Source: Terriglobia bacterium
GTDB taxonomy: Bacteria > Acidobacteriota > Terriglobia > UBA7540
NCBI GenBank assembly: GCA_049519635.1
Contig: JBEKQO010000002.1
Location: forward strand, 6,106-70,105
Length of the DNA: 64,000 nt
Direction: 5' to 3'
Shown: positions 1-64,000 of the stretch, piece by piece
How the letters are laid out: each line of letters opens with the position of its first letter
Position numbering within the stretch: position 1 is the first letter of the stretch
The notes under the pieces: generated by a model
What the model saw: the letters and a program-made list of their open reading frames with translations, nothing else
Told to the model about the DNA's origin: nothing
The model's database searches: none
Made by a program: the position numbers and the translations under genes

Positions 1-133
1 GGAACATGACGAATCCGCGGTAGGCGTCCACCGCAATGTTTCGCGCTACTGGCGTGCGGACGGGAGCTTCTACTCGGGGGAGACTTGCCGTTTCCTGCCG
101 TGGAAGACCTGCAATTTCCTGGACTGTGCTCAT
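1..133 (-). CDS. Partial CDS (N-terminus only, continues past the left edge); possible membrane acyltransferase-like protein
   Basis: ATG at 133..131 with AGGAG 7 nt upstream (revcomp of 141-145). Translates MSTVQEIAGLPRQETASLPRVEAPVRTPVARNIAVDAYRGFVMF. The 'VDAYRGF' start recalls DUF5009/HGSNAT-type membrane proteins (weak, from memory). Confidence 0.35.
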   Translation of the reverse strand, partial: MSTVQEIAGLPRQETASLPRVEAPVRTPVARNIAVDAYRGFVMF

Positions 134-362
134 GGGCCACCTCCTGTATCGTGAACATTACCACAACCCTGGCGGCGTGGGCAAAGAGTACAGGCGAGAT
201 AATCGGGCCATCGCTGATTTGCGGTTTTCGATTTTAGATTGGCGATTTCCGCGGCAAGCGTAACGCCGACCGGTTTTGAAGGTCAGCAGTTGACCCCTTT
301 TGACAGCGCAAAACCGCGAACCCATGGAGCAGTCGCTACGCTTGCTGCGGATATTTTCCGCC

Positions 363-764
363 TTACTTCGCGCGCTTAGCCGTAAAGTCGCGATCTCCGA
401 AGCGTTCGCTGTGCACTTTGCCCTTCAAGGAATCCCCCTCAACCGTGGCGGTGTATTCCATGACCAGGGTGTCGCCATTTTGGTTCTGGCGCTTGACGGT
501 AAAACTCACCCTGTTCCCTGTAACCGTACCCTCCAGCGGCGCGTCACCGCGTCGCCCGGTAATCGTCCCCTTAATCGTGCCGCCATCCTGCGTTATCGTC
601 AGGGTCTGGGTCATGGTTCCATTGGGGCCCTCGGACGACATGTCCCACTTCCCGTCAACCTTTGCGGCCTCTACGGCCTCGTCGGCAGCCAACGCATTGC
701 CCGCCCACATCAGTAACGTGACCAATGCGAATGCTAATGCCAAAGAATACGTTATTCTTTTCAT
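363..764 (-). CDS. Small secreted protein of unknown function
   Basis: 133-aa ORF with a clear signal peptide (MKRITYSLALAFALVTLLMWAGNALA) and a beta-rich mature part. No recognisable catalytic motif. Confidence 0.6.
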   Translation of the reverse strand: MKRITYSLALAFALVTLLMWAGNALAADEAVEAAKVDGKWDMSSEGPNGTMTQTLTITQDGGTIKGTITGRRGDAPLEGTVTGNRVSFTVKRQNQNGDTLVMEYTATVEGDSLKGKVHSERFGDRDFTAKRAK

Positions 765-1229
765 CGTGTGATCTCCTCTTTTGTTAGGTTTGCTGATTTT
801 TACCCGCCGAACCCCTGGCAGCGAATCTCACGTCTCCGGGAAGGCGCCCCGCGCTCGCCCCTCCACCAAACCGGCCCGCGCCCAACCTCGAAGCCTGTCA
901 CGCTGCTGAGTTCAATAACCACGGGTAGGTTCGTGACTGGCTTCTCGTGGGTCTAGCCCAGGTCAGGATTGCAGATTCACTCGGGTTCAGCATAAGCATT
1001 GACGTTCGCGATATAAGTGCAGTTACAATTAGGATACCGTCAGCAGTCCCGGCGCGGCAGGAACTCGCTCTGCGGGAAGAGCCGCAGGGCCGGAGAGCGG
1101 GCCCTGCGCTACATCCTTTTACCCTTTGCCTTTGGGTTTTCAATTGTGGCGCTATGGTTCGTCACCTATTGACAACAAAGAGCCGAAGACCTAAAGAACA
1201 GGTCCGCGGTAGCTTCGCCTCTACCCCCG

Positions 1230-2474
1230 TCAGCGCACCAACGCGAGCCATGCCAATCCGAACAGAAGAGTCAGCAAGGTAATGGGAAAGCCGACGCGGA
1301 TGTAATCCCAGAAACCGATGTGGACGTCCGGCTTGGCCGCCTCAACCACGATGATGTTGGCCACTGAGCCCGTGATGGTCAGATTGCCCGCCAGGGTGCT
1401 GGCCATGGCGAGCGCCAGCCAGGCCGTGTGCGGGTCGGTGAAGCCCGGCACCAGCGACTTCAGCAACATCACGGCCGGGACGTTGCTCACCAGGTTGCTG
1501 AATACGGTCACCACAATGGTGAAGACGTCCAAGCGCTGAAGATTCCAGTGGCGGGCAACGATGAGCAGGCGTGCCACGATGCCGGCGTTCTCCGCCCCGC
1601 CCACGATCAGGAAGAGGCCGACGAAAAAGACCAACAACCCCCAATCGACTTCGTCATAAAGTTTGCGCGGCTCGGTGGTGCGGGTAATCAGCAGGGCCGC
1701 GGCGCCCAGCGCCGCCATCATGGCCGGTGGGACGCCCACCAGGAATCCTATAATCACCACCGTGACCACGATCATGGGCTTGGTTAAGCGCGTCAGGTCC
1801 AATGGCGGCAAGGGAATGGCTTCCGCCCGCACCGCGTCCGCGCGCCCTCTCAGGAACATCCAGTGCAATACCGCCCAATTGAGGAAAAGTCCCACCAGCG
1901 CGACGGGGCCGAGGTGGAAGAAAAAGTCCTGATACCTGATTCCGGAGTATGAGCCGATCAGCATGTTTTGCGGATTTCCCGTGATCGTCGCCACGCTGCC
2001 GACATTTGATCCGGTAGCCACCGCCAGCAGGTAGGGGAGCGGGGCAAGCTTCATACGCCGGGTGATGGCCATCACAAAGGGCACCATCACCAGACAAACG
2101 ATATCGTTTACGAAGAACGCGGAAAACACACCGCAAGCAAATACCACGGCGGGCAAGAGGTAAGCGGGATCGAGCCGCCTCAGGACCAACTCCACGTTCC
2201 ACTCGAAGAATCCCACCAGATGCAGGTTGCCGACGATCAGCATCATCGAGAAGAGCAGGACGAGCGTGGGGAAGTCAATGAAATGCAAGGCCTCGCCGGC
2301 GGGCACGATTCTGAATGCCACCATGGCGACGGCGCCAATAATCGCCGCCCCCGGACGGTCAATCTTGAGCCCCGGAAACTTTCCCAGGGCAAATACGAAG
2401 TAACTGGCAATGAAAATACTATAAGCAGCAATCAGGGTCGTGTCGGATAGGGAGGCCGCGCGGATTGGGTTCAT
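1230..2474 (-). CDS. ArsB/NhaD-superfamily (YbiR/SLC13-like) anion permease
   Basis: 414-aa polytopic membrane ORF. Two-fold repeat organisation and motifs such as 'TGNPQNMLI' and 'NLVSNVPAVML' are typical of this permease superfamily. Confidence 0.75.
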   Translation of the reverse strand: MNPIRAASLSDTTLIAAYSIFIASYFVFALGKFPGLKIDRPGAAIIGAVAMVAFRIVPAGEALHFIDFPTLVLLFSMMLIVGNLHLVGFFEWNVELVLRRLDPAYLLPAVVFACGVFSAFFVNDIVCLVMVPFVMAITRRMKLAPLPYLLAVATGSNVGSVATITGNPQNMLIGSYSGIRYQDFFFHLGPVALVGLFLNWAVLHWMFLRGRADAVRAEAIPLPPLDLTRLTKPMIVVTVVIIGFLVGVPPAMMAALGAAALLITRTTEPRKLYDEVDWGLLVFFVGLFLIVGGAENAGIVARLLIVARHWNLQRLDVFTIVVTVFSNLVSNVPAVMLLKSLVPGFTDPHTAWLALAMASTLAGNLTITGSVANIIVVEAAKPDVHIGFWDYIRVGFPITLLTLLFGLAWLALVR

Positions 2475-2605
2475 ACCGCGTCAGGATAACAGTGCCCCGC
2501 GGGGCTATCAAGAGCACGAATCGGCGAAATGACCGTGCGGGAGGGCACTAGCACGCGCCTACCGGGTTGGTGTATATTTCTCACTGACTTTCAAAGGAGT
2601 CGCGG

Positions 2606-4216
2606 TTGAAAGAGACCCTATCCCGCAACTGGCCGCTTTACGCTTCTGTCCTTGTCCTTTTGCTGTTGGTCTGGCTGGTCCTGAGTGTTTCCATTCGCCA
2701 AAATCATGGGAATCTGGTGTATGCGTTTGATGACGCTTACATCACCATGGCGATGGCCCGGAATTTCGCGCAGTACGGCGTGTGGGGGGTTACGCGCTAT
2801 GGCTTCACGTCTTGTACGTCCCCGCCGTTGTGGACGCTCCTTTTGAGTCTTACCTATTACCTGGGGGGAGCGAATCAACTTGCCCCACTCGTGTGGGATC
2901 TGGTCTTTACCGTCCTCATTTTAGCGCTCGCTGACGCCATCCTGTCCTGGTACAAGACACCGGCTGCGGTGAAGTTTGCGGCCCTCCTAAGCATTATCTT
3001 CCTCGTGCCTTTGCCCATGTTCATTCTCTCCGGCATGGAACCGCCCCTGCAAACATTTGTTTCCATGCTTGTCGTTTTTATTGCCGCGCGATGGATAAGC
3101 GGTGAATCACCCGGTACCGCCCGCGGGGATTCGGTCCGGCTACTGATTCTGGCGCCGTTGCTCACCGGGGTACGATTCGAAGGCATGTTCCTGATCATCG
3201 CCATCGCCCTATTCCTATTGATGCTCAAACGATGGTTCTATGCCTTGGTCTTCGGCGCGTTGGGATTTCTCCCCTGGTTCATCTACGGAGTCATTTCCGT
3301 CTCGAAGGGTTGGTTTTGGCTTCCCACTTCGGTCCTTCTGAAGGCTTCCCTGCCGGACTCCCATTCCCCCGCGGCGCTCATCCTCTCGCTGCTTGATCCC
3401 ATCTTTGTTAACCTTCGCGAGGGCTTGCACGTGATGGCACTCATGGTTTCGGTCCCGCTCTTCTATATCATGGCCTGCGGAAAGGGCAGCGGGGGCCGCG
3501 AAAGCCGGCAAATCATGGGCGCGATCGTCTTCCTGACGGGGATCGCACACCTGGAATTTGTGGGAGTCAGCCCCATGTACCGCTACGATGCCTATTGGTG
3601 CGTGTTGGCGATTCTCTTCCTGGCCCTGCAACTCCCATTGGTTGTGCCCCATTGGCCATCGCCGCGATCCTTGTCCACTTGGACCGCGCCCAGAAATCTT
3701 GCCTGCGGCTCCTTGGCCCTTCTGCTTTTCTTCCCGCTGGCAGTGAAGGGAGCAAGGCTCCTTTGGTTTCTTCCCCAATGCACCACGAACATCTTCGAAC
3801 AGCAATACCAAATGGGATTATTTGTCCGCCGGTACTATCAGAATTCCACCGTGGCGCTGAACGACATCGGCGCGGTCAATTATCTTGCGGACATCCATTG
3901 CCTGGATCTATGGGGACTGGCCACCTTTGAGGTCGCCGCAGCAAAACATAAGCATACCTACCAGGTTATGGACATCGAGCGCCTCGCGAAAAAAACCGGG
4001 ACCCGCATCGCAATCATTTACGACAGTTGGTTCATCGGTGGAGTGCCACCGGAATGGATTCGCGTGGGCAGATGGACGATCCAGAATAATGTCATCAATG
4101 GGGGAGATACGGTCTCGTTTTACGCCGTGGAGCCGTCTGAGGCCACCCACCTTAGTGAAAGCCTGGCGGATTTTTCCTCTCAACTGCCTGCCGATGTAAT
4201 CCAAAGGGGGCGGTAG
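2606..4216 (+). CDS. Polytopic membrane protein, GT-C-like glycosyltransferase candidate
   Basis: TTG start 7 nt after AAGGAG. About 11 TM helices followed by a roughly 130-aa soluble C-terminal domain. An early loop motif 'FDDAYITMAMARN' resembles the acidic first-loop motif of GT-C (ArnT/PMT-like) enzymes. Confidence 0.55.
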   Translation: MKETLSRNWPLYASVLVLLLLVWLVLSVSIRQNHGNLVYAFDDAYITMAMARNFAQYGVWGVTRYGFTSCTSPPLWTLLLSLTYYLGGANQLAPLVWDLVFTVLILALADAILSWYKTPAAVKFAALLSIIFLVPLPMFILSGMEPPLQTFVSMLVVFIAARWISGESPGTARGDSVRLLILAPLLTGVRFEGMFLIIAIALFLLMLKRWFYALVFGALGFLPWFIYGVISVSKGWFWLPTSVLLKASLPDSHSPAALILSLLDPIFVNLREGLHVMALMVSVPLFYIMACGKGSGGRESRQIMGAIVFLTGIAHLEFVGVSPMYRYDAYWCVLAILFLALQLPLVVPHWPSPRSLSTWTAPRNLACGSLALLLFFPLAVKGARLLWFLPQCTTNIFEQQYQMGLFVRRYYQNSTVALNDIGAVNYLADIHCLDLWGLATFEVAAAKHKHTYQVMDIERLAKKTGTRIAIIYDSWFIGGVPPEWIRVGRWTIQNNVINGGDTVSFYAVEPSEATHLSESLADFSSQLPADVIQRGR

Positions 4217-4268
4217 CCATGGCGTGACAACAAGCCCGCTAAGCATTGGCGTGTTGAATTTCTACATG

Positions 4269-4289
4269 GTTGCAGTTGCATTGTGCAAC
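4269..4289 (+). promoter_or_regulatory. Candidate enhancer (UAS) half-site cluster
   Basis: GTTGCA GTTGCA ttg TGCAAC (two direct copies plus one inverted). A further TGCAAC lies at 4365-4370. The cluster is 120-220 bp upstream of the -24/-12 element at 4486. Confidence 0.3.
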
Positions 4290-4485
4290 AGCCAGGCATC
4301 CATTAGAAAACAGAGCTCTTTAGGTAGTCGTCAATGGGTCTTATCAAAGAATGCTATTGAGAAATGCAACGAAGCCACGAGACTCTTCCTATTTGTCCGC
4401 TTTCTCGGTATTTCCATAATCTTATCTAACCATCAGAAATTACAGGCGTTATAACACCAACACGAAACCTATATTCGATTGTTAA

Positions 4486-4501
4486 TGGCCACTGGCTTGC
4501 C
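4486..4501 (+). promoter_or_regulatory. Candidate sigma-54 (-24/-12) promoter
   Basis: TGGCCACTGGCTTGCC. GG and GC have exactly the consensus spacing of TGGCACG-N4-TTGCW. It sits in an AT-rich gap upstream of the first GcvH-like gene, and a sigma-54 activator is encoded in the cluster. Confidence 0.5.
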
Positions 4502-4567
4502 TATAGCAAGGGTGAGTTTCGAGTGCTTCGCTTCGCTGCAAGGTGGCTAGGCGCCGAGGGGTGGAAA

Positions 4568-5245
4568 ATGGTAATCACACTGGTTCTAGCAACGTTCATT
4601 CTCTTAGTTGTGCACGACTATTACCTCCAGAGGCGGCACGCGCACCTCATGGAAATGAAGACTGTTGCGCCGGAAGTGCGGGAAGAAGCGCCGGCCTTTC
4701 CTATGAACGTGGTGGGAGGGTTCAAGGCGCCCGCTCACCTTGCGTACCACCCTAGTCATACTTGGGCGATGAAAGAATCGCGCCAAGTCGTGCGCGTCGG
4801 CCTGGATGATTTTGCCGCCCGGGTGATGGGCCAGATCGATCAAATCGACCTGCCGGCGCGGGGCCGTTGGCTGCGGCAGGGGGAGCGCGGATGGACGGTC
4901 GGCCGCGGCACCCATCGCTTCGAAATGCTCTCACCCATCGAGGGCGAGGTCATCGATATCAATCCTGAGGTCCTCCGTAATCCTTCTCTCGCTCATCAGG
5001 ATCCTTACGGCGCGGGCTGGCTGGTGGCCGTGCAAGCTCCGGCGGTGGACGGCAACATGAAAAACCTGTTGCACGGACGGCTGGCGCAACGCTGGATGGA
5101 AGAGTCCGTCGGCGCGCTCCACGCGCACCTTAGCCCGGGCTCGGAGGCTCGTCTGCAAGACGGTGGTCAAGCCATTGGGGATGTGCTCAGCCTGGTACCG
5201 GAATTCCAGTGGGAGAAGTTCGTCGAAGAAATGCTGCTCGGCTAA
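4568..5245 (+). CDS. Membrane-anchored GcvH-like (glycine-cleavage H fold) protein lacking the lipoyl lysine
   Basis: N-terminal TM helix (MVITLVLATFILLVV). H-protein signature 'HTWA...VRVGLDDFA...SPIEGEVIDINPEV...DPYGAGWL'. The alternative GTG start at 4523 would leave almost no leader after the -12 element. Confidence 0.7.
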   Translation: MVITLVLATFILLVVHDYYLQRRHAHLMEMKTVAPEVREEAPAFPMNVVGGFKAPAHLAYHPSHTWAMKESRQVVRVGLDDFAARVMGQIDQIDLPARGRWLRQGERGWTVGRGTHRFEMLSPIEGEVIDINPEVLRNPSLAHQDPYGAGWLVAVQAPAVDGNMKNLLHGRLAQRWMEESVGALHAHLSPGSEARLQDGGQAIGDVLSLVPEFQWEKFVEEMLLG

Positions 5246-5306
5246 GCCCCGCCGCTCCCAAGGTAGCAAGGATGGGTAATGGTCGAAATATCTGTGGAGG
5301 CTCATA

Positions 5307-5990
5307 ATGGTCGCAATCTTTGTGGCATTAATGTTCGTGTGCCTGGTCTTAACTGACTTGGGTGTGGAAAAGTGGAAGGCATGGCATGCGGCGCGGGCCA
5401 TGCAACTTGCAGCAAACGGCGCGGCGCTCGGAAGTGAGTCGCTGTGGCGATTGCCGGATGATGTTCACCTCTCCGACTCGCACACGTGGTTCAGGCCCGA
5501 CCCTACCGGGGGGCTGCAAATTGGCGCCGACCCCCTCATCACCCACGCCATCGGCGCCATTCGCCGGATTGTCCTTCCCATACCGGGTAACCAAGTGGCC
5601 GCCGGTCAGCCGCTTTTCCGCTTGGAGCAAGAGGGTCGCAGCCTCACGGTTCCATGCACCATCACCGGAAAAGTGATGGCGGTAAACATCCGCCTTCAGG
5701 ATCAACCCAGCCTGCTGAATTCAGACCCCTATGGCAACGGTTGGGTCTGCCGCATCGTCCCAACCTCCATCGGACCGGTACCGCCGAAGGTGCATTTTGG
5801 AGAGGAAGCCATCCTCTGGCTGGAAAGCGAATTCACTCGTCTTGGCGAGTTCCTAACCGCCCAAATCCCCACACAAATGCCCCTCGGCGTAACCAGTCAA
5901 GACGGAGGACTTCCCTGCCCCGGCTGCTTGGGCGAACTTGACACGGCTGCTTGGAGCGCGTTTGAGACCGAATTCCTGAATCGGGAGTAG
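5307..5990 (+). CDS. Second membrane-anchored GcvH-like protein, with a C-terminal CPGC motif
   Basis: SD GGAGG upstream and TM helix MVAIFVALMFVCLVL. Motifs 'HTWF...GADPLITHAIG...TITGKVMAVN...DPYGNGWV'. CPGC is encoded at 5916-5927. Confidence 0.7.
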   Translation: MVAIFVALMFVCLVLTDLGVEKWKAWHAARAMQLAANGAALGSESLWRLPDDVHLSDSHTWFRPDPTGGLQIGADPLITHAIGAIRRIVLPIPGNQVAAGQPLFRLEQEGRSLTVPCTITGKVMAVNIRLQDQPSLLNSDPYGNGWVCRIVPTSIGPVPPKVHFGEEAILWLESEFTRLGEFLTAQIPTQMPLGVTSQDGGLPCPGCLGELDTAAWSAFETEFLNRE

Positions 5991-6376
5991 TATCGGCCTG
6001 AACGAAAGAAGATTCACCCGGGAAATCGAAAGGGCGGTTTCACAAAATGGAGCTGCCCTTCGTCCGTCAGACCCCACTCCCAAATCGTGCCTCCGCTGCT
6101 TTTCCCCATAGGGATTCATTCGAATCTAGTGCCGCTCCAACTCATGGGCTCAAAATACCCCTCGTCAGAGCAGCCCGAAGATCGGCCCATCCTGGCCGAT
6201 AGGCGTGCCCCAGATAGTTGAAAGGGCACAGGCCCTGCTAGCTGCGCGCGCGCAAGGTTTTCCCGCCAGAAGAAAGATGGGATTGCGTAATTTCACCACA
6301 GTGACCCTCTGATGCAATCCAGATGCAAGTAACTCGGACTTAAAGGACCTTTGCGAGCCTGAACTGATGAATTTCT

Positions 6377-6392
6377 CGGCACATCGCGTGCA
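6377..6392 (+). promoter_or_regulatory. Candidate sigma-54 (-24/-12) promoter
   Basis: CGGCACATCGCGTGCA has GGCAC and TGCA with consensus spacing, about 75 nt upstream of the ATG at 6466. Two ATGCAA repeats lie at 6312-6317 and 6323-6328. Confidence 0.55.
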
Positions 6393-6465
6393 TACATATC
6401 TTGCGGGTCGGACTTTTATCACAGGAATTTTGCCCAACCTGCCACTTATTGGAGATGTTGAAAAA

Positions 6466-7287
6466 ATGAGCAAATCCATTCTCGTTGACACAACTCGTTG
6501 CATCGGTTGTGGAGCTTGCGCTACCGCCTGTAAGATCGTGAACAATCTTCCTCTCGACGAGCCCAGCGCTGCCAAGGATCTGCCGACAAAGCCATTGAGC
6601 GAAGATGACCTCGTTACCTTCGCACAAAGCCACGGCGAATTGGGCGGCAAATTGTCCGCAGACACACTGAGTGTGGTTCAGACGCACGGCAGCATCTTCG
6701 TGCGGCGATTCTGCATGCATTGCCAAGTACCCACCTGCGCGTCGGTTTGCCCCGTGGGCGCCCTGCACAAAACCGTGGCGGGGCCGGTAGTTTACGATGC
6801 CGACAAATGCATGGGCTGCCGGTATTGCATGATGGCCTGTCCGTTCGGCGTACCGCGCTATGAATGGAACGCGGTCCTGCCCAAAGTGAAGAAGTGCACC
6901 ATGTGCGCGCCCCGGCAGGCCAAAGGCCAGCAACCCGCCTGCACGGAGGTCTGCCCGGTGCAGGCCGGCATTTTCGGCGAGCGCAACGACCTGCTAAAAG
7001 AGGCCGAAAAGCGGTTGCGCGAGGAGCCCTCGAAATACTTTCAGCACATTTACGGCAAGGAAGAGGTGGGGGGAACGTCCGTGCTCTATCTCTCGGCAGT
7101 GCCCTTTGAGCAACTGGGCTTGCCTACCGACCTGCCCACCACCCCCATGCCATTGCTGACCTATCGGGTGCTTTCCAAGATCCCCACCCTTGTCCCCCTG
7201 GCAGGATTGCTCCTGGGCGGGATCTGGTGGATTACTAATCGGCGCGAAGAAGTGGCGGAGGCGGAAAGTAAAGAATCGGGTCATTGA
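6466..7287 (+). CDS. HybA/DmsB-type 4x[4Fe-4S] ferredoxin-like subunit with a C-terminal TM anchor and no signal peptide
   Basis: Four Cys clusters: CIGCGACATAC, CMHCQVPTCASVCP, CMGCRYCMMACP and CTMC...CTEVCP. C-terminal helix LVPLAGLLLGGIWWI. Start chosen at ATG 6466 (GGAGA upstream) because the 6367 start would include the -24/-12 element. Confidence 0.85.
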   Translation: MSKSILVDTTRCIGCGACATACKIVNNLPLDEPSAAKDLPTKPLSEDDLVTFAQSHGELGGKLSADTLSVVQTHGSIFVRRFCMHCQVPTCASVCPVGALHKTVAGPVVYDADKCMGCRYCMMACPFGVPRYEWNAVLPKVKKCTMCAPRQAKGQQPACTEVCPVQAGIFGERNDLLKEAEKRLREEPSKYFQHIYGKEEVGGTSVLYLSAVPFEQLGLPTDLPTTPMPLLTYRVLSKIPTLVPLAGLLLGGIWWITNRREEVAEAESKESGH

Positions 7288-7386
7288 TGCATCGGGTCTT
7301 TTGGCCGTTGATTCATCGGATCATTGGGAAGCAAACAAGAGCTCTTGGAAAGACGCTTTGCATGGCGAGGCAGCCTGAGCGGGTGA

Positions 7387-7521
7387 AAGCGCGGGCACAG
7401 TATCATTCCCGAGGTCCGGCTTCGAAATTTGCTCACCGAAGCCAATGAACTGCAGGCAATCTTTGCCGAATCCCTCTGGACACCAAGGGAAAGAAGTACA
7501 GGGCAGTCCTCAATGCCTTAA
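7387..7521 (+). pseudogene. Remnant of a four-helix-bundle (23S rRNA IVS-type) gene, C-terminal about 44 codons
   Basis: Translates ...SIIPEVRLRNLLTEANELQAIFAESLWT. This parallels the C-terminus ELIKPALLSALIKEANELVAIVLTSRKT of the intact gene at 10671. It is bounded upstream by a stop and has no start codon. Confidence 0.4.
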
Positions 7522-7545
7522 TGACCCGATAGATGGAGTAAATCA

Positions 7546-8706
7546 ATGAATTTCTCTAAACTTCCCAAGCTCACTTTCTGGCGCGTGGTGCTGGTGCTGG
7601 TGCTGGCGGCGGGTTTTTATTCCACGCTGCTGCGGTTCACGAAAGGATTAGGGGCGGCCACCAACCTCTCGGACCAATTCCCCTGGGGGATTTGGATTGG
7701 GTTTGACGTGCTCTGCGGCGTGGGCTTGGCGGCCGGCGGTTTCACCTTGGCGGCGATTGTCTACGTCTTCCACATTGAGCGGTTCCATCCCGTGCTTCGA
7801 CCCTCGATCCTCACCGCCTTCCTGGGCTACGCGCTGGTGGCCGTGGCGCTGCTCTTCGACCTCGGCAAACCTTACAACATTTGGCACCCGCTGGTGATGT
7901 GGAACCCGCACTCCGTAATGTTTGAGGTTGCCTGGTGCGTGACGCTTTACCTCACGGTGCTGGCGCTGGAGTTCTCCCCTGCGGTCCTGGAACGCTTCCA
8001 CCTGGACAAACCCTTGCGCATCGTTAAAGCCCTGACGATCCCGTTGGTGATTGCGGGCGTATTGCTCTCCACTCTGCACCAATCGTCGCTGGGCAGTCTA
8101 TACCTGATTGTTCCGGAAAAGCTGCATCCCTATTGGTATTCGCCGCTGCTGCCCGTGTTCTTCTTCATTTCCGCCGTGGGCGTGGGATTGGCGATGGTGA
8201 TTTTTGAATCCAATCTGAGTTCGCGCGCCTTTGGCCGGGAGATTGAGATGCCCTTGCTGGAAGTGTTGGGCCGGGCGTTGGCCGTGGTGCTGGCAATCTA
8301 CGGCCTGCTGAAGCTTGAGGATCTCTGGAGCCGTGGCGCGCTTGTTCATCTGCGCGAGCCTTCCACGGAGACAGTCCTGTTCCTTTTGGAGATTACGCTG
8401 GGCCTGCTCCTTCCTTTGCCGATGCTGTTTTTCCGCAAGATCCGGGAGGATCGCGAAGGCCTTTTCGCTGTCGCCGTGCTGGTGATCACGGGCTTCCTCC
8501 TGAACCGCTTGAACGTCTCGATTACCGGCATGGAGGCCTCGTCCGGGGTGCATTACTTTCCCCGCTGGACGGAGGTGGCCGTCACGCTATCGATCGTGGG
8601 CGTGGGATTCCTTCTCTTCAGTTTGGCGGTACGCTACCTAAACGTGATGGAGCCCGCCGGAGCCACGCACGCGGCGGGAGAAAACGAAACTCGTGTAGCG
8701 GCGTAG
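7546..8706 (+). CDS. HybB/NrfD-family integral membrane quinone-interacting subunit
   Basis: 386 aa, about 10 TM helices. The N-terminal signature 'GLGAATNLSDQFPWGIWIGFDVLCGVGLAAGGF' closely parallels E. coli HybB 'GLGSVSDLNGGFPWGVWIAFDLLIGTGFACGGW'. Confidence 0.85.
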   Translation: MNFSKLPKLTFWRVVLVLVLAAGFYSTLLRFTKGLGAATNLSDQFPWGIWIGFDVLCGVGLAAGGFTLAAIVYVFHIERFHPVLRPSILTAFLGYALVAVALLFDLGKPYNIWHPLVMWNPHSVMFEVAWCVTLYLTVLALEFSPAVLERFHLDKPLRIVKALTIPLVIAGVLLSTLHQSSLGSLYLIVPEKLHPYWYSPLLPVFFFISAVGVGLAMVIFESNLSSRAFGREIEMPLLEVLGRALAVVLAIYGLLKLEDLWSRGALVHLREPSTETVLFLLEITLGLLLPLPMLFFRKIREDREGLFAVAVLVITGFLLNRLNVSITGMEASSGVHYFPRWTEVAVTLSIVGVGFLLFSLAVRYLNVMEPAGATHAAGENETRVAA

Positions 8707-8718
8707 GGGCCCTCGCCA

Positions 8719-8935
8719 AGCGCCCTACTTCTCACGACGCGGGGCCGCTTCGGAAGGCGGCGGGAAGGGTGGGGGTATTGCTCCATGGGAATCGCGCCTC
8801 CCGCCCTCTGTTCGCCTCGCGCCCCGCGCAGCACCCATTTGCGTGGGACGCCAAGCGCGGGAATAATTAGGAAGGCTTGGTAACCGCGAGGATAAAGCGC
8901 CACCCTTCCCAACCCTTGGTGAGAAGCCCGCGCTA
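8719..8935. repeat. Degenerate copy of the family-A composite palindromic element
   Basis: Left arm ...CTACTTCTCACGACGCGGGGCC... and right arm ...CACCCTTCCCAACCCTTGGTGAGAAGCCCGCGCTA. Both resemble the arms at 19411-19624. Confidence 0.5.
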
Positions 8936-8951
8936 TGGTTAAGGACCCTGA

Positions 8952-10559
8952 ATGCCAAGGTTAACTCACAGTTTGGCGATTAAGCTGACGGCCTGCGTGG
9001 TGGGGGGCATGGCGCTCCTCTTCTCGATCTATGGGTATTGGAACCTGCGGCTGTGGCGGCAATCGCAGCAGGAAATCATCTTCCAGAGCGCCGACCGCAT
9101 CAGTGACACAATTCGCCGCAGCATCCGCTACTCGATGCTGCGCAACCAGCGCGAGGAAGTATTTCACATCATCAACACCATCGGGCATGAGAGCGGCATC
9201 AGCCGCATCCGCATTTTCAATAAGGAAGGGCAAATCAGCTTTTCCACCGACGATAAAGAGGTGGGACAGTTTGTGGATAAGAAAGCGGAGGCGTGTTACG
9301 CCTGTCACGCGCAGGCCCAACCCTTGGCGCGGCTCGACCGGCCGGACCGGATGCGCATTTACACCGTGCGCGACGGCACGAGGGTCCTGGGCTTGATCCG
9401 GCCCATCGAAAACGAGGCGGATTGTTCCAACGCTGCCTGCCATGCCCACACCGGCGGCAACCAGGTTCTGGGCGTGCTTGACACCAATGTCTCCCTCGCC
9501 GCCATGGACCTTGCCGTGGCACAGCACGAGCGCCGAGCGATAATCTTCACCGCTGCCGCGCTTCTGGTCGTAAGCCTGTTCACTGCCTGGCTGATCTGGC
9601 TGACTGTGTACAAGCCCGTACACCAGCTCACCGAGGGCACGCGCGCCGTGGCCCAGGGCGACCTGGATTATCTGCTGCCTGAGACTAGCCAGGACGAGAT
9701 CGGCAGCCTGGCCGTTTCCTTCAATCAAATGACCCAAGAACTCAAGAAGGCGCAAGCGGAAAACCGCCAATGGACCGAGACCCTGGAAGACCGCGTGCGG
9801 CAGAAGACCGGGGAACTCGAATCCGCCTATCGCAGCCTGACGCAATCGGAAAAGATGGCCTCCCTAGGTAAGTTGGCGGCGGTGGTGGCGCACGAAATCA
9901 ACAATCCCCTGGCAGGCATCCTGACTTACAGCAAGCTGGTTTCGCGCATGGCTGACAAGGGCTTCGACGAGAACCGGCGCCTGGCCGAGGCCAAAAGCTA
10001 TTTGCAGATCATCGAGGGAGAAAGCCGGCGCTGCGGGGGTATTGTCAAGAACCTGCTCACGTTCGCGCGGCAGAATCCTATCAACCCGCAGAAGAACGAT
10101 CTGAATGCCATCATTGAACGCTGCCTGCTTTTGGTAGGGCATCAGATGACTTTGCAGAACATCGAACTGGAAAAAAACCTGGCGGCCGACCTGCCCGCGC
10201 TTTATTGCGACGCCGGCCAAGTGCAACAAGCGTTGCTGGCGATCCTCATGAACGCGGTCGAAGCCCTGCCGCAAGGCGGCCGGTTGGGCGTGAAGAGCGC
10301 CTTCGACCCGGCGCGGCGCTTGGGCCGCGTGGTGGTGAGCGATGAAGGACCGGGCATCCCGCCGGAGGTCCTTTCGCACATCTTCGAACCCTTTTTCACG
10401 ACCAAAGAAGAGGGCAAGGGAACGGGTCTGGGCCTGGCTATTGCCCTCGGCATCGTACAGCAACACGGGGGAAACATCGAGGTGGTTTCCACCCCGCAGA
10501 AAGGGACGGTGTTCACCGTCCTGCTGCCGGAGGAGCCGCCGGTAAGAATTGACGATTGA
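8952..10559 (+). CDS. Sensor histidine kinase (TM - periplasmic domain with CXXCH - TM - HAMP - HisKA - HATPase_c)
   Basis: H-box 'VAHEINNPLAGI'. N/G boxes 'NAVEA', 'DEGPGIP' and 'GTGLGLAI'. A HAMP-like segment follows the second TM. CYACH is at 9294-9308 and CSNAACH at 9423-9443. Confidence 0.9.
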   Translation: MPRLTHSLAIKLTACVVGGMALLFSIYGYWNLRLWRQSQQEIIFQSADRISDTIRRSIRYSMLRNQREEVFHIINTIGHESGISRIRIFNKEGQISFSTDDKEVGQFVDKKAEACYACHAQAQPLARLDRPDRMRIYTVRDGTRVLGLIRPIENEADCSNAACHAHTGGNQVLGVLDTNVSLAAMDLAVAQHERRAIIFTAAALLVVSLFTAWLIWLTVYKPVHQLTEGTRAVAQGDLDYLLPETSQDEIGSLAVSFNQMTQELKKAQAENRQWTETLEDRVRQKTGELESAYRSLTQSEKMASLGKLAAVVAHEINNPLAGILTYSKLVSRMADKGFDENRRLAEAKSYLQIIEGESRRCGGIVKNLLTFARQNPINPQKNDLNAIIERCLLLVGHQMTLQNIELEKNLAADLPALYCDAGQVQQALLAILMNAVEALPQGGRLGVKSAFDPARRLGRVVVSDEGPGIPPEVLSHIFEPFFTTKEEGKGTGLGLAIALGIVQQHGGNIEVVSTPQKGTVFTVLLPEEPPVRIDD

Positions 10560-10667
10560 GGATTGTCGATTGTCGATTGAAAGGACGGTCGAATAACGAT
10601 GGATTGATAACATTTGACAGCGAAGTGAGATTTCTTCTCCGTCAATCGGCCATCGACAATCGACAAT
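10554..10667. repeat. Inverted array of GATTGTC-type short units flanking the four-helix-bundle gene
   Basis: GATTGAGGATTGTCGATTGTCGATTGA (10554-10580) faces TCAATCGGCCATCGACAATCGACAAT (10642-10667). A third copy, GTCAATCGAAAATCGACAATCGGCAATT, lies at 11028-11055. Confidence 0.7.
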
Positions 10668-10670
10668 TTC

Positions 10671-11087
10671 ATGACGCCAAAGGAAATGCAGGCTCGGACC
10701 AAGGAGTTCGCTGTGCGGGTGATTAAATTGGTAGATGCGCTGCCTCGAGGTCTGGCCCCACAGGTCATCGGCCGGCAGCTCATACGTTCGGCCACTTCGG
10801 TGGGCGCCAACTACCGGGCCGCTTGCCGGGCCCAATCGCGCGCCGAGTTTGCGGCCAAGCTTTCGATTGTTGTGGAAGAATCGGACGAATCGCTCTACTG
10901 GCTGGAGTTAGTGCGTGAGACGGAACTTATAAAACCTGCGCTTTTGTCGGCCCTCATCAAAGAGGCCAACGAACTTGTGGCCATCGTACTGACGTCGAGA
11001 AAAACTGCGAAAACGCATGTGCGTCCAGTCAATCGAAAATCGACAATCGGCAATTCCAAGTTGTTAGGAGCACATCATGAACTCTAA
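10671..11087 (+). CDS. Four-helix-bundle protein (23S rRNA intervening-sequence protein family)
   Basis: 'FAVRVIKLVDALPRG...IGRQLIRSATSVGANYRAACRAQSRAEFAAKLSIVVEESDESLYWLELV' is the hallmark of this family. It is wedged between the kinase and regulator genes. Confidence 0.85.
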   Translation: MTPKEMQARTKEFAVRVIKLVDALPRGLAPQVIGRQLIRSATSVGANYRAACRAQSRAEFAAKLSIVVEESDESLYWLELVRETELIKPALLSALIKEANELVAIVLTSRKTAKTHVRPVNRKSTIGNSKLLGAHHEL

Positions 11088-12432
11088 GGCCAGCATCCTG
11101 ATCGTGGACGATGAAAACGTTGTCCGGGACTCGCTGGGGAAATGGTTCGAGGAAGAAGGGTACAGTGTGGACACGGCCAATAGCGCGCGCGAGGCACTGC
11201 TGAAGCTGCCACGCCAGCGTTGGGACCTGGCGCTGCTGGACATCAAGATGCCCGGCATGGACGGCCTCGAGCTGCACCGCAAGATCCGCGAGGTCGATCC
11301 CGACATCATCGTCATCATCATGACCGGCTACGCTGCCGTGGATACCGCGGTACAAGCGCTCAAGGATGGGGCCTACGACTACATCATGAAGCCCTTCGAC
11401 CCCGATGACCTGGCCCACGTTGTCGCCAAAGCCCTCGAACATCGCCGCACGCGGGAGGAAAATCTGCGCTTACGCGAGAGCCTGGAGGAAGCTCAGGCAG
11501 TCGAGTTGGTGGGCCAGGGGCAGCCCATGCAGCGGGTGCTCGAAAGCATTCGCACCGTGGCGCCCAACGACACCACGGTGCTCATCCACGGTGAAAGCGG
11601 AACCGGCAAGGAGCTCGTGGCGCGCGCCATCCACAATTTGAGCCCCCGCCGCTTTATGCCTCTGGTCACCATCCACTGCGGAGCGCTGACAGAAACGCTG
11701 CTGGAAAGCGAGCTCTTCGGGCATGAGAAGGGCGCCTTCACCGGCGCGCAGTACCGCAAAAAGGGCAAGTTCGAAGTCGCCGAGGGGGGCACGGTCTTTC
11801 TCGATGAGATTGCCGACATCAGCCTGAAAACCCAAACCGACTTGCTGCGCGTCCTCCAGGAGAAGGAGATCACGCGGGTAGGCGGCAACCAGACGATCAA
11901 GGTGGATTTTCGTGCCATCGCCGCCACCAACAAGGAATTGACGACGCTGGTCAAAGCGGGGACCTTCCGCCCCGATCTTTACTACCGCCTGGATGTTTTC
12001 GGCATCACGCTGCCGCCGCTGCGCGAGCGCAAAGAGGACATCCCGCTGCTCGTCGATCATTTCCTGCGCAAATATTCGCGTGCCATGAACAAGCATTTCA
12101 CCAGCATCAGCCGCGCGTCGCTCGACGTCCTGATGAACTACCAATGGCCGGGCAATGTTCGGGAATTGGAGAACGCCATTGAACGCGCCATGGTGATCGG
12201 GCATCAGCCGGAAATTCAGGCCTCGGATTTCCCCCTCCAGGTCTCGAAGCCGCCCGCACCGGAGGGCAGCATGGCCCTGGAAGACGTGGAGCGCGGGCAC
12301 ATCCAGCGCGTGCTCGAAGGTTGTGACTGGAACCAGACGCGCGCCGCCAAGGCGCTCGGCATTGATCGCGTCACGCTCTACAATAAGATTAAGAAATACG
12401 GATTCCGGAAGGCGGACGCAGCCGCGCAATGA
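11077..12432 (+). CDS. Sigma-54-dependent response regulator (REC - AAA+ - Fis-type HTH; NtrC family)
   Basis: REC (DDENVVRDSL...D...K), Walker A 'GESGTGKE', the 'GAFTGA' sigma-54 contact loop, and a C-terminal HTH 'NQTRAAKALGIDRVTLYNKIKKYG'. SD AGGAG at 11066. Confidence 0.95.
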   Translation: MNSKASILIVDDENVVRDSLGKWFEEEGYSVDTANSAREALLKLPRQRWDLALLDIKMPGMDGLELHRKIREVDPDIIVIIMTGYAAVDTAVQALKDGAYDYIMKPFDPDDLAHVVAKALEHRRTREENLRLRESLEEAQAVELVGQGQPMQRVLESIRTVAPNDTTVLIHGESGTGKELVARAIHNLSPRRFMPLVTIHCGALTETLLESELFGHEKGAFTGAQYRKKGKFEVAEGGTVFLDEIADISLKTQTDLLRVLQEKEITRVGGNQTIKVDFRAIAATNKELTTLVKAGTFRPDLYYRLDVFGITLPPLRERKEDIPLLVDHFLRKYSRAMNKHFTSISRASLDVLMNYQWPGNVRELENAIERAMVIGHQPEIQASDFPLQVSKPPAPEGSMALEDVERGHIQRVLEGCDWNQTRAAKALGIDRVTLYNKIKKYGFRKADAAAQ

Positions 12433-12959
12433 GAATCCTCTCCCTAATGCCGGTTGGACGAGTTGACCGCGCCCTGCTGGAGCCTCTCGCCGAGGACCTG
12501 ACGCGGTGCCTGCGCGTGGCTTGTTCCATTCAACCCGACGGCCTGGAGGCGGAATTCGCCTTCAATCCCCTGCGCCGGCAGTATCACTCCACCGAGATCC
12601 TCAAGAAGATTCTCCAGAGGCCCGCGAGCGAAGCCTGGAAGGTATTGGGGGTGACGGAAATGGACCTCTACATCCCCGTGCTCACCTTTGTATTCGGGGA
12701 AGCACAACTAGCGGATGGCGGAGCGGTGGTCTCTGCCCATCGCCTGCACCAGGAGTTCTACGGCATGCCCACTGACCCCGGACTCCTCCACGAACGCCTG
12801 CTGAAAGAGTCCCTCCACGAACTGGGCCACACCTACGGCCTGCGCCATTGCCCGGATTATTCCTGCGTGATGAGCTCCTCCAACGCCGTCGAACGTATCG
12901 ACCTGAAGCGCGCCGAGTTCTGCCCCCAATGCGCCCAACTCGTAGGGTGCCCGACGTAG
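12429..12959 (+). CDS. Archaemetzincin-like zinc metallopeptidase (M54-like)
   Basis: Motif HELGHTYGLRHCPDYSCVM...CPQC matches the archaemetzincin signature HEXXHXXGX3CX4CXM...CXXC. The start overlaps the regulator stop (ATGA at 12429-12432). Confidence 0.85.
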   Translation: MRILSLMPVGRVDRALLEPLAEDLTRCLRVACSIQPDGLEAEFAFNPLRRQYHSTEILKKILQRPASEAWKVLGVTEMDLYIPVLTFVFGEAQLADGGAVVSAHRLHQEFYGMPTDPGLLHERLLKESLHELGHTYGLRHCPDYSCVMSSSNAVERIDLKRAEFCPQCAQLVGCPT

Positions 12960-13325
12960 AAGCAAGCGTAGCGCGGGAACCCCGCTGGTCTCCGCGGAAA
13001 TCACGCCCTCATTCGGTGCGTCTCTTTTTTCTTCAAGTTCGATTCCAAAAAATCCCCGTCCAGCGCAAATCCGGGCGCGGACGACGGGCGAGTTCTTGCC
13101 GATGCCCCCCGCGAACACCAGCGTGTCCAGTCCGCCTAATGCCGCCGCAAATGCGCCGATCCCTTTCTTAACCTGGTAACAAAACAGCGCCACTGCTTCC
13201 GTTCCCGCCGGGCGGGCCAGTTCGCCCATCAGAAACGTCTATGACAGTCCGTCAAATCCGTATCGCCGAACCCCTGCGTTTCGTAGCGGCGCGGGAGCGG
13301 CAACATTTGGGCCACGCGCGGCAGG

Positions 13326-15622
<2,297 letters not shown>

Positions 15623-15623
<1 letters not shown>

Positions 15624-16027
15624 CAGGTGGTCTTCGGTCCTCCTTCTTCAGTTCGAGATTGATTTATCGCTGCCGGAGACGGGATCGACTTCCAGGGGCG
15701 CCACAACGCCTGCGCAATCCGGCGCACCCGCCCGGTTTGCAAGGAATCATCTTGGATGGGGGTCACGTTCTCGTCAACCACACCGACAGGAAGCGATTCC
15801 CGGCCGCTGAGGTTTTCCAGTTCCAGCGAGCCGTGGCGGTTCATAATCTTCGTAGCAATATCCACGTTTTCGTTCGAACCTGTGGCGAAGACTCGGACAC
15901 TTCCACGCCGCACTCCGTGGACGTAGGCTTCCGCCTCCGGTCCGGCTGCCCGGATCGTCCCGAGTTCCCGGTTCAGACTCACCTCGAAGTCAATGTTGGG
16001 GATGCCCATAGCCCCACTGTCCGGCAT
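15623..16027 (-). CDS. Hypothetical protein, translationally coupled to glgX
   Basis: Start taken at MPDSGAMGIPN (16027), because upstream codons of the 202-aa ORF run through a repeat arm. Its stop overlaps the glgX ATG (ATGA at 15621-15625). Confidence 0.45.
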
Positions 16028-16117
16028 GTCCAGCGGCTCACCTAGAATGCGGATGTCCTTCGAGGGCTGTCCTCGACCTGCCTTTTTGTCAGCGCCACAC
16101 CGGAGCGGGGATGGAGG

Positions 16118-16162
16118 GTGAAGCCCCGCCCTTCCAGAGTTGGGGTAAGAAATCCGGGCTAA
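16118..16162. repeat. Solo arm of the family-A repeat
   Basis: GTGAAGCCCCGCCCTTCCAGAGTTGGGGTAAGAAATCCGGGCTAA matches the right arms of the composite elements. Confidence 0.6.
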
Positions 16163-16596
16163 ACCCACCCCCTGAATCCGCTCCGAACGGCCCATCTGAC
16201 TACGTTCCAGCGTTTTTGGTCGCGGGTACAACGTCTATCTCCTTTCCTTTCAATAACTCATCCGGTTTTAGGTGCAAGTGGTTTGTTTATCAGCAACATA
16301 GCCGAGCCCGGATTAGGTGGAGTCACAATTATTTCCCCAACTGGCCTATTTTCATCGGTATATATAAGATAATCGCGTAACTCCTTTATTTTCATCGAGT
16401 CATCCAGAGGGATCGAACCGGCCCCTTTGTTTTCAATGACCTTCCGGCTTTGAATGTAGAAATTTTTTTATTTTTGTGATTTCCAGGGTTCGCGCGTCAA
16501 GGTGGAAGACTTTCGTGGCGGGTAACTCGGCGCCAAACCTTCATCGCCCCCGTAGCTTATACTACTTGCCTCGTTTTGTCAAGTGGAAAAAAGTCC

Positions 16597-16965
16597 CGCG
16601 CTGACTTCGTGCAACTCATCAAACTGTACGCCGCGCCCGCCGAAGGCGAACACCGGTACTCACCTTCCGAGGTAGTTTCAACGGAGGTGGTGCCAGTCAT
16701 CGGACGCCCCGCCCCCGAGAAGATTTGCACCAGCCACGTTGAAAGATAAAACCTCACCATGCGAATGCAGATTCGCAGATTCACCCGCCTGACTAACGCT
16801 TTCAGTAAGAAGTGGGAAAACCACTACGCGGCGCTCGCTCTCTGTTTCGCCTATTACAATTTCGTGAGAATCCACAGTTCAATCCGCGTCACTCCCGCTA
16901 TGGAAGCCGGACTTACTGATCACGTGTGGACTTTGGGAGAATTGCTCGGCAAGATTGGGCAGTAA
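16597..16965 (+). mobile_element. IS1-like transposase C-terminal remnant with an in-frame stop
   Basis: '...[68 protein letters not shown]'. TAA at 16747-16749 interrupts the frame. There is no N-terminal half and no terminal inverted repeats. Confidence 0.75.
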
Positions 16966-17012
16966 ATAAAGGGTCGATTCGCAGTTAGACCTTTATCTTA
17001 ATCTCAAATTTC

Positions 17013-17040
17013 GTAGGTTTCATCGAGTAGGTTTCATCGA
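17013..17040 (+). repeat. Perfect tandem duplication of a 14-bp unit
   Basis: GTAGGTTTCATCGA occurs twice back to back. The related TTTCATCGAGT is at 16390-16400. Confidence 0.8.
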
Positions 17041-17257
17041 GTTTGCATTCGGAGGCGCTCTATGTTAGCGTGTGGGTGCTACCTAAGGGAAACCCGTTCA
17101 TCAAAACTCGGATTTCCCTTTTTGATTATTCGATCGTTTCCGGCATTAACCCGTAAGCATTCTTGGCGGAGGGTTTCGGGTTAGGCCAAATCGCACGCTG
17201 ACGCACTCCCCTAAAAGGAGTGTCGCGAGGTTGTGTGCCAAAGTCAACTGATTTCAG

Positions 17258-17749
17258 ATGCCAATCCTGTTGAGCGACGAAGAAATCGAGGAACTAGTCC
17301 TCGAACCAAAGTTGATGCCAGATGGACTTTGTACTCCCAAGATGGCCGTCAGAAACAGTCATCGTCACAAGTCCTACGAAATCCCATGCGACTCGGGTCA
17401 CTTATTCGTGGTGAAGATCAGGGAATCCTGCGTCAATCCGATGAACTTCTCTGTCATTCTCGGGAATATGCTTCCAGGCGTGTATACGGTCTTCCGCCTC
17501 AAACGCTACAATGGCAAATCTCACTTCCATTCAAATCCTTTGGAGAACGAGAAGTTTTACGACTTTCACGTTCACCAGGCGACCGCCAGATATCAAAGGC
17601 CAGGGTTCAACGAAGATCACTATGCAGTCCCGACACAGCGTTTTTGCAATCTCCAAACTGCGCTCGGGTGTTTAGTAGACGAATGCGGATTTCCACCGCC
17701 GTTTAAGGGAACTCCGCTTTTCCCGCTCGATGATGACCGAAACTTATGA
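17258..17749 (+). CDS. Hypothetical protein, first gene of an overlapping two-gene cassette
   Basis: 163-aa ORF in visibly lower-GC DNA. A stop lies immediately upstream in frame. His-rich segment 'KSHFHSNPLENEKFYDFHVHQATARY'. I recognise no family. No obvious SD. Confidence 0.6.
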   Translation: MPILLSDEEIEELVLEPKLMPDGLCTPKMAVRNSHRHKSYEIPCDSGHLFVVKIRESCVNPMNFSVILGNMLPGVYTVFRLKRYNGKSHFHSNPLENEKFYDFHVHQATARYQRPGFNEDHYAVPTQRFCNLQTALGCLVDECGFPPPFKGTPLFPLDDDRNL

Positions 17750-18519
17750 ATGTTGATTCAATCAAAGATCAATTTAAGAACCGTGTGTGCGAACAGATCG
17801 AGATTAGGCCGGAAGGCCTCAACCGATTTTTGGTCGTGACACCATTTCGATTTGGGGACGGCGACCATTTCGGAATCGTTTTGAGAAAAGAAGGGGATCA
17901 ATGGGTGCTCAGTGATGAGGCTAGCACGCTAATGCACCTATCATATGAACTGGACGAACAGGATTTTTCTGGAAATCGCGCGAGCATCATAGAAGGATCG
18001 CTTGCCGGTTTTTCAGTCGAGAACCGCGAGGGAGAATTTGTGATTCCGGTTAGCGAAGGCCGCTTCGGAGACGCGCTCTTTAATTTTGTTCAGGCGCTTA
18101 CGAAAGTCTCGGACGTTTCTTTTCTGTCGCGCGAGCGCGTCCGGTCTACGTTCTTAGAGGATTTCAGAGCCTTCCTCCGGTCCCAAGTCTCCGAGGATAG
18201 ATTGATGTTTGACTGGCGTCACGAGCGCGACCCGGAAGGAAGATACCAAGTCGATGCCAGAATAAATCATATGAAGCGCCCGCTTCTCGTTTATGCTCTG
18301 CCGGGCGAAGACAAGGTTAACGTAGCAACAATATCGCTTCACGTGTTTGAGAAGTGGGGACTCAAATTTCAATCCATTGGAGTGTTTGAGGACCAAACAT
18401 CTATATCTGGCAACGTCCTTGCCAGATTCACCGATATCTGCGAAAAGACCTATTCCAACCTTGAGGGAAACAAGGAACGTATAGCTGATTACCTCAAGGA
18501 TAAACTTGGCTCACACTAG
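17746..18519 (+). CDS. Hypothetical protein resembling DUF1828/DUF1829-type proteins
   Basis: ATGA start/stop overlap at 17746-17749. The N-terminal 'VVTPFRFGDGDHFGIVLRKEGDQWVLSDEASTLMHL' resembles the DUF1828 pattern as I recall it. This needs an HMM check. Confidence 0.65.
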   Translation: MNVDSIKDQFKNRVCEQIEIRPEGLNRFLVVTPFRFGDGDHFGIVLRKEGDQWVLSDEASTLMHLSYELDEQDFSGNRASIIEGSLAGFSVENREGEFVIPVSEGRFGDALFNFVQALTKVSDVSFLSRERVRSTFLEDFRAFLRSQVSEDRLMFDWRHERDPEGRYQVDARINHMKRPLLVYALPGEDKVNVATISLHVFEKWGLKFQSIGVFEDQTSISGNVLARFTDICEKTYSNLEGNKERIADYLKDKLGSH

Positions 18520-18577
18520 ACCTCCTTCAGATTAAGTTTTAATCATCAACGCAACTTTCCCCCACTACCGGACCCGG

Positions 18578-18668
18578 GGTAGTGTCCTAATTTGCGACGT
18601 AGCGCCGGGCTTTAGCCCGGCATGTGCCGCCCTAAAGGGCGGCGCTACATTCAAAATAGGACACTACC
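18578..18668. repeat. 91-bp three-stem palindromic element (family H, copy 1)
   Basis: Outer stem GGTAGTGTCCTAATTTG.../...CAAAATAGGACACTACC encloses two hairpins (GCCGGGCTTTAGCCCGGC and GCCGCCCTAAAGGGCGGC). It is flanked by the direct repeat CACTACCGGACCCGG (18563-18577 and 18662-18676). Confidence 0.8.
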
Positions 18669-18735
18669 GGACCCGGAGCTACGTGGACGCGCAGAGGCGC
18701 TCTGTGGTAGACTACGGACTGCCGGAGAGAGCGTA

Positions 18736-19401
18736 ATGGAAAATCTAGACTACTACGAATTCCTCCAAATCAGCCCCAAAGCCGAGCCCGAAACAATCCA
18801 TCGCGTGTATCGATTTCTGGCGGGCCGCCTTCACCCGGACAACCCGGGCACCGGCGATGCGGAAAAGTTCCTCCTGTTGAAGCAAGCCTTTGACGTGTTG
18901 TCCGATCCCGAACGCCGCGCCGAATACGATGCGACCTACAAAAAGGAAGCGCCCCAGCCTATTCCCCTATCCACTTCCATTGATTTTATGGATAACATCG
19001 ATGGCGAGTTGAACCGGCGGTTGGCGGTGCTGGCGCTGCTCTATATTCAGCGCCGCACAAACCCCTTCAAGCCGGAAGTTTCCCTGGGCGAGGTTGAAGC
19101 TCGCATGGGGTTTCCCCGCGATTATTTGTACTTCACCACGTGGTATCTCTCGAACAAAAAATACATCACTCAGGCGGACAACTCCGATTTCACACTCACG
19201 GCGCTGGGCGTGGACTTCGTGGAATCGAATCGCGCGAATGTCCCGGTCCTGAATAGATTGCTGACCAGCGGCGCGGGGCCCTCCAACAGAGATGAAGTGG
19301 CGGCGAACAAGGCCTTGATCCCTCCCCGCACGCCTCTCATTGTGCCTGCAGGTAACGGCGCATCCGAGCGGACCGGCGCAAACGGGGATAATGAGGATTG
19401 A
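18736..19401 (+). CDS. J-domain protein (DnaJ-like N-terminus, unrelated C-terminal domain)
   Basis: 'DYYEFLQISPKAEPETIHRVYRFLAGRLHPDNPGTGD...FLLLKQAFDVLSDPERRAEYD' with the HPD motif. Start at ATG 18736 (GGAGAGA upstream), because the 18622 extension is translated repeat. Confidence 0.8.
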   Translation: MENLDYYEFLQISPKAEPETIHRVYRFLAGRLHPDNPGTGDAEKFLLLKQAFDVLSDPERRAEYDATYKKEAPQPIPLSTSIDFMDNIDGELNRRLAVLALLYIQRRTNPFKPEVSLGEVEARMGFPRDYLYFTTWYLSNKKYITQADNSDFTLTALGVDFVESNRANVPVLNRLLTSGAGPSNRDEVAANKALIPPRTPLIVPAGNGASERTGANGDNED

Positions 19402-19410
19402 TGGATCACC

Positions 19411-19624
19411 TAGTCCGGATTTCTCATCACGACTCCGGAAGGGCGGGGCTTTAGCCCCGCCGTTGCAAAGCTATCCTGATTATTTCCAAGTCCCGCACCC
19501 CGCGCAGCTTGCAGCCGCAAGCTGCGCGGGGTGCGGGACGAATTGTGTGTGGGAGCCGCGAATTCGGCGGGGCTGAAGCCCCGCCCTTCCGGCAGCGTCC
19601 AACCTTGGTGAGAAGTCCGGACTA
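19411..19624. repeat. Family-A composite palindromic element with an E-type core
   Basis: Left arm TAGTCCGGATTTCTCATCACGACTCCGGAAGGGCGGGGCTTTAGCCCCGCC. A 50-bp perfect palindrome lies at 19490-19539. The right arm is the inverted copy, ending ...GGTGAGAAGTCCGGACTA. Confidence 0.9.
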
Positions 19625-19692
19625 ACCTTTTGCGCTTTCAGTCTCATCCGATTTTTGGACAGCACGGGAACGTCTTCCGTGGCCGGAAGCCT

Positions 19693-21078
19693 TCACTGCT
19701 TCCTCAAATCCTCGGGCTCATCCGTCAGTCGGCCCAGCATTTCGTAGATCCGGACCAGGGCCTGATTCAGCATGCGCTCGCCGGCTCCCACGGCGACGTA
19801 GGTGTCGGAGTCGGCGGCGCCATAACCGCCCTCCGAGGCCGCTCGGATGGTGGGGAAATAATCATAATAGCCGTTCGCGTAGCCGACAAAGAAAGCGCTG
19901 GGTACCGGGCAGCGCCCCCGCCAGTCGATTTGAAAATCCACGAAGGGCTCCCCGGGCATGCCTATCATAGCGATCTTCTTGTTCAGCAGAACCGTCGTCA
20001 CATCCAGCGCCAGCTCGCGCCGAGGCGATTCGCTGTTCAGCAGGTCGGCGTGGTCCTCATAGATTTTTGGGCCGTACTTCGCAAGCATTCCTTGCCGAAA
20101 TTTTTGGGCGTCCCAGCGCACGGGGAACGTCAGGTAGTCTTCCGTAAACTGCAGGCTGGGCTCCTGCACGGGTTCGGTGTGGATAGTTTTCGCCACCCGG
20201 GCGGCTTCGGCGCCAAGCTGCTCGCCGGTCCAGTCGCGCTTCTTGACAGCGTCATCAACCAGGGGCGTGGTGGCGTAGTAAGGATTGATGTCGCCGTCCC
20301 CGCCCTGCAAGAAGAAACACAGCGGCTGTCCACCCACGGGGTCGCCCACAGATTGCTCGGTGGTCCGGGCCATGACGCCGACAAAATCCGCCGAGTACTC
20401 AAGATTATCAGGCCCAAACACTACGGGGTGGCAGGCGTAGTTCACCAGGATGGCCAGGGGCTTGCCGCCCACCGTGTCGACGCGCAGGACCGACACGGTG
20501 GGATCGAGCGGTGAGGTCGGTACCTTGTCGGGATTCTGCCAGAACATGGCGACCGTGCCGTCAGCGTTGACGCGACGCCGGTTGTAGCCGATGTCAACTG
20601 CGCCGAAGCCCGTCCCCACCTGCGCTTCCACCTCGCGCTGGCAAGCTTCCCCCACGCCCTTGGCGATCTTGTCGAGGTCGGCAGTCTCCCAGGCCGGGGT
20701 CTGGTTGGCGGGGTATTCGTCCAGGATATTGGGCCCGGAATGAGTGTGCGAGGCGGTGGTGAGAAGATACGAAATCCCGCTTTTTTGGGCCAGTTGATTT
20801 CGCAGGCGGGTAAGAGAGGCCGGCCCGAACGTCCGGCCCAGATCGAGCGTGATTAAGGCCAGACGCTTTCCTTGCACCTCAATAACGAGGATGCGTGCGT
20901 AAAGAGGGTCAAGCGTGCCGGTGGAGAGCTGGGTTCGATCGAAATAGCCGTACATGGGCAAGCCCGGCGGTGGAGTGATATCTACTTTCGCAACACCGGC
21001 CTTGAAGCCCGCTCCCCAGGCGAAGCCTGTGGCCGCCCAGAAAAACAGCGCCAACTCCAACGTGCGTTTTCGACGCAT
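19693..21078 (-). CDS. Neutral/alkaline non-lysosomal ceramidase-like hydrolase, secreted
   Basis: Signal peptide, then 'GVAKVDITPPPGLPMYGY...DPLYARILVIE...TASHTHSGP', typical of the neutral ceramidase N-terminal domain family. Confidence 0.75.
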   Translation of the reverse strand: MRRKRTLELALFFWAATGFAWGAGFKAGVAKVDITPPPGLPMYGYFDRTQLSTGTLDPLYARILVIEVQGKRLALITLDLGRTFGPASLTRLRNQLAQKSGISYLLTTASHTHSGPNILDEYPANQTPAWETADLDKIAKGVGEACQREVEAQVGTGFGAVDIGYNRRRVNADGTVAMFWQNPDKVPTSPLDPTVSVLRVDTVGGKPLAILVNYACHPVVFGPDNLEYSADFVGVMARTTEQSVGDPVGGQPLCFFLQGGDGDINPYYATTPLVDDAVKKRDWTGEQLGAEAARVAKTIHTEPVQEPSLQFTEDYLTFPVRWDAQKFRQGMLAKYGPKIYEDHADLLNSESPRRELALDVTTVLLNKKIAMIGMPGEPFVDFQIDWRGRCPVPSAFFVGYANGYYDYFPTIRAASEGGYGAADSDTYVAVGAGERMLNQALVRIYEMLGRLTDEPEDLRKQ

Positions 21079-21086
21079 AAGTCACC

Positions 21087-22037
21087 TCACTTCAGTTGCG
21101 CTTTCGCCACCGCGGCCACCTGGCCGAGCGTTCCAAACCACACTCCCGGCTTTGACTGCATGTAGGTCACCAGGCGGTCGAGCGCCGCTATTCGCGAGCG
21201 GTGCCCGGTCACGAATGGGTGCATCGTGAGCAGGAACAACGTGCCCTCCTCATACGCCTGGTCAAACTCACCCTTGTAGATCTCGTAAACGTCGCTGTCG
21301 CCCACGCGGTTGAATGCATTCGACCGCCCGTCGTAGCTGTAGTAAGCGTAGTCGTCGAGGATCCACTCAACCGGCAACTCAACGAGGCCCGTAGGTGTTC
21401 GGGCGGAGACAATTTCATAGGGACGGTCGTCGGCCATAAGGCTCGAATCATACACTAAGCCGAGGTCGCGGATGATGGCCAGTGTGTCGCCTGTGAAGTC
21501 CCAGGAGGGCGTGCGAATGCCTGCCGGCGGATAGCCCAGGCGTTGCGTCCACCATTGGAATGCCCGCGTCGTCAGTTCCCGCTCCTCGCCGGGCTTCAAG
21601 TTCGCGATGGGCTCGTGGATCCAACCGTGGATGCCGATTTCGTGTTTTAGCGGCGACTGCAGAATGGCATCGATAGCGTCCGGGTGAAGTTGGGCGTCCA
21701 CGGCGGGGATAAAGAACGTCAGCGGGACTCGGTGCTTCTCCGCCATCTGGAGAATGCGCGGCACGCCCACGCGTGGACCGTACTCTCCCCGTGAGAGCGG
21801 CTGCGGAGAGTAATTCCCCGAACGCAAGGGGCCCGATTCGGCGTCAAAGTCGAAGGAGAGCCCCACGGCCACACGCGCCCCCAGGGGCCATTTTTGAGGG
21901 GTCAGGTCACGCCCGGCGCGGACCTTCTCAACCAGTGCTTGAATCCGGGGAAAATCCCACTCCCAAACCGGAGTCTGAGTCTGTGCCAGCAAAGGGACAA
22001 CCCAAAATAGCACGCCAAGCACCGCTGCGATCCTCAT
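21087..22037 (-). CDS. Polysaccharide deacetylase (NodB-homology) family protein, secreted
   Basis: 'VAVGLSFDFDAES', 'HGWIHE' and 'LTMHPF' motifs. Start at MRIAAVLGVLFWVVPLLAQ (22037) with GGAGG upstream. Confidence 0.85.
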   Translation of the reverse strand: MRIAAVLGVLFWVVPLLAQTQTPVWEWDFPRIQALVEKVRAGRDLTPQKWPLGARVAVGLSFDFDAESGPLRSGNYSPQPLSRGEYGPRVGVPRILQMAEKHRVPLTFFIPAVDAQLHPDAIDAILQSPLKHEIGIHGWIHEPIANLKPGEERELTTRAFQWWTQRLGYPPAGIRTPSWDFTGDTLAIIRDLGLVYDSSLMADDRPYEIVSARTPTGLVELPVEWILDDYAYYSYDGRSNAFNRVGDSDVYEIYKGEFDQAYEEGTLFLLTMHPFVTGHRSRIAALDRLVTYMQSKPGVWFGTLGQVAAVAKAQLK

Positions 22038-22098
22038 ACCAACTTCCTCCCTCCAGGCTGCCCGCCCGGTTCTTGGGCTCTGCAATTCCCGGGGGGCT

Positions 22099-22312
22099 TA
22101 GCCCGGATTTCTCACCACCGGTCTGGAAGGGCGGGGCTTCAGCCCCGCCGGAATCGCGGCTCCAACCCTTTGTCCGTCCCGCGCCCCTCGCAGCTTGCAG
22201 CCGCAAGCTGCGAGGGGCGCGGGACACGGGAATAATCAGAAAGGCCCGCAAACGGCGGGGCTGAAGCCCCGCCCTTCCGGCTGCGTCCAGCCGTGGTGAG
22301 AAGTCCGGGCTA
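22099..22312. repeat. Family-A composite palindromic element with an E-type core
   Basis: Same architecture as 19411-19624. The 50-bp palindrome at 22176-22225 differs from the 19490 copy only at paired (compensated) positions. Confidence 0.9.
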
Positions 22313-22405
22313 AATGTCGTGTTACCAATCTGGGGTCCGTAGCCGTGGTGAAAAATCGCGGCATCCTGTTTCAAGGGGCCGGCGCGCGTATCATGGCCTC
22401 GTCCG

Positions 22406-23629
22406 TTATTCGGGAGGCTCAGCAGTTTGCGACTTCGAGATGCCGCCGGTGATTCCTTGGCGAATAGCCAGATTGACTTGATGCTGTTGATCATGGGCTT
22501 TCCGGTAGAGTGCGAGCTCCCTTTTGGCCTCTTCCTCACGCCCTAATCGGAGGTAGGCAAAGGACAATTGATAATGCGCCACGGGATCTGCTGGAGCGAG
22601 GCGCACGGCATTTTCCAGCGGCGCCACGGCTTCCGCTGCCCGGCCGGCAGAAATCAGCGACTTGCCCAGGCCGATGAGCGCATCGGAAAAATTGGGATCG
22701 ATTTTCACGGCGCGCGCAAAGTGCTCAATCGCCTCGTTCCATTGGCGGGTCGAGCGGGCCATCTCCCCAAGTTCATATTCTGACCCTGTATCGTTCGGAT
22801 TGATCTGCAATTCCTCCTCGAACTCCTTGTGCGCCGCGTCCGCCGTGACCGGGTCCATCTCGCCGGCTAACAGCAAGCGCCCAATGTGATAATGAGTCCC
22901 GGGCAAGCCGGGCGCCGCCTCCACGATCTTACGGTATTCGGCAATGGCCTCAGAATTCCTTCCTTGGATTTCCAGCGCATCCGCATCAACCTGCCGCGCT
23001 TGATAGGAACTCGGCGCAACGCGCAGCAGGCGTTGCGAGGTGAGAGTGGAGAGATCCGAAAAGACCCGTGTGCTGAGGTAGAGCACGTCCGGGTCATCGG
23101 GGAAATCCCGGTTCAGCCATTGGAGCCAGTTGGTGGTCTGGAAAGGCTCCGCGATCGTCATTGTGCACCGCGCACCATCGAGTCCCATGAAGCGCCTAAG
23201 CTGGGGATCGCCAACGGGCCCGTAGTCTTTCTGGAGAAGCGGCAGGGCCTCCTTGCACTCTCCGGTTTCCGCCAGACTGAGCGCCAGAAAGTAGCGGGCA
23301 AAAGCCAGCGAGGGTTTTAACTTCAGGGCTTGGCGGCAGGGAGCTATGGCATCTTTTGGTTGTCCGGCCCAGTAGTAGGACGTACCCAAGTTAGCTTGGA
23401 ACTCGGCCACGTCAGGAGCCAGCCGGGTGGCCTTCACAAGGTTTTGAATGGCAGTGGCGTAATCGCGTCTGCCCAACGCCTGGGTGGCCGCGGTAACGAG
23501 GTCCTCTAGTTCGGGAGGTACGGTGGCGGAAGGCGGAGTGGTCCTCTTTCGCGTGGGCGTCTGGGCGTTTGCCACCATTGGAGCCAGAAGTGCGGCCAGG
23601 AAGATGGTGGCGAGAATTCTTTCCCGCAT
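22406..23629 (-). CDS. Secreted TPR-repeat protein
   Basis: Start at MRERILATIFLAALLAPMVANAQ (signal peptide), followed by multiple TPR units (e.g. 'AIQNLVKATRLAPDVAEFQANLGTSYYWAGQ'). Confidence 0.8.
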   Translation of the reverse strand: MRERILATIFLAALLAPMVANAQTPTRKRTTPPSATVPPELEDLVTAATQALGRRDYATAIQNLVKATRLAPDVAEFQANLGTSYYWAGQPKDAIAPCRQALKLKPSLAFARYFLALSLAETGECKEALPLLQKDYGPVGDPQLRRFMGLDGARCTMTIAEPFQTTNWLQWLNRDFPDDPDVLYLSTRVFSDLSTLTSQRLLRVAPSSYQARQVDADALEIQGRNSEAIAEYRKIVEAAPGLPGTHYHIGRLLLAGEMDPVTADAAHKEFEEELQINPNDTGSEYELGEMARSTRQWNEAIEHFARAVKIDPNFSDALIGLGKSLISAGRAAEAVAPLENAVRLAPADPVAHYQLSFAYLRLGREEEAKRELALYRKAHDQQHQVNLAIRQGITGGISKSQTAEPPE

Positions 23630-23944
23630 TGACTTGCCGTGCGTCTCCCCTGGATGGCTGGATCGGAGGCGGCCTTTTCGAGATAACAACATGTCCCACT
23701 CTGGCTTTTTCTTCCCTCGCGGTCGCAAGCCAAAAGGCAGTTTTACCGAGACAATCTTACCAGACGCGCCATGCAAGCAAAGGTAAATAAATTGGTTCGC
23801 CAGTCGGAAGGTCTGCTTGGCAGGGGATTGAATTATCCGCAAATTAAAGTCACGGTGGCGGGGCAAAAGAACAATGAGATGGCACAGGGTTTTTCCAGCG
23901 TGTGGAAAAACACCAAAAACTGTCTTCCTGAGGAGGCAAAGCCG

Positions 23945-24094
23945 GTCCTGAGCATAGCGAAGGAAGGCCCCCTGTATTTGATTTAGAATTCAAATACAGG
24001 GGTCCTTCGCTCCGCCCAGGATGACAGCCTTGGGGCATTGCTCTGCGACGGGTGAATCCTCACCCTTCCAGCCCGTGGTGAGTAATCCCGGTTA
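23945..24094. repeat. Partial family-A/B element (B-like core plus right arm)
   Basis: The core GTCCTGAGCATAGCGAAGGAAGG...CCTTCGCTCCGCCCAGGATGAC encloses the palindrome CCCCTGTATTTGA..TTCAAATACAGGGG. Right arm ...CCCTTCCAGCCCGTGGTGAGTAATCCCGGTTA. Confidence 0.6.
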
Positions 24095-24166
24095 TCAACT
24101 TTGCATGCCTTGCTCGTTCTGTTCCTCGGTTACTGACAGTGACAGGAGTGCATCTTCCCGGTCACC

Positions 24167-27100
24167 CTAGAAAATGAACTTCAGCGCCAATTGCATGATC
24201 CGAGGATCCCAGGCGCCGCTCACGTCGCCGTTGCCTAGATTGTATTGGTTGCCGCTGCAAGGTTGACCCGGCGGCGTCGCCCCGCTGCACCCGGCGCTGA
24301 CAGACTTCCACTGGGTATGGTTGAAGGTGTTGAAGGTCTCCCAGCGGAACTGGACGGTCGAGTGTTCACCATTGAACCAAGGCGTACTGAAATCCTTGTG
24401 CAGGGCGATGTCCCAGTTGTTGCGGCCGGGACCCGTCAGCGTATTCAAGCCCATCCATCCGAACATGCCCGGCTCCCCGTTGGCGCTCAGTTGGGACACA
24501 TTCAACTGGCCTATCGATCCCGGATAGAACCACCGGACCATGGGGCCGTAAATGGGGTTATCATCGATCCCTTTCGCGATTTTCACCGGGCCGAGCGAGT
24601 TGCACATGGCATTCCCGGCTATGCCTGTCCCCATGCCCGCAATGCTGCAACCAAAGTTGACCGGCGGCCCGCTGAAGAAGCTGGTGACACCGCTAACTTC
24701 CCACCCCCCTAATCCATTCCTGACATAGTGTCTCGATGCGTTCTTGAGGAAGGGCAATTTGTAAACATAGTTGATGTTCATGACCTGCGACCGATTCAGA
24801 CTCGAGGTGGCGTAATAGCGCCGCATGTTGGAATCGTCTACACCCGGGTCAGCACCGTAGTTCGAGCCGTCGTCGATCATGTGCGACCACGTGTACGACG
24901 CCTGCAACGTCAGCCCGCGGCCAAATTCATGCCGAAACTCCGATTGCAGGGAGTGGTAATTGGACTGTGCGGACATCTCTCCCAGGCTGATGCTGGAGTA
25001 CCCCTGATACGGCAAAAAGTAATTCGGCGAGACTGCCAGGTTGATCAGGGCCGCCTGCACATTGCAGACGCCATTCTCATTGCAATAAGGGTTGGTCCCG
25101 GCCAGGGCCGGAACCGTCTGAGTCGTACTCCCATCGGGGATTTGATCGAATTGCCGGGTGCGTGAGAGGTGTTCGCTGACATTCCCGACGTAGCTCAGGC
25201 TAAAGCGATTGTTCCCAGTGAACTCGTGTTGCACGCCCAGGCTGAATTGGTTGGTCTTCGGGTAAGGTTGGTTGGGATTGATCATCCCGAACTGGATCGG
25301 CCCGGAAGCTCCGGGAGCAATTGCCCCGTAACCGATGATATTGTAGCCTGTACCAACGGCATTAACAGGCACATTCCCGGCTACACCCTCCGCGTTGGGT
25401 TCGTTGTCGGTTAACTGGTCGAAAAACATCCCGTAGCCGCCGCGGATCACCGTGTTGGGGTTGCTGAACGGCTCATAAGCAAATCCGAAGCGTGGTCCCA
25501 AGCGGACGCCGGTAGGGTATTGACAGCCCTGTGGATACCCCCCCACTCCGCACTCAACGATACCATTGCCATACGTCGTGCCATTGTAAATCTGTCCCGT
25601 GGCAGGGTTCGGTGCGGCGATGTTGCCGCTCGCAAGCAGGGGTGCTTGCAGAGCCGCATTGAACTGAGTGGGCACAAACGCAACGTCCAAGTGGTTCAAC
25701 GTGTCATGCGTGCGCGTCAGGTAATAGGCGCGCACACCCAGGTTTAGGGTGAGTCGGTTGGTAACCCTCCAATCATCTTGAAAGTAGGGCTCCAAACCCC
25801 ACCACTGCCAGTCTCCGTGAGGGTAGCCGCCGATCGGAACTCCGTTCGCTGTGGCGGACACTTCGGCATAGCTGGCGATCCGGCCCAGTTCCATATCCGC
25901 GAGCGCGCTCCCAGTACTGATCGCGGAGCCATTGGAAAAGCTAAGCTCGCCTTGAGCCGTCGCATTCGTGCTCAGCACCGTATAAACATCATGATTGTTC
26001 TCATAGTAACGAATGTAGTGGAAGCCCAGCTTGAGGAAATGCTTCCCCCGCGTAATCGCCAGGTCGTCCCTGATCTCCATGTTAGCTTCGTTGGCTTTGT
26101 AGGGACGAGGGCCCCAATCTTCAGCGAAGCTCAGGGTGGGATCGCTTACGGAGATACCGGGCATAACCGGCTGTGCTTCGTTCGCCGGGAATATGGTTTT
26201 CATCGACCAGTCGGCGGGTTTCGAAGCGGCATTCGGACCCGCGTCAGGACCCGCGTAGTCATACCAGTTGTTGTGGAACATATCGTAGTGGAACATCACA
26301 TCGTTCACGATAGTTGGCGAGAAGGAGTGGGTGAGGTGGAACACCCAGTTGTAACCCGGCCCCCCATAGACGCTGTAAAGGGCATCGTAGGAGGAACTGG
26401 TGTAAAAAACGGGCACCAGATTGTCCGTGAAGCCTTCATGGGTGAACCGCGCATAGACGCGCGTATCGGACCCGATGTTCTGGTCTACACGGACCATCTG
26501 TTGTTGCCAGTTGATCGGAACGCTGAGGGTTGATGTCCAGCCCACCGGACCGTTGTTAGGCAAGGGTACCCAAGCATTCAGCAAATCCTTCGCCTGCGAG
26601 CTCACGGGCACGGTCTTTCCCTCCACTGGAAACGCTATACCGGTCGCGGGGTCGATCGGCATGACGCAACTTGAGATCAGGGGGTTGAAATTGGCGGATG
26701 CCGGGTCGCATTGGCTGAAGTCGCCTTGCCGCATACTGGCGGTGGGGGCGCTGGCGCCGAGGCTTTCCCCTTGTCGCACCCTGCGGAATTCCTGGGAGTA
26801 GAACCAGAAAGTCTTGGACTTGTCCTTATTATAGTGTCCGGGAATATAAAAAGGGCCGCCCGCAGTAAAGCCGAAATCGTTCCACTTCAAGGGTACTTTC
26901 GGAGCATTGAAGGGCGCGTCGCTCGGGTGAAGCTGCTGATTGGTAAAGAATGGGTTGGCGTCCATGATGTCGTTGCGGACATAGTCGTACGCGTCTCCAT
27001 GAAGAGCTCGCGTACCGGACTTGGTCGATATTTCCACCAGAATGCCGGCGCGGGTGCCTTGATCGGCTCCGTAATTCGAGGTCGAAATCTTGAATTCGCC

Positions 27101-27754
27101 AATCGCGTCCAGGCTGGGGGTGGTGTGGAAATTGCCATTCGCCTGGTTATTGTAAATGTTTCCGCCGTCCTGCCGCCAGTCGTTATAGTCGTGGCGGTTG
27201 CCGTCGAACTCGATGTAGCCCAGCAACTTCTTCCCCACCGCCGTGGGGTTGTAGCTGTTGTTTACGGCCGCCCCTGGAACCAGGGTGCCAAGGCTTACGA
27301 ACTGCCGGCCATTCAGGTTCAGGGCCTGAATCTGCGTACCGGTAATGACGGACGATTGCACAGCGTCATCCGTCTGCACCTTGACCACGTTGCCCGCTAC
27401 CGTTATTTCCTGGTTCGTGGTTCCAACCTCCATCTTCAGATCAGCGCGTTGGGTTTGGCCGATCTCCAGGATGACGCCGGTTTGCACGAACTTCTTGAAA
27501 CCTGGCGCCTCCGCCGTGATCGAATAAGTTCCGATCGGCAGGTATCCCACTTTGTACGCACCGGCGGAATCAGACACGGTGGGGCGCTCGATGCCTTGCT
27601 CGGGGGAAGAGACCACGATTTTTACATCCGGCATCGCCGCGCCCGAAGCGTCCACTACCGTCCCTACGATGCTGGCCGTAGACTGCGCTCTTGCCGAAGG
27701 TGGGGCCATCAGGGGGAGCGACAAAACTAAAAGAAGAAAGCCGAGCCTTCTCAT
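24167..27754 (-). CDS. TonB-dependent-receptor-like outer-membrane protein with an N-terminal carboxypeptidase-regulatory-like domain
   Basis: 1195 aa. Signal peptide, then 'GTVVDASGAAMPDVKIVV...GAYKVGYLPIGTYSITAEAPGFK' (CarboxypepD_reg), a long beta-barrel region, and the terminal 'LALKFIF' aromatic residue typical of OMPs. Confidence 0.9.
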   Translation of the reverse strand: MRRLGFLLLVLSLPLMAPPSARAQSTASIVGTVVDASGAAMPDVKIVVSSPEQGIERPTVSDSAGAYKVGYLPIGTYSITAEAPGFKKFVQTGVILEIGQTQRADLKMEVGTTNQEITVAGNVVKVQTDDAVQSSVITGTQIQALNLNGRQFVSLGTLVPGAAVNNSYNPTAVGKKLLGYIEFDGNRHDYNDWRQDGGNIYNNQANGNFHTTPSLDAIGEFKISTSNYGADQGTRAGILVEISTKSGTRALHGDAYDYVRNDIMDANPFFTNQQLHPSDAPFNAPKVPLKWNDFGFTAGGPFYIPGHYNKDKSKTFWFYSQEFRRVRQGESLGASAPTASMRQGDFSQCDPASANFNPLISSCVMPIDPATGIAFPVEGKTVPVSSQAKDLLNAWVPLPNNGPVGWTSTLSVPINWQQQMVRVDQNIGSDTRVYARFTHEGFTDNLVPVFYTSSSYDALYSVYGGPGYNWVFHLTHSFSPTIVNDVMFHYDMFHNNWYDYAGPDAGPNAASKPADWSMKTIFPANEAQPVMPGISVSDPTLSFAEDWGPRPYKANEANMEIRDDLAITRGKHFLKLGFHYIRYYENNHDVYTVLSTNATAQGELSFSNGSAISTGSALADMELGRIASYAEVSATANGVPIGGYPHGDWQWWGLEPYFQDDWRVTNRLTLNLGVRAYYLTRTHDTLNHLDVAFVPTQFNAALQAPLLASGNIAAPNPATGQIYNGTTYGNGIVECGVGGYPQGCQYPTGVRLGPRFGFAYEPFSNPNTVIRGGYGMFFDQLTDNEPNAEGVAGNVPVNAVGTGYNIIGYGAIAPGASGPIQFGMINPNQPYPKTNQFSLGVQHEFTGNNRFSLSYVGNVSEHLSRTRQFDQIPDGSTTQTVPALAGTNPYCNENGVCNVQAALINLAVSPNYFLPYQGYSSISLGEMSAQSNYHSLQSEFRHEFGRGLTLQASYTWSHMIDDGSNYGADPGVDDSNMRRYYATSSLNRSQVMNINYVYKLPFLKNASRHYVRNGLGGWEVSGVTSFFSGPPVNFGCSIAGMGTGIAGNAMCNSLGPVKIAKGIDDNPIYGPMVRWFYPGSIGQLNVSQLSANGEPGMFGWMGLNTLTGPGRNNWDIALHKDFSTPWFNGEHSTVQFRWETFNTFNHTQWKSVSAGCSGATPPGQPCSGNQYNLGNGDVSGAWDPRIMQLALKFIF

Positions 27755-28133
27755 ACGGACCTCCTTTAGAATTTTCCCAAGGGCGACGCTATAGCAACTT
27801 GCAGTTTTCAGTGGGTCGAGGTTGGCGCCTCTGGCACTCCAACCATGCGGTTAAATGCAGAGCGGAGAAAATCCGAGCGCTCCACCGTAGGCAATGTCCT
27901 TCCGGCCAATAAAAACCCACGCCGCCAGGGTAAAAAGGCGTGAATTTATCCGCCTAGCATTTAGATTGATTATCATTAAAGAACTTGGGTGTCAAGTGAT
28001 TTCCTTCTCTATTTCTTCTTTCGTATTTTCTTATTTCGGTAAGTTATGTATGTGTATTGATTTTCTAATGAATGGAATGCGGGACCTTGAGAATGAAAAT
28101 GCCATCCGGCGCGGGACGTTCCGGAAAGCAAGG

Positions 28134-28218
28134 GTAGCGAGGACCTGTTGTTTAGGTCCGCGGCCTTTCCTTGTCCATCGGGGACGAGCCGCGGACCTAA
28201 AAAACAGGTCCGCGCTAC
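28134..28218. repeat. Family-C 85-bp palindromic element
   Basis: GTAGCGAGGACCTGTTGTTTAGGTCCGCGG...CCGCGGACCTAAAAAACAGGTCCGCGCTAC. It is near-identical to 41675-41759. A half copy lies at 58670-58722 and solo ends at 1189-1213 and about 37793-37852. Confidence 0.85.
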
Positions 28219-28294
28219 ACCTGCTGAATTCCAAAGTAGCAGGATCACGTCATAAAGCGACTCGGCCCGCAGTGGTGTTATCGAACGCCACAAG

Positions 28295-29899
28295 CTACGG
28301 ACGGACATACAAGAAGAGCTTGTGCAAAACGCCATCGTGGGAGAGGACTTCCACAGTTTTTGTGGGTTCCCAACCCGACACTGCGAAGTCATGGGAAACG
28401 ACACGCGCACCGGAGCGGAGCTGCTCTTCCAGCATCGGACGCAACATCGTGTTGACAAAGGTTAACAGGTAAAGGGTGACGACCGTTGCCTCCCGGACGC
28501 TGACGTTGAACATGTTCTCATGGATGATTCGAGCCCGTTCTGTGAGCCCCAGCTCCTTAATGCGGTCCTCCGACTGGTTAAAGAGGTCCGAATCCAGCTC
28601 GACCCCCACCGCACGCGCTCCGAAATCCTTGGCTGCAGTAATCACGATGCGGCCATCTCCCGATCCCAGATCGTAGACAACGTCCTCCGGTTGGACCTTG
28701 GCCAATTCCAACATATTCACGACAATCTCCTGCGGGGTTGTGACGTAGGGAGCACTGTGTTCCAAGGAACTGGCTAGCGGCGCTTGCTCAGAAGCCGGCT
28801 GTCCTTGGGCAAGCCCGGCTTGGGCCGCTTCTGTTCTTCCCGGGGGTGTCAGCCCTGCCTTTACCGCCCCGACGTCCCATACTCTCACCGTGTGATCCCC
28901 GCTGCCTGTCGCCAGGCGCGTGCCGTCAGAACTCCAGTCCACGCTTAAAACGGAAGCTGTGTGGCCGCTCAAAGTTTGCAATACGCTGCCGCTCGCCGCG
29001 TCCCACACCTTCACCTCACGATCCACGCTTCCCGTCGCCAGACGCGTGCCGTCCGGGCTCCAGGCCACGCTCAAGACAAAGCCCTTGTGGCCGGTGAGAG
29101 TCATTAGTTCCTCGCCGCTGCCGGAGTCCCAAACCTCCACAATGTGCTCCTCATTGGCTATGGCCAGGCGCCGCCCATCCCGACTCCAGGCCACGCTAAA
29201 AAGGCGAGCATTGGTGCCGCGGAGAGTCAGCAAGGGTTTGCCGCTGCTCGCGTCCCACACCTTCGTTGTGCCATCCCAACTCGCCGTCGCCAGCCGCTTG
29301 CCGTCTGGGCTCCAGGCCACACTCCACACATAGTCGGTGTGGCCGCTCAGGGTTATCAGGAGCTTTCCGCTGCCGGCGTCCCACACTTTCGCAGTGTTGT
29401 CTCTGCTCGCCGTTGCCAAGCGCTTGCCGTCCGGGCTCCAGGCCACGCCCTGGACAGAGTCGCCGTGGCCGGTTAGGGTCAGCAATTCCCTGCCGGTCGC
29501 CGCGTCCCACACCTTCGCCGTGCGGTCCTCGCTCCCGGTCAGCAGCCGTTTACCGTCCGGACTCCAGGCCACGCTCCAAACAAAATCACGGTGCCCGCCC
29601 AAGGTCAGGACTTCCTTGCCGCTGTCGGCGTCCCACACCTTAGCCGTGTTGTCGGCACTCGCCGTCGCCAGCCGCTTGCCGTCCGGGCTCCAGGCCACGC
29701 TGAGAATCTGGTCGCGATGTTCCATCGGGGAAAGCGGAATTTCCTTCCCCGGCAAGGGAGCCATCGCCGAAACGGCAAGGGCCAGCATCAGCACGGCCCT
29801 CCGTCCTAAGACCCGCCACCAAGCACACTTCGAGTGGCCCGCCTGCTTTTTTGTGAACCCCCTTTCTTGCTCGACTCTCTTTGCGACTTCTTCCGACAC
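28295..29899 (-). CDS. WD40 (7-blade) - class I SAM-methyltransferase fusion protein with an N-terminal signal/anchor
   Basis: Seven 42-aa units '...SVAWSPDGKRLATAS.D.TAKVWDA.SGK.L.TL.GH'. The C-terminal 'VVYDLGSGDGRIVITAAKDFGARAVGVELD' is a SAM-binding motif I. The hydrophobic segment AVLMLALAVSAMAPL follows basic residues. Confidence 0.85.
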   Translation of the reverse strand: MSEEVAKRVEQERGFTKKQAGHSKCAWWRVLGRRAVLMLALAVSAMAPLPGKEIPLSPMEHRDQILSVAWSPDGKRLATASADNTAKVWDADSGKEVLTLGGHRDFVWSVAWSPDGKRLLTGSEDRTAKVWDAATGRELLTLTGHGDSVQGVAWSPDGKRLATASRDNTAKVWDAGSGKLLITLSGHTDYVWSVAWSPDGKRLATASWDGTTKVWDASSGKPLLTLRGTNARLFSVAWSRDGRRLAIANEEHIVEVWDSGSGEELMTLTGHKGFVLSVAWSPDGTRLATGSVDREVKVWDAASGSVLQTLSGHTASVLSVDWSSDGTRLATGSGDHTVRVWDVGAVKAGLTPPGRTEAAQAGLAQGQPASEQAPLASSLEHSAPYVTTPQEIVVNMLELAKVQPEDVVYDLGSGDGRIVITAAKDFGARAVGVELDSDLFNQSEDRIKELGLTERARIIHENMFNVSVREATVVTLYLLTFVNTMLRPMLEEQLRSGARVVSHDFAVSGWEPTKTVEVLSHDGVLHKLFLYVRP

Positions 29900-29967
29900 T
29901 TTTTCACCTTAAGCGGAGGCTATTTCCACAACGGGCTGCTAGGGCTGCACGTGGTACCGCTGCCCGC

Positions 29968-30202
29968 TAACCCGGATTTCTCACCACGACTCTGGAAGGG
30001 CGGGGCTTTACAGGCTGCGGAAGAACTCGAAAGCGGTGTCATTTCTGAGGAGCAGCGGCGACGAAGAATCTCGCAGTGCCTTGAAAACACTCAGAGCGAG
30101 ATCCTTCGCTTCGCTCAGGATGACAGCATTGGCGGGTTTTTCCGCAGCCTGTAAAGCCCCGCCCTTCCGGCATCGTCCAAACGTGGTGAGAAGTCCGGGC
30201 TA
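29968..30202. repeat. Family-A composite palindromic element with a B-type core
   Basis: Arms TAACCCGGATTTCTCACCACGACTCTGGAAGGGCGGGGCTTTACAGGCTGCGG... Core GTCATTTCTGAGGAGCAGCGGCGACGAAGAATCTCGC...GCGAGATCCTTCGCTTCGCTCAGGATGACAGC. Confidence 0.9.
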
Positions 30203-30262
30203 AGCGCATGGAGTACGACCCAAAGTGCGCCATCTTGACATGACAATTTGTCCCCATCTTTG

Positions 30263-30424
30263 TTTTCATCAACATACCCGGTTGGACCTTCAATTTATGA
30301 CTTCTCTCGCACCCTACACCCAAAGCTCGCCACCTAATATTACACCCAGCTCCTAACACCTCGCACCTGACACCTGAAAACCGACCCTTCTTTTTTTTCA
30401 TCAACATACCCGGGTGGACCTTCA
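30263..30424. repeat. Two 30-bp direct repeats 132 bp apart
   Basis: TTTTCATCAACATACCCGGTTGGACCTTCA (30263-30292) and the same with one mismatch (30395-30424). Confidence 0.8.
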
Positions 30425-30431
30425 TATTCGG

Positions 30432-33431
30432 TCATGCGGCCGTTGGCGGCCGTTGGCATTCGTCGGTATCCGTCAGGCGCAAGCGCACAGTGTTCTTGTA
30501 ACCTGGAGGCAGATTGATGGGCGGGGCGTAGTTCCCCCATGCCAGGTCCGGATACCCCCACAAGTTGTCGATGTGGAAGCGAACCTTACCATCCGGTAGG
30601 ACTTCCGCGCGCACCGCCGCCGTACCATCTGACTCTGCCCTGACGCGTAGATCCGTTCCCGCCAGGACGCACGAAGCGTGCCAGATGTTCTCTTTGAGGC
30701 TGCGGAAATCATGGGTGCCAAGGCCGCCTGGGTCGTCAGGTCCGTAGAGGAAGAAATCCTTTGAGTCTTGCGACCACGGTCCCTTAGGCTCGCGGCGATA
30801 AGTTTCTGCCGGGCCGCCCGGATCCCTCAGCGCCATTCCCTGGGGGCGTCCGATGTGATCGGAAGGATAGGCAGACCAAAGGGCTTTTCGATCCCACGTG
30901 AGGCGGTTGATAGAGCGAGAAAGCGTGAAGGTGATTCCCACCTCACTCATATCCTTGGGTTGGCCGCGAAGCGCGTACTGTGTAGTCATCAGGCCCTGAC
31001 CGTCAAGCCTGATTTCAAATTCCACCCCCAGAACATCGCCGCCACCGTTACGCGCCATGTAAGCCCCGGCCATATTGATGACTGCCGCGTCCGGCGTGGT
31101 CGAGTGACTCATGCTTGTCATCCACCAGGGAGGCAGGGAATCTGACCCAAGGTTCACAAAGGGTCCACTTTCAATAATCCGCTTGCCGCGAAATGTCCCC
31201 TCCGCGATGAGTCCCGTCACTTTGCTAAAAACCACAGTGAAATCCGAACCTTGAACGGTAAGGGATCGCGCATCTTCCGCTATCTTCGGCGCCGGGCCCT
31301 TTTCATCCGAAAAATTGGCCGTTCGCTTTCCAATTCTGAGGTTGAACTCGTCAACAAGCATTCCACCCGCGCGCATAAACTTCAGATTTAGGACCTCCCC
31401 AGCTTGCCAACCACGGCCAGCGACGCTGAGTGAGCCCTCCCCTCCCGGACCAAGATTTACGCCGTGGATTTCGCCGGAAACTTTCCCCACTGTCCAAACG
31501 ATTTTAAGTTCCCCCAGGTTGGTGTGGTTGAACCAATTCTTTACGGGAATCTCCAGCGGGATACCTGCGCCCGGCGGGTTCGGAATCTCTCCGTCAATAA
31601 TGCGCACCGGCGAATAGGCTTTCTTAGTCAGCCAATATTCGGGTTTGGGCCGGCGCCATCCATCGACAATTCCCCACTCGCCATAACCCACGGGTGCTCG
31701 CGGCAACATGAAGACCTCTTCAAAGCCGGCCCAGATCGCTCCGCCCAGGCAGCCGTCAGCGGCATAACAGTTCTCCCAGAACTGTTTTATGCTGCGCCCA
31801 TAGAAATTTCTGACCCCCGGATCACGCATCAAAGTTTCATGGTTGTAGCAGGAAATGTGCGCGTATTCGTCGTTGAGTTTGGGGAAATCCTTGCTGGTCA
31901 AATCGCCGTCCACCTGGGGATAGTGTTCGCTCAAGAGGTCGAAGCCATCCACCCCTTCGGGGACAGTGCGGGGATAACTGAAAATGATCGGCCGGGTGGT
32001 GTCCTCTTTTTTCGCGTAGTCGTGTTCCTTTTGGAAATTCGACCCCCACGCGCTCTCGTTCCCTAGCGACCAGAAAATCACCGACGGGTGGCTGCGGTCC
32101 CTTTCGATCATTTCAGCAAATTGGTTCATGTAGCGGGAGGTGAATTTCGGATCGGACTCAGATCCCCCACCCGTAACCGACCATTCCTGCTGGACGAAAC
32201 ACACCGCCGACTCTTCTTCCACATAAATTCCATGCCGGTCGCAAGCTTCCAAAAAGCTCTCCGTCGGGGGGTAGTGCGATGTCCTGACGAAATTGACGTT
32301 GCCGTCACGCAGTAGGATGGCATCTTTCTCATCCTGCTCAGGGAATGTCACCCTGCCCCCCAGCGGGTGAGTATCATGCCGGCACACGCCGCGCAGCTTC
32401 ACGGCGTCCCCGTTGACGTACAGCTTATTCTTTCGCCGCTCGACTTGGCGGAACCCAAACTGTTTTTCCAACTTCTCCACGATTGTTTTATGAACCATCA
32501 ACTCCGCTCCGAGGGTGTAGAGGTTCGGATGTTCGGCGTCCCATTTCATGGGCGAAGAGACGGGAATCTCGATGGACACTTCCCGCTTGTCATCGGGAAA
32601 GGCCACTGAATTCGGGCTTAGGGGAAGGCTCTTCCCCTCCGGGTCCAGCAAATGCAGGCTCAGTTTGGAGTCGCGGCCGCCTGGGGTCACCAGGCCCGCC
32701 ATGACCTTCAACCGCGCATCCTTAAACGAGGAATCGAAATCTGTTTCCACGTGCAGCCGCGAAACGTGGACGGCAGGCAAAACCACCAGCTTCACACCGC
32801 GCAAGATTCCGCCAATGTAGTGCTTGGCATAATTGCTGGCGTAAGAAATCTCATCCGCGCGGTCGGTTACTCCCACCGTGATCACAGCGGTTTGGCCGGG
32901 GGTTACGTGCTCAGTGATGTTGCAATCCCACGAAGTGAACCCGCCATGATGCTCCCGCACAAACTTCCCGTTCACCCACACCCGCGCGTAGCTGTAAACG
33001 CCGTCAAATCGAATTAAAACTGTCTTGCCGGTTGCCGCGTCGGGAATTTGCACGGCCCGTTTATAGGCGCATTCGTTATCCCTGGCGAATTCGATTCCCT
33101 GGGCCGTGAGTTCCCCCGGCACCGTGATATCGGCCCAGCCGGCAGGAACGGTTCCAAGCTCCCAAAACTCCGCCCGAGGGGAGGTCGCGAGTTTCCAGGT
33201 CCCTCCCAAGTCAACGATAGGTTGCGGGACGCCCGCCACCTCTTTCGGTAGCGGGACAAGCACAGGTCGGGGCCACTTTCCGCCGGCTTCCGAAACTCCT
33301 TGAGCGGTCGATATCCCCGCATCAGAGAGCGAAGAACCATGCAGCCTTCCCAGAATCTCCCTGCCTGAGATTGCCCAAGTTGACGAGATTGCTGATGTGC
33401 CCAGGGTTTTCACGAACCTTCGTCGATTCAT
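30432..33431 (-). CDS. Glycoside hydrolase family 2 (beta-galactosidase/beta-mannosidase-like), Tat-exported
   Basis: Start MNRRRFVKTLG (twin-arginine) with GAAGGAG upstream. GH2 blocks 'NFVRTSHYPP', 'GIYVEEE', 'HPSVIFWSLGNES' and 'EYAH'. Confidence 0.9.
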   Translation of the reverse strand: MNRRRFVKTLGTSAISSTWAISGREILGRLHGSSLSDAGISTAQGVSEAGGKWPRPVLVPLPKEVAGVPQPIVDLGGTWKLATSPRAEFWELGTVPAGWADITVPGELTAQGIEFARDNECAYKRAVQIPDAATGKTVLIRFDGVYSYARVWVNGKFVREHHGGFTSWDCNITEHVTPGQTAVITVGVTDRADEISYASNYAKHYIGGILRGVKLVVLPAVHVSRLHVETDFDSSFKDARLKVMAGLVTPGGRDSKLSLHLLDPEGKSLPLSPNSVAFPDDKREVSIEIPVSSPMKWDAEHPNLYTLGAELMVHKTIVEKLEKQFGFRQVERRKNKLYVNGDAVKLRGVCRHDTHPLGGRVTFPEQDEKDAILLRDGNVNFVRTSHYPPTESFLEACDRHGIYVEEESAVCFVQQEWSVTGGGSESDPKFTSRYMNQFAEMIERDRSHPSVIFWSLGNESAWGSNFQKEHDYAKKEDTTRPIIFSYPRTVPEGVDGFDLLSEHYPQVDGDLTSKDFPKLNDEYAHISCYNHETLMRDPGVRNFYGRSIKQFWENCYAADGCLGGAIWAGFEEVFMLPRAPVGYGEWGIVDGWRRPKPEYWLTKKAYSPVRIIDGEIPNPPGAGIPLEIPVKNWFNHTNLGELKIVWTVGKVSGEIHGVNLGPGGEGSLSVAGRGWQAGEVLNLKFMRAGGMLVDEFNLRIGKRTANFSDEKGPAPKIAEDARSLTVQGSDFTVVFSKVTGLIAEGTFRGKRIIESGPFVNLGSDSLPPWWMTSMSHSTTPDAAVINMAGAYMARNGGGDVLGVEFEIRLDGQGLMTTQYALRGQPKDMSEVGITFTLSRSINRLTWDRKALWSAYPSDHIGRPQGMALRDPGGPAETYRREPKGPWSQDSKDFFLYGPDDPGGLGTHDFRSLKENIWHASCVLAGTDLRVRAESDGTAAVRAEVLPDGKVRFHIDNLWGYPDLAWGNYAPPINLPPGYKNTVRLRLTDTDECQRPPTAA

Positions 33432-33977
33432 ATGGTGAATCTCCTTCGACGCAGGGGGGGGCTCGGTTCCGGAGCGGATCAACTCGCAATGGCAGCGGCT
33501 TTATGCCGCCATTTGGCGAGGTAAACTAGCCGCTGGAACATCACATTGACCCACCATCTCTCTTCCCCCTCGCGAAACCTAAATCAGTCAGAATCTTTTC
33601 GGCTTCGAGATGGTCTGGCGAAATCCTACCAGAAAATCATGTTGAGAATGATAACCATACCTGATACGGCGAGCGCCCAAAGAGCGGGCGGCTCATACCA
33701 GGGTAGGCGCTGAATGTGCCCAACCGGGCTCAGTTGGTAAACAAGACCCACCCGATCTTCGTCCTTTTTGGCGGGGGTGAAAGGAATGCAGGGTCAGGGT
33801 AACGACAAGGCTGGAGACCAGACAAAACTGGCCAGATGAAAATTGGCTGCCAGGGAACTGTGGTAATGAAGGATTTTGCGGCGGGGAAGCAAGTAGTGCG
33901 TCACGGCCCCCAGGGTTCCGTCAAAGTCGCGGGCGTCGCCTACCGCTATGGCCACGCATGCATCACCCGCGACGAAA

Positions 33978-34093
33978 CCCCTCACCCCCCGCCTTGCGGT
34001 CCCCCCTCTCCCCAAGGGAGAGAGACAAAAATCAAAATCACTGCCCTCTCCCCAAGGGAGAGAGTGCCCGACGGAGGAGGGCAGGTGAGGGGG
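33978..34093. repeat. Family-G palindromic element
   Basis: CCCCTCACC...CGCCTTGCGGTCCCCCCTCTCCCCAAGGGAGAGAG...CCCTCTCCCCAAGGGAGAGAG...GGTGAGGGG. It shares the 20-mer CGCCTTGCGGTCCCCCCTC.CCCC with 55730-55760. Confidence 0.7.
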
Positions 34094-34209
34094 CCCTTCG
34101 AAGCCCATTAGACTTTGACGGTGCCCTGTCACGGCCCCGTGGCCGCAGCCCATCTCCTGCCCAATCTGAGAAAAAGCGAGCGGAGGCTCGACCTTGGAAC
34201 GCGTTCACC

Positions 34210-35064
34210 TCACAAAGACGATTCGTTCTCAGCGAGGTACATGATCCCCATCCGGTAAAGTTCCTGGGAGGGCGCCTTGGAACAGTGGACCACGCGAGCG
34301 TCGACAAAAACGTTCACGGCCCGGGGTAAATACGGAACCGCGACTTGGATGTAGGAACCGGAGGGGTAGTGCCGGCTGCTGGTGAAACACAGCCCGCCGT
34401 GGGAAATGTCCACGGTAGTTTCCACGTCGTCGTGCCGCCCAGCCTGGCGAACGCAGACGGGTATCGCTTCCGCCACCCGGCGATGCCTCCGCTTGTCCTT
34501 GGCTAGTGGGGGAGGCCCGACCGCGAGCCGGGTGGGATTCGCCGGCCCTGACTCTGGTGGTTTCATCGTCTCTTGCGGCAACTCCAGCCAAATCGTCGCC
34601 TTCCCGCACATGGCGCAATTGAGGGAAAGCTGCCGATGGGTGTTGTAGGCCGCCAGCTTGACCGGATCAAGGTGAACGATCTTGCGCGTCCCGCAGACCT
34701 GGCAGCCAAGCAGGGCTCGCCCGGCAGTGTCACGGTCCGAGGGTAAGGGTGGAAAATAAATGTCCCAGAAACCCACCGCGGGTTTCCGGAACGCCACACT
34801 GAATATTTGCAGTTCTGACTGATCCCCGGCTTTCCCCACCACCTGGCATTCCTCCAAGCGGGGAAGAGAGGTCCGCTGACGGCGGATGATGATCTGCTGA
34901 CCGGGAACGAGCGCGGTCCTCAGCGCAATCCCCGCCCCGTTCTGAGAGACCGTCACGGTGGTGGCGTCTTCGGAAAAGGGTTTTCCGGCAGCGTCCGTTC
35001 CGGAAACTGAAATCGGTAGCGCAATTAAGACGCGATCGCTACGACGTTTGCTGATCTCCTCCAT
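34210..35064 (-). CDS. PilZ - zinc-ribbon - PilZ protein (putative c-di-GMP receptor)
   Basis: N-terminal 'RRSDRVLIALPISVSG' and C-terminal 'RRHRRVAEAIPVCVR...DISHGGLCF' are PilZ-type RxxxR...D/NxSxxG elements. The central CQVCG...CAMCG is a Cys4 ribbon. Confidence 0.7.
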   Translation of the reverse strand: MEEISKRRSDRVLIALPISVSGTDAAGKPFSEDATTVTVSQNGAGIALRTALVPGQQIIIRRQRTSLPRLEECQVVGKAGDQSELQIFSVAFRKPAVGFWDIYFPPLPSDRDTAGRALLGCQVCGTRKIVHLDPVKLAAYNTHRQLSLNCAMCGKATIWLELPQETMKPPESGPANPTRLAVGPPPLAKDKRRHRRVAEAIPVCVRQAGRHDDVETTVDISHGGLCFTSSRHYPSGSYIQVAVPYLPRAVNVFVDARVVHCSKAPSQELYRMGIMYLAENESSL

Positions 35065-35304
35065 AAACGCTTCTCCCGTGAAATCACATCGTACGGCAAG
35101 CCGGACTCAACTTTGCGGTTCTCGCCCTGGAAAAATTACTTTCGCTTGCACCCAAGGGCGTACTAGGGTTTCTTCCATCGGCCTCGTCGGCAGTCCCACC
35201 GGGTTGGATTAGTAAGAGCAGTCACCGATTCTGCCCTTGCTCCAATCGGTCGCCAGATCAGATGGCGGGCGATAGGAGCGACGGCGACGCGCCGCCAGCA
35301 TGGT

Positions 35305-36651
35305 TCACGCCTGGAACACCTTCTGCGCCCAGTCCACCGCTGCCAAGTAAGCGGAGGAGAGTTGCGACTCATCTTGCCGGAGGCTCCTGGCGAGTTCGCC
35401 GACTTCAGTCCATCTCCCCGCTTCGAAAGCCGTGACCAAATTGAGGATTTCCCGGTAGCCGTTGGGCCTTCCCAGGAGGGCGGCTCGGACCGTATCGGGC
35501 AGAGCAATCTCCGACACAATTTCTGCCATCGGCAGGCCCAACATTGCTTCCATCAGCGAGAAAACTCCCAGAAGAAACGTGCCCTGCCGGTCTTTCCGCG
35601 TGTCCAGGTTCGCGGCCAACAGCTCGCAGCAGCGGCCTCGCGTGAGCGCCGTCAGAACCAGTTCGTTGGGCTCATTGCCGGCGATGCCCAGAACCGCCGC
35701 TACCGACGCCCATTTCGTCAGCGCGCGATCGCCGAGCAGTTCCAGCGCCTGCCGCGTGGAACCGATATCGCGCCGGAAGCCCAAAAGGGCCGAGTTCACA
35801 AATCGCAGCAGCTTATAGCAAAGCGAGACCTCACGGTCAATCAGTGCCACGATTTCGGTCCGGTCCAATTCCGGTTTGCTGATCGCCTGCAGGATGCGCA
35901 GGTAGTGAAGCTTGAAGGCCGGAATGTGACGGCTGGGGACAATCTGTGGCTCGCAAAAAAAATAGCCCTGGAAGTAAAGATAGCCGCTGTCGCGAGCTTC
36001 GGCGAATTCGGCGCGCGTTTCCACCTTTTCCGCCAGCAGTTGGATCCCGCCCGGCGAGAATTTGGCCACCGCTTGCTGCCTGTCGCCCGGCCCCGAAAGC
36101 TTGAAATCGACCTTGATTATGTTGGCCAGATCGACAAAGGGTTGGAATTTCTCGGCATAAACAAAATCGTCCAGGGCGATGACGTAGCCCAGGGCTTTTA
36201 ATCTTCGGCAGGCAGCGAGCACTTCGGCGTCGGGCTCAACCGTCTCGAGAATCTCGATAATGGTCTCCTCTTTAGAAAGAAGGGTGGCATACTCGTTCAC
36301 AAGAAACTGGCGGGTGCAGTTTAGAAAGGCTTTTCGACCGGCGGTAAGCGTCCTCGCGCCGATGGTGAGGATGTTGTCAGCCACGTCGCGCGCCGCGGCG
36401 TCGCCGTCGCTTGCGGTATAGCGGTTTTCCAGCCCCGAACGAAAAAGGAGTTCGTAACCGTAGACCTGTTCGCGGCGATTAAAAATCGGCTGCCGCGCGA
36501 CGAAGCGTGTTGGACCGGAAGCGGCGAAAGGCGATTCGGGCGATGTCGTAAAGGAGTCCACGTAGCGCTTATCGGCACTTTTATCGCAATAATAAGCAAC
36601 CTCGGCGCGGTGACGCTTGCCGTGGGACGCGAGGGGCAAATGCCGTCCCAT
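35305..36651 (-). CDS. EAL-HDOD domain protein (c-di-GMP phosphodiesterase-like)
   Basis: 'FVARQPIFNRREQVYGYELLFRSG', 'IALDDF', 'IKVDF' and 'LAEKVET' (EAL), then an HDOD-like C-terminal half. The start is uncertain: ATG 36651, TTG 36684 or GTG about 36556. Confidence 0.85.
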   Translation of the reverse strand: MGRHLPLASHGKRHRAEVAYYCDKSADKRYVDSFTTSPESPFAASGPTRFVARQPIFNRREQVYGYELLFRSGLENRYTASDGDAAARDVADNILTIGARTLTAGRKAFLNCTRQFLVNEYATLLSKEETIIEILETVEPDAEVLAACRRLKALGYVIALDDFVYAEKFQPFVDLANIIKVDFKLSGPGDRQQAVAKFSPGGIQLLAEKVETRAEFAEARDSGYLYFQGYFFCEPQIVPSRHIPAFKLHYLRILQAISKPELDRTEIVALIDREVSLCYKLLRFVNSALLGFRRDIGSTRQALELLGDRALTKWASVAAVLGIAGNEPNELVLTALTRGRCCELLAANLDTRKDRQGTFLLGVFSLMEAMLGLPMAEIVSEIALPDTVRAALLGRPNGYREILNLVTAFEAGRWTEVGELARSLRQDESQLSSAYLAAVDWAQKVFQA

Positions 36652-36839
36652 GATGCCCAAATACTGGATGCCCCTGAAATACAATGGGTTAGAAGACCTT
36701 GCCCGAGCGGGCGCGCCAACCCGGCCGCCATGAATAAACTCGCGTATGTGCTAAAAGAATCAAACAGTTTGGCCGGCTATTTTCTCCATAGCGGGCCCCC
36801 ACTGGGCGTGCGGCGACAAACTTCAAATTCTCTTGTCAT

Positions 36840-37200
36840 TAGTCCGGACTTCTCACCAAGGGTTTGGAAGGGCAGGGCTTTCGCCCGCATTTCCCACCAA
36901 ACCGGGACCATTTTGGGGCTGCTGGAAGGGCGGGGCTTCACCGGCTGCAGAAAAAATGTCCTCGGCGTACAACCACCCCGGCGCCCAAGGCGCCACCCCT
37001 CCTGAATCAGGAGGCGAGTTATTGAAAACGCTCTCCTCCTCAGGCGAGGAGGGGTGGCGCGCCGAGCGCCGGGGTGGTGCTGACAGTGCTTGCGCCAAGC
37101 GCCACAGAGTTTTTGCGCGGCCTGTTCAGCCGCGCCGAAATCGCGGCTCCCACTCTCTGTTTGTCCCACGCCTCGCGCAGGCTGCTGCAGCAAGCTTGCA
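36840..37200. repeat. Family-A element with a D-type core, degenerate
   Basis: Left arm TAGTCCGGACTTCTCACCAAGGGTTTGGAAGGGCAGGGC. The D core at 36972-37079 reads ...CACCCCGGCGCCCAAGGCGCCACCCCTCCTGAATCAGGAGG...GGAGGGGTGGCGCGCCGAGCGCCGGGGTGG. Confidence 0.7.
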
Positions 37201-37315
37201 CGGATATAGGCCACTTCATCGAGTAGGCCGTTAACCAGGGGGAGAGCCCATTTAGGTAATGACGGGAACAGTCACCCGTCTTCGCGGTTATGAACAGGAC
37301 TCAAGGGCGGCCCGG

Positions 37316-37723
37316 TCAGCGCCGTTTCTTGCTTTCGTTCTGCGCGACCCGTACCTTCACCATTTTCTTAACGAGTGCAGCGGGCAGTGGCTTGTCCGTG
37401 GGGAAGCGAATCGTCCCCTTGGATATGGAGTAGCCCTTAAGTTGGTTTTTAAACGCTTCGATAACCGAGGCGGTGGGGAAAAAACTGCAGTGGTTCGAAA
37501 ACGCGGCGAACCACACCAGGACTCCTTCGTACTTGAACGCAGGCATCCGATAACTGAGGGTTTCAGTAGCCTCCGGTGGCACAGCGGACCGAATCGCGGT
37601 GCGAATCTTGTGCAAGGTGCTGCGGGCAGGTTCCGGGACTCGAGCAAGGTATTCGTCAACAGTTTTCGGAGCACCGTGGCCTTTTGCCGTAAAACCGCGA
37701 TTGCCCGGTTTCATTTTTTTCAT
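37316..37723 (-). CDS. DUF1801/YdhG-like protein
   Basis: 'VDEYLARVPEPARSTLHKIRTAIRSAVPPEATETLSYRMPAFKYEGVLVWFAAFSNHCSFFP' matches the YdhG-like pattern as I recall it. Confidence 0.7.
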   Translation of the reverse strand: MKKMKPGNRGFTAKGHGAPKTVDEYLARVPEPARSTLHKIRTAIRSAVPPEATETLSYRMPAFKYEGVLVWFAAFSNHCSFFPTASVIEAFKNQLKGYSISKGTIRFPTDKPLPAALVKKMVKVRVAQNESKKRR

Positions 37724-38167
37724 GTGGGCAATACTACAAGAACTTCCACTTCAAATCCATAGCCCAGACCACCGTGCAGCAAACGTCGTGCGGACCTGTT
37801 TTGTAGGTCTGCGGCACTTGGGCCCGGCTGGATAGAAATGCCGCAGACATTGAAAAGCATGGCCAATCCCCCTTGGCAATTGGCCGCGGGTTCGTTAGCG
37901 AAGGAAAAACTCACGGTCACGAGAGCGCTCGCCGGGCTTGTATCTTCCCACTTGCTGCCAGCACCGCATCGGCGAAGTTGCGCGCGGAAAATCATAGCCG
38001 CGTCGCCGCTGCGGTCCTTATGCGCGGATGTGCGATCCCGCATCTGCCTTGACGCTTCCGCACCGCAGTGAGACACTACCCGCAGTCGTTGGAGGAGAGG
38101 GACCTGCAGCGCGATGGCAGGTCGGATGCACTCTCCCGGCGTATTTGAGGCGAAGATGGGGGTATCC

Positions 38168-39049
38168 ATGGACAGGTCCTCGTGTTTAAGTGGGGTAGCG
38201 GTTCCGAGCCATTATCGCCATTCACCAATAATACGCCGGTTCGCCGCAATGGTTTTCCTTTCCCTCCTGGCCCTGCCGGGGTTCGCCGCGCGCGTGCCGG
38301 TGCGCGACGGCCAGTCGGTAAGTCTGAAGCTCCGCAACATTCTCACCACGGACAATATTCGGAAGGACGACGTGTTTGAATTTGAGGTAACGGAAGATAT
38401 TCTCGTCAATGGACACGTGGTGATCGCCAAGGGAGCCACGGCGCGCGGCAAGGTTGTGGAGGTGAAGGGCGCCTACAAACCCCGCGATAAGGATGCGGAA
38501 GTGGTTTTTCAGTTCTTGACGGTTCGTGCCGTTGACAAGCAGGAGCTTCCGCTGCGCCGTCAGCCGGAAAAGCCCCGAAAGGGGAATAGCAAGGACAGCG
38601 AGGTCCACGAGAAGTCGGCGATCGCGGGGCAAATTATGCGCGTGGTAGGAGCAGATAAAGGCAAAGAATATGAGGCCTACGTCAATGGATTGTTCACCAT
38701 CAATACATCCGATGCGGTTGCGGCCGAGCCGGCAGTATCCCCGGCGGCATCTGTGCCGGGTCCGCCGGGCGCGCCCGTCGCGGCCCCTGCGGCTCCCGCG
38801 CCAGCCTCAGCCATGGCAGCTACGGACGTGGCGATGGCGCCATCCTCGGTTGAATTCGGCAGCACGCCCGATGGAGCAGATATCGTAATTGACGGCAACT
38901 TGGTGGGGAATACCCCCTCGACCTTGCGATTGACCCCCGGGCACCATGCCATTGAAATTCGCATGGCGGGGTACCGCACGTGGTCGCGGATGATGGTTGT
39001 GGATCCGGAATCGCATCCATCGGTGCGGGCGCTGCTGATCAAGCAATAG
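38168..39049 (+). CDS. PEGA-domain protein, secreted
   Basis: Signal-like 'RRFAAMVFLSLLALPGFA', an Ala/Pro-rich linker, and a C-terminal PEGA module 'STPDGADIVIDGNLVGNTPSTLRLTPGHHAIEIRMAGY'. The start is uncertain (38114, 38156 or 38168). Confidence 0.7.
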   Translation: MDRSSCLSGVAVPSHYRHSPIIRRFAAMVFLSLLALPGFAARVPVRDGQSVSLKLRNILTTDNIRKDDVFEFEVTEDILVNGHVVIAKGATARGKVVEVKGAYKPRDKDAEVVFQFLTVRAVDKQELPLRRQPEKPRKGNSKDSEVHEKSAIAGQIMRVVGADKGKEYEAYVNGLFTINTSDAVAAEPAVSPAASVPGPPGAPVAAPAAPAPASAMAATDVAMAPSSVEFGSTPDGADIVIDGNLVGNTPSTLRLTPGHHAIEIRMAGYRTWSRMMVVDPESHPSVRALLIKQ

Positions 39050-39210
39050 CCGCAAGCATTGGGCAATGGTGCACTTGGCGGTAGCGGCGCTCTCCGGGCG
39101 CCGGATTCGGGATTGACGATTTCGGCGCTCAGAGAGCGCCGCTTCAGCGCGCCATCGGACGTTTTCACACCCGCTGGGTAGCAGCCGTTTTCCCGCACGG
39201 AGGGTTGGCG

Positions 39211-40095
39211 ATGAGATTCAGGCAAGCGGTGGTGGCATGGGGATTGGTTCTAGCTTGCGCCGGGAGCACAGGGCAAGCGCAAGCGGCCCACTTGGCCGAC
39301 GGCACGGCGGTTCATGTGCGGTTGACGGCAGACCTTATGAGCTCACGGGCGGTGGTCGGGACGCGAGTCGAGCTGGAAATCGCGGAACCCGTCACGCTGC
39401 AAGGTGTGGTGGTGATTCCCGCCGGGGCAATGGCTTGGGGCGCGGTGCAGATGGTGAAGAGCGGTAAGATCCTGCACTTCGATATCGAGGGGGTGCGGCT
39501 CCCCAATCAAGAGATTGTAAAACTTCGCTGTAGTCCGCAAAGGACCAATCGAGCGGCGAAGGATGAGCTTAAGGTTGAAACCCAGGTGGGCGGCGATTTG
39601 GGAGCTCCGAAGGGAAGCGGGTTTACCGCCTATCTGGATCAAGACGTCAATGTCAATGCGGCGGGAGCGCCCGCGGCGCCAGCGCAGGCCACCCCGGTGG
39701 TGGCTCCGGCGGCAGCGCCTCAACCCGCCGCGCCGCCTGCGGCCCCGGAAGTGGCGCCCGTACCGGCCGCGGTTGTGCCGCCCACTCCCGTTCCGGAGAC
39801 CTCTCCCGCAAAGCCCACACCTGTGGCCGCGGCACCGGCGGTTTCGGCCCCGGCGGCTCCCACGGCCCAGCCGGGTGAGTACATAACGGTCGAGTGTTTC
39901 TCTGATCCCACCGGCGCCGACATTATGATTGACGACGAGTTTCATGGAAGCACGCCCTCAATCCTCAAGCTCCTGCCGGGAAATTACCGAATCGAGTTTC
40001 GCCTCATGGGTTACAAGGCGCACTCCCAACCCTTGAATCTGACGCCTGGGACGGGGCTCCGCACCGTGCGGATGGACTTAGAGAAGCAGCCGTAA
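39211..40095 (+). CDS. PEGA-domain protein, secreted (tandem paralogue)
   Basis: GGAGGG SD and signal peptide MRFRQAVVAWGLVLACAGSTGQAQA. Same N-domain pattern as the upstream gene (e.g. 'VHVRLTADLMS...VVIPAGAMAWG'), a long AP-rich linker, and PEGA 'SDPTGADIMIDDEFHGSTPSILKLLPGNYRIEFRLMGY'. Confidence 0.8.
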   Translation: MRFRQAVVAWGLVLACAGSTGQAQAAHLADGTAVHVRLTADLMSSRAVVGTRVELEIAEPVTLQGVVVIPAGAMAWGAVQMVKSGKILHFDIEGVRLPNQEIVKLRCSPQRTNRAAKDELKVETQVGGDLGAPKGSGFTAYLDQDVNVNAAGAPAAPAQATPVVAPAAAPQPAAPPAAPEVAPVPAAVVPPTPVPETSPAKPTPVAAAPAVSAPAAPTAQPGEYITVECFSDPTGADIMIDDEFHGSTPSILKLLPGNYRIEFRLMGYKAHSQPLNLTPGTGLRTVRMDLEKQP

Positions 40096-40132
40096 TGCTT
40101 CCCTCGCCGCTTCCCGTCTCCAGAGTTGAGGC

Positions 40133-40840
40133 ATGTTCACCACACTGATCGCCATCGTCTTTACCCTCGTGCTGGTGGTGGGAGTGCCAACCCTCTCTTA
40201 CTCCACCTCGCGAAGCAACGAAATCCGGAAGATCCCCCGCCTGAAGCTCTACGCTTCCGCTGTCTTCTCCCAGTGGCTCATGACCGCGGTGGGTTTAGGA
40301 ATTGTGTTCCTGATCGCGCGGAACGTTTTCACAATAGGTTTTGCTTCGATGCCCTTGCGCCCTGCCCTGGAGTGGGGAGCCGCCATCGCGGTGGCCGCGC
40401 TTCTGGCGTTGATCTTGGTTACCTTATGCGAAGGGCGTGGCTGGCTGCCGCGAGAATCCGATCTGGTTTACCTGTTGATTCCGGAAACGCCCCGCGAGAA
40501 GCTCTGGGCAGCTCTGATCCTGGCGCCCACCGCGGCCTTCTGCGAGGAATTCCTTTTCCGCGGCTATTTGCTGACGCAATTGCACGCTTGGCTCCACTCG
40601 CTCCTGTGGGCTTGGGTGGTGTCTTCCGTGGCGTTTGGATTGGCACACTTCTACCAGGGATGGAGCGGCATGGTCCGCGCTGGATTGTTGGGAGCGCTGC
40701 TGGCGTATTCCGTAGTGCGCTGGGGAACCCTTTATCCCGCCATGCTCGCGCACTGGATCATCGACACGGTGGCGTTTTTGTGGCTCGGCCCCTGGATGAT
40801 CAAGATGGGGATTCCGGCCGAAGGGAGGATGCTCGAATGA
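40133..40840 (+). CDS. CPBP-family intramembrane glutamic endopeptidase (CAAX protease-like)
   Basis: Motifs 'FCEEFLFRGYL', 'FGLAHFYQG' and 'HWIIDT' in a polytopic membrane ORF. Confidence 0.85.
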   Translation: MFTTLIAIVFTLVLVVGVPTLSYSTSRSNEIRKIPRLKLYASAVFSQWLMTAVGLGIVFLIARNVFTIGFASMPLRPALEWGAAIAVAALLALILVTLCEGRGWLPRESDLVYLLIPETPREKLWAALILAPTAAFCEEFLFRGYLLTQLHAWLHSLLWAWVVSSVAFGLAHFYQGWSGMVRAGLLGALLAYSVVRWGTLYPAMLAHWIIDTVAFLWLGPWMIKMGIPAEGRMLE

Positions 40841-41456
40841 AGTGTCAACACGCGATCGGCGCCGCGGGCCGCCTGAGAGGCGTGCTTGCTCGTTGGTGAT
40901 TCGGAAGCGCCCGGGAGATTATCGGCGTGCAGGGAGAGTGATGAGCGGCGCGGGCAAGGATGGCGGACGCTTAGAGACGGGATCACCAATATAATCAGCG
41001 GTAACTATCCTATAAAACAGGCGACCGGTAGGGAGCCCCCGCCAAGGGCGGAGGAGAGGGGTCAATTGTCGGTGAAAACTTATCCTTTTTTACCGGTAAG
41101 AGAAATCTGCGGACTGCCCGAACCGTCCATCGAGACCTCTTGGCAACCGGGGAACTTCCTATGCGCCGCCGTCCGAAACCGGCTCCAGCTTGTGAACGAT
41201 GTCTGCTTCCTCCATAAGTTCTTCCGCGGTCAATGTACATGCAATCTTTAGGCAACCGGTTTCAAGACACTTGGGGCAATTAACAATGATGCGGTCGAAG
41301 AGGAAATCGGAAAGTTGCTGCGTGGTAAAGATGCGTGCCATGGGGTAAATTCTCCATCCTTGCGAGGAAGGTTACGAGTCCCGGCTATTATACTCCTATC
41401 GCGCCCATCGCAAAATCCAAACCTCGGGCGACGAGAGTAGTGGGTAGTGTCATAAC

Positions 41457-41933
41457 CCAAATCTCTCACCACGTTTGGTCGCTCTGGTGGACCGCCGGAA
41501 CGCAGTGCCTCCCAGGCTGCGGAAAAACTCGTCGGCACGGTCATTCTGAGGAGCCGCAGGCGGTCCTGAGCCTTGCGAAGGAGGAATCTCGCATTGCCTT
41601 GAAAAAACTCAGAGCGAGATTCTTCGCTGCGCTCTGCAGAAACTCGACGCGTAATTCGTTGGAATTCAGCAGGTGTAGCGCGGACCTGTTTTTTAGGTCC
41701 GCGGCTCGTCCCCGATTGATAAGGAAAATCCGCGGACCTAAGAAACAGGTCCGCGCTACCCTTCCTCGGCCCGAGTTTCTGCCGATCATGGGCAGCAGAA
41801 AGGCTGTCAACGCTCAGAATGACAGCGAACGGGCTCAATATGACAGCATTGGAGGCATTTTCCGCAGCCTGTATTGCCCCGCCCTTCCCGCAACCCCCTA
41901 AGAATGTCAGGGTGTCGTGAGAAATGCGGGCTA
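41457..41933. repeat. Nested composite repeat: family C inside a B core inside degenerate family-A arms
   Basis: A arms at 41457-41540 and about 41860-41933. B core GTCATTCTGAGGAGC...GCTCAGAATGACAGC. A complete 85-bp C element at 41675-41759 interrupts the core. Confidence 0.8.
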
Positions 41934-42261
41934 GAGCATTGCTAATTTAAGCGTATACATCTCGGCAAATCCGCAAACAAAAACGTGGGGCCCCCTCACC
42001 CCCACTACTTGCAAAACGTGGGGCCTTTCCGGAACAGATGGATCAATAATTTCATCCCACCTCTTAAGTGAACAGTGTTGGCGCTAACGGTCTGTGCTAC
42101 AGGATAAGTAAGCACTTAAATCAAAACTGCTCTAAAGCCCAGCCCTTCCAAGAACCATAAATAATCGTGTTCATTAATGCCCTTAGGCACTGACTCCCAG
42201 CCCCTGGCCTCTTAGGCTTTTGCCGGTTGCTTGTCACGGGTCATCGCATTTATAGGCAGGC

Positions 42262-43554
42262 TTACATTTGCGGGAAGGCAATTTCGAGCGCACGGATCGC
42301 TTTGTCCGGCATGGGCGCAAGCTCTCCGATGGACCGCGAATCGATGAGCGCTTCCGCGGTGGACTCAAGGACTTCCAGGCGGTCATACGCTTCCAGAATA
42401 TCTGCTCCGGAGACAAGCACTCCGTCGTTCTCCAGAATCAGAGCCGGCTGCTGGGGAGAGCAACGCTGCGCCAGTGCTTCGCTGTCCTGATATTGCAGTC
42501 CATACTCCACCCGCCCGACTTGGCGCAGAACGACGTAACTTTCCGGGATGGTCCGCACTTCCAGCGGGGCGCCCGTCACGCTGAAGGCCGTGGCGTTGAC
42601 CGGGCAAGCATTGATAAGGGCGTGGATTTTGGGATGATGGCGATAGATGGCGTCATGGTTGCCGGTGGCCCGGCTCGGCGTTTTACCCCCCTCGCATCGG
42701 CCGTGCTTGATTAGGACCAGATCCTGCGGGTCCAACATGCCGCGGTCTACCTGATAGGGAGTTATGAGGAACGAAGATTCATCGAGGCGAACTGAAAAAG
42801 TGCCTTGCGTGCTGATAAAAAGTCGCTGGCGATAGGCTCGGCGTACGAACTCGCAAAGCCTTTTGCGCAGCTCCATCTCTTGGCTCGAGGCATCTTCCCT
42901 CTGAAAATCCAGCAGCATCGTGGGCCGCTGGTCGGCAACCTCGATTTCCTGCGCAGTCAAAAACCGCACCTTGCCGAGCTGCCGCCCCTTGATTATCGTC
43001 CTGCCTACGAATTCCAGCGTCTCGAACCGTTGAAACGCCTCTCCCAGGTTAATGCCCCCCGTCACCACCCCGTGATTCTCCAGGATGGCACAGGTGCTGC
43101 CCTGGCTGAACTTTCCCGCCACGGTTAGTCCCAGCTCTTCACTGCCCGGAAGTTCGTAAGGGGCAAATGCCACCTCCCCGCATACGGATTTGGCTTTGGG
43201 AAAGAGCAGGGTGTTCGGCACTTGGTGAATCGCGCTGAAGGCCACCAAGGCAACAGGGTGGGCATGCACGATTCCCCGCAGCTCCGGTCGTGCGCGATAA
43301 ATTGCCTGGTGGAAGGGGAATTCCGAAGAGGGGGGGTGAAGGCCTTCCACTTTGCCGTCCTTACGGACCAAAACCATGTCGTCTCGGCGCAGAGTGCCTT
43401 TGTCGACTCGCGTCGGGGTAATCCAGATGTCGCCGTTATCCTCGCGAATCGAGAGGTTGCCACCGGAAGTTGTGGTCATGCGGTAAGCGTAAATCCGCTC
43501 CATGGTCGCCAGAATTTCATCACGAGGGTGCATGAAAGGTGTAATTGTGCTCAT
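42262..43554 (-). CDS. Tandem-domain class II aldolase/adducin-family protein
   Basis: The N-domain 'TTSGGNLSIRE...PSSEFPFHQAIYRARPELRGIVHAHP' is the canonical pattern. A second homologous domain has 'TQGTFSVRL...HDAIYRHHPKIHALINACP'. Confidence 0.85.
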   Translation of the reverse strand: MSTITPFMHPRDEILATMERIYAYRMTTTSGGNLSIREDNGDIWITPTRVDKGTLRRDDMVLVRKDGKVEGLHPPSSEFPFHQAIYRARPELRGIVHAHPVALVAFSAIHQVPNTLLFPKAKSVCGEVAFAPYELPGSEELGLTVAGKFSQGSTCAILENHGVVTGGINLGEAFQRFETLEFVGRTIIKGRQLGKVRFLTAQEIEVADQRPTMLLDFQREDASSQEMELRKRLCEFVRRAYRQRLFISTQGTFSVRLDESSFLITPYQVDRGMLDPQDLVLIKHGRCEGGKTPSRATGNHDAIYRHHPKIHALINACPVNATAFSVTGAPLEVRTIPESYVVLRQVGRVEYGLQYQDSEALAQRCSPQQPALILENDGVLVSGADILEAYDRLEVLESTAEALIDSRSIGELAPMPDKAIRALEIAFPQM

Positions 43555-43626
43555 TCTGGTTTTTGTCCTCGTAAGCTATTATCGCTGGGGGTGAGCCGAA
43601 GGCGCAATAACTAGTTCCAGACTCAT

Positions 43627-43665
43627 GAGGCCCCGCCCTTTCAAACCGGTGGTGAGAAATACGCC
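43627..43665. repeat. Solo arm of the family-A repeat
   Basis: GAGGCCCCGCCCTTTCAAACCGGTGGTGAGAAATACGCC lies immediately 3' of the IscU-like gene stop. Confidence 0.55.
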
Positions 43666-44031
43666 TTAGGCCGAATTGCGAATTGCGTCCAATAGAAGCT
43701 TCAGGGCGTCCACGGCGAGCATGGCCGCATGACGCGAGGCTGGCGGCAAGCCTGCAAGCCCGGAAATAACTTCATCGGCAGTAAGAGCGGAAAGTTCCTC
43801 GGGAGTTTTGTTCAGGATCGCTTCTGTTAACCACGAACCGCAGGCAACGGAGGGCACACAGCCCGCGGCTTTGAATTTTACCACCTGAAGTCTGCCATCA
43901 TGGACAATGGCCCACAGCTTCATCAGGTCGCCGCAGACGGGATTCGAGGCTTCCACCACCACCGATGCCTCGGCAATTTCACCCACGTTGCGAGGGTGGT
44001 GAAAGTGATCGAGAAGGGTTGAAGAATACAT
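43666..44031 (-). CDS. IscU/NifU-N-like Fe-S scaffold-like protein
   Basis: Start at MYSSTLLDHFHHPRNVG (44031). 'NPVCGD' and 'KAAGCVPS' are present, and 'LPPASRHAAMLAVDAL' stands where IscU has LPPVK.HCS.LA. The upstream 59 codons of the ORF are translated low-complexity repeat. Confidence 0.8.
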   Translation of the reverse strand: MYSSTLLDHFHHPRNVGEIAEASVVVEASNPVCGDLMKLWAIVHDGRLQVVKFKAAGCVPSVACGSWLTEAILNKTPEELSALTADEVISGLAGLPPASRHAAMLAVDALKLLLDAIRNSA

Positions 44032-44228
44032 GGATGCTGTCCGATGTCTGTAGTCCGTTGTCCGTGGTCCGTGGTCCGTTGTCAGTTGCCCATAGCCACT
44101 CGTCAGTTGTCCCTGGTCCGTTGTCATTTGCCAGTCATCAATTTTCAGTTCTTGGTCATGGGATTTTGGCTCATGGTCCGTGATGGAGACGTTGCTGGCA
44201 ACTGGCAACGGACCACTGACAACGGGCT
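44032..44228. repeat. Low-complexity inverted array of GTCCGTTGTC/GGTCCGTGG-type short units
   Basis: ...TGTCCGTGGTCCGTGGTCCGTTGTCAGTTGCC...GTCCCTGGTCCGTTGTCATTTGCC... faces ...GGCAACTGGCAACGGACCACTGACAACGGG. Confidence 0.75.
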
Positions 44229-44960
44229 TCAGATTGCGAAAAAAAGGTACCGCATGATCAGTACCAGCGCCACTCCCAGCGCCACGGTCAGGGCATATTT
44301 CGGACTCTTCATTTTGTTGACCTCGGGGATCAAGTCCGATGCCGCCACGTACAGCGTGACGCCTGCCGACAGCGCCAAGCCGTAGTCCACCCAGCGGTGC
44401 GCCAGAGCCATCCCCAAGACTCCCAGGATGCGGGAAACGGCCAAGACGCTCACCGCCTCCATGCCCGCGCTACGGCTGCGCCGCGCGGCCGCCATGATGG
44501 AGGCCATGGTGAAGCCTTCCGGGACATTATGGAGAATGGTGGCGCCAAAAATGACCGTGCCCAGCCAGGGCGAAATCAGGAATCCCGAAGTGATCGCGAC
44601 TCCATCGAAAAAGGTGTGGATCGTCAGGCCCGCCAGCGCCGTATACGCCACCCGGGGGTTCACAAACTCGTCCGTGTGCGTCTCTTCCCCAAAATGAAAA
44701 TGCGCGGGCCAGCTATGTTCAAAGTAGTGAACGATGAAGTATCCCAGCAAAATCAGCGCCGGCGCGGAGCGGGGCGCCAGAAGCAGGCTTTCCGGCACCA
44801 TCTCTGTGAGTGCCGTGGCCAGCATAAAGCCTGCGCCCAGCGCAATAAAAAGCGCCAGAAACGTGCGGCTCCAGGGACGCGCGGAAATAATGGCGCCCCC
44901 CAACAAGTTGGCGAACCCCGCCACAAAAGCCAGCGCCAGGCTGATCCAAAGGTAGGACAT
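44229..44960 (-). CDS. ZIP-family divalent metal transporter (ZupT-like)
   Basis: 243-aa polytopic ORF with 'HNVPEGF' and 'HTFFDGVAI' motifs. Confidence 0.85.
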   Translation of the reverse strand: MSYLWISLALAFVAGFANLLGGAIISARPWSRTFLALFIALGAGFMLATALTEMVPESLLLAPRSAPALILLGYFIVHYFEHSWPAHFHFGEETHTDEFVNPRVAYTALAGLTIHTFFDGVAITSGFLISPWLGTVIFGATILHNVPEGFTMASIMAAARRSRSAGMEAVSVLAVSRILGVLGMALAHRWVDYGLALSAGVTLYVAASDLIPEVNKMKSPKYALTVALGVALVLIMRYLFFAI

Positions 44961-45154
44961 GGAAAAGATGTCAGTTGTCCGTTGTCAGTCGTCCGTCGTC
45001 AGTGGTCCGCGGCCAGTTGTTCGTCATATGTCGTCAGTTGTCCATTGTCAGCAGCCTGGAAAGTCCGAAAGTCGAAAATCGACGCGAGTTTCGAATCTCG
45101 ATTTTCGAGTTTCGGTGACCACGGACAACGGACCACGGACAACTGACGTTATTC
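44961..45154. repeat. Long imperfect hairpin of short-unit arrays
   Basis: Left TCAGTTGTCCGTTGTCAGTCGTCCGTCGTCAGTGGTCCGCGG... faces right ...GACCACGGACAACGGACCACGGACAACTGACG. The centre CGAAAATCGACGCGAGTTTCGAATCTCGATTTTCG shares the 12-mer TCGAAAATCGAC with 11032-11043. Confidence 0.75.
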
Positions 45155-46237
45155 TTAGCTCGCATGCCGGAAGTGCACAATTTCTCCGTCGTGCACAACA
45201 TACTCTTTCCCCTCCAAGCGCAAGAGGGCGCGATTGCGGGCTTCGGCAAAGCTGCCTGTCGCCATCAAATCATCGTACCTTATCGCTTCGGCGCGGATGA
45301 ATCCGCGCTGGATGTCGGAGTGGATTTCACCCGCCGCCTCCAGCGCCGTTGTACCGGCACGAATAGTCCACGCGCGGCATTCGTCCTCCCCCACGGTAAA
45401 GAATGAAATCAAACCCAGGAGCTGGTAACTGGCATTAATCAGGCGTGAGGTAGCCGATTCTTTCAAACCGTAGCTGGATAGAAATTCCGCCGCGTCCGAT
45501 TCGCTCATTTGGGCCAGCTCGGCTTCCACTTTGCCACAGATGGCACTGACGCCCGTGCGCAACCGCTGCTTCAAGCCTGCCTCGGCGGCGAAATGCTCGG
45601 CCAGATTGGCTCGCGCCGCGTCGCTCTCGCCCAAATTCAAAACATAAAGCATCGGCTTGAGGGAAAGAAAAGTGAAACCGCGAATCACCTTGGATTCCTC
45701 CGCGCCCAACTCGACCTCGCGGAGCGGCGTCTGCTTCTCCAGCGCAGCCTGGCAAACTTTCAGAACCTGGAATTCCTTCTCCAGTGCAGGGCTCTTTTGC
45801 TTCTTGATGTCCTTCTCCAGCCGCTCCAGCCTCTTTTCCACCACCGCGAGATCGGAGAGGATCAACTCGAGCTCCACATTCTCAATGTCGCGCTTGGGGT
45901 CAACAGAACCCCCTTCCAGGGGAACTGCCTCATCCTCAAATGCCCGAACCACATGCACCAGCGCGTCCAGTTCGCGAAGCGCTTGCGATTGCACGCCCGT
46001 GCGTGCCAACTCAATGACGCTGCCCGGCATATCCATATACTCGATGGTGGCAAATACGGTCTTCTCTGGCTTAAATAGTTCTGTCAGCCGGTCCAGCCGC
46101 GCGTCGGGAACGCGCACGACGCCCACATGCGCCTCGGGCTTCCCGGAACCGATGCCGCTGCCATGCGCGTGGGTTAGAATCTGAAACAGGGTTGTCTTGC
46201 CAGTCTGTGGTAAACCGACGATTCCGATGCGGAGCAC
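45155..46237 (-). CDS. ychF: Redox-regulated ATPase YchF (Obg-like)
   Basis: 'IGIVGLPQTGKTTLF' P-loop, a coiled-coil insert, and a C-terminal TGS-like 'IHSDIQRGFIRAEAIRYDDL...LRLEGKEYVVHDGEIVHFR'. Confidence 0.95.
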   Translation of the reverse strand: MLRIGIVGLPQTGKTTLFQILTHAHGSGIGSGKPEAHVGVVRVPDARLDRLTELFKPEKTVFATIEYMDMPGSVIELARTGVQSQALRELDALVHVVRAFEDEAVPLEGGSVDPKRDIENVELELILSDLAVVEKRLERLEKDIKKQKSPALEKEFQVLKVCQAALEKQTPLREVELGAEESKVIRGFTFLSLKPMLYVLNLGESDAARANLAEHFAAEAGLKQRLRTGVSAICGKVEAELAQMSESDAAEFLSSYGLKESATSRLINASYQLLGLISFFTVGEDECRAWTIRAGTTALEAAGEIHSDIQRGFIRAEAIRYDDLMATGSFAEARNRALLRLEGKEYVVHDGEIVHFRHAS

Positions 46238-46364
46238 TCTTACCTCTCTGCGAAATGAGATAGGTCAAAACCAGAATTATGAGAACCTCGATACTAACAT
46301 ACCTGTTGCGGCGGCTGTGACCCGCTTCCGGTGCGGAGGTCCCATAAGGTCAGAATGTCGGCTC

Positions 46365-46662
46365 TAGCCCGGATTTCTCATCATGGGTTTGGAAAGACGG
46401 GGCTTCGCAGGCTGCGCAAAAACTCGTAGGCGCTGCTGTTATCAACGCTACTCCTTAATCTCTTGGTCAGCACCACTCCGGCGCTCGGCGCGCCACCCCT
46501 CCTCATCTGAGGAGGGGAGCGTTTTATTGAACTCCCCTCCTGGTTCAGGAGGGGTGGCGCGCCGAGCGCCGGGGTGGTTGTTCGCGGTGGGGCGTTTTTC
46601 CGCAGCCGGCGAAGCCCCGCCGATCCGGCAGCCTTCCCAAGCATGGTGAGAAATGCGGGTTA
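46365..46662. repeat. Family-A composite palindromic element with a D-type core
   Basis: Arms TAGCCCGGATTTCTCATCATGGGTTTGGAAAGACGGGGCTTCGCAGGCTGCGC... and ...GGTGAGAAATGCGGGTTA. D core at 46471-46579. Confidence 0.85.
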
Positions 46663-46850
46663 GGCGCACACGACGACGGATCCCTACGTCTCCACCCTCC
46701 TACCCCGCCCGATTGGATTTTGGACTCAAGATTGCCCGCACTCTGCCGATTAGAAAGGGATGAGAACCTCCGTGTACACGGGGGTTGGGCGGCTGCCGCA
46801 GCGGCAAGTTTAGTGTCAGGAGCCGCTGCGAGCAAGAGAGGCCTTTGGTC

Positions 46851-48110
46851 ATGTACAGGTTTATTGCCCGGCAGCCCATCCTGGACCGCTACGAAAACGT
46901 CTATGGTTACGAGCTTCTCTCTCGTCCCGGGGAAGAAGAAGTCTGGCCACCGATGAACGGCGCGCGCGCCGGGGAAAAAGCCTCTCCGGTCACTCCCGCA
47001 TTGGAAGAAATCGACAAGCTCAGCGACGGCGTGCGCGCCTTCATCAGATGCACGCGTCAAGCATTGATCGATGGCCGCGCCGCAGAGTTACCCCGCGACC
47101 GTGTCGTATTGGAGATCCTTGCGACCAGAGAACCCGACCAAGAGGTGGTGGCGGCCTGCCGGAGTTTGAAAGATGCCGGGTTTTTGATCGCTTTGGACGA
47201 TTTCCAGGGCGCGTGGGAGGAGCCGCTGGCCGATCTGGCCGACATCATCAAGGTGGATGTAACCGCCTCTACCGATCGAGCACAATGGCTGCTTATCCGG
47301 AAGTTTCGGCCGCGAGGCACAATTTTTGTGGCAAAAAAGGTGGAAAAGCGCGCGCAGTTTCAGGCCGCCGTGCAGCAGGGCTTTTACTATTTCCAGGGCC
47401 AATTCTACTCCCGGCCGCAGCCTTACGCGGCTTCCGAGGTTAGCCCCACAAAGTTGGTTTACTTGCTCGTTCTGCGTGCCGTCACCCGGCCGGAAATCAA
47501 TGTGGAGGAAGTCGCCTACACCATCAAGCATGATCTGGCCCTGTCCTACAAGCTGCTGCGGTTCTTGAACTCTGCGCGTTTCGCCTTTCACTCGCGCATC
47601 AAATCCATACGGCACGCCCTCCTGCTGCTGGGACAGAATGAAATTCGCAAGTGGATCGGGCTGATTTCCTTGGCCGCCTTGGGCGAAGGCGGTCCTCCCA
47701 TTCTGGTGAAAATGGCTCTGATCCGCGCGGCGATGTGCGAGTCCCTTGCGCCGCTGGTGGGCGAGCCGAAACGCGAATCCGATTACTTTTTCTTGGGGTT
47801 GCTTTCCAGTATCGATGTTCTTATGCGGCGTCCCATGCGCGTGGTGCTGGCGGAACTACCCATTACGCCGGATGTAGGCGCGGCGCTGGTGGGTGAGCAG
47901 AATCCGCTCCGCGACGTCCTCCGGGCCGTCATCAGCTACGAAGAAGGCAACTGGGAGGAGTTCGCCCAATTGGCAAAGACATTGGCGCTGAATGAGGAGA
48001 AGCTTTCCAAACTATACATGCACGCCCTTCTCTGGAGCCGGGAGCTTACCCAGGAGGAAAAAGCCGATCCCGCCAAGGCGACGTCTCAGCCTTCTGAAGC
48101 CGTGAAATAA
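46851..48110 (+). CDS. EAL-HDOD domain protein (paralogue of 35305-36651)
   Basis: Start MYRFIARQPILDRYENVYGYELLSRPG, then 'IALDDF', 'IKVDV' and 'VAKKVE', followed by an HDOD-like C-terminal half. Confidence 0.85.
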   Translation: MYRFIARQPILDRYENVYGYELLSRPGEEEVWPPMNGARAGEKASPVTPALEEIDKLSDGVRAFIRCTRQALIDGRAAELPRDRVVLEILATREPDQEVVAACRSLKDAGFLIALDDFQGAWEEPLADLADIIKVDVTASTDRAQWLLIRKFRPRGTIFVAKKVEKRAQFQAAVQQGFYYFQGQFYSRPQPYAASEVSPTKLVYLLVLRAVTRPEINVEEVAYTIKHDLALSYKLLRFLNSARFAFHSRIKSIRHALLLLGQNEIRKWIGLISLAALGEGGPPILVKMALIRAAMCESLAPLVGEPKRESDYFFLGLLSSIDVLMRRPMRVVLAELPITPDVGAALVGEQNPLRDVLRAVISYEEGNWEEFAQLAKTLALNEEKLSKLYMHALLWSRELTQEEKADPAKATSQPSEAVK

Positions 48111-48470
48111 TTCCTCCTTCTCCCCGCGGAGGCCCAGAGATTTGAAAACAAAGGCCCTTTTCTCGGCGCTTCGAGGCTAAAAATGGGGTTGACCTTACGA
48201 AGTTTCGGCCCTTCCATGGCCGAGATGAGCTCTCGGCTTGCCTTTCCGTCGGTTTCACTCGCGCCCGGGGAGCCAAAAGAGGCCTACGGCTACTCCCGGC
48301 ATCCCGCTTCGCGGGATTCGCGAGGTGGCGATTGAATGACAGGCGAATCATGCTTTTCCGCCGCTTACTGAAATTCGGTCGATCCGACGAGCCCTGAAGC
48401 GCAGCAGAGTCGCTTTGATGTATCCAAGAATTTGCCAAGCCCCGTGCATGAATCGGCAAGGGTGAGGGTC

Positions 48471-49673
48471 ATGTCAGATAAAATCCTTTTCGTCGATGAC
48501 GAACCGATCTTACTTCAAGGCTATCAGCGCCTGCTCCGGAAGGATTTCCAGATATCCACGGCAGTGGGTGGCGCCGCTGCCCTCTTGCTGGTCCAGCAAG
48601 AGGGACCTTTCGGGGTGGTGGTCTCCGATATGCGCATGCCGGCGATGGACGGAATCGAGTTCCTCCTGAAGGTCCGGAAGGCCGCGCCCGACACCGTCCG
48701 CGTCATGTTGACCGGCGCTTCCGACCTTGATACCGCTATCCACGCCGTGAACGAAGGAAGCATTTTTCGGTTTCTCAGCAAACCTGCCAACAAAGACACC
48801 CTGGTGAGCACTTTGACGGATTCCCTGGCGCAATATCACTTGGTCTGCGCCGAAAAAGAACTGCTGGAGAATACCCTTCGCGGCACCGTCTATGTTCTTA
48901 CCGAAGTGCTCAGCTTGGTGAGCCCGGCGGCATTCAGCCGCGCCGCGCGGGTGCGCCGATACGTCCAACACGTTGTCACCAAGCTGTCCCTGGCCAGCCC
49001 GTGGAAGTATGAAGTTGCCGCCATGATGTCGCAACTGGGTTGCGTCACGGTCGACCCCAAGACCCTTGAAACCGTGTATTCCGGTCAGGACCTTTCCCCG
49101 GAAGAGGAAGCTCAATACGCCACCCACCCGCAGGTCGCTCAAGACCTGTTGAAAAGCATTCCGCGGATGGAATCCATCGCCTGGATGATCGCCTATCAAT
49201 TCCAGCCCCTGCCTATCGAGTGGGACACCGGCGACCGGGAAATGGCCGAAACGCGCCTGGGCGCGCAAATCCTGCGTGCTGCCATCATCTTTGACGGGCT
49301 TCTCCGCAAACGTCAATCGCGCACGGAGGCTGCCCACTTTCTTACCCGAAGATTTGCCGGCTTGGACCGAAAAATCATCGAGGCGCTGATGGAATTGGAA
49401 CCTGAGGTTTCAGGCCAAGGCACCCGAGTCATGGGAATAGGAGACCTACAGATAGGGTGGGTCCTGCAAGAGGAGGTTCGAGCTACGGAGGGAGCTTTGA
49501 TTGCCGCAAAAGGACAGGAAGTCACGGCACCGCTTCTGATCAAGCTTAGGAGCTTTTGGAAAAAGCGTGCCATCGCCGACTCGGTGTCCGTGTCCCCGAA
49601 GTATCAACAAGGAAGTTCAGACATCGCGGCACAAACGGTGGAGGATAAAACCTCGAGGACCGTTACTCCTTAG
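48471..49673 (+). CDS. Response regulator: REC plus an HD-related (HD-GYP/HDOD-like) output domain
   Basis: 'ILFVDDEPILLQGYQRLL...VVVSDMRMPAMDGIEFL...MLTG' (REC). The C-terminal about 250 aa resemble RpfG-like output domains, but I could not see an intact HD...GYP. SD GGTGAGGG. Confidence 0.75.
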   Translation: MSDKILFVDDEPILLQGYQRLLRKDFQISTAVGGAAALLLVQQEGPFGVVVSDMRMPAMDGIEFLLKVRKAAPDTVRVMLTGASDLDTAIHAVNEGSIFRFLSKPANKDTLVSTLTDSLAQYHLVCAEKELLENTLRGTVYVLTEVLSLVSPAAFSRAARVRRYVQHVVTKLSLASPWKYEVAAMMSQLGCVTVDPKTLETVYSGQDLSPEEEAQYATHPQVAQDLLKSIPRMESIAWMIAYQFQPLPIEWDTGDREMAETRLGAQILRAAIIFDGLLRKRQSRTEAAHFLTRRFAGLDRKIIEALMELEPEVSGQGTRVMGIGDLQIGWVLQEEVRATEGALIAAKGQEVTAPLLIKLRSFWKKRAIADSVSVSPKYQQGSSDIAAQTVEDKTSRTVTP

Positions 49674-49797
49674 CCCGCTTTTCTCCCCAGCTTCTGGAGA
49701 TGGCAGGGCAGCGCGGCGGCCCTCTATGATGGGGCAAGGCGAGACGCGTCGCGCCGTTGCCACTTGGGAGGAGGGAAGTGCCCACTCACCATAGCCC

Positions 49798-50316
49798 CAT
49801 AAGCGCTAACTTAAGAGTATATTGGGATCGTCCGAAGCCGTATGAGCGGCGACATAGTGTGGCCCACGGCGTCAGCCGTGGGATTACGCAACCCAAGGTA
49901 TATCTTGAGCCACGGTGGTGGCGACGGATAAATCCTGCTCGGTCGGACGCGATTCTGACGCCCCTAGCCTGGATTTCTCACCACGACTCCGGAAGGACGG
50001 GGCTTTAGAGGTTGCGCAAAAACTTGAAAGCGCTGTCATTCTGAGGAGCAGCGGCGACGAAGAATCTCGCCTTGTCTTGAAAATACTCAGAGCGAGATCC
50101 TTCGCTGCGCTCAGGATGACAGCATTGTAGGGTTTTTCCGCAGCCTGTTTAGCCCCGCCCTTCCGGCCGTGTTCAACCGTGGTGAGAAGTCCGGGCTAGC
50201 GGGGCTTAAGAATTCATTCCATTTCACGATTTACCCACGGCTAATGCCGTGGGCCACATTATGCCGCCCGCTACGCGGGCTTTCGGGCACCGCCAGATGT
50301 TAAGTTAGCGCTTATG
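49798..50316. repeat. About 520-bp nested inverted-repeat structure enclosing a family-A/B element
   Basis: Outer perfect 17-bp IR CATAAGCGCTAACTTAA (49798-49814) / TTAAGTTAGCGCTTATG (50300-50316). Next layer: TGGCCCACGGC....GCCGTGGG hairpins (49857-49883 and 50232-50259). Innermost: an A/B element at 49965-50198. Confidence 0.85.
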
Positions 50317-50442
50317 CACCATGGGACTGATAGGGTCAAAAAGGAAGAAGAGGCCGACGCGTTCCTCATATGTGAGTCTTGGGATGGGAAATGAAGGGGC
50401 TGGCCTCCTGCCTCCGGCCGAGGGGAGGCGCAATAGGTGGGG

Positions 50443-50751
50443 TTACCAGCGCGCGGTTAGGGAGCGCTCCGGGACTTCCAAATCGTCGGGCTTGGGCTGG
50501 CATCTCGGGCAAATCAGGATAATGCTGGCGACGCGTTCGCCCTCGACGCGCTGCACGTCCCAACCGGTGCGCACGGCCGCCTCAACGCTTGGCAGCCTAC
50601 GGTCACAGTACCAGCAGCGGCCCTTGCCCGTAGAGCAGATGGCGTGCAACGCGTCATGCACGTCCAGCACGATCCGTCCAGGTGTTTTAACTGCGCTCAA
50701 GCTCACCTCCTGCGTCAGAATAGCTGACAGCCGACGGCTCACAGCTAACAC
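50443..50751 (-). CDS. Hypothetical small Cys4 (zinc-ribbon-like) protein
   Basis: 102-aa ORF with CWYC...CPRC. No family recognised. Start and expression are uncertain. Confidence 0.3.
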   Translation of the reverse strand: MLAVSRRLSAILTQEVSLSAVKTPGRIVLDVHDALHAICSTGKGRCWYCDRRLPSVEAAVRTGWDVQRVEGERVASIILICPRCQPKPDDLEVPERSLTARW

Positions 50752-50993
50752 TCAAAGTTTTCTGCCTACCTCCAACTGCCGGCTCTAACCCCTGTGCGAT
50801 CCAAGTCCCTAAGGCAGTCGCGAAGCAAGAAGCTCACAGCGGTGTGAAGATATTGCACAGCCTCTACCATAAGCCGTTGCATCACCGCAATCCATTCGTT
50901 CCGTGTTTAGAATAGCTTGAGGCCTTTTCGACAACTCGACACGCTCGCTTGCTTACCGTGCACCGAACTGCGAGCAAGGCCGCTGCCAAGCTC

Positions 50994-51401
50994 TCAATTC
51001 CCTTCAGCCTTCGATTCCGATCCTTCTAAGAATTGCTCGGCCATATTTACGAACTCACGTGCCTTTCGAAGTTCCGCCTCGGCTGTGTCTGGGGCAATCG
51101 CTGCGCTCGCGTCGAGCGCATAGTCGGCGTCTTCACGAAGCTCAAAAGCCCGCGCCAAGGATCGGCCAAATCTTGATTCGACCTTCCCACCCTTTACAAG
51201 CAGTTCGCCGAACTTGCTGATGACGCCCTGATGGCTCTGGAACTCCCGGTCGAGGCTTGCGAGCATTGCCGAAGCCGCTTCAAACATGGCGTAATACGTG
51301 CGATTGACCGTACCCGCATAGCGACCCAGGGAAAACATTCCCTCAGCGTCTTTGAGTCTTTCGTGTGCATTTCGAAAGTGCGCCTCGACATGCTCATTCA
51401 T
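50994..51401 (-). CDS. HEPN-domain protein (toxin-like partner of a HEPN/MNT pair)
   Basis: 'RLKDAEGMFSLGRYAGTVNRTYYAMFEAASAMLA...HQGVISKFG...ELREDADY' is a classical HEPN-domain pattern. Its ATG overlaps the stop of the upstream MNT gene (ATGA at 51398-51401). Confidence 0.85.
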   Translation of the reverse strand: MNEHVEAHFRNAHERLKDAEGMFSLGRYAGTVNRTYYAMFEAASAMLASLDREFQSHQGVISKFGELLVKGGKVESRFGRSLARAFELREDADYALDASAAIAPDTAEAELRKAREFVNMAEQFLEGSESKAEGN

Positions 51402-52243
51402 TTCACGGGCACCGCGTACTGCGAAATAAAGTGCGTAAAGTTCGTCTGTCCCTCTCGAAAGTCAGCTTCCCGAATCGGGACCACGGAAATGACCAGCCCA
51501 TGTTCCAGCGAGAGATCGTAAACAATTTCTCCGAAGCGTTCCCTCTCTTCATACAGGTTGTCGAAATCAGAAAGGACCAACGCCACATCAAGGTCGGAAT
51601 TCTCGCCGAGGTCGATTCCGGCATCAGGCTTCGCGTAGGAGCCGAATACATAAAGGCCCCGGAAACGCTCACCATAAAGGGCCTTGAGCCTGTCATTGAG
51701 GGCGTCAAGGATGGGCTGGATACGAGAACTGGCCCACTTCGAGATGTCGAGGATGGTGGCGTTGAGCGGTTGCACGTCTTGGGCATTAAGTTTGGCGTTG
51801 GCCGGGTCGGCGCTCACATGACGCCACGATAAGTGCCAGAGGATTTCTCCAACGTGTTCGATGAGGCTGTTTGCTGTAATCTTCCCACGAGCATCTCGCT
51901 CAGCAATCACCCAGTCCAATCGTCCCGGGAAATGAGCTTCAAGCCGCCTCCCAATTTCAGCCGCCGCCTCACCATCGCTTTCTCCAGGGAAGATCATCTT
52001 CCAGTCCTCGGAACCCTTTTCTATGGGCGATAGGTCGTGATGTTCAGAGAAAAAAGTCCTAACTTTCTCGCTCATCTCGGCCGAACGAGCCTCCGGCCAA
52101 TCCGTCCACATGAATTTGATAAAAGTACCTCGCAGCGATAAAACGGGTGCTGGCAGTAATCCATTCGCGGGATCGCGCAATTCCAAGAGCGCGATCTGGG
52201 TCGTCAAGTCACCCTGCGGATTGTAAGTACTTAAGGCTTGCAT
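51398..52243 (-). CDS. Minimal nucleotidyltransferase (MNT) domain protein with an about 170-aa N-terminal extension
   Basis: The C-terminal 'LYVFGSYAKPDAGIDLGENSDLDVALVL' is the GSx10-11DxD NTase motif. I recognise no family for the N-terminal about 170 aa. Confidence 0.8.
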   Translation of the reverse strand: MQALSTYNPQGDLTTQIALLELRDPANGLLPAPVLSLRGTFIKFMWTDWPEARSAEMSEKVRTFFSEHHDLSPIEKGSEDWKMIFPGESDGEAAAEIGRRLEAHFPGRLDWVIAERDARGKITANSLIEHVGEILWHLSWRHVSADPANAKLNAQDVQPLNATILDISKWASSRIQPILDALNDRLKALYGERFRGLYVFGSYAKPDAGIDLGENSDLDVALVLSDFDNLYEERERFGEIVYDLSLEHGLVISVVPIREADFREGQTNFTHFISQYAVPVK

Positions 52244-52413
52244 CGCGCCGTTCCTTGGACTCTTGCCACCGGTTCGTCACGCTCAGGATTTGACCCCTTC
52301 AGGGTCAGGCCATGATGGGGGCCGCTTTCCGGGGGCGTTGCCCCCGGCTACTATATGAATCCCCTGCGGGGATTTGCAAGCCTACTGCCTTCCGCCTACT
52401 GCCGACTCTCCTC

Positions 52414-55326
52414 CTACGAGCACCCGCTCGTGCTGCCGCAATTCAAGCACTTATAGCAGGCGCCGTTGCGGACCATGATGGCGCCGCAATCGGCGCAACT
52501 GGGAGCGTCGTCGCTTTGGTTGACGCCCACCAAGCCTCCCTGGCTCATGGCGGAGGCGAATCCACTATGAGGCGGGGGCTCGGTAGTAGCGCGGGTGAAC
52601 TGGGTGGCCAGTTCCGTGGCCTTTTCCGCCTCCGTGCCATTCAGCGACTGAATGCTGGCATCCTCGCGGGGCTGCGCGTCGCGGGGCAGAAACTTGAATG
52701 CCATCCAGCGGAAGATGTAATCCATGACGGACTTGGCATAGCGGATTTCCGGATTGGGAGTCCAGCCGCTGGGCTCAAAGCGCGTATGGCTGAACTTATC
52801 GCACAGCACTTTGAGCGGCACGCCATACTGCAAGGCCAGGGAAACGGCGGTGGCGAAGGAATCCATCAGCCCCGAGACCGTTGAGCCCTCCTTGGCCATG
52901 GTGATAAAGATTTCGCCGGGTTGCCCATCCTCGTACAGGCCCACGGTCAGGTAGCCCTCGTGCTGCCCTACCGCGAACTTATGGGTTATGGCATGGCGCT
53001 CGTCGGGCAACTTGTGGCGGTAGGCTTGCGGCGCGGATTCCGCCTTAACGTCCTTGCTATTTTCCGGCTTCTGGCTCACGGCCTCCGCTTCCTTCTTCGG
53101 TTTCGCGTCGGCGGTATTCAAAGGTTGCGAGCGCTTGGAGTTGTCGCGGTAGATGGCGATGGCCTTCAGTCCCCGCCGCCAACCCTCGGTGTAGACGCTG
53201 GCGATCTCCTCCGCCGTAGCCTCTTCCGGCATATTCACGGTCTTGGAAATGGCGCCGGAAAGGAAGGGCTGCACGGCGGCCATCATGCGCACGTGGCCCA
53301 TGTAATGGATGGAGCGCTTGCCGTTGGCGGGTTTCAGCGAGCAGTCAAACACCGGCAGGTGCTCCGCCTTCAGGTGCGGCGCGCCCTCAATGGTGCCATG
53401 CTGGTCGATGTAATTGACGATTTCGGAAGCTTCCTGCTCGTTGTAGCCGAGTTTGAGGAGCGCCGTGGGCACCATGTTGTTGACAATCTTGATCAGGCCG
53501 CCGCCCACCAGCTTCTTATATTTTACCAGGGCCAAGTCCGGCTCAATGCCCGTGGTGTCGCAATCCATCATAAAGCCGATCGTCCCGGTGGGCGCCAGCA
53601 CGGTGACTTGCGCGTTGCGGTAGCCGTACTTCATACCGCTGGCCAGGCACTCATCCCAGGTCTTCTTCGCCGCTTCCCACAGGTTCTCCGCAACATTGCG
53701 CGCGTTGATGTGCTGAAGCGACTGGCGGTGCATGGAAATTACCCCCAGGAAGGGGTCGCGATTAACGGCGAAGCCCGCGAAGGGTTCCAGTTCCCCCGCG
53801 ATGCGTGACGACTGGAGGTAAGCCTCACCGTGCATCAGAGCCGTAATGGCCGCGGAAAAGTCCCGGCCGCCGTCGGAATCATAGGGCAAGCCATTGGCCA
53901 TCAGCAGCGCACCCAGGTTGGCGTAGCCGAGTCCCAGGGGACGGAAGTCGTGCGAATTCTTGGCGATTCGGTCCGTCGGGTAGCTGGCGTTGTCCACCAG
54001 AATTTCCTGCGCCGTAATCATGATGTCCACGGCGTATTTGAAGGACTCCGCATCGAATTTGCCGTCGGGGGCAAGGAACTTCATCAGATTCAGCGACGCC
54101 AAGTTGCAGGCCGAGTCGTCCAGAAACATGTACTCGCTGCAAGGGTTGGAGGCGTTGATGGGCGCGGTGGCCTTGGAGGTGTGCCAGTGGTTGATGCTGG
54201 TGTCAAACTGCATGCCGGGGTCGCCGCACTGCCACGCCGCCTCCGCGATCATCTTCATCAGGTCACGGGCGCGATACACTTTGGCCACTTCGCCGGTGCT
54301 GATGTGGCGCGTCGCCCAATCCTTATCCTCCACCACGGCCCGCATGAAATCGTCGGTGACGCGTACGCTGTTATTGGCATTCTGAAAGAAGATGGAGCTA
54401 TACGCCTCACCGTCGATGGCCGGATCGTAACCCGCTTCCACCAAAGTCCAGGCCTTGCGCTCCTCCTTGGCCTTGCACTCAATGAATTCTGCGATGTCGG
54501 GATGGTCGATATTCAGGATCACCATCTTGGCGGCGCGGCGTGTCTTGCCGCCGGATTTGATCACCCCGGCAAAGGCGTCGTAGCCTTTCATAAACGACAA
54601 GGGGCCCGAAGCCACACCGCCGCCCGACAGCGCCTCCACGGACGACCGCAGAGTCGAGAGGTTCGTGCCCGTCCCCGAACCCCACTTGAAGAGCATCCCT
54701 TCCGTTTTGGCCAGATTCAGGATGCTTTCGAGGTTATCCTGGACGGAATTAATGAAGCAGGCTGAACACTGCGGGTGCCGGTAGGCCTCGGTCTCTTTCT
54801 TGACGCCGCCCGTGGCCGGATCCCAGTACCAGCCGCTCCCCTGGGCGCTGCGGTGGTACTTGTGCCATAGGCCGCAATTAAACCAGACCGGTGAATTGAA
54901 CACCGCCTTCTGCCGGACCAGGATGTGCGTCAACTCATCGTGAAAATTTTTGGCGTCTTCCTCCGTGCGGAAGTATCCGCCCTCCACGCCCCACTGCGCG
55001 ATGGTGTCGGCCACGCGGCTAATCAGTTGGCGCACGCTCGACTCGCGCTCGGGCGTCCCCAGCTTGCCGTGGAAGTATTTCGACGCCACAATGTTGGTAG
55101 CGGTCTGCGTCCAGTCTTTGGGTACCTCCACGTTGCGCTGCTCAAAAATATTCTTGCCCTTTTCATTCTGGATGGAGGCGGTCCGCATCTCCCACTCGAT
55201 CTCGTCAAAGGGACGCACACCTGCCTTGGTGAAAAGCCGTTTTACGGTAATACCACGCTTGCTCGATGTCTCCACACCAGGGGCCCAAGACTTGATTTCA
55301 GTCGACACAGCATCCCTCTCAGACAT
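52414..55326 (-). CDS. nrdJ: Class II (adenosylcobalamin-dependent) ribonucleotide reductase
   Basis: Start MSERDAVSTE (GGAGG upstream). Blocks 'ASKYFHG', 'FNSPVWFNCG', 'SACFI', 'PCSEY' and 'NLGSLN-like LASLNL', plus a C-terminal Cys4 ribbon 'CADCGAIMVRNGACYKCLNCG'. Confidence 0.95.
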   Translation of the reverse strand: MSERDAVSTEIKSWAPGVETSSKRGITVKRLFTKAGVRPFDEIEWEMRTASIQNEKGKNIFEQRNVEVPKDWTQTATNIVASKYFHGKLGTPERESSVRQLISRVADTIAQWGVEGGYFRTEEDAKNFHDELTHILVRQKAVFNSPVWFNCGLWHKYHRSAQGSGWYWDPATGGVKKETEAYRHPQCSACFINSVQDNLESILNLAKTEGMLFKWGSGTGTNLSTLRSSVEALSGGGVASGPLSFMKGYDAFAGVIKSGGKTRRAAKMVILNIDHPDIAEFIECKAKEERKAWTLVEAGYDPAIDGEAYSSIFFQNANNSVRVTDDFMRAVVEDKDWATRHISTGEVAKVYRARDLMKMIAEAAWQCGDPGMQFDTSINHWHTSKATAPINASNPCSEYMFLDDSACNLASLNLMKFLAPDGKFDAESFKYAVDIMITAQEILVDNASYPTDRIAKNSHDFRPLGLGYANLGALLMANGLPYDSDGGRDFSAAITALMHGEAYLQSSRIAGELEPFAGFAVNRDPFLGVISMHRQSLQHINARNVAENLWEAAKKTWDECLASGMKYGYRNAQVTVLAPTGTIGFMMDCDTTGIEPDLALVKYKKLVGGGLIKIVNNMVPTALLKLGYNEQEASEIVNYIDQHGTIEGAPHLKAEHLPVFDCSLKPANGKRSIHYMGHVRMMAAVQPFLSGAISKTVNMPEEATAEEIASVYTEGWRRGLKAIAIYRDNSKRSQPLNTADAKPKKEAEAVSQKPENSKDVKAESAPQAYRHKLPDERHAITHKFAVGQHEGYLTVGLYEDGQPGEIFITMAKEGSTVSGLMDSFATAVSLALQYGVPLKVLCDKFSHTRFEPSGWTPNPEIRYAKSVMDYIFRWMAFKFLPRDAQPREDASIQSLNGTEAEKATELATQFTRATTEPPPHSGFASAMSQGGLVGVNQSDDAPSCADCGAIMVRNGACYKCLNCGSTSGCS

Positions 55327-55473
55327 TGTATGCCTCCAAAGAAGTGGGGTCTTGCCCTCTATGATTTGTCGCTGGTGCGGCCTGGTCACAGCGGAAAGAT
55401 CTTTGCGTTCGCGTGCCCCGCTGCCGGTAATGCCCCCCTCGGGCGGAATCCGGCACCGCAACGGCTGCAAGGG

Positions 55474-55502
55474 AATCTAACTCCACCCGTGAGGTTTGTC
55501 AA
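55474..55502 (-). promoter_or_regulatory. Candidate sigma-70 promoter of nrdJ
   Basis: On the minus strand: TTGACA (55502-55497), a 17-nt spacer, then TAGATT (55479-55474). This implies a leader of about 140 nt. Confidence 0.45.
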
Positions 55503-55509
55503 GAAAAAA

Positions 55510-55554
55510 CACTATATGTAGTGGTTCAGGGGGCGATATCGACAAAATCTTGTG
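55510..55554 (-). promoter_or_regulatory. Tandem NrdR boxes
   Basis: CACTATATGTAGTG (55510-55523) and GACAAAATCTTGTG (55541-55554). Both are near-palindromes resembling the NrdR-box consensus acaCwAtATaTwGtgt, with centres 31 bp apart, abutting the -35. Confidence 0.6.
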
Positions 55555-55687
55555 GGTAACTTCTGGAAAAAATACGGGTTACGCGATGCGGCGAGCGGGA
55601 CTCGGGGTCCGGAATTCGGGGTTAGGGATTCCGTAGATTGGGATTTGGGCCGATCCTGGTTAGGGAAGCGGACCTCCTCAATATTCG

Positions 55688-55823
55688 CCCCCCTCACCCC
55701 CACGACCCGCAGAACGTGGGGCCCCCTCCGCCTTGCGGTCCCCCCTCGCCCCCTTGGGGGAGAGAGGGTCGCCCAGGAACGAACAGTAACTTCCTCAAAA
55801 CCCTTATGTGAACAATATTGGGG
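55688..55823. repeat. Family-G/J repeat
   Basis: CCCCTCACCCCCACGACCCGCAGAACGTGGGGCCCCCTCCGCCTTGCGGTCCCCCCTCGCCCCC... and ...CTTATGTGAACAATATTGGGGCTA. A related copy lies at 41975-42090 (AACGTGGGGCCCCCTCACCCCC...CTTAAGTGAACAGTGTTGGCGCTA). Confidence 0.65.
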
Positions 55824-56342
55824 CTAGCTCGGCAGGGGGGCTTTCAGATTGACCTTGGACAGAGACTTCACCAGCGCCGCTTCCACCGTCTCTTTCGCCA
55901 TTCCGCGCGCCACGGCAACCTCATCAACCAGCAGTTGCCAGGAGCGGTCCAACATTTTCTTTTCGCGGAAGGAGAGGGGCTTGGCCTGGTTCAGAATAAT
56001 AAGTGTTTTCAGGACCTCGGCCACCTGCATCAGGGAGCCGCTCCGCATCTTTTCGGAGTTTTCCTTGAATCTCCCTTTCCAGTCGCCTGCGGATTTACAT
56101 CGGCCCTTCTGTAAGTATTCGAGAATCATGCCGATTTCGCTGTTCTTGGTAACACGCCGCAGTCCCACAGTCGCTACGCTGCTCAAGGGTACCATCACGC
56201 GCATACTGCTGGAGCTGAGCTTCAGCAAATAAAACATTTCCGGCTGACCGGTTAGGTTGCGCGTAGAAATCTGTTCCACGATGCCGACACCTTGGTTGGG
56301 ATAGACAACCTTGTCGCCTATCTGAAATTGCATAAAATGCAT
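55824..56342 (-). CDS. carD: CarD-family transcriptional regulator
   Basis: 'FQIGDKVVYPNQGVGIVEQI...MFYLLKL...MRVMVP' (CarD/TRCF RID-like N-domain). The start is ATG 56342 (GAGGAG 4 nt upstream) or 56333. Confidence 0.85.
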   Translation of the reverse strand: MHFMQFQIGDKVVYPNQGVGIVEQISTRNLTGQPEMFYLLKLSSSSMRVMVPLSSVATVGLRRVTKNSEIGMILEYLQKGRCKSAGDWKGRFKENSEKMRSGSLMQVAEVLKTLIILNQAKPLSFREKKMLDRSWQLLVDEVAVARGMAKETVEAALVKSLSKVNLKAPLPS

Positions 56343-56429
56343 GGGGCTCCTCGGAGGAAATGATGTGGGTGTCACGGAACTATTAATACTAACCTCGAAC
56401 TTGTCAGAAGTCAACTGAATAGAACGAAA

Positions 56430-56519
56430 GGTAGGGACTCATTTTGAAGTGCCACGGCCTTCTTGGCCGTGGCCGGTCACGGGCGGGACGCCCGTGCCAC
56501 GTCAAAATGAGTCCCTACC
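56430..56519. repeat. 90-bp three-stem palindromic element (family H, copy 2)
   Basis: Outer stem GGTAGGGACTCATTTTGAAGTG/CACGTCAAAATGAGTCCCTACC encloses hairpins CCACGGCCTTCTTGGCCGTGG and CACGGGCGGGACGCCCGTG. The architecture matches 18578-18668. Confidence 0.8.
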
Positions 56520-56729
56520 GAACCAAAGGCGGTGTAACTTCACGGTAACCGAACCCCATTGCTTCGCTGACCAAATTGCGTCGTCCCGATAACTTGAGAA
56601 AATGCGCACGTTCTCCAAAACGTACCTGCCGGCAAAGGCTCTGCATGGATCAGGCAGCAGACACACGGCGCGATGCATCGTATAATATCGTATAATAGGT
56701 TTGGATCATGTTTGGCAGGGCTTGGTGAA

Positions 56730-57980
56730 ATGATTTTTAGACACTTGCTTTTGACGCTGGCCGTCGTGTTGTTTATTCCCAGCCAGATATTCTGGCTATG
56801 GCAATTGCGCGGGCTGGGCATAAGGTTCATTCGCCGCCGGTCGGTGCGGCGGTGGCTGGGCTGGGCTGGCATTGGCGTCTATCTGGCATTATTGGCTTTC
56901 AATGTGTTATGGCCCAAAACGGCTCCCGAGGCCGCCCACCTGACCCTCGCCGCGGCGCTGCTGGAAGCGCCCTTTCGCTTGTGGATGCTCGCTTCCCTGC
57001 TGGGGTTCGTGGTGTTTTTTGCCCTGTACCTCTGCATTTGCCTGGTGCGCGCGGTTTTTTGGGCATACCGGAAGTTGCTTCCCCCCTCGGACCTCGGCCG
57101 CGAGCCATTGCTTTCTCCTGGGCGCCGCCACTTTCTTACCCAGGCGGCCGTGGCCGTCAGCGCCACGCCTTTCGCCGCCTGCGCCTATGGGCTGCTTTAC
57201 GAGCGCACGGAGATTGAGACCACGCATCTGCGCATCATGCTGCGGCGGTTGCCGAGAGCCTTTGACGGCTTCCGCATCGCCCAGATTTCCGATATTCATG
57301 TCGGCCCTTTCATGCCGGCGGTTGACATCCGCAGATGCGTAGCGATGGTGAATCAGTTGAAGCCGGATTTGGTGGCGCTGACCGGCGACTTCGTCACCTG
57401 GGAAGCCTCACCGGAGGCCGCGGTGGTGGAAGCCCTGTCCGGACTCAAGGCGCCCTATGGTATTTTCGGTTGCTTGGGCAATCATGAGGCGTGGGCCCAC
57501 GTGGAAGACTCCATCACTCGCCTCTTCGCTGAGCGCGGGACCAAGATGCTCCGCCTTGAAAACGCGGCGATTGAATCGGCCGGCGAGCGCTTGAATTTGA
57601 TCGGTGTCGATTACCAAACGCGTGGGCGCTTCGGCCCGCCGCGCGAGGGAATCGTGGGGAAATATCTGGAAGGAGTCGAGCCTCTCATGCTGCCCGGCGC
57701 CGTCAACATCCTTCTCAGCCATAATCCCAATACCTTCGACCGCGCCGCCGAACTCGGCATCGACCTGAGCCTGGCCGGCCACACCCACGGCGGCCAAATC
57801 ACTCTGGAATATATTTCTCCGGACCTTTCGCCCGCCCGCTTGATCACAGCCTATGTGCGCGGATGGTTCCAAAAAGGCGAGTCCCAACTCTACGTCAATC
57901 GCGGCATCGGCACCATCTTTGCCCCCGTACGCGTCGGCGCCCCCCCGGAAATCACGATCTATGAATTGAAGCGCGGGTAG
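56730..57980 (+). CDS. Membrane-anchored metallophosphoesterase (YkuE/calcineurin-like)
   Basis: N-terminal TM helices, then 'IAQISDIHVG', 'LTGDFV', 'GNHE' and 'GHTHGGQI'. Start taken at MIFRHLLLTLAVVLF (56730); 56673 is also possible. Confidence 0.85.
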   Translation: MIFRHLLLTLAVVLFIPSQIFWLWQLRGLGIRFIRRRSVRRWLGWAGIGVYLALLAFNVLWPKTAPEAAHLTLAAALLEAPFRLWMLASLLGFVVFFALYLCICLVRAVFWAYRKLLPPSDLGREPLLSPGRRHFLTQAAVAVSATPFAACAYGLLYERTEIETTHLRIMLRRLPRAFDGFRIAQISDIHVGPFMPAVDIRRCVAMVNQLKPDLVALTGDFVTWEASPEAAVVEALSGLKAPYGIFGCLGNHEAWAHVEDSITRLFAERGTKMLRLENAAIESAGERLNLIGVDYQTRGRFGPPREGIVGKYLEGVEPLMLPGAVNILLSHNPNTFDRAAELGIDLSLAGHTHGGQITLEYISPDLSPARLITAYVRGWFQKGESQLYVNRGIGTIFAPVRVGAPPEITIYELKRG

Positions 57981-58055
57981 GGCGGACGCAGAAGCCTTCG
58001 GCTTTCAGCCGTCAGCTTTCAGCTCGCAGCGTTCAGCATCGTCCTGCCAACTGCC

Positions 58056-58378
58056 GAGCCCACATTTCTCCCCACGCTGGAGCCTTTTGGAGGTCTGCCG
58101 GGAGGGCGGGGCTTCACAGGCTTCTGAGAAACTCGGCGGCGCTGTCATTATCAGCACCGCCCTTTTATCCCATTGTCAGCACCACCCCGGCGCTTGGCGC
58201 GCCACCCCTCCTCATCTGAGGAGGGGAGCTTTTTAATAGCTCCCCTCCTGATTCAGGAGGGGTGGCGCCCTGGGCGCCGGGGTGGTTGTCCGCGATGGGG
58301 CGTTTTTCCGCAGCCTGTTCAGCCCCGCCAAAACCGCGTCCCCCACCCTTCCGAACCCGCCGTGAGAAATGCAGGCGA
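58056..58378. repeat. Family-A composite element with a D-type core
   Basis: Degenerate arms with a D core at 58180-58287 (CACCACCCCGGCGCTTGGCGCGCCACCCCTCCTCATCTGAGGAGGGGAG...GGAGGGGTGGCGCCCTGGGCGCCGGGGTGGTT). Confidence 0.8.
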
Positions 58379-58534
58379 GGGCTTTCTGCCCACTGCCTAC
58401 TGCCTACTGTATTCCGAGGGCTAGCCCGGAGCCAGTGCAGATCTGCGTTTCTTTGCGGGAGACGGGCTTCAAGCAAGGTGGTCCATGGTCAAGACGGACG
58501 AACCGTTCCGATCATAGAATGGGAAGCGTAGAGT

Positions 58535-58722
58535 TAGCCCGGATTTCTCACCACGACTCTGGAAGGGCGGGGCTTTACAGGCCGCGGAAAAAACTCGCCG
58601 GCACTGTCATTCTGAGCATTGACAGCCTTGCGGCTGCCCATGATGGGCAGAAACTCGGGCCGAGGAAGGGTAGCGACCTGTTTTTTAGGACCGCGGCTTT
58701 TCCTTGCCCATCGGGGACGAGC
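58535..58722. repeat. Truncated family-A/B/C composite abutting the transposase remnant
   Basis: An intact left A arm (TAGCCCGGATTTCTCACCACGACTCTGGAAGGGCGGGGCTTTACAGG), part of a B core, and half of a C element (58670-58722). The sequence then switches to RAYT-like coding sequence. Confidence 0.8.
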
Positions 58723-58724
58723 TC

Positions 58725-59125
58725 CGTGAAAACGTTAAAGGGGACATAGCGCCTTTGCCACGGTCGAAGATACGAATCGCTGTGGACAGTGGGGGGCAGT
58801 CGCAGCCAGGCCAGCAGGGTGCGGCACTTGGGACGGTGTTGATTCCTGGTGAGGGCGGCGATAATTTGCCGCGCGGATCGCTTCTACAATTCCTTCATGA
58901 AGCGGGCGATATCCCCCGCGGGTGGGGGTCGAATCAGCAGGCGAAAGTGCTCGGGCATTAACCCCCAGCCGATCAGCAGAAAGCCGGTTTCCTGCGGACT
59001 TGACGCAGACTCTCGACAAAAGTCCATTAGAAGCGCTGACAGGCAAATAGCCGGCTGCGGCGATAGGTGCTGCTGGTGATAAACTGCAATTGGCCAGGCT
59101 CGAAAGGGCGTCCGTAGATGGGCAT
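58725..59125 (-). pseudogene. REP-associated tyrosine transposase (RAYT / IS200-like Y1) pseudogene
   Basis: Three pieces: 'MPIYGRPFEPGQLQFITSSTYRRSRLF' (frame a); 'GFLLIGWGLMPEHFRLLIRPPPAGDIARFMKEL*' (frame b, TAG at 58884-58886); and 'KRSARQI...RPWQRRYVPFNVFTE', which is then cut off by repeat DNA. Confidence 0.7.
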
Positions 59126-59348
59126 AGCAAAAATATCGGCGAGCATGGCCCGAGACGTGAGCCGCAGAGCTGCGCTCGCTCCGCGCCAGCCGGCCACAAG
59201 ATGTCCCAAAATAGTAACTCGGACCTCGCGACAATCCTTGCTGGCGCTGGACTCGGGGACCTGATCCAGTCGCTTCCGGCTGGCGCAACCGCTGCACACC
59301 CGCTGCCTCTCCCTCCGCCGGGCGGCGGTCAGAGTGGAGGAGGTGGAA

Positions 59349-59744
59349 ATGTCAAGTAAGATCTGGGGACCGGCCACTCCTGTGGAACTGGTCGCCGTGA
59401 GCATCCTAGGGGCCACGGTTGCAGTCTTGACCCTTATCGGTTGGCTGCGTCTTTTCCGGCAACGGCGCCGGACTCGGGAAGTGCACAGATGGGCATTTCT
59501 GATTGGGCTTGGAACCCTAACCGCACACTTGGTGTTTGGCGGCATGCTGTTCAGCTTGCCGGACTGGGTGGTTCCGAACCATGATCGCGTTGGCGTATGC
59601 TGGTTCTCCGCTTCTCCCATTGTGATGCTGTTCGTCGTGGCGTGCGGCTGCGTCACTTGGCGAGCATCTGGCAAAACACTGGTGCTCGCCGGGCTTGGGG
59701 GATTGTCGCTTTGGGCCATAGTGGCTGTCACGGTTGCAATCTGA
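59349..59744 (+). CDS. Hypothetical 4-TM membrane protein
   Basis: Strong SD GGAGGAGG about 6 nt before ATG 59349. Four hydrophobic helices. No family recognised. Confidence 0.5.
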   Translation: MSSKIWGPATPVELVAVSILGATVAVLTLIGWLRLFRQRRRTREVHRWAFLIGLGTLTAHLVFGGMLFSLPDWVVPNHDRVGVCWFSASPIVMLFVVACGCVTWRASGKTLVLAGLGGLSLWAIVAVTVAI

Positions 59745-59764
59745 CCCAGCAACGGAGGGCAGCG

Positions 59765-59900
59765 GGTAGCGCAGAGGTATTCGGCTCCGAGACGAATTCC
59801 TCTGCGGTTCTTAACATGATAACGAACACATATCCAGTAATACCCGATGACGAAAGGCCGCGGAGTGATTCGTCTCGGAGCCGAATGACTCTGTGCTACC
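59765..59900. repeat. 136-bp hairpin/MITE-like element with 33-bp arms
   Basis: GGTAGCGCAGAGGTATTCGGCTCCGAGACGAAT (59765-59797) pairs with ATTCGTCTCGGAGCCGAATGACTCTGTGCTACC (59868-59900) at 30 of 33 positions, with a 70-nt loop. Confidence 0.8.
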
Positions 59901-60177
59901 TGCTTCGCTGCTGCTCAGGTTGACAGCGCCCTGGCGGCGCGGGCACCCGAGGCTCCTTCAACGATGGCGAGGACAACGACGATGATGAGGATGGCGGCGC
60001 TTGCGCCCCCCCCCGCGTGACACACTTCCCCGTATCGCTTATCGACCGTTTCAGGTTGGAACATGAATCAATTTGCCGCGCCGGAAGTTATTCAATGGCC
60101 CCATGACCCGACGGCCCGATGACCGCGACATTTTATATCTTGACAAATTAATCGAAGTGGTATAAATTAAATATGTA

Positions 60178-60450
60178 ATGGATGTCAAATTTCACGCTTG
60201 CCCCGCGAAAGCCCTCCACCATGAGGCGGCCTTGATGCTTGGGGGAAACGAGTTGGGCCTGCCACCGGTGTGGCGGATTGCCAATATGTCCGCAATTTTC
60301 AAAGCGGCAGCCCGCATCCAAAAAAATGCCAAAATGAAGGTCGATCCCGAGGACTTATTGAAAGCAAAGGGACGGAAAGTGACAAAAAGTGTCATGGCCG
60401 ATGGTTCGTTGAAAACAAACAGTTTATCTAATTTGCCGATGGATTGTTGA
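60178..60450 (+). CDS. Hypothetical small protein (weak call)
   Basis: 90-aa ORF in AT-richer DNA. TTGACA (60140-60145) and TATAAA/TAAATT (60161-60168) lie just upstream, implying a near-leaderless transcript. No SD and no recognised family. Confidence 0.25.
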   Translation: MDVKFHACPAKALHHEAALMLGGNELGLPPVWRIANMSAIFKAAARIQKNAKMKVDPEDLLKAKGRKVTKSVMADGSLKTNSLSNLPMDC

Positions 60451-60613
60451 AAATAAAAGAGATAGACAAATTTAAGACCTCCGAAACCGCAGAAATCACC
60501 TCAATTCCCCGCTAGGCCGATAACTTAAAGAAAACAAGTAACTTGCAGTATACTGCTCCCACGAAGGCCGATGAGTGTATAAAAGGAAAGGACTTATACG
60601 TGGCACCCAGTGC

Positions 60614-60650
60614 TAGCCCGGATTTCTCACCACCGGTCTGGAAGGGCGGG
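60614..60650. repeat. Solo left arm of the family-A repeat
   Basis: TAGCCCGGATTTCTCACCACCGGTCTGGAAGGGCGGG. Confidence 0.6.
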
Positions 60651-60737
60651 ACTGGAGCGGCCCGATTTGGACCATCCGGTCCACGCCGACTCTTCCTGTG
60701 ACTTTCCGGTAGGGATTTGCCCCACGTCAAACATGTA

Positions 60738-61229
60738 TTAATGAGAACTGCCAGACCCCGCTACGATAATATGGGGATCGATAATCTTTGGGGTGCCATC
60801 GGGCAGCACCACGGTCAGGGTGTATTTGTGGCATCGGACGTATTCGGGGCGAGTGTCTCTGGTATGGGCCGCCAGTTTGTCGGTGCCGCTCTGGTGACCC
60901 TGACAATCGTCGCCCGCACAGTAATCCCCGCTGCCAAATTTGGGATCGAAGGGAGTCTCATCGAAATGGATGACGACACGCTTTACCTTCCCTCGCGTGT
61001 GAACCACCTGCCAGTCCACCGTATCGTTACGGCATACAAAGATTCCGTCGTCACTCCCATGCAGCCCGTCCGCATACACGCTGATGGATTTGCTGCCGCA
61101 CGAGGCATTCGCAGGTTTTGCGCACGTGGCTTCTTCCTCGTGGCCACCGATGGGAGAAGGCATTAGGATCCACCCCATACCGATCAGCGCCGAAATCAGA
61201 ATAGCGGAAACACGTCCATTGAGCCTCAT
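60738..61229 (-). CDS. Secreted Cys-rich hypothetical protein
   Basis: 163-aa ORF with a signal/anchor (RVSAILISALIGMGWILM). Several Cys residues. No family recognised. Confidence 0.5.
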   Translation of the reverse strand: MRLNGRVSAILISALIGMGWILMPSPIGGHEEEATCAKPANASCGSKSISVYADGLHGSDDGIFVCRNDTVDWQVVHTRGKVKRVVIHFDETPFDPKFGSGDYCAGDDCQGHQSGTDKLAAHTRDTRPEYVRCHKYTLTVVLPDGTPKIIDPHIIVAGSGSSH

Positions 61230-61257
61230 CTCAGTTCCTCCTTCATGCTTCGCCAGG

Positions 61258-63702
61258 TTAAGGTACGTTCAGCAAGGTTCGATAGCGCGGCTCGGATTGT
61301 AGGTTGGAGAAGGTGGGGGTGGCGCGAACCGTGGCCGGAGAAATTCCACCCCCCAGGGCCTTCTTCAGCATTGTCAACGCAGATTCAACATCCCCGATCT
61401 GGTCATAAACTATCGCCGCCGTGAAGGCCACCTCGGCGTTCTTGGGGCCAAGGCAAAGCGCCCGTACAATACCATTCAACGCAAGTTCCCTCTCGCCCAG
61501 CATCGCGTGATATTGGGCGATATAGCTTAGCAGGGCGGCATCGCTGGGATTGACCTCATACTGCTTCGTCGCTAAAGCGATGGCGTGACGGTATGCCGGG
61601 GTTGAGTCGTCGCGTCTGCCCGGAATCCAATAGTAGGCGTCACCAAGGTTCCCCCAAACGTCGTAGTGGCGATCATCCAGCTTTAGTGCGCGCTCGTAGC
61701 TGTCAACCGCATCTGCGAACCGCCCCTGGTTGAAGTAAGCCGTGCCCAGGTTCGAGGACGATTGATAGGTCGGGCGTATGGCAATGGAGTGGCTAAAAAT
61801 GGGTATGGCATTTTCATAGTTGCCGATGTCAACATAAGCGCCACCGAGATTGCTATAACCGATGTAGGAATCAGGAGAAATCTTGACCCCTTGCGAAAAA
61901 AGCCGAATCGCATCGGCGTAACGAGCGCGGCGATAGTAGAACAGCCCCAGCCAGTTGTAGCAGGCCGCATCTTGTGGGCGCAGACTGATCGCCTGCTGAA
62001 AGGTTCTTTCGGCATCGTCCATTCGCCCCAGGCCTTCGTAGGCAGCTCCCAGCCCCACGTAGGAGGCATCGCTCGTGGGCTCCAACGTAAGCGCCTTCTG
62101 GAATTGCTCCGAGGCTTCCTGGTACTTCCCCGTGCCGTTGTCGATAAGCCCGAGGCAAACATTTCCAGCCACTCCGGCGTTTCCCAGTTCCGTTGCCTTC
62201 GCGCAGGCCTCGCGGGCTTTCGTGACCCACTGAGCGTCCGCGGTGTGTTCGTACTTTCTCCAGTACGCCTCTCCCAGGCCGGCGTACGCCAGGCCGTCTT
62301 GAGGGTCCACCGTGAGAGCGCGCCCGAAAACCGCAATGGCATTCTCCACAAACTCAGGTTTATGGAATTCCTCGAGATAGCCCCGACCGCGCAGGTAGTA
62401 GGCGTAAGCGTCGGGTTTCGTAGTGCCCTGATTTACGAACGACGGCTGCTCCGCCGGCTGCAGCTCAATCTCCAGCATCCGCAGCACCCCGGAGGCGACG
62501 AGCGCCTCAAGGCCAATGGGGTCGGACGCGGCCGCGACGAACTCGTTCGCTCTTAGTTGCCGATTGCTGGCCGCATCGATCAGCACAGGCACGACGTGCA
62601 CGGTGCCTCCGGCCTGCTGCCAGCTTCCTTCGATCACCAGGTTCACACCAAATTCCTTAAGGGCGTCGGTGGCTGTCGTCACGTGCCTGGCCCGTACTTC
62701 ACTCACAGGGACTACCTGGAATTGTGGTCTTTCCGTGAGCTGAGTAAGTTTGGCGCTCAATACCTCGCAGAGTCCATCGGCAAAAGCCTTGGTGCTGGCA
62801 TCCGCACCTGCCACCGAGAAGGGCAACACGGCCACCTGCTTCTGTTCCGGAACCGGGTGCAGCGCTCGATTTACCCAGGGCCGCACCAGGGTTACCGCCA
62901 TCCAGGCCAGGATCGCCAAAAGAAGCACGGCTCCTATGGCGAATGCCTTTCGGCGGCTTATCAGACCGGCGCGGACCGAAAGCGGAGTCACTTCCCACGA
63001 TTTGGTTTCCTGCACTGATCGCAAGTCCCGCAACAATTCTGCCGCGTCGGAATAGCGTTGCGCTGGGTCCGGGTGGAGCATCTTCTTGACGATGAGATCA
63101 ATCGCCTGCGGGGGCGCCGTGCGATTTGGAAGCGATTCCCCTGTGGCAGCAGAGTTCGGGACGCTGGACTGCCGGGGACGCCTCCCGCCACAAACCTCAT
63201 AGAGCGTGACACCGAGAGAATAAATATCGGACCTGGCATCCGGAATAGCACCCGCCAGGACCTCAGGAGCCATGTAATTCAGGGTTCCGACCAGGCCCTC
63301 GGGCTGCACGCAGGAAGTCGTAGCCCCGGCATCCTCGAAGAGCAGCCGTTTGGCAATGCCAAAATCGAGGACCTTCACCTGTCCCGCGGGTGTCAGCATA
63401 ATGTTTTCAGGTTTGATATCGAAGTGGATCACTCCCTTCTGGTGGGCCGTCAATAGCGCGCTCACGCACTGGATTGCAATATCGAGAAATTCGACGGTCG
63501 GCGGGGGAGAGGCAATCCTCTGACGCAGGGTAGTCCCCTCAATGTACTCCATAAGAAGGAACGCCTCGCCGTCCTCTTCCAGAACGTCGTAGACTTGCGC
63601 AATGTGCGGATCATTGAGCGAGGAAGCTCGCTGGGCTTCGCGGAGAAGGCTTCGGTAGCGCTCGTCCGACCGCATTTGGGCGGGCAATCGCTTCAGAGCC
63701 AC
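61258..63702 (-). CDS. Ser/Thr protein kinase - TM - TPR fusion; main reading frame, lacking the P-loop
   Basis: 'VALKRL' (VAIK-like), 'HFDIKPENIML', 'DFGIAK' and 'GTLNYMAPE', then one TM helix, an extracytoplasmic domain and many TPR units. The frame opens at a GTG, and the P-loop lies in another frame upstream. Confidence 0.8.
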   Translation of the reverse strand: MALKRLPAQMRSDERYRSLLREAQRASSLNDPHIAQVYDVLEEDGEAFLLMEYIEGTTLRQRIASPPPTVEFLDIAIQCVSALLTAHQKGVIHFDIKPENIMLTPAGQVKVLDFGIAKRLLFEDAGATTSCVQPEGLVGTLNYMAPEVLAGAIPDARSDIYSLGVTLYEVCGGRRPRQSSVPNSAATGESLPNRTAPPQAIDLIVKKMLHPDPAQRYSDAAELLRDLRSVQETKSWEVTPLSVRAGLISRRKAFAIGAVLLLAILAWMAVTLVRPWVNRALHPVPEQKQVAVLPFSVAGADASTKAFADGLCEVLSAKLTQLTERPQFQVVPVSEVRARHVTTATDALKEFGVNLVIEGSWQQAGGTVHVVPVLIDAASNRQLRANEFVAAASDPIGLEALVASGVLRMLEIELQPAEQPSFVNQGTTKPDAYAYYLRGRGYLEEFHKPEFVENAIAVFGRALTVDPQDGLAYAGLGEAYWRKYEHTADAQWVTKAREACAKATELGNAGVAGNVCLGLIDNGTGKYQEASEQFQKALTLEPTSDASYVGLGAAYEGLGRMDDAERTFQQAISLRPQDAACYNWLGLFYYRRARYADAIRLFSQGVKISPDSYIGYSNLGGAYVDIGNYENAIPIFSHSIAIRPTYQSSSNLGTAYFNQGRFADAVDSYERALKLDDRHYDVWGNLGDAYYWIPGRRDDSTPAYRHAIALATKQYEVNPSDAALLSYIAQYHAMLGERELALNGIVRALCLGPKNAEVAFTAAIVYDQIGDVESALTMLKKALGGGISPATVRATPTFSNLQSEPRYRTLLNVP

Positions 63703-63806
63703 GCACGCTTCAGTTTTGGGTCGTCGGCCAGGAATACCTCTCCCATTCCGCCGGCGCCCAGCCTGGCTCGGATGCGAAACCGGCCTTGGATCAGTTTGCC
63801 GGTCAT
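63693..63806 (-). pseudogene. Detached N-terminal fragment of the kinase (Gly-rich ATP-binding loop)
   Basis: ATG 63806: MTGKLIQGRFRIRARLGAGGMGEVFLADDPKLKRAWL*. 'GAGGMGEVF' is kinase subdomain I. It overlaps the main frame by 10 nt in a different frame. Confidence 0.7.
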
Positions 63807-64000
63807 AACTCCTTCTGTCGTTGGGGAGCTCAATTCGGTGCCTTATATACCAACTTCATCCTTAGGAGTGATGATATTTTTCGTGCCGCCATCCGCCGAA
63901 ACGTTGTCAGGGAGCATTCTGCAATATATTAGGTCAAGCTTGTCCAAATTGCGCAGCGTTCAGTGATGCATGGCCTGCGGCTTCGCCGCTTGCTGTGCGG

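Follow-up and report, generated by a model that had tools for sequence, protein, structure and literature searches.

A conserved Hmc/Hyb-related membrane redox cluster with a haem-motif sensor kinase, sigma-54 elements and GcvH-like proteins in a soil Terriglobia bacterium

What might a membrane pair of the HybA/HybB type do where no catalytic enzyme is encoded beside it, and what might two membrane-tethered GcvH-like proteins contribute? The question is raised by a gene cluster in a 64,000-nt stretch of a Terriglobia bacterium contig (the window, by which we mean this whole stretch), in the rest of which the larger ORFs include no hydrogenase, molybdopterin or cytochrome gene. A sequence-only reading of the locus had proposed a cytoplasm-facing, quinone-linked module served by swinging-arm-like carriers, and knew of no described system of this composition. 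It is partly supported: every element that it listed is present (some gene starts have been corrected), but neither the swinging arms nor the inward orientation survives. No paper on the cluster was found in the literature searched. The cluster, from a soil bacterium, is real and widely conserved; it is related to the Hmc/Hyb modules for membrane electron transfer and has apparently not been described before.

Composition and conservation of the cluster

The features of the cluster, in which every gene lies on the forward (+) strand, are as follows.

4275-4289, no strand: perfect palindrome GTTGCATTGTGCAAC, about 210 nt 5' of the -24/-12 element of GcvHL1
4356-4370, no strand: second, imperfect copy of the palindrome, ATTGAGAAATGCAAC, in a block conserved in the upstream alignment
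4486-4501, +: sigma-54 type -24/-12 element TGGCCACTGGCTTGCC, upstream of GcvHL1
4568-5245, +: GcvHL1, 225 aa (Pfam GCV_H, E=3e-19)
5307-5990, +: GcvHL2 (Pfam GCV_H, E=9e-16)
6377-6392, +: -24/-12-like element CGGCACATCGCGTGCA, 89 nt upstream of the Fe-S gene
6466-7287, +: tail-anchored 4x[4Fe-4S] ferredoxin-type subunit, HmcB/HybA-like, 273 aa
7288-7545, +: spacer with a frameshifted IVP remnant, filling the gap between the Fe-S and NrfD genes
7546-8706, +: HmcC/HybB-type, NrfD-family quinone-reactive membrane subunit (Pfam NrfD, E=1e-23)
8952-10559, +: sensor histidine kinase, with HAMP, HisKA and HATPase (Pfam) after a periplasmic PAS/PDC-like domain
10671-11087, +: four-helix-bundle gene (23S_rRNA_IVP / TIGR02436), between the kinase gene and ntrC
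11077-12432, +: NtrC-family sigma-54 activator, with REC, Sigma54_activat (E=2e-68) and HTH_8, a Fis-type HTH
12429-12959, +: archaemetzincin (M54) metalloprotease (NCBIfam archmetzin, 168 bits; cut-off 145)

This set was found across Acidobacteriota, in one Binatia MAG and in a metagenomic clade labelled Deltaproteobacteria. A GcvH-like gene occurs together with Fe-S, NrfD, kinase, NtrC and archaemetzincin genes at 18 of about 24 close acidobacterial loci that were informative, at seven distant acidobacterial loci (the same six parts, divergently arranged), and at five loci reached via the kinase sensor; among metagenomic loci of at least 8 kb, an NrfD-type gene adjoins the GcvH-like gene in 26 of 31. 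The GcvH-like, Fe-S and NrfD trio is thus co-conserved, and every gene of the set has a dN/dS of 0.05–0.32. In most of the clusters recovered the order Fe-S, NrfD, kinase, NtrC, M54 is constant, the genes overlapping in the distant acidobacterial operons, and ntrC comes after the kinase gene in nearly all complete clusters. The last gene of the co-conserved set encodes the archaemetzincin, which carries an HELGHTYGLRH motif together with Cys motifs, and whose start overlaps the ntrC stop as ATGA, so that the translational coupling noted in the sequence-only reading is upheld.

Two features that had previously been missed stand apart from this set. The four-helix-bundle gene at 10671-11087 is intact and its product well matched (Pfam, E=3e-16; TIGR02436, 82 bits against a cut-off of 24); the intergenic position of such a gene varies in L002, L010 and L086, it is absent from most orthologous clusters, and it is an insertion-like passenger. 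The remnant at 7288-7545 is 76% identical over 38 aa (tblastn, E=1e-16) to an intact copy at the same position in L010, and is no part of the machine.

We read the remainder as a quinone module of the HmcBC(D)/HybAB type with periplasmic c-haem partners, haem-sensor and sigma-54 control, and non-lipoylated GcvH-fold accessory subunits, a reading to which, taken whole, we give an even chance of being right.

The sensor kinase and sigma-54 control

The periplasmic domain of the kinase, set between two TM helices, contains the motifs CYACH and CSNAACH (CxxCH and CxxxxCH), both unchanged in 33 homologues, the most distant at 35% identity. Its AF2 model (pLDDT 78) matches the sensor domains of WalK, KinD and CitA, and in a weak alignment CSNAACH coincides with CQSCH, the haem motif of 3b42, a haem-c sensor from Geobacter. 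Judged from the motifs, this domain probably carries two c-type haems, and it would be the one c-haem protein that the set never lacks.

Upstream of GcvHL1, GTTGCATTGTGCAAC is the sole perfect match to its palindrome within the 64 kb and is conserved in an alignment of 15 orthologous upstream regions; it is likely to be a site for an enhancer-binding protein (UAS). At the position equivalent to ATTGAGAAATGCAAC, three orthologous loci (L012, L014 and L022) have a perfect GTTGC-N5-GCAAC. Among acidobacterial loci with a GcvHL1-type match, the palindrome (with at most one mismatch) is 54-fold enriched upstream of the GcvHL1-type genes (2.68 vs 0.05 per kb). As bare consensus matches in the window, TGGCCACTGGCTTGCC and CGGCACATCGCGTGCA are not above chance, but their positions are conserved in orthologues: a GG-N10-GC element lies 68–95 nt 5' of GcvHL1-type genes at most of the acidobacterial loci examined, whether close, distant or stand-alone, near-consensus -24/-12 sites precede the first GcvH-like gene in a sister clade, and CGGCAY-N5-GTGCW lies, mostly 84–96 nt, 5' of the Fe-S gene at 17/17 close orthologous loci. 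At more distant acidobacterial loci the Fe-S gene never has such an element, and no palindromic UAS lies near CGGCACATCGCGTGCA. In the distant loci the GcvH-like gene diverges from the Fe-S/NrfD/kinase/NtrC/M54 operon, and it alone is preceded by a -24/-12 element. The sigma-54 wiring earlier proposed is borne out by these position-conserved promoters and the enriched palindrome.

The conserved DNA elements thus indicate how the cluster is regulated, and the direction of control may be as follows. The kinase haems would read the periplasmic redox state and bring about phosphorylation of the NtrC-type activator, which, acting on the GTTGC-N5-GCAAC palindromes, would fire the sigma-54 promoter before the gene or genes for GcvH-like proteins; the second -24/-12 element, seen in close relatives, would serve the Fe-S operon.

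Could the Fe-S/NrfD pair then be simply the input device of this two-component system, rather than a respiratory enzyme? It would equilibrate the two haems of the kinase with the menaquinone pool, so that the kinase reports the redox state of the pool, with the GcvH-like protein as the sigma-54-controlled output. The fixed order and overlaps of the genes from Fe-S to M54, the restriction of the promoter to the divergent GcvH-like gene in distant loci and the constancy of the kinase as a c-haem protein all accord with this idea, which would also account for a catalytic partner being unneeded. We nevertheless think it unlikely, albeit the strongest of the rivals: the HybB-type proton-channel residues are fully conserved, which would be superfluous in a mere sensor wire; in the sister clade, some clusters also contain a gene for cytochrome c3, with multihaem cytochromes close by; the haem kinase is retained at two loci (L018 and L021) that have no Fe-S/NrfD pair next to it; and the problem of exporting an Fe-S protein that has no signal remains.

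The GcvH-like proteins

Translation of GcvHL1 begins at an ATG after a GAGGGG Shine-Dalgarno sequence (a GTG at 4523 was rejected). The protein has a TM helix at its N-terminus, then a domain of the GcvH fold, then a helical C-terminal extension that bears a QDGG motif; in its AF2 model (pLDDT 92) the first helix spans residues 2–31 and the C-terminal helices 170–223, and Foldseek superposes it on Thermus thermophilus GcvH with a TM score of 0.90 and an rmsd of 1.6 A. GcvHL2, a divergent paralogue (23% identical), is alike in architecture, including the single N-terminal hydrophobic helix. The dN/dS is 0.09–0.17 for GcvHL1 and 0.18–0.32 for GcvHL2.

The column of the lipoyl-lysine is occupied by T in GcvHL1 and G in GcvHL2, and by K in just 9/304 members of the family; profile alignment places the T. 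thermophilus GcvH lysine on a variable Gly. A CPGC motif in GcvHL2 is not kept in orthologues. With no lipoyl-lysine these proteins are not lipoyl swinging arms, lipoate carriage being on this evidence impossible, and that part of the sequence-only reading has to be given up. Its placing of the domains in the cytoplasm stands: because fusions of the types multihaem cytochrome c-TM-GcvHL and REC-GcvHL occur, the domains can be placed at the cytoplasmic face, held there by their one TM helix.

What, then, might they do? They may be non-redox accessory or regulatory subunits that dock on NrfD from the cytoplasm, as is suggested by three features: a weak Pfam match to DVU_0533 (HmcD) on the GcvHL TM helix in the sister clade (not seen on the window's own GcvHL1 and GcvHL2), overlaps there of the GcvHL start with the NrfD stop, and the REC-GcvHL fusions, which adjoin the kinase gene. 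Physical contact between the GcvH-like proteins and NrfD is suggested by gene order and that single Pfam match. Alternatively, the GcvH-like protein might be a sigma-54-dependent membrane or envelope-response protein, a neighbouring target of NtrC that makes no contact with Fe-S/NrfD. In Acidobacteriaceae, about 40 loci have a stand-alone GcvHL1-type gene with matching promoter and palindromes and no quinone module within 10 kb, and L018 and L021 have GcvHL1, kinase, NtrC and M54 genes with no Fe-S/NrfD; from these it follows that the GcvH-like protein has no strict need of an adjacent quinone module. The fused receiver domains point the same way. Against this, the overlap of NrfD stop and GcvHL start occurs in two unrelated arrangements (22 nt in L135, L142 and L161; 17 nt in L088), the TM helix of GcvHL has the HmcD-family match, and sister-clade GcvH-like genes flank Fe-S/NrfD on both sides, so that we consider this explanation improbable.

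The redox core, its orientation and its relatives

Homology indicates a redox core in which the NrfD-family subunit (7546-8706) would bind menaquinone or menaquinol close to the outer face of the membrane, with HybB-like proton half-channels, and the 4x[4Fe-4S] protein (6466-7287) would be its electron wire. The wire would serve periplasmic c-type haem proteins and not a catalytic enzyme; candidates are cytochromes whose genes lie elsewhere and, perhaps, the periplasmic domain of the cluster's own kinase, with its two putative haems.

On which side of the membrane does the core face? The NrfD subunit has ten predicted TM helices with both termini cytoplasmic, and its distribution of K/R (14 vs 7) matches that of Escherichia coli HybB (13 vs 5) and also that of the sister clade, where a twin-arginine signal is present on all orthologous Fe-S proteins that are complete. 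It keeps HybB residues D58, D109, E133, R89, Y99, E148, H184, K198, H200, E291 and R329, which include those assigned in HybB to the P-side quinone site and proton half-channels (PMC8076601). The Fe-S protein has 16 Cys in four cluster motifs and a C-terminal TM helix, whose flank (NRRE) resembles the RRNTKN of HybA. The charge topology, the quinone-site and proton-channel residues and the sister-clade twin-arginine signals together argue that the module is ancestrally periplasm-facing.

In the window, however, the Fe-S protein has no export signal, nor have 23/23 acidobacterial orthologues, all under purifying selection (16/16 Cys retained in each; dN/dS about 0.1). As had been supposed, no upstream start supplies a Tat signal: the protein begins at MSKSILVD, the part of the ORF before this point lacks conservation, and many orthologues have a stop codon immediately upstream. 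A partner with a Tat signal was found neither conserved near the cluster nor among the ORFs scanned in the 64 kb. Homology suggests that the acidobacterial Fe-S protein nevertheless stands outside; the most economical guess is that it would reach the outer face by co-export with an unlinked Tat-signal partner.

SoeABC faces the cytoplasm. The membership of that complex in the NrfD family (PMC8076601), the missing signals, the lack of a linked Tat partner and the cytoplasmic GcvH-like domains might all be cited for an inward-facing acidobacterial module, whose cytoplasmic Fe-S protein would move electrons between quinone and GcvH-like arms, but we regard this as very doubtful. The GcvH-like proteins, having neither a lipoyl-lysine nor a conserved Cys pair, are left with no means of carrying electrons; the NrfD subunit is oriented as in HybB and in the Tat-positive sister clade, with no inversion; the Fe-S C-tail flank is HybA-like; and in this family the site for quinone lies on the P-side, adjacent to the Fe-S subunit (PMC8076601). 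The cluster is thus probably not a cytoplasm-facing swinging-arm machine.

Returning to the outward-facing quinone module, its haem partners are best considered through its relatives. The earlier view that no catalytic neighbour is encoded holds for hydrogenases and molybdoenzymes, none having been seen next to the clusters recovered, but less well for c-type cytochromes: close acidobacterial loci have no linked cytochrome gene, yet such genes are quite often found in related ones, as a class III cytochrome c3 gene between NrfD and kinase genes in some sister-clade clusters, or as a multihaem c and cytochrome b pair alongside the cluster in some related loci. The best solved relative of the Fe-S protein is FdnH (1kqf_B, E=6e-31). 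Among NCBIfam models the pair is best matched by HmcB and HmcC, with scores in the window below cut-off (278 bits against 420, and 335 against 550), as are those for HybA (222 against 263) and HybB (310 against 450); the sister clade scores 347 and 420 bits on HmcB and HmcC. Tail-anchored ferredoxin/HybB-like pairs are mostly encoded alongside c-type cytochromes (PMC10924467).

The gene cluster and its relatives

Gene calls were made from an ORF listing combined with profile searches (Pfam and NCBIfam), and gave the following features, in which GcvHL1 and GcvHL2 are GcvH-fold proteins, each with one N-terminal transmembrane (TM) helix:

2606-4216, + strand: polytopic membrane protein of 536 aa, with no family match
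4568-5245, + strand: GcvHL1, GcvH-like protein
5307-5990, + strand: GcvHL2, GcvH-like protein
6466-7287, + strand: tail-anchored 4x[4Fe-4S] protein (Fe-S protein)
7546-8706, + strand: NrfD-family membrane subunit
8952-10559, + strand: histidine kinase
10671-11087, + strand: four-helix-bundle '23S rRNA IVP' protein, missed by the sequence-only reading
11077-12432, + strand: NtrC-type sigma-54 activator
12429-12959, + strand: archaemetzincin (M54), its start overlapping the ntrC stop as ATGA

The cluster genes that the sequence-only reading did describe were correctly described, as judged by the ORFs, the profile searches and the conservation of starts. The start of GcvHL1, a protein 100% identical to one named from a Terriglobia (Acidobacteriota) MAG, is the ATG at 4568, preceded by GAGGGG, and nearly all homologues are 225 aa long. 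All the window genes are under purifying selection (dN/dS 0.05-0.32). The archaemetzincin passes its NCBIfam family score (168 bits, cut-off 145) and shows HELGHTYGLRH (HExxHxxGxxH) and the CPDYSC...CPQC motifs of the Cys-rich second metal site; glgX comes next, on the opposite strand. No hydrogenase, molybdoenzyme or cytochrome was found among the larger ORFs of the other 50 kb of the window. Signalling genes, some of them c-di-GMP-related (for a PilZ protein, two EAL-HDOD proteins and one REC-HD protein), lie at 34210-36684 and 46785-49673, and are unrelated to the cluster finding.

The Fe-S gene is directly upstream of the HybB-like (NrfD) gene, and in the window only a decayed insertion intervenes: the unusually long spacer (7288-7545) is the remnant of a frameshifted four-helix-bundle gene (23S_rRNA_IVP/TIGR02436), which has an intact counterpart at the same place in recovered locus L010 (76% identity over 38 aa, E=1e-16). 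The intact copy in the window, between the kinase gene and ntrC, overlaps the ntrC start by 11 nt. Because the copies in loci L002, L010 and L086 occupy differing intergenic spots, the evidence suggests a small mobile or insertion-prone gene.

A genome scan covering one genome per species, with an alignment of 10 GcvHL sequences as query, returned 567 GcvHL relatives, the best 80 of which were nearly all from Acidobacteriota, plus one from Binatia. When the window proteins were mapped onto these 80 best loci, three groups emerged. The order GcvHL1-GcvHL2-Fe-S-NrfD-kinase-NtrC-M54 is present in 18 of about 24 informative close loci. Seven distant loci (Sulfotelmatobacter-like and Binatia; GcvHL identity 42-46%) have one GcvHL gene, divergent or convergent to an overlapping Fe-S-NrfD-kinase-NtrC-M54 operon. 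Finally, about 40 Acidobacteriaceae loci have the GcvHL gene alone. The stand-alone gene (L032-L082) usually follows one for a secreted protein of about 220 aa, and such loci often encode another secreted protein, one or two large polytopic membrane proteins (about 650-700 aa), or both; the 536-aa protein of the window was considered as a homologue of these large membrane proteins, and gave no matches.

Five more loci with most of the set were reached through kinase-sensor homologues (identity down to 36%), one of them with downstream NrfH/NrfA, one alongside a Rieske/cytochrome b/multihaem cluster and one alongside MtrC-like cytochromes; in one sensor-homologue variant the NrfD and GcvHL genes overlap. 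Hydrogenase genes were found neither in the window nor in the related loci examined. Anaerobic respiratory genes adjoin related clusters in L084 (1-1389), L085 (2879-6926), L087 (1245-4267) and L172 (2776-5533): those for NrfH/NrfA nitrite reductase, the Rieske/cytochrome b/multihaem set, decahaem cytochromes resembling MtrC, and another triplet of cytochrome, Fe-S and NrfD genes.

A metagenome scan seeded with a second GcvHL subtype gave 80 loci of a different clade with lower GC (the sister clade), two members of which are labelled Deltaproteobacteria at NCBI. Here the order is GcvHL-(small TM protein)-Fe-S-NrfD-GcvHL-(variable gene)-kinase-NtrC-M54, the variable gene encoding a Cys-rich or REC-fused GcvHL protein or a class III cytochrome c3; NrfD is present in 26 of the 31 sister-clade loci of at least 8 kb. 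The genome, kinase-sensor and metagenome scans thus bear out the view that the co-conserved set belongs together: the cluster is a genuine conserved unit.

Within close relatives, the Fe-S and NrfD proteins of L001, L008, L009 and L010 are just 59-67% identical to those of the window (6466-8706), while GcvHL1, the kinase and NtrC of the same four loci are mostly 81-92% identical (in L001, GcvHL1 is 70% and M54 65% identical). This lower identity of the Fe-S/NrfD pair suggests that it may have been swapped by cassette replacement or recombination in what is a mosaic cluster.

The GcvH-like proteins and their control

An AlphaFold (AF2) model of GcvHL made from 42 diverse relatives (pLDDT 92) has a TM helix at residues 2-31 and a core that Foldseek superposes on Thermus thermophilus GcvH (1onl) with a TM-score of 0.90 and an rmsd of 1.6 A; the C-terminal helical extension of about 60 residues had no structural match. 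The membrane-anchored GcvH-like family comprises 1,596 cluster representatives at E<=1e-10, and keeps the motifs YHxGHxW, GxDDFA and DPYGxGW, together with an invariant QDGG and two Trp residues in the C-terminal extension. In alignment with Escherichia coli GcvH, the lipoyl-lysine column is occupied by T in GcvHL1 and by G in GcvHL2, and by K in 9 of 304 family members, with which a profile alignment to 1onl (PDB) agrees; in part of the sister clade a Lys, itself not invariant, stands next to this column. The TIGR00527 (gcvH) scores of the window proteins are 65 and 53 bits (cut-off 116). The C-terminal CPGC of GcvHL2 was considered as a redox-active CxxC and rejected, since orthologues share just one of its Cys residues, and that one in part. 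With the lipoyl-lysine absent and no conserved Cys pair, the proposal that these proteins act as swinging-arm carriers loses its ground.

That they are tethered and cytoplasmic, as was also proposed, is upheld both by the TM helix and by fusion proteins: in one, GcvHL follows a signal peptide, a multihaem cytochrome c and one TM helix, in others it follows REC or TM-REC, and these architectures place the GcvHL domain in the cytoplasm. GcvHL domains are fused to various other domains (recovered proteins P0168, P0170, P0221 and P0227), such fusions including a periplasmic tetrahaem cytochrome c joined through one TM helix, an HdrA/MvhD-like flavo-Fe-S protein, a triple-GcvHL protein with FAD-oxidase and CCG (HdrD/GlcF-like) domains, and Cys-rich zinc-ribbon-like segments. 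Some sister-clade loci (L131, L138, L140-L142 and L170) also encode a one-TM protein of about 90 aa with no family match, ending ..L(T/A)(L/M)ADGG..; this end resembles the QDGG of the GcvHL extension, as if the protein were GcvHL minus the GcvH domain.

Judged by the bare consensus, matches like the two -24/-12 elements of the cluster do not exceed chance in the window. However, the positions of these two elements are conserved. Most GcvHL1-type genes examined, be they in close, distant or stand-alone loci, have a GG-N10-GC element 68-95 nt upstream. In 17 of 17 close loci, and in no distant ones, CGGCAY-N5-GTGCW precedes the Fe-S gene, mostly by 84-96 nt (the window-type element, conserved in close relatives, is about 89 nt upstream of the Fe-S start). 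Alignment of 15 GcvHL upstream regions revealed two conserved palindromes (4275-4289 and 4356-4370), the first of which is the sole perfect GTTGC-N5-GCAAC in the 64 kb. With up to one mismatch allowed, this palindrome is 54-fold enriched 60-450 nt upstream of GcvHL genes in the 80 loci, with preferred distances to the start codon of about 210 and about 295-325 nt, and in three sister-clade loci GTTGA-N5-GCAAC is situated 182 nt upstream of near-consensus sigma-54 sites. A palindromic upstream activating sequence was looked for at the Fe-S promoter, and is absent. From this enrichment at GcvHL genes and absence at the Fe-S promoter, the GcvH-like gene would seem to be the clearest regulatory target of the NtrC-type activator.

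Taken with the HisKA/HATPase kinase, the REC-AAA+-HTH activator and the upstream sites, the positionally conserved -24/-12 elements and the enriched palindrome agree with the sigma-54 wiring suggested in the sequence-only reading, and predict rpoN dependence. The palindrome-enriched GcvHL1-type loci (L001-L082) include about 40 with neither kinase nor NtrC nearby, and stand-alone GcvHL genes elsewhere in those genomes are probably under the control of the same activator family.

In the periplasmic sensor of the kinase, C115, C118, H119, C158, C163 and H164 are invariant among 33 homologues, and sister-clade kinases have the same CxxCH and CxxxxCH sensor. An AlphaFold model (pLDDT 78) indicates a periplasmic PAS/PDC-like domain with matches to WalK, KinD and CitA; CSNAACH aligns weakly (E=0.05) with the haem motif of the Geobacter haem-c sensor GSU0935 (3b42), and PF21563 (Mcp40H-20_sensor) scores below threshold (24.2, threshold 27). 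The sensor is a candidate haem-c domain.

Family and orientation of the Fe-S/NrfD pair

Among curated NCBIfam models, HmcB and HmcC match the Fe-S and NrfD proteins best, with HybA and HybB next, all scores being below equivalog level: 278 for HmcB (cut-off 420) and 222 for HybA (cut-off 263) in the case of the Fe-S protein, and 335 for HmcC (cut-off 550) and 310 for HybB (cut-off 450) in that of NrfD. The closest solved relative of the Fe-S protein is FdnH; a direct sequence search of the PDB with the NrfD subunit gave no match at E<=0.01. The fold class, 16 Cys residues and C-tail of the HmcB type are present in the Fe-S protein, and 16 of 16 Cys are kept in all 23 signal-less acidobacterial Fe-S proteins.

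How might such a protein be exported? The Fe-S ORF is readable from 6367, but an upstream start carrying a Tat or Sec signal was rejected, as the additional 33 residues are not conserved and many orthologues have a stop codon 1-5 codons ahead of the conserved MSK[AS][IL]L start. All 23 acidobacterial orthologues are too short at the N-terminus to hold a Sec or Tat signal, and their 23 loci have no adjacent Tat-signal partner for hitchhiking; the conserved neighbours (aldose epimerase, SDR, GlnD, CysK/CysE and others) were considered as such partners, and none was relevant.

This missing export signal is what favours a module facing the cytoplasm, as the sequence-only reading had it, with electrons passing to the GcvH-like proteins. 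The membrane subunit points the other way. Aligned with E. coli HybB at 31% identity, the window NrfD shows the HybB-type N-in/C-in topology with 10 TM helices, and its K+R residues number 14 in the termini and even loops vs 7 in the odd loops (13 vs 5 in HybB); mean values are 15.4 vs 8.6 for the eight acidobacterial orthologues in the alignment and 16.9 vs 6.7 for 32 sister-clade proteins. On such counts, in 22 acidobacterial and 32 sister-clade sequences, an inverted NrfD topology was rejected. The window NrfD shares 18 of the 25 HybB residues that were compared (among them R89, Y99, E148 and H184) and has conservative replacements at three more (Y84F, R265K and E268D). Calisto and Pereira (PMC8076601) assign these HybB residues to a quinone site on the P-side and two proton half-channels, and mutations of R89, Y99, E148 and H184 impair Hyd-2; the quinone site of the NrfD family is on the P-side, beside the Fe-S subunit (reviewed in PMC8076601). 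The flank of the Fe-S C-tail (NRREE) is also similar to that of HybA (RRNTKN). The HybB-like K/R bias, the HybB residues and this HybA-like flank all point outward, and by homology the acidobacterial module would face outward.

The sister clade bears on the same question. Every complete sister-clade Fe-S protein has a twin-arginine signal (MDRRTFLK or MGIDRRSFLK, for example) and the same C-tail, and the Fe-S and NrfD proteins are nearer to Hmc (HmcB 347 and HmcC 420 bits). The GcvHL gene after NrfD overlaps the NrfD stop by 22 nt, and the TM helix of its product weakly matches Pfam PF28260 ('DVU_0533'), a match not recorded for relatives of the window GcvHL1. From the locus order of the hmc operon, we take DVU0533 to be hmcD. 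A figure legend in PMC10924467 is consistent with this. The Tat signals, gene overlap, PF28260 match and HmcB/HmcC scores thus suggest that the module is a relative of HmcB-HmcC-HmcD with a GcvH fold joined onto HmcD, and that its ancestral orientation was probably periplasm-facing, the signal having been lost in the acidobacterial lineage.

Interpretation and comparison with known systems

The best-supported reading is that an HmcBC(D)-type quinone module would serve periplasmic c-haem partners, that the haem-sensing kinase, NtrC and sigma-54 would switch this quinone module, and that the GcvH-fold proteins would be non-redox cytoplasmic accessory or regulatory subunits. A serious rival is a wired sensor, in which the Fe-S/NrfD pair feeds the haems of the kinase itself. 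With no carrier arm and, by homology, an outward-facing module, the inward-facing, swinging-arm mechanism is not the best explanation; the missing export signal in Acidobacteriota leaves it a small probability.

We regard as possible, though rather doubtful, an undescribed widespread complex of Acidobacteriota, Binatia and Deltaproteobacteria-type lineages, in which an HmcBC-type module is capped cytoplasmically by non-lipoylated HmcD-GcvH fusions, receiver-fused copies letting the haem kinase act directly on the complex. If so, a respiratory quinone module would have taken on the GcvH fold as a subunit for regulation or gating, and loss of the acidobacterial Tat signal would imply either that the Fe-S subunit has a new partner to hitchhike on or that its topology has been re-routed; such a loss, under purifying selection, is a natural experiment. 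NrfD-family modules link the quinone pool with much of anaerobic respiration, and the tail-anchored ferredoxin/HybB-like pair has been recognised as a free-standing recurrent unit only recently. The cluster gives that pair fixed partners (GcvH-fold proteins, a haem-c sensor kinase, NtrC and an archaemetzincin) and a cis-regulatory code (the palindrome and a -24/-12 promoter), and would provide a first functional context for the large lysine-less membrane-anchored GcvH-like family, for the small Hmc subunit HmcD and for bacterial archaemetzincins, all three of them poorly understood. Its hosts are abundant peat and soil Acidobacteriota, about which little is known as to how anaerobic electron flow is controlled.

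Literature searches on NrfD, HybA or HybB with GcvH or H-protein, on archaemetzincin with sigma-54, and on RpoN with H-protein and NrfD, found nothing relevant. The inverted subunit of SoeABC-type cytoplasm-facing NrfD complexes was not found here, the K/R bias being that of HybB and of the Tat-positive sister clade in sign and size. As in NtrB/NtrC systems, there is a REC-AAA+-HTH activator, with -24/-12 promoters and upstream palindromes. The kinase sensor, with its predicted PAS-like fold and putative c-haem motifs, resembles the periplasmic sensors of Geobacter GSU0582 and GSU0935; these are chemoreceptors, whereas the window sensor has two haem motifs, one of them CxxxxCH, and a histidine kinase as output.

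The GcvHL proteins retain the GcvH fold core and the DPYGxGW and HxW motifs of the glycine cleavage H protein and of LbpA, the lipoate-binding proteins of the sHdr sulfur-oxidation system (PMC6067878), but they have no lipoyl-lysine, add an N-terminal TM anchor and the QDGG extension of about 60 residues, and have no GcvT/GcvP, Hdr or lipoate-ligase genes near the cluster.

For the Fe-S/NrfD pair, E. coli hydrogenase 2 offers in HybA/HybB the same combination of a 4x[4Fe-4S] C-tail protein and a cofactor-less quinone subunit with 10 TM helices; HybO/HybC and maturation genes are absent here, and HybA has its own Tat signal whereas the window Fe-S protein has none. The ferredoxin/HybB-like quinol oxidase module has a two-gene core identical in kind to that of the window. 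Gallego-Parrilla et al. (2024; PMC10924467) described this tail-anchored pair as a recurrent module, found with c-type cytochromes and within Hmc, and their survey mentions no GcvH-like, haem-kinase, NtrC or archaemetzincin partners. For the signal-less variant in that survey, hitchhiking on an [FeFe] hydrogenase with a Tat signal is presumed, whereas the signal-less type of the window has no adjacent Tat-signal enzyme.

The last comparison is with Hmc itself (HmcABCDEF of Desulfovibrio vulgaris). The window cluster is without the 16-haem HmcA, cytochrome b HmcE and CCG-type HmcF, counterparts of which were found neither in the cluster nor in the scanned ORFs of the window; the acidobacterial Fe-S subunit has no Tat signal, whereas HmcB is Tat-exported; and the small TM subunit would here be fused to a GcvH-fold domain. 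Hmc has a tail-anchored Fe-S protein, next a cofactor-less subunit of NrfD type and after it a single-TM protein, of which the sister-clade GcvHL protein encoded after NrfD is the putative counterpart. Regulator genes come after the operon in both: Rrf1/Rrf2 in Hmc, and the haem kinase, NtrC and archaemetzincin here.

Follow-up and report, generated by a model that had tools for sequence, protein, structure and literature searches.

A two-gene islet of a Terriglobia bacterium is probably a divergent, horizontally acquired defence cassette of the PDC-M24 type

In phage lambda, the cI immunity operon contains RexAB, an abortive-infection system of two genes. The position immediately after cI, with the same orientation, is used by prophages for lysogen-expressed genes such as rexAB. 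The anticodon nuclease PrrC is embedded in the EcoprrI Type Ic operon. RloC and BrxU are also restriction-embedded effectors. PDC systems are candidates that occur within BREX, DISARM or Type I restriction-modification systems (10.1101/2024.01.29.577857). One of them, PDC-M24, is cassette CAS_00098, written FAM_00129>>FAM_00065 (Payne et al., bioRxiv 10.1101/2024.01.29.577857). Literature searches for DUF1828, DUF6978, DUF1829 and PDC-M24 found only incidental mentions, and these give no function. No mention of PDC-M24 was found in the main text of papers, and the term "PDC-M" finds mostly unrelated ones.

The window, i.e. the whole 64 kb stretch of DNA that was analysed, contains an islet with two coupled genes, referred to as ORF1 and ORF2 (Table 1). 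This copy has housekeeping genes as neighbours, namely glgX and the genes of a J-domain protein and a ceramidase. There are no restriction or Hma genes in the whole 64 kb; the window copy is solitary and embedded in nothing. It is intact and identical in contigs from several independent samples.

Table 1. Features of the islet, in window coordinates.
Feature	Position	Strand	Basis or remark
Half copy of a palindromic, dispersed repeat of ~215 bp	16116..16169	.	Left border of the islet
IS1-family transposase pseudogene, C-terminal ~130 codons	16576..16965	+	tblastn; in-frame TAA at 16747-16749
Perfect 14-bp tandem duplication, GTAGGTTTCATCGA x2	17013..17040	.	Direct sequence reading
ORF1, 163 aa, divergent DUF6978 / PDC-M24A-like, first gene of the cassette	17258..17749	+	Homologues, profiles, model
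ORF2, 257 aa, DUF1828 protein (PDC-M24B family), second gene of the cassette	17746..18519	+	Pfam, PADLOC, model
Palindromic hairpin, long and very stable, between ORF2 and the J-domain gene	18562..18680	.	Inverted repeat

The GC content is 0.46–0.53 over positions 16200–18600 and 0.58–0.64 on both flanks. Between 16118 and 18620 it is 0.493, compared to 0.58 for the whole window, and the AT-richness described in the sequence-only reading is thus borne out. GC3 is 0.57 in ORF1 and 0.53 in ORF2, as against 0.67–0.76 in the adjoining genes. The repeat at the left border is 83–85% complementary to arms at 19411–19456 and 22091–22144. Contig L005 matches the window only from position 16118 rightwards, and its upstream genes differ. 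The hairpin downstream of ORF2 has inverted-repeat arms at 18578–18594 and 18652–18668, an RNA fold of -81.3 kcal/mol (z = -5.7) and a core that is similar to the dispersed repeat (family D6). It is possibly a transcript end or a REP-like element. Gene callers place the start of the J-domain gene at ~18736, past this hairpin. A promoter and terminator scan gave no consensus above shuffled sequence, and Rfam over 15500–19800 gave only spurious microRNA matches to the palindromes. Low GC and GC3, with the IS1 scar as support, suggest that the islet is of foreign origin and was horizontally acquired.

The IS1 remnant consists of two ORFs in one frame (16576–16749 and 16759–16965) with the TAA between them. 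Their joined 129-aa translation is 51% identical to annotated "IS1 family transposase" genes (tblastn, E = 2e-29), and the alignment spans query residues 10–127 in one piece across the TAA. An intact transposase frame is not present in the remnant, as it contains the stop and the C-terminal part alone, and it has no Pfam or NCBIfam matches. Identity and stop codon had been recognized before, but the remnant starts ~20 nt earlier than the position given at that time (16597). The 14-bp tandem duplication, on the other hand, had been located exactly; its chance expectation in 64 kb is ~2e-4 by our own arithmetic. In the near-identical contig L001 the pair is kept at 99.95% identity, and a 490-bp segment (16586–17075), which includes the duplication, is absent. 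Thus, the cassette and the IS1 scar are not linked to each other; the earlier reading had counted the scar among the features typical of such cassettes.

ORF1 and ORF2 share an ATGA overlap (4 nt) at the coordinates reported previously. Homologous pairs are likewise on the same strand and either overlap or lie a few nucleotides apart. ORF2 is present in 73 of 73 metagenome loci that were selected by ORF1 and have enough downstream DNA, and ORF1 lies directly upstream in ~70 of 80 genome loci selected by ORF2. A-then-B order and same-strand adjacency are found in ~140 other loci. One locus carries an in-frame ORF1-ORF2 fusion. The pairwise-identity matrices of the two genes correlate with r = 0.84 (0 of 999 Mantel permutations as high), with ORF2, the larger protein, being more conserved than ORF1. 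The two genes form a nearly obligatory unit and diverge together. Chromosomal copies show clear purifying selection, and both ORFs are conserved real genes under selection. The idea of a two-gene cassette presupposed that the first ORF is coding and has homologues (33 close ones and 1113 cluster representatives at E <= 1e-3 were found) and that the pair is conserved together; both hold, the latter in both search directions. ORF1 was found without ORF2 in 0 of 73 loci and ORF2 without intact ORF1 in ~10 of 80 (Fisher p = 0.0016), a comparison of two collections, each selected by a different gene, that could reflect a sampling effect. Several of the loci with ORF2 alone have IS or transposon insertions in ORF1. 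That ORF1 is never alone while ORF2 survives alone suggests that ORF1 is harmful or useless by itself.

The ORF1 family comprises more than 1100 clusters at 50% identity and ranges over Acidobacteriota, Chloroflexota, Cyanobacteria, Poribacteria, Actinomycetota, Proteobacteria, an archaeon and temperate phages. N-terminally extended homologues are not taken as domain fusions, as the extensions look like miscalled starts and have low-complexity sequence. ORF1 matches Pfam DUF6978 (PF22398) with 16.7 bits (E = 0.0096, model positions 1–114 of 133), below the gathering cut-off of 29.6 bits. DUF6978 is matched at E <= 0.01 by 29 of 46 family members. Over the cut-off are the ORF1 of the viral contig L090 (40.8 bits), which scores 68.5 bits against the ORF1 profile, and the homologue P0302 (30.3 bits). 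Since ORF1 stays below the cut-off and its relatives pass it, ORF1 is a peripheral relative of DUF6978 and not a member by the Pfam rule. The earlier statement that no family can be named for the first ORF is therefore outdated.

The AlphaFold2 model of ORF1 is of high confidence (pLDDT 90.1, pTM 0.83). Foldseek finds no structural match among the solved structures of the PDB or the viral structures of BFVD. A fold assignment was rejected, the best PDB hit having E = 0.28 with a TM-score below 0.3 and the best BFVD hit E = 0.028. The His-rich stretch KSHFHSNPLENEKFYDFHVHQATARY (residues 87–112) contains H91, N93, E96, H104, H106, T109, R111 and Y112, which are invariant or near-invariant. Four motif-based assignments were considered for ORF1, i.e. 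cupin (HxHx4E), HIT or GalT (HxHxQ), His-Me finger and 2H phosphoesterase. All of them were discarded because spacing or conservation of residues does not fit, H89 and position 107 being variable, and because Foldseek finds no such fold.

ORF2 has 1038 homologues. It matches Pfam DUF1828 (PF08861) with 78.3 bits (E = 5.7e-22), above the gathering cut-off of 22 bits. The match comprises residues 32–121 and covers model positions 1–91 of 91, and DUF1828 is also matched by 45 of 45 diverse homologues. DUF1829 (PF08862), on the other hand, has no match at E <= 1 in ORF2 and none at E <= 0.1 in the 45 homologues. Of the resemblance to DUF1828/DUF1829 proposed from the letters, only the DUF1828 part is retained. 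The sole defence paper naming DUF1829 that was found in a literature search concerns another protein (HipAD / DS-6B). Residues P33, F34, D38, D40, D57 and T61 are invariant (T61 is elsewhere graded near-invariant), and H41, E58, D162 and D170 are near-invariant.

The model of ORF2 has moderate confidence (pLDDT 73). Its best Foldseek matches in the PDB are PD-(D/E)xK nucleases. The structural matches include Can2 (8bao, 8q3z, 8q44), VC1899 (1xmx), the small subunit of R.BspD6I (2p14) and Bax1, with top probabilities of 0.98–0.99, E = 5e-3 to 6e-2 and TM-scores of 0.3–0.4. The order of secondary-structure elements (H136–147, E153–157, E169–173, E180–185, H188–203, E209–214) fits an alpha-beta-beta-beta-alpha-beta core, although the TM-scores are low. 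The canonical lysine of (D/E)xK is not conserved; position 172 (D170 + 2) is R, H or Y, and strand 180–185 has no acidic-x-Lys motif. E215 varies among homologues (FEDQ, FKNQ, FQDK). The C-terminal domain of ORF2 is predicted to have a restriction-endonuclease-like fold that lacks the canonical lysine, and its assignment as a nuclease is weak. ORF1, ORF2 and the family profiles match no PDB chain significantly by sequence, and NCBIfam has no match for either protein. A domain common to ORF1 and ORF2 was rejected (profile-profile probability 0.4%).

Both PADLOC models of PDC-M24B match ORF2 (PDLC04539 at 7.6e-21, PDLC04540 at 8.1e-18), and both are matched by 45 of 45 diverse homologues. ORF1 has no PADLOC match at E <= 1 and hence none to a PDC-M24A model. 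Among the 46 members of its family the PDC-M24A models give 17 weak matches with a best value of 3.5e-5, and the ORF1 of L090 matches at 5e-5. Homology of ORF1 to PDC-M24A therefore appears only through intermediates. The PDC-M24B match of ORF2 together with the distant PDC-M24A/DUF6978 kinship of ORF1 makes the cassette a divergent member of a catalogued candidate. The sequence-only reading, to which no known system was evident, was wrong in this respect.

Relatives of the pair are found in diverse surroundings. At three loci the gene order is hsdM-hsdS-[pair]-hsdR-YgjP, and there are other Type I contexts too. At eight loci the pair lies inside Hma (helicase, DUF1156 methylase and DUF499 protein). 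In the restriction operons as well as in Hma the placement is on the same strand. At least ~20 of 80 genome loci have a restriction or Hma neighbour (tblastn with restriction and Hma proteins), which is a lower bound as the batch scans give families per batch and not per protein. Other matches of neighbouring genes are PglX, type IIG enzymes, MADS, AriA, AbiLi and HEC-01A. Many loci have ordinary metabolic neighbours. The tie to defence genes is only guilt by association. Housekeeping surroundings had been expected to speak against a defence role; they apply to the window copy, but homologues elsewhere are clearly not confined to them.

In Pseudomonas phage 5399 and two relatives, cI is followed by a small ORF and then by the pair in the same direction. 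L090 carries a CI-like repressor, the pair and a serine integrase. Additionally, the pair is found beside an AIPR gene and IS elements, beside IS1595 and, at four loci, in an integrase-carrying islet. The viral carriers are three Pseudomonas temperate phages, two IMG/VR contigs and a Halorubrum virus with ORF2 only. Among 50,697 records of sequenced phages, 3–4 have the pair. The two proteins match phrog_27326 at 2.4e-23 and phrog_5059 at 3.2e-28. The branch of the window type occurs in Acidobacteriota, Chloroflexota, Cyanobacteria, Poribacteria and others, and the pair is common in chromosomes across many phyla. It moves between phyla, phages and integrative islets and is found repeatedly at sites of defence genes.

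The islet probably carries an autonomous cassette of two PDC-M24-type genes, which was acquired horizontally and acts against phages or mobile elements. Of the earlier suggestion of a toxin-antitoxin or defence cassette, the compact, coupled, horizontally acquired and co-conserved nature of the pair stands, as do relatives in restriction-modification systems, in Hma and downstream of cI; nothing specific to toxin-antitoxin systems was found. The two proteins may act as a complex, with ORF2 as a module that acts on nucleic acid. The acidic cluster of its DUF1828 domain (D38, D40 and D57 together with H41, E58 and T61) resembles a divalent-metal site, and the C-terminal restriction-endonuclease-like fold would be part of the same module. 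ORF1 would be soluble, with a fold that is without solved relatives and with a conserved H91/E96/H104/H106/R111/Y112 cluster. It may supply a second catalytic or ligand-binding activity or serve as a sensor of infection. Infection, or the disabling of a restriction system next to the pair, would release the complex, which would then damage phage or host nucleic acid. This release logic would be as in RexAB or PrrC, and either partner could be the effector.

A more specific version of this proposal is tentative, and we consider it rather doubtful in its full extent. According to it, the pair would protect against phages by a mechanism that differs from all characterized ones. As an enzyme or sensor of unseen fold that depends on a metal or a ligand, ORF1 would control the DUF1828 protein or be controlled by it. 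The invariant Asp cluster would be a new nucleic-acid-cleaving site on a degenerate restriction-endonuclease scaffold. The system would be an autonomous second line of defence, inserted by hosts into restriction operons and expressed by prophages from the immunity region.

The pair could instead be a toxin-antitoxin or addiction module that stabilizes its carrier elements and operons, one protein (most likely ORF1) being toxic and the other neutralizing it by binding, with phage protection as a secondary effect. The compact operon of two genes that overlap by 4 nt, its presence as cargo of phages, integrase islets and IS-flanked islets and the strong co-divergence of ORF1 and ORF2 agree with such a module. 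The asymmetric loss given above agrees with it too, but compares differently selected collections and may be a sampling effect. Neither protein, however, gives a match to known families of toxins or antitoxins (Pfam, NCBIfam, PADLOC) or has a DNA-binding domain of the HTH, RHH or AbrB type. For a type II pair the two proteins are large, and it is the larger that is better conserved. Furthermore, a location between hsdS and hsdR is characteristic of defence cargo and not of plasmid addiction modules. We regard an addiction module as unlikely. Still less likely for the pair is the role of an accessory or guard subunit that works only together with restriction-type systems (Type I, Hma), e.g. by sensing their inhibition or modulating restriction, with the solitary window copy being a functionless leftover. 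PrrC in EcoprrI is an established precedent for such a subunit, and the repeated same-strand placement inside operons (hsdS/hsdR, Hma genes) is in line with it. Most loci, however, have no restriction or Hma neighbour. The occurrence of the pair in two unrelated host systems and in phage immunity regions argues for its autonomy, and an intact window copy, identical across the contigs of the samples and with no restriction genes within 64 kb, does not look like a leftover. Payne et al. also take embedded cassettes as independent candidates (10.1101/2024.01.29.577857).

An equally slim chance is given to a pair that serves the biology of a phage or mobile element itself (lysogeny control, DNA processing or counter-defence) and not host immunity, with chromosomal copies as decaying cargo. 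The PHROG matches of both proteins, the viral carriers listed above and the position next to repressor and integrase genes point in this direction. The pair is, however, rare in sequenced phages and common in the chromosomes of many phyla, where its copies are under purifying selection. The same-direction site downstream of cI holds lysogen-expressed genes such as rexAB, and host restriction operons are not expected to retain a counter-defence gene.

If the cassette is defensive, a catalogue entry would become a widespread immune system, and a first function would be provided for three "domain of unknown function" entities and for a fold without a solved relative. The A component of this branch escapes the current PADLOC models, so that the system is likely under-counted when soil and marine genomes are surveyed. 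Experimental handles are the tractable homologue of the Pseudomonas prophage, the mutable residues and the indication that ORF1 cannot occur without ORF2.

Among known systems, PDC-M24 shares with the islet two genes on one strand in the order A (~150–165 aa) then B (~255 aa). Pairs homologous to that of the window lie within Type I restriction-modification systems and Hma, and embedding was the basis of the PDC-M24 nomination. In contrast, the window ORF1 is not recognized by the PDC-M24A models and the window copy is not embedded. The window branch is a divergent subfamily, for which PADLOC would presumably not call a complete system. PDC-M24 is itself a candidate system and membership brings no mechanism.

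The predicted layout of ORF2, with two domains of which the C-terminal one is alpha/beta and nuclease-like, would resemble that of Can2, Card1 and VC1899, which combine a sensor with a C-terminal PD-(D/E)xK nuclease. The DUF1828 domain, however, is not a Rossmann-like CARF domain by the order of its secondary-structure elements, and ORF2 differs from these proteins in having neither the conserved (D/E)xK lysine nor a sequence-level PDB match. RexAB shows no similarity in sequence or fold to the pair. RexB is a membrane protein, whereas no hydrophobic segments were seen in ORF1 or ORF2 and both models are globular, and most copies of the pair are chromosomal and not in prophages. As in RexAB, on the other hand, a two-gene cassette lies downstream of cI in the same direction in phage 5399 and its relatives, and in L090 the pair is located between the CI-like repressor and the integrase. 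PrrC is one protein and not two, and its ABC-ATPase and HEPN-like domains have no counterpart in the pair, which also occurs without a restriction-modification neighbour, as in the window. Like PrrC, however, the pair is found inside a Type I operon, and this placement between hsdS and hsdR suggests a second-line or guard role.

ORF1 and ORF2, the two genes of the islet, form one unit. Among 80 ORF2-selected loci from species-representative genomes (Acidobacteriota, Chloroflexota/Dehalococcoidia, Cyanobacteria, Poribacteria, Acidimicrobiia, Gammaproteobacteria and one archaeon), an ORF1 homologue lies directly upstream on the same strand in about 70. At loci L013, L036, L076 and L078, insertion sequences or transposons interrupt or displace ORF1, and ORF2 is solitary at L043, L057 and L084. 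ORF2 is present in all 73 of the 80 ORF1-selected metagenome loci that have enough downstream DNA. Unpaired genes are thus rarer for ORF1 (0/73) than for ORF2 (about 10/80; Fisher p = 0.0016), a comparison of two different collections that calls for caution. Pairwise identities of ORF1 and of ORF2 vary together (matrix correlation r = 0.84 over 118 distinct pairs; reached by 0 of 999 Mantel permutations), with a somewhat higher rate of divergence in ORF1 (mean identity 0.50 vs 0.56 for ORF2). The co-conservation on which the sequence-only reading depended is therefore borne out. In an uncultured Acidobacteriaceae (L010, 5503-6786) both homologues are fused in frame (427 aa); the source is a long-read metagenome-assembled genome (MAG), where an indel error is possible, and if real the fusion is Rosetta-stone evidence for joint action. 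The Poribacteria MAG L080 (1026-3441) carries an ORF2 homologue without ORF1 and with a different N-terminal extension of ~75 aa, with a small nucleotidyltransferase-like gene before it and, after it, a gene for an AAA-type ATPase and the Type I genes hsdR/YgjP. The locus may represent a different choice of partner.

Features of the islet and its surroundings (window coordinates)
Feature	Position	Strand	Remark
Isoamylase/GlgX-type gene	13326-15623	minus	left neighbour of the AT-rich stretch; J-domain gene on the other side
ORF downstream of glgX	15623-16231	minus	128-202 aa
~215-bp palindromic element, half copy	16116-16169
ORF downstream of glgX	16258-16395	minus	45 aa
IS1 transposase pseudogene tail	16576-16749, 16759-16965		two same-frame ORFs split by TAA
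Perfect 14-bp tandem duplication	17013-17040
ORF1	17258-17749		163 aa
ORF2	17746-18519		257 aa; ATGA overlap with ORF1
Very stable palindromic hairpin	18562-18680		downstream of ORF2; related to the ~215-bp element
J-domain gene, longest ORF	18622-19401
~215-bp palindromic element, full copies	19411-19626, 22099-22314

ORF2 is a real gene with 1038 homologues (E <= 1e-3) and matches Pfam DUF1828 (78.3 bits), PADLOC PDC-M24B (7.6e-21) and phrog_5059. DUF1828 and PDC-M24B are matched by 45/45 diverse homologues and DUF1829 by 0/45, so that only the first half of the proposed DUF1828/DUF1829 likeness stands. In 45 sequences, down to 24% identity, the sole invariant polar residues are D38, D40, D57 and T61; H41 and E58 are nearly invariant, and all six lie within the DUF1828 domain. 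The predicted structure is of moderate confidence (pLDDT 73, pTM 0.48), and its C-terminal half has the order alpha-beta-beta-beta-alpha-beta. The best PDB matches are nearly all PD-(D/E)xK enzymes; matches include Can2, the small subunit of R.BspD6I, Bax1, VC1899, Hjc and cap-snatching endonucleases. Their probability reaches 0.99, with E-values of 5e-3 or worse and TM-scores of 0.3-0.4 on this moderate-confidence model. The canonical PD-(D/E)xK lysine is not conserved in the family alignment. The acidic residues of the DUF1828 domain may form a divalent-metal site, and ORF2 would be the partner acting on nucleic acid. Halorubrum virus Humcor1 (MW344765.1, 32601-33176) has a DUF1828 protein that is 24.6% identical to ORF2, and no ORF1 match was detected in this virus. 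The full pair is present in a Methanomassiliicoccales MAG (L085); the family thus spans the bacteria-archaea boundary.

ORF1 is a real gene, with 33 close homologues (42-64% identity) and, in a profile search of 1.84 billion entries, 1113 cluster representatives at E <= 1e-3 (678 at E <= 1e-10). Invariant or nearly invariant residues of 46 members (about 35-53% identity to ORF1) include K18, R55, R83, H91, N93, E96, H104, H106, T109, R111, Y112 and Q113; the His-rich stretch noticed earlier is therefore the conserved core. The sequence-only reading could name no family for ORF1. The protein itself matches phrog_27326 (2.4e-23), has no match in PADLOC or NCBIfam and scores 16.7 bits against DUF6978, below the cut-off of 29.6. 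Its relatives supply a name: 29 of the 46 members match DUF6978, and PDC-M24A models give 17 weak matches. An ORF1-like protein on viral contig L090, which the ORF1 profile scores at 68.5 bits, belongs to DUF6978 over its full length (40.8 bits), matches PDC-M24A at 5e-5 and has a DUF1828 protein encoded next door. Despite the sub-threshold score of ORF1, the link to both families through relatives is sound. The confident structural model (pLDDT 90.1, pTM 0.83) comprises an N-terminal helix, a four-stranded antiparallel meander, short His-bearing strands and C-terminal helices. Searches of the PDB (best E = 0.28, TM-score below 0.3) and of BFVD gave it no significant neighbour; the structure and PADLOC searches proposed earlier gave matches for ORF2, weak in the structural case, and none for ORF1. 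ORF1 could be a sensor, a regulator or a second enzyme. Comparison of ORF1 and ORF2 found no common domain.

The islet is AT-richer than its surroundings, as had been noticed. GC is 0.46-0.53 over 16200-18600 and 0.58-0.64 on both flanks; the islet proper (16118-18620) has 0.493, the entire window 0.58. GC3 is 0.57 in ORF1 and 0.53 in ORF2 vs 0.67-0.76 in neighbouring genes. Joined, the two transposase-tail ORFs yield a single continuous alignment with genes annotated as IS1 family transposases (51% identity, E = 2e-29), by which 16576-16965 is identified as an IS1 pseudogene tail. The tail, the 14-bp duplication, and ORF1 and ORF2 with their ATGA overlap, the four items of the sequence-only reading, are all present.

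The islet limits were read by comparison with contigs from other samples carrying the same segment. Contig L005 is common to the window only from 16118 rightwards, with different upstream genes, and its break-point falls exactly on the half copy of the ~215-bp repeat. Contig L001 keeps ORF1 and ORF2 at 99.95% identity and lacks 16586-17075, that is, the IS1 tail and the duplication, with GTGG microhomology at the junction. The IS scar, previously counted in the combination, thus lies beside the cassette and is not a component of it. Compared with window 11670-23000, L001 (JGI Ga0645787_1006) has a glgX region of just 92.7% identity split into many small ORFs, and deletions of 15545-16119, 16586-17075, 19079-17 (as printed) and 19620-19868; this reflects either strain divergence with decay of glgX or noise in the assembly. 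Identical contigs have gene calls for both minus-strand ORFs downstream of glgX, and no family match was found for either. The shorter one, of 45 aa, may be what is left of a gene at the islet edge.

The ~215-bp element contains GGCGGGGCTTNAGCCCCGCC cores and, as an inner hairpin, a perfect one of 23 bp; the window holds 6 matches to the core vs none expected by chance, and the element resembles repeats of the REP or MITE type. The longest J-domain ORF starts inside the related hairpin (-81 kcal/mol, z = -5.7). Gene callers place the start beyond it, at about 18736 on identical contigs (to 19401, 221 aa), and in the long form the Pfam DnaJ domain begins only at residue 43. Of the two starts, 18622 is the less plausible.

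Neighbour genes of the genome loci were clustered and then scanned. The pair occurs as hsdM-hsdS-[pair]-hsdR-YgjP in Type I restriction-modification loci (L062, L073, L079), and Type I genes flank it at L068, L076, L080, L081, L087 and L088. It lies inside Hma systems (SNF2 helicase, DUF1156 methylase HmaB, DUF499 protein) at eight genome loci (L024, L025, L029, L030, L045, L059, L060, L063) and five metagenome loci (L113, L126, L137, L166, L167). Further neighbours match PglX, type IIG enzymes, MADS components, AriA, AbiLi and HEC-01A. Among closer acidobacterial relatives, the pair adjoins an AIPR gene with ISL3 and IS21 elements (L171), an IS1595 transposase (L173) or lies in an integrase-bearing islet (L175-L178). 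In Pseudomonas phages 5399, phita81A and 5371 it directly follows cI, is co-oriented with it and has a 4-nt overlap, and on L090 it has a CI-like repressor (HTH plus peptidase S24) on one side and a serine integrase on the other. Many other loci, the window included, have ordinary metabolic neighbours, and no restriction or Hma homologue was found across the full 64 kb of the window.

The pair is a mobile two-gene cassette, and the contextual evidence for a role in defence is strong. The earlier proposal of a toxin-antitoxin or defence cassette is partly supported: the contexts favour defence, and no feature specific to toxin-antitoxin systems was found in the pair. Defence is a fairly probable reading; the rest of the probability is shared by an addiction module, a restriction accessory and phage-internal functions.

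The sequence-only reading saw no known system. The PDC ('phage defence candidate') systems are 145 candidate cassettes nominated by their embedding in BREX, DISARM or Type I restriction-modification, and PDC-M24 is the cassette FAM_00129>>FAM_00065 in the supplement (Payne et al., bioRxiv 10.1101/2024.01.29.577857). The candidate has thus already been nominated by others, and the window copy is a solitary passenger. The PDC-M24-type family is widespread, is a blank as to mechanism and offers a tractable homologue in a Pseudomonas prophage. Judged by its protein families, the window pair is a divergent member of this catalogued PDC-M24 candidate family.
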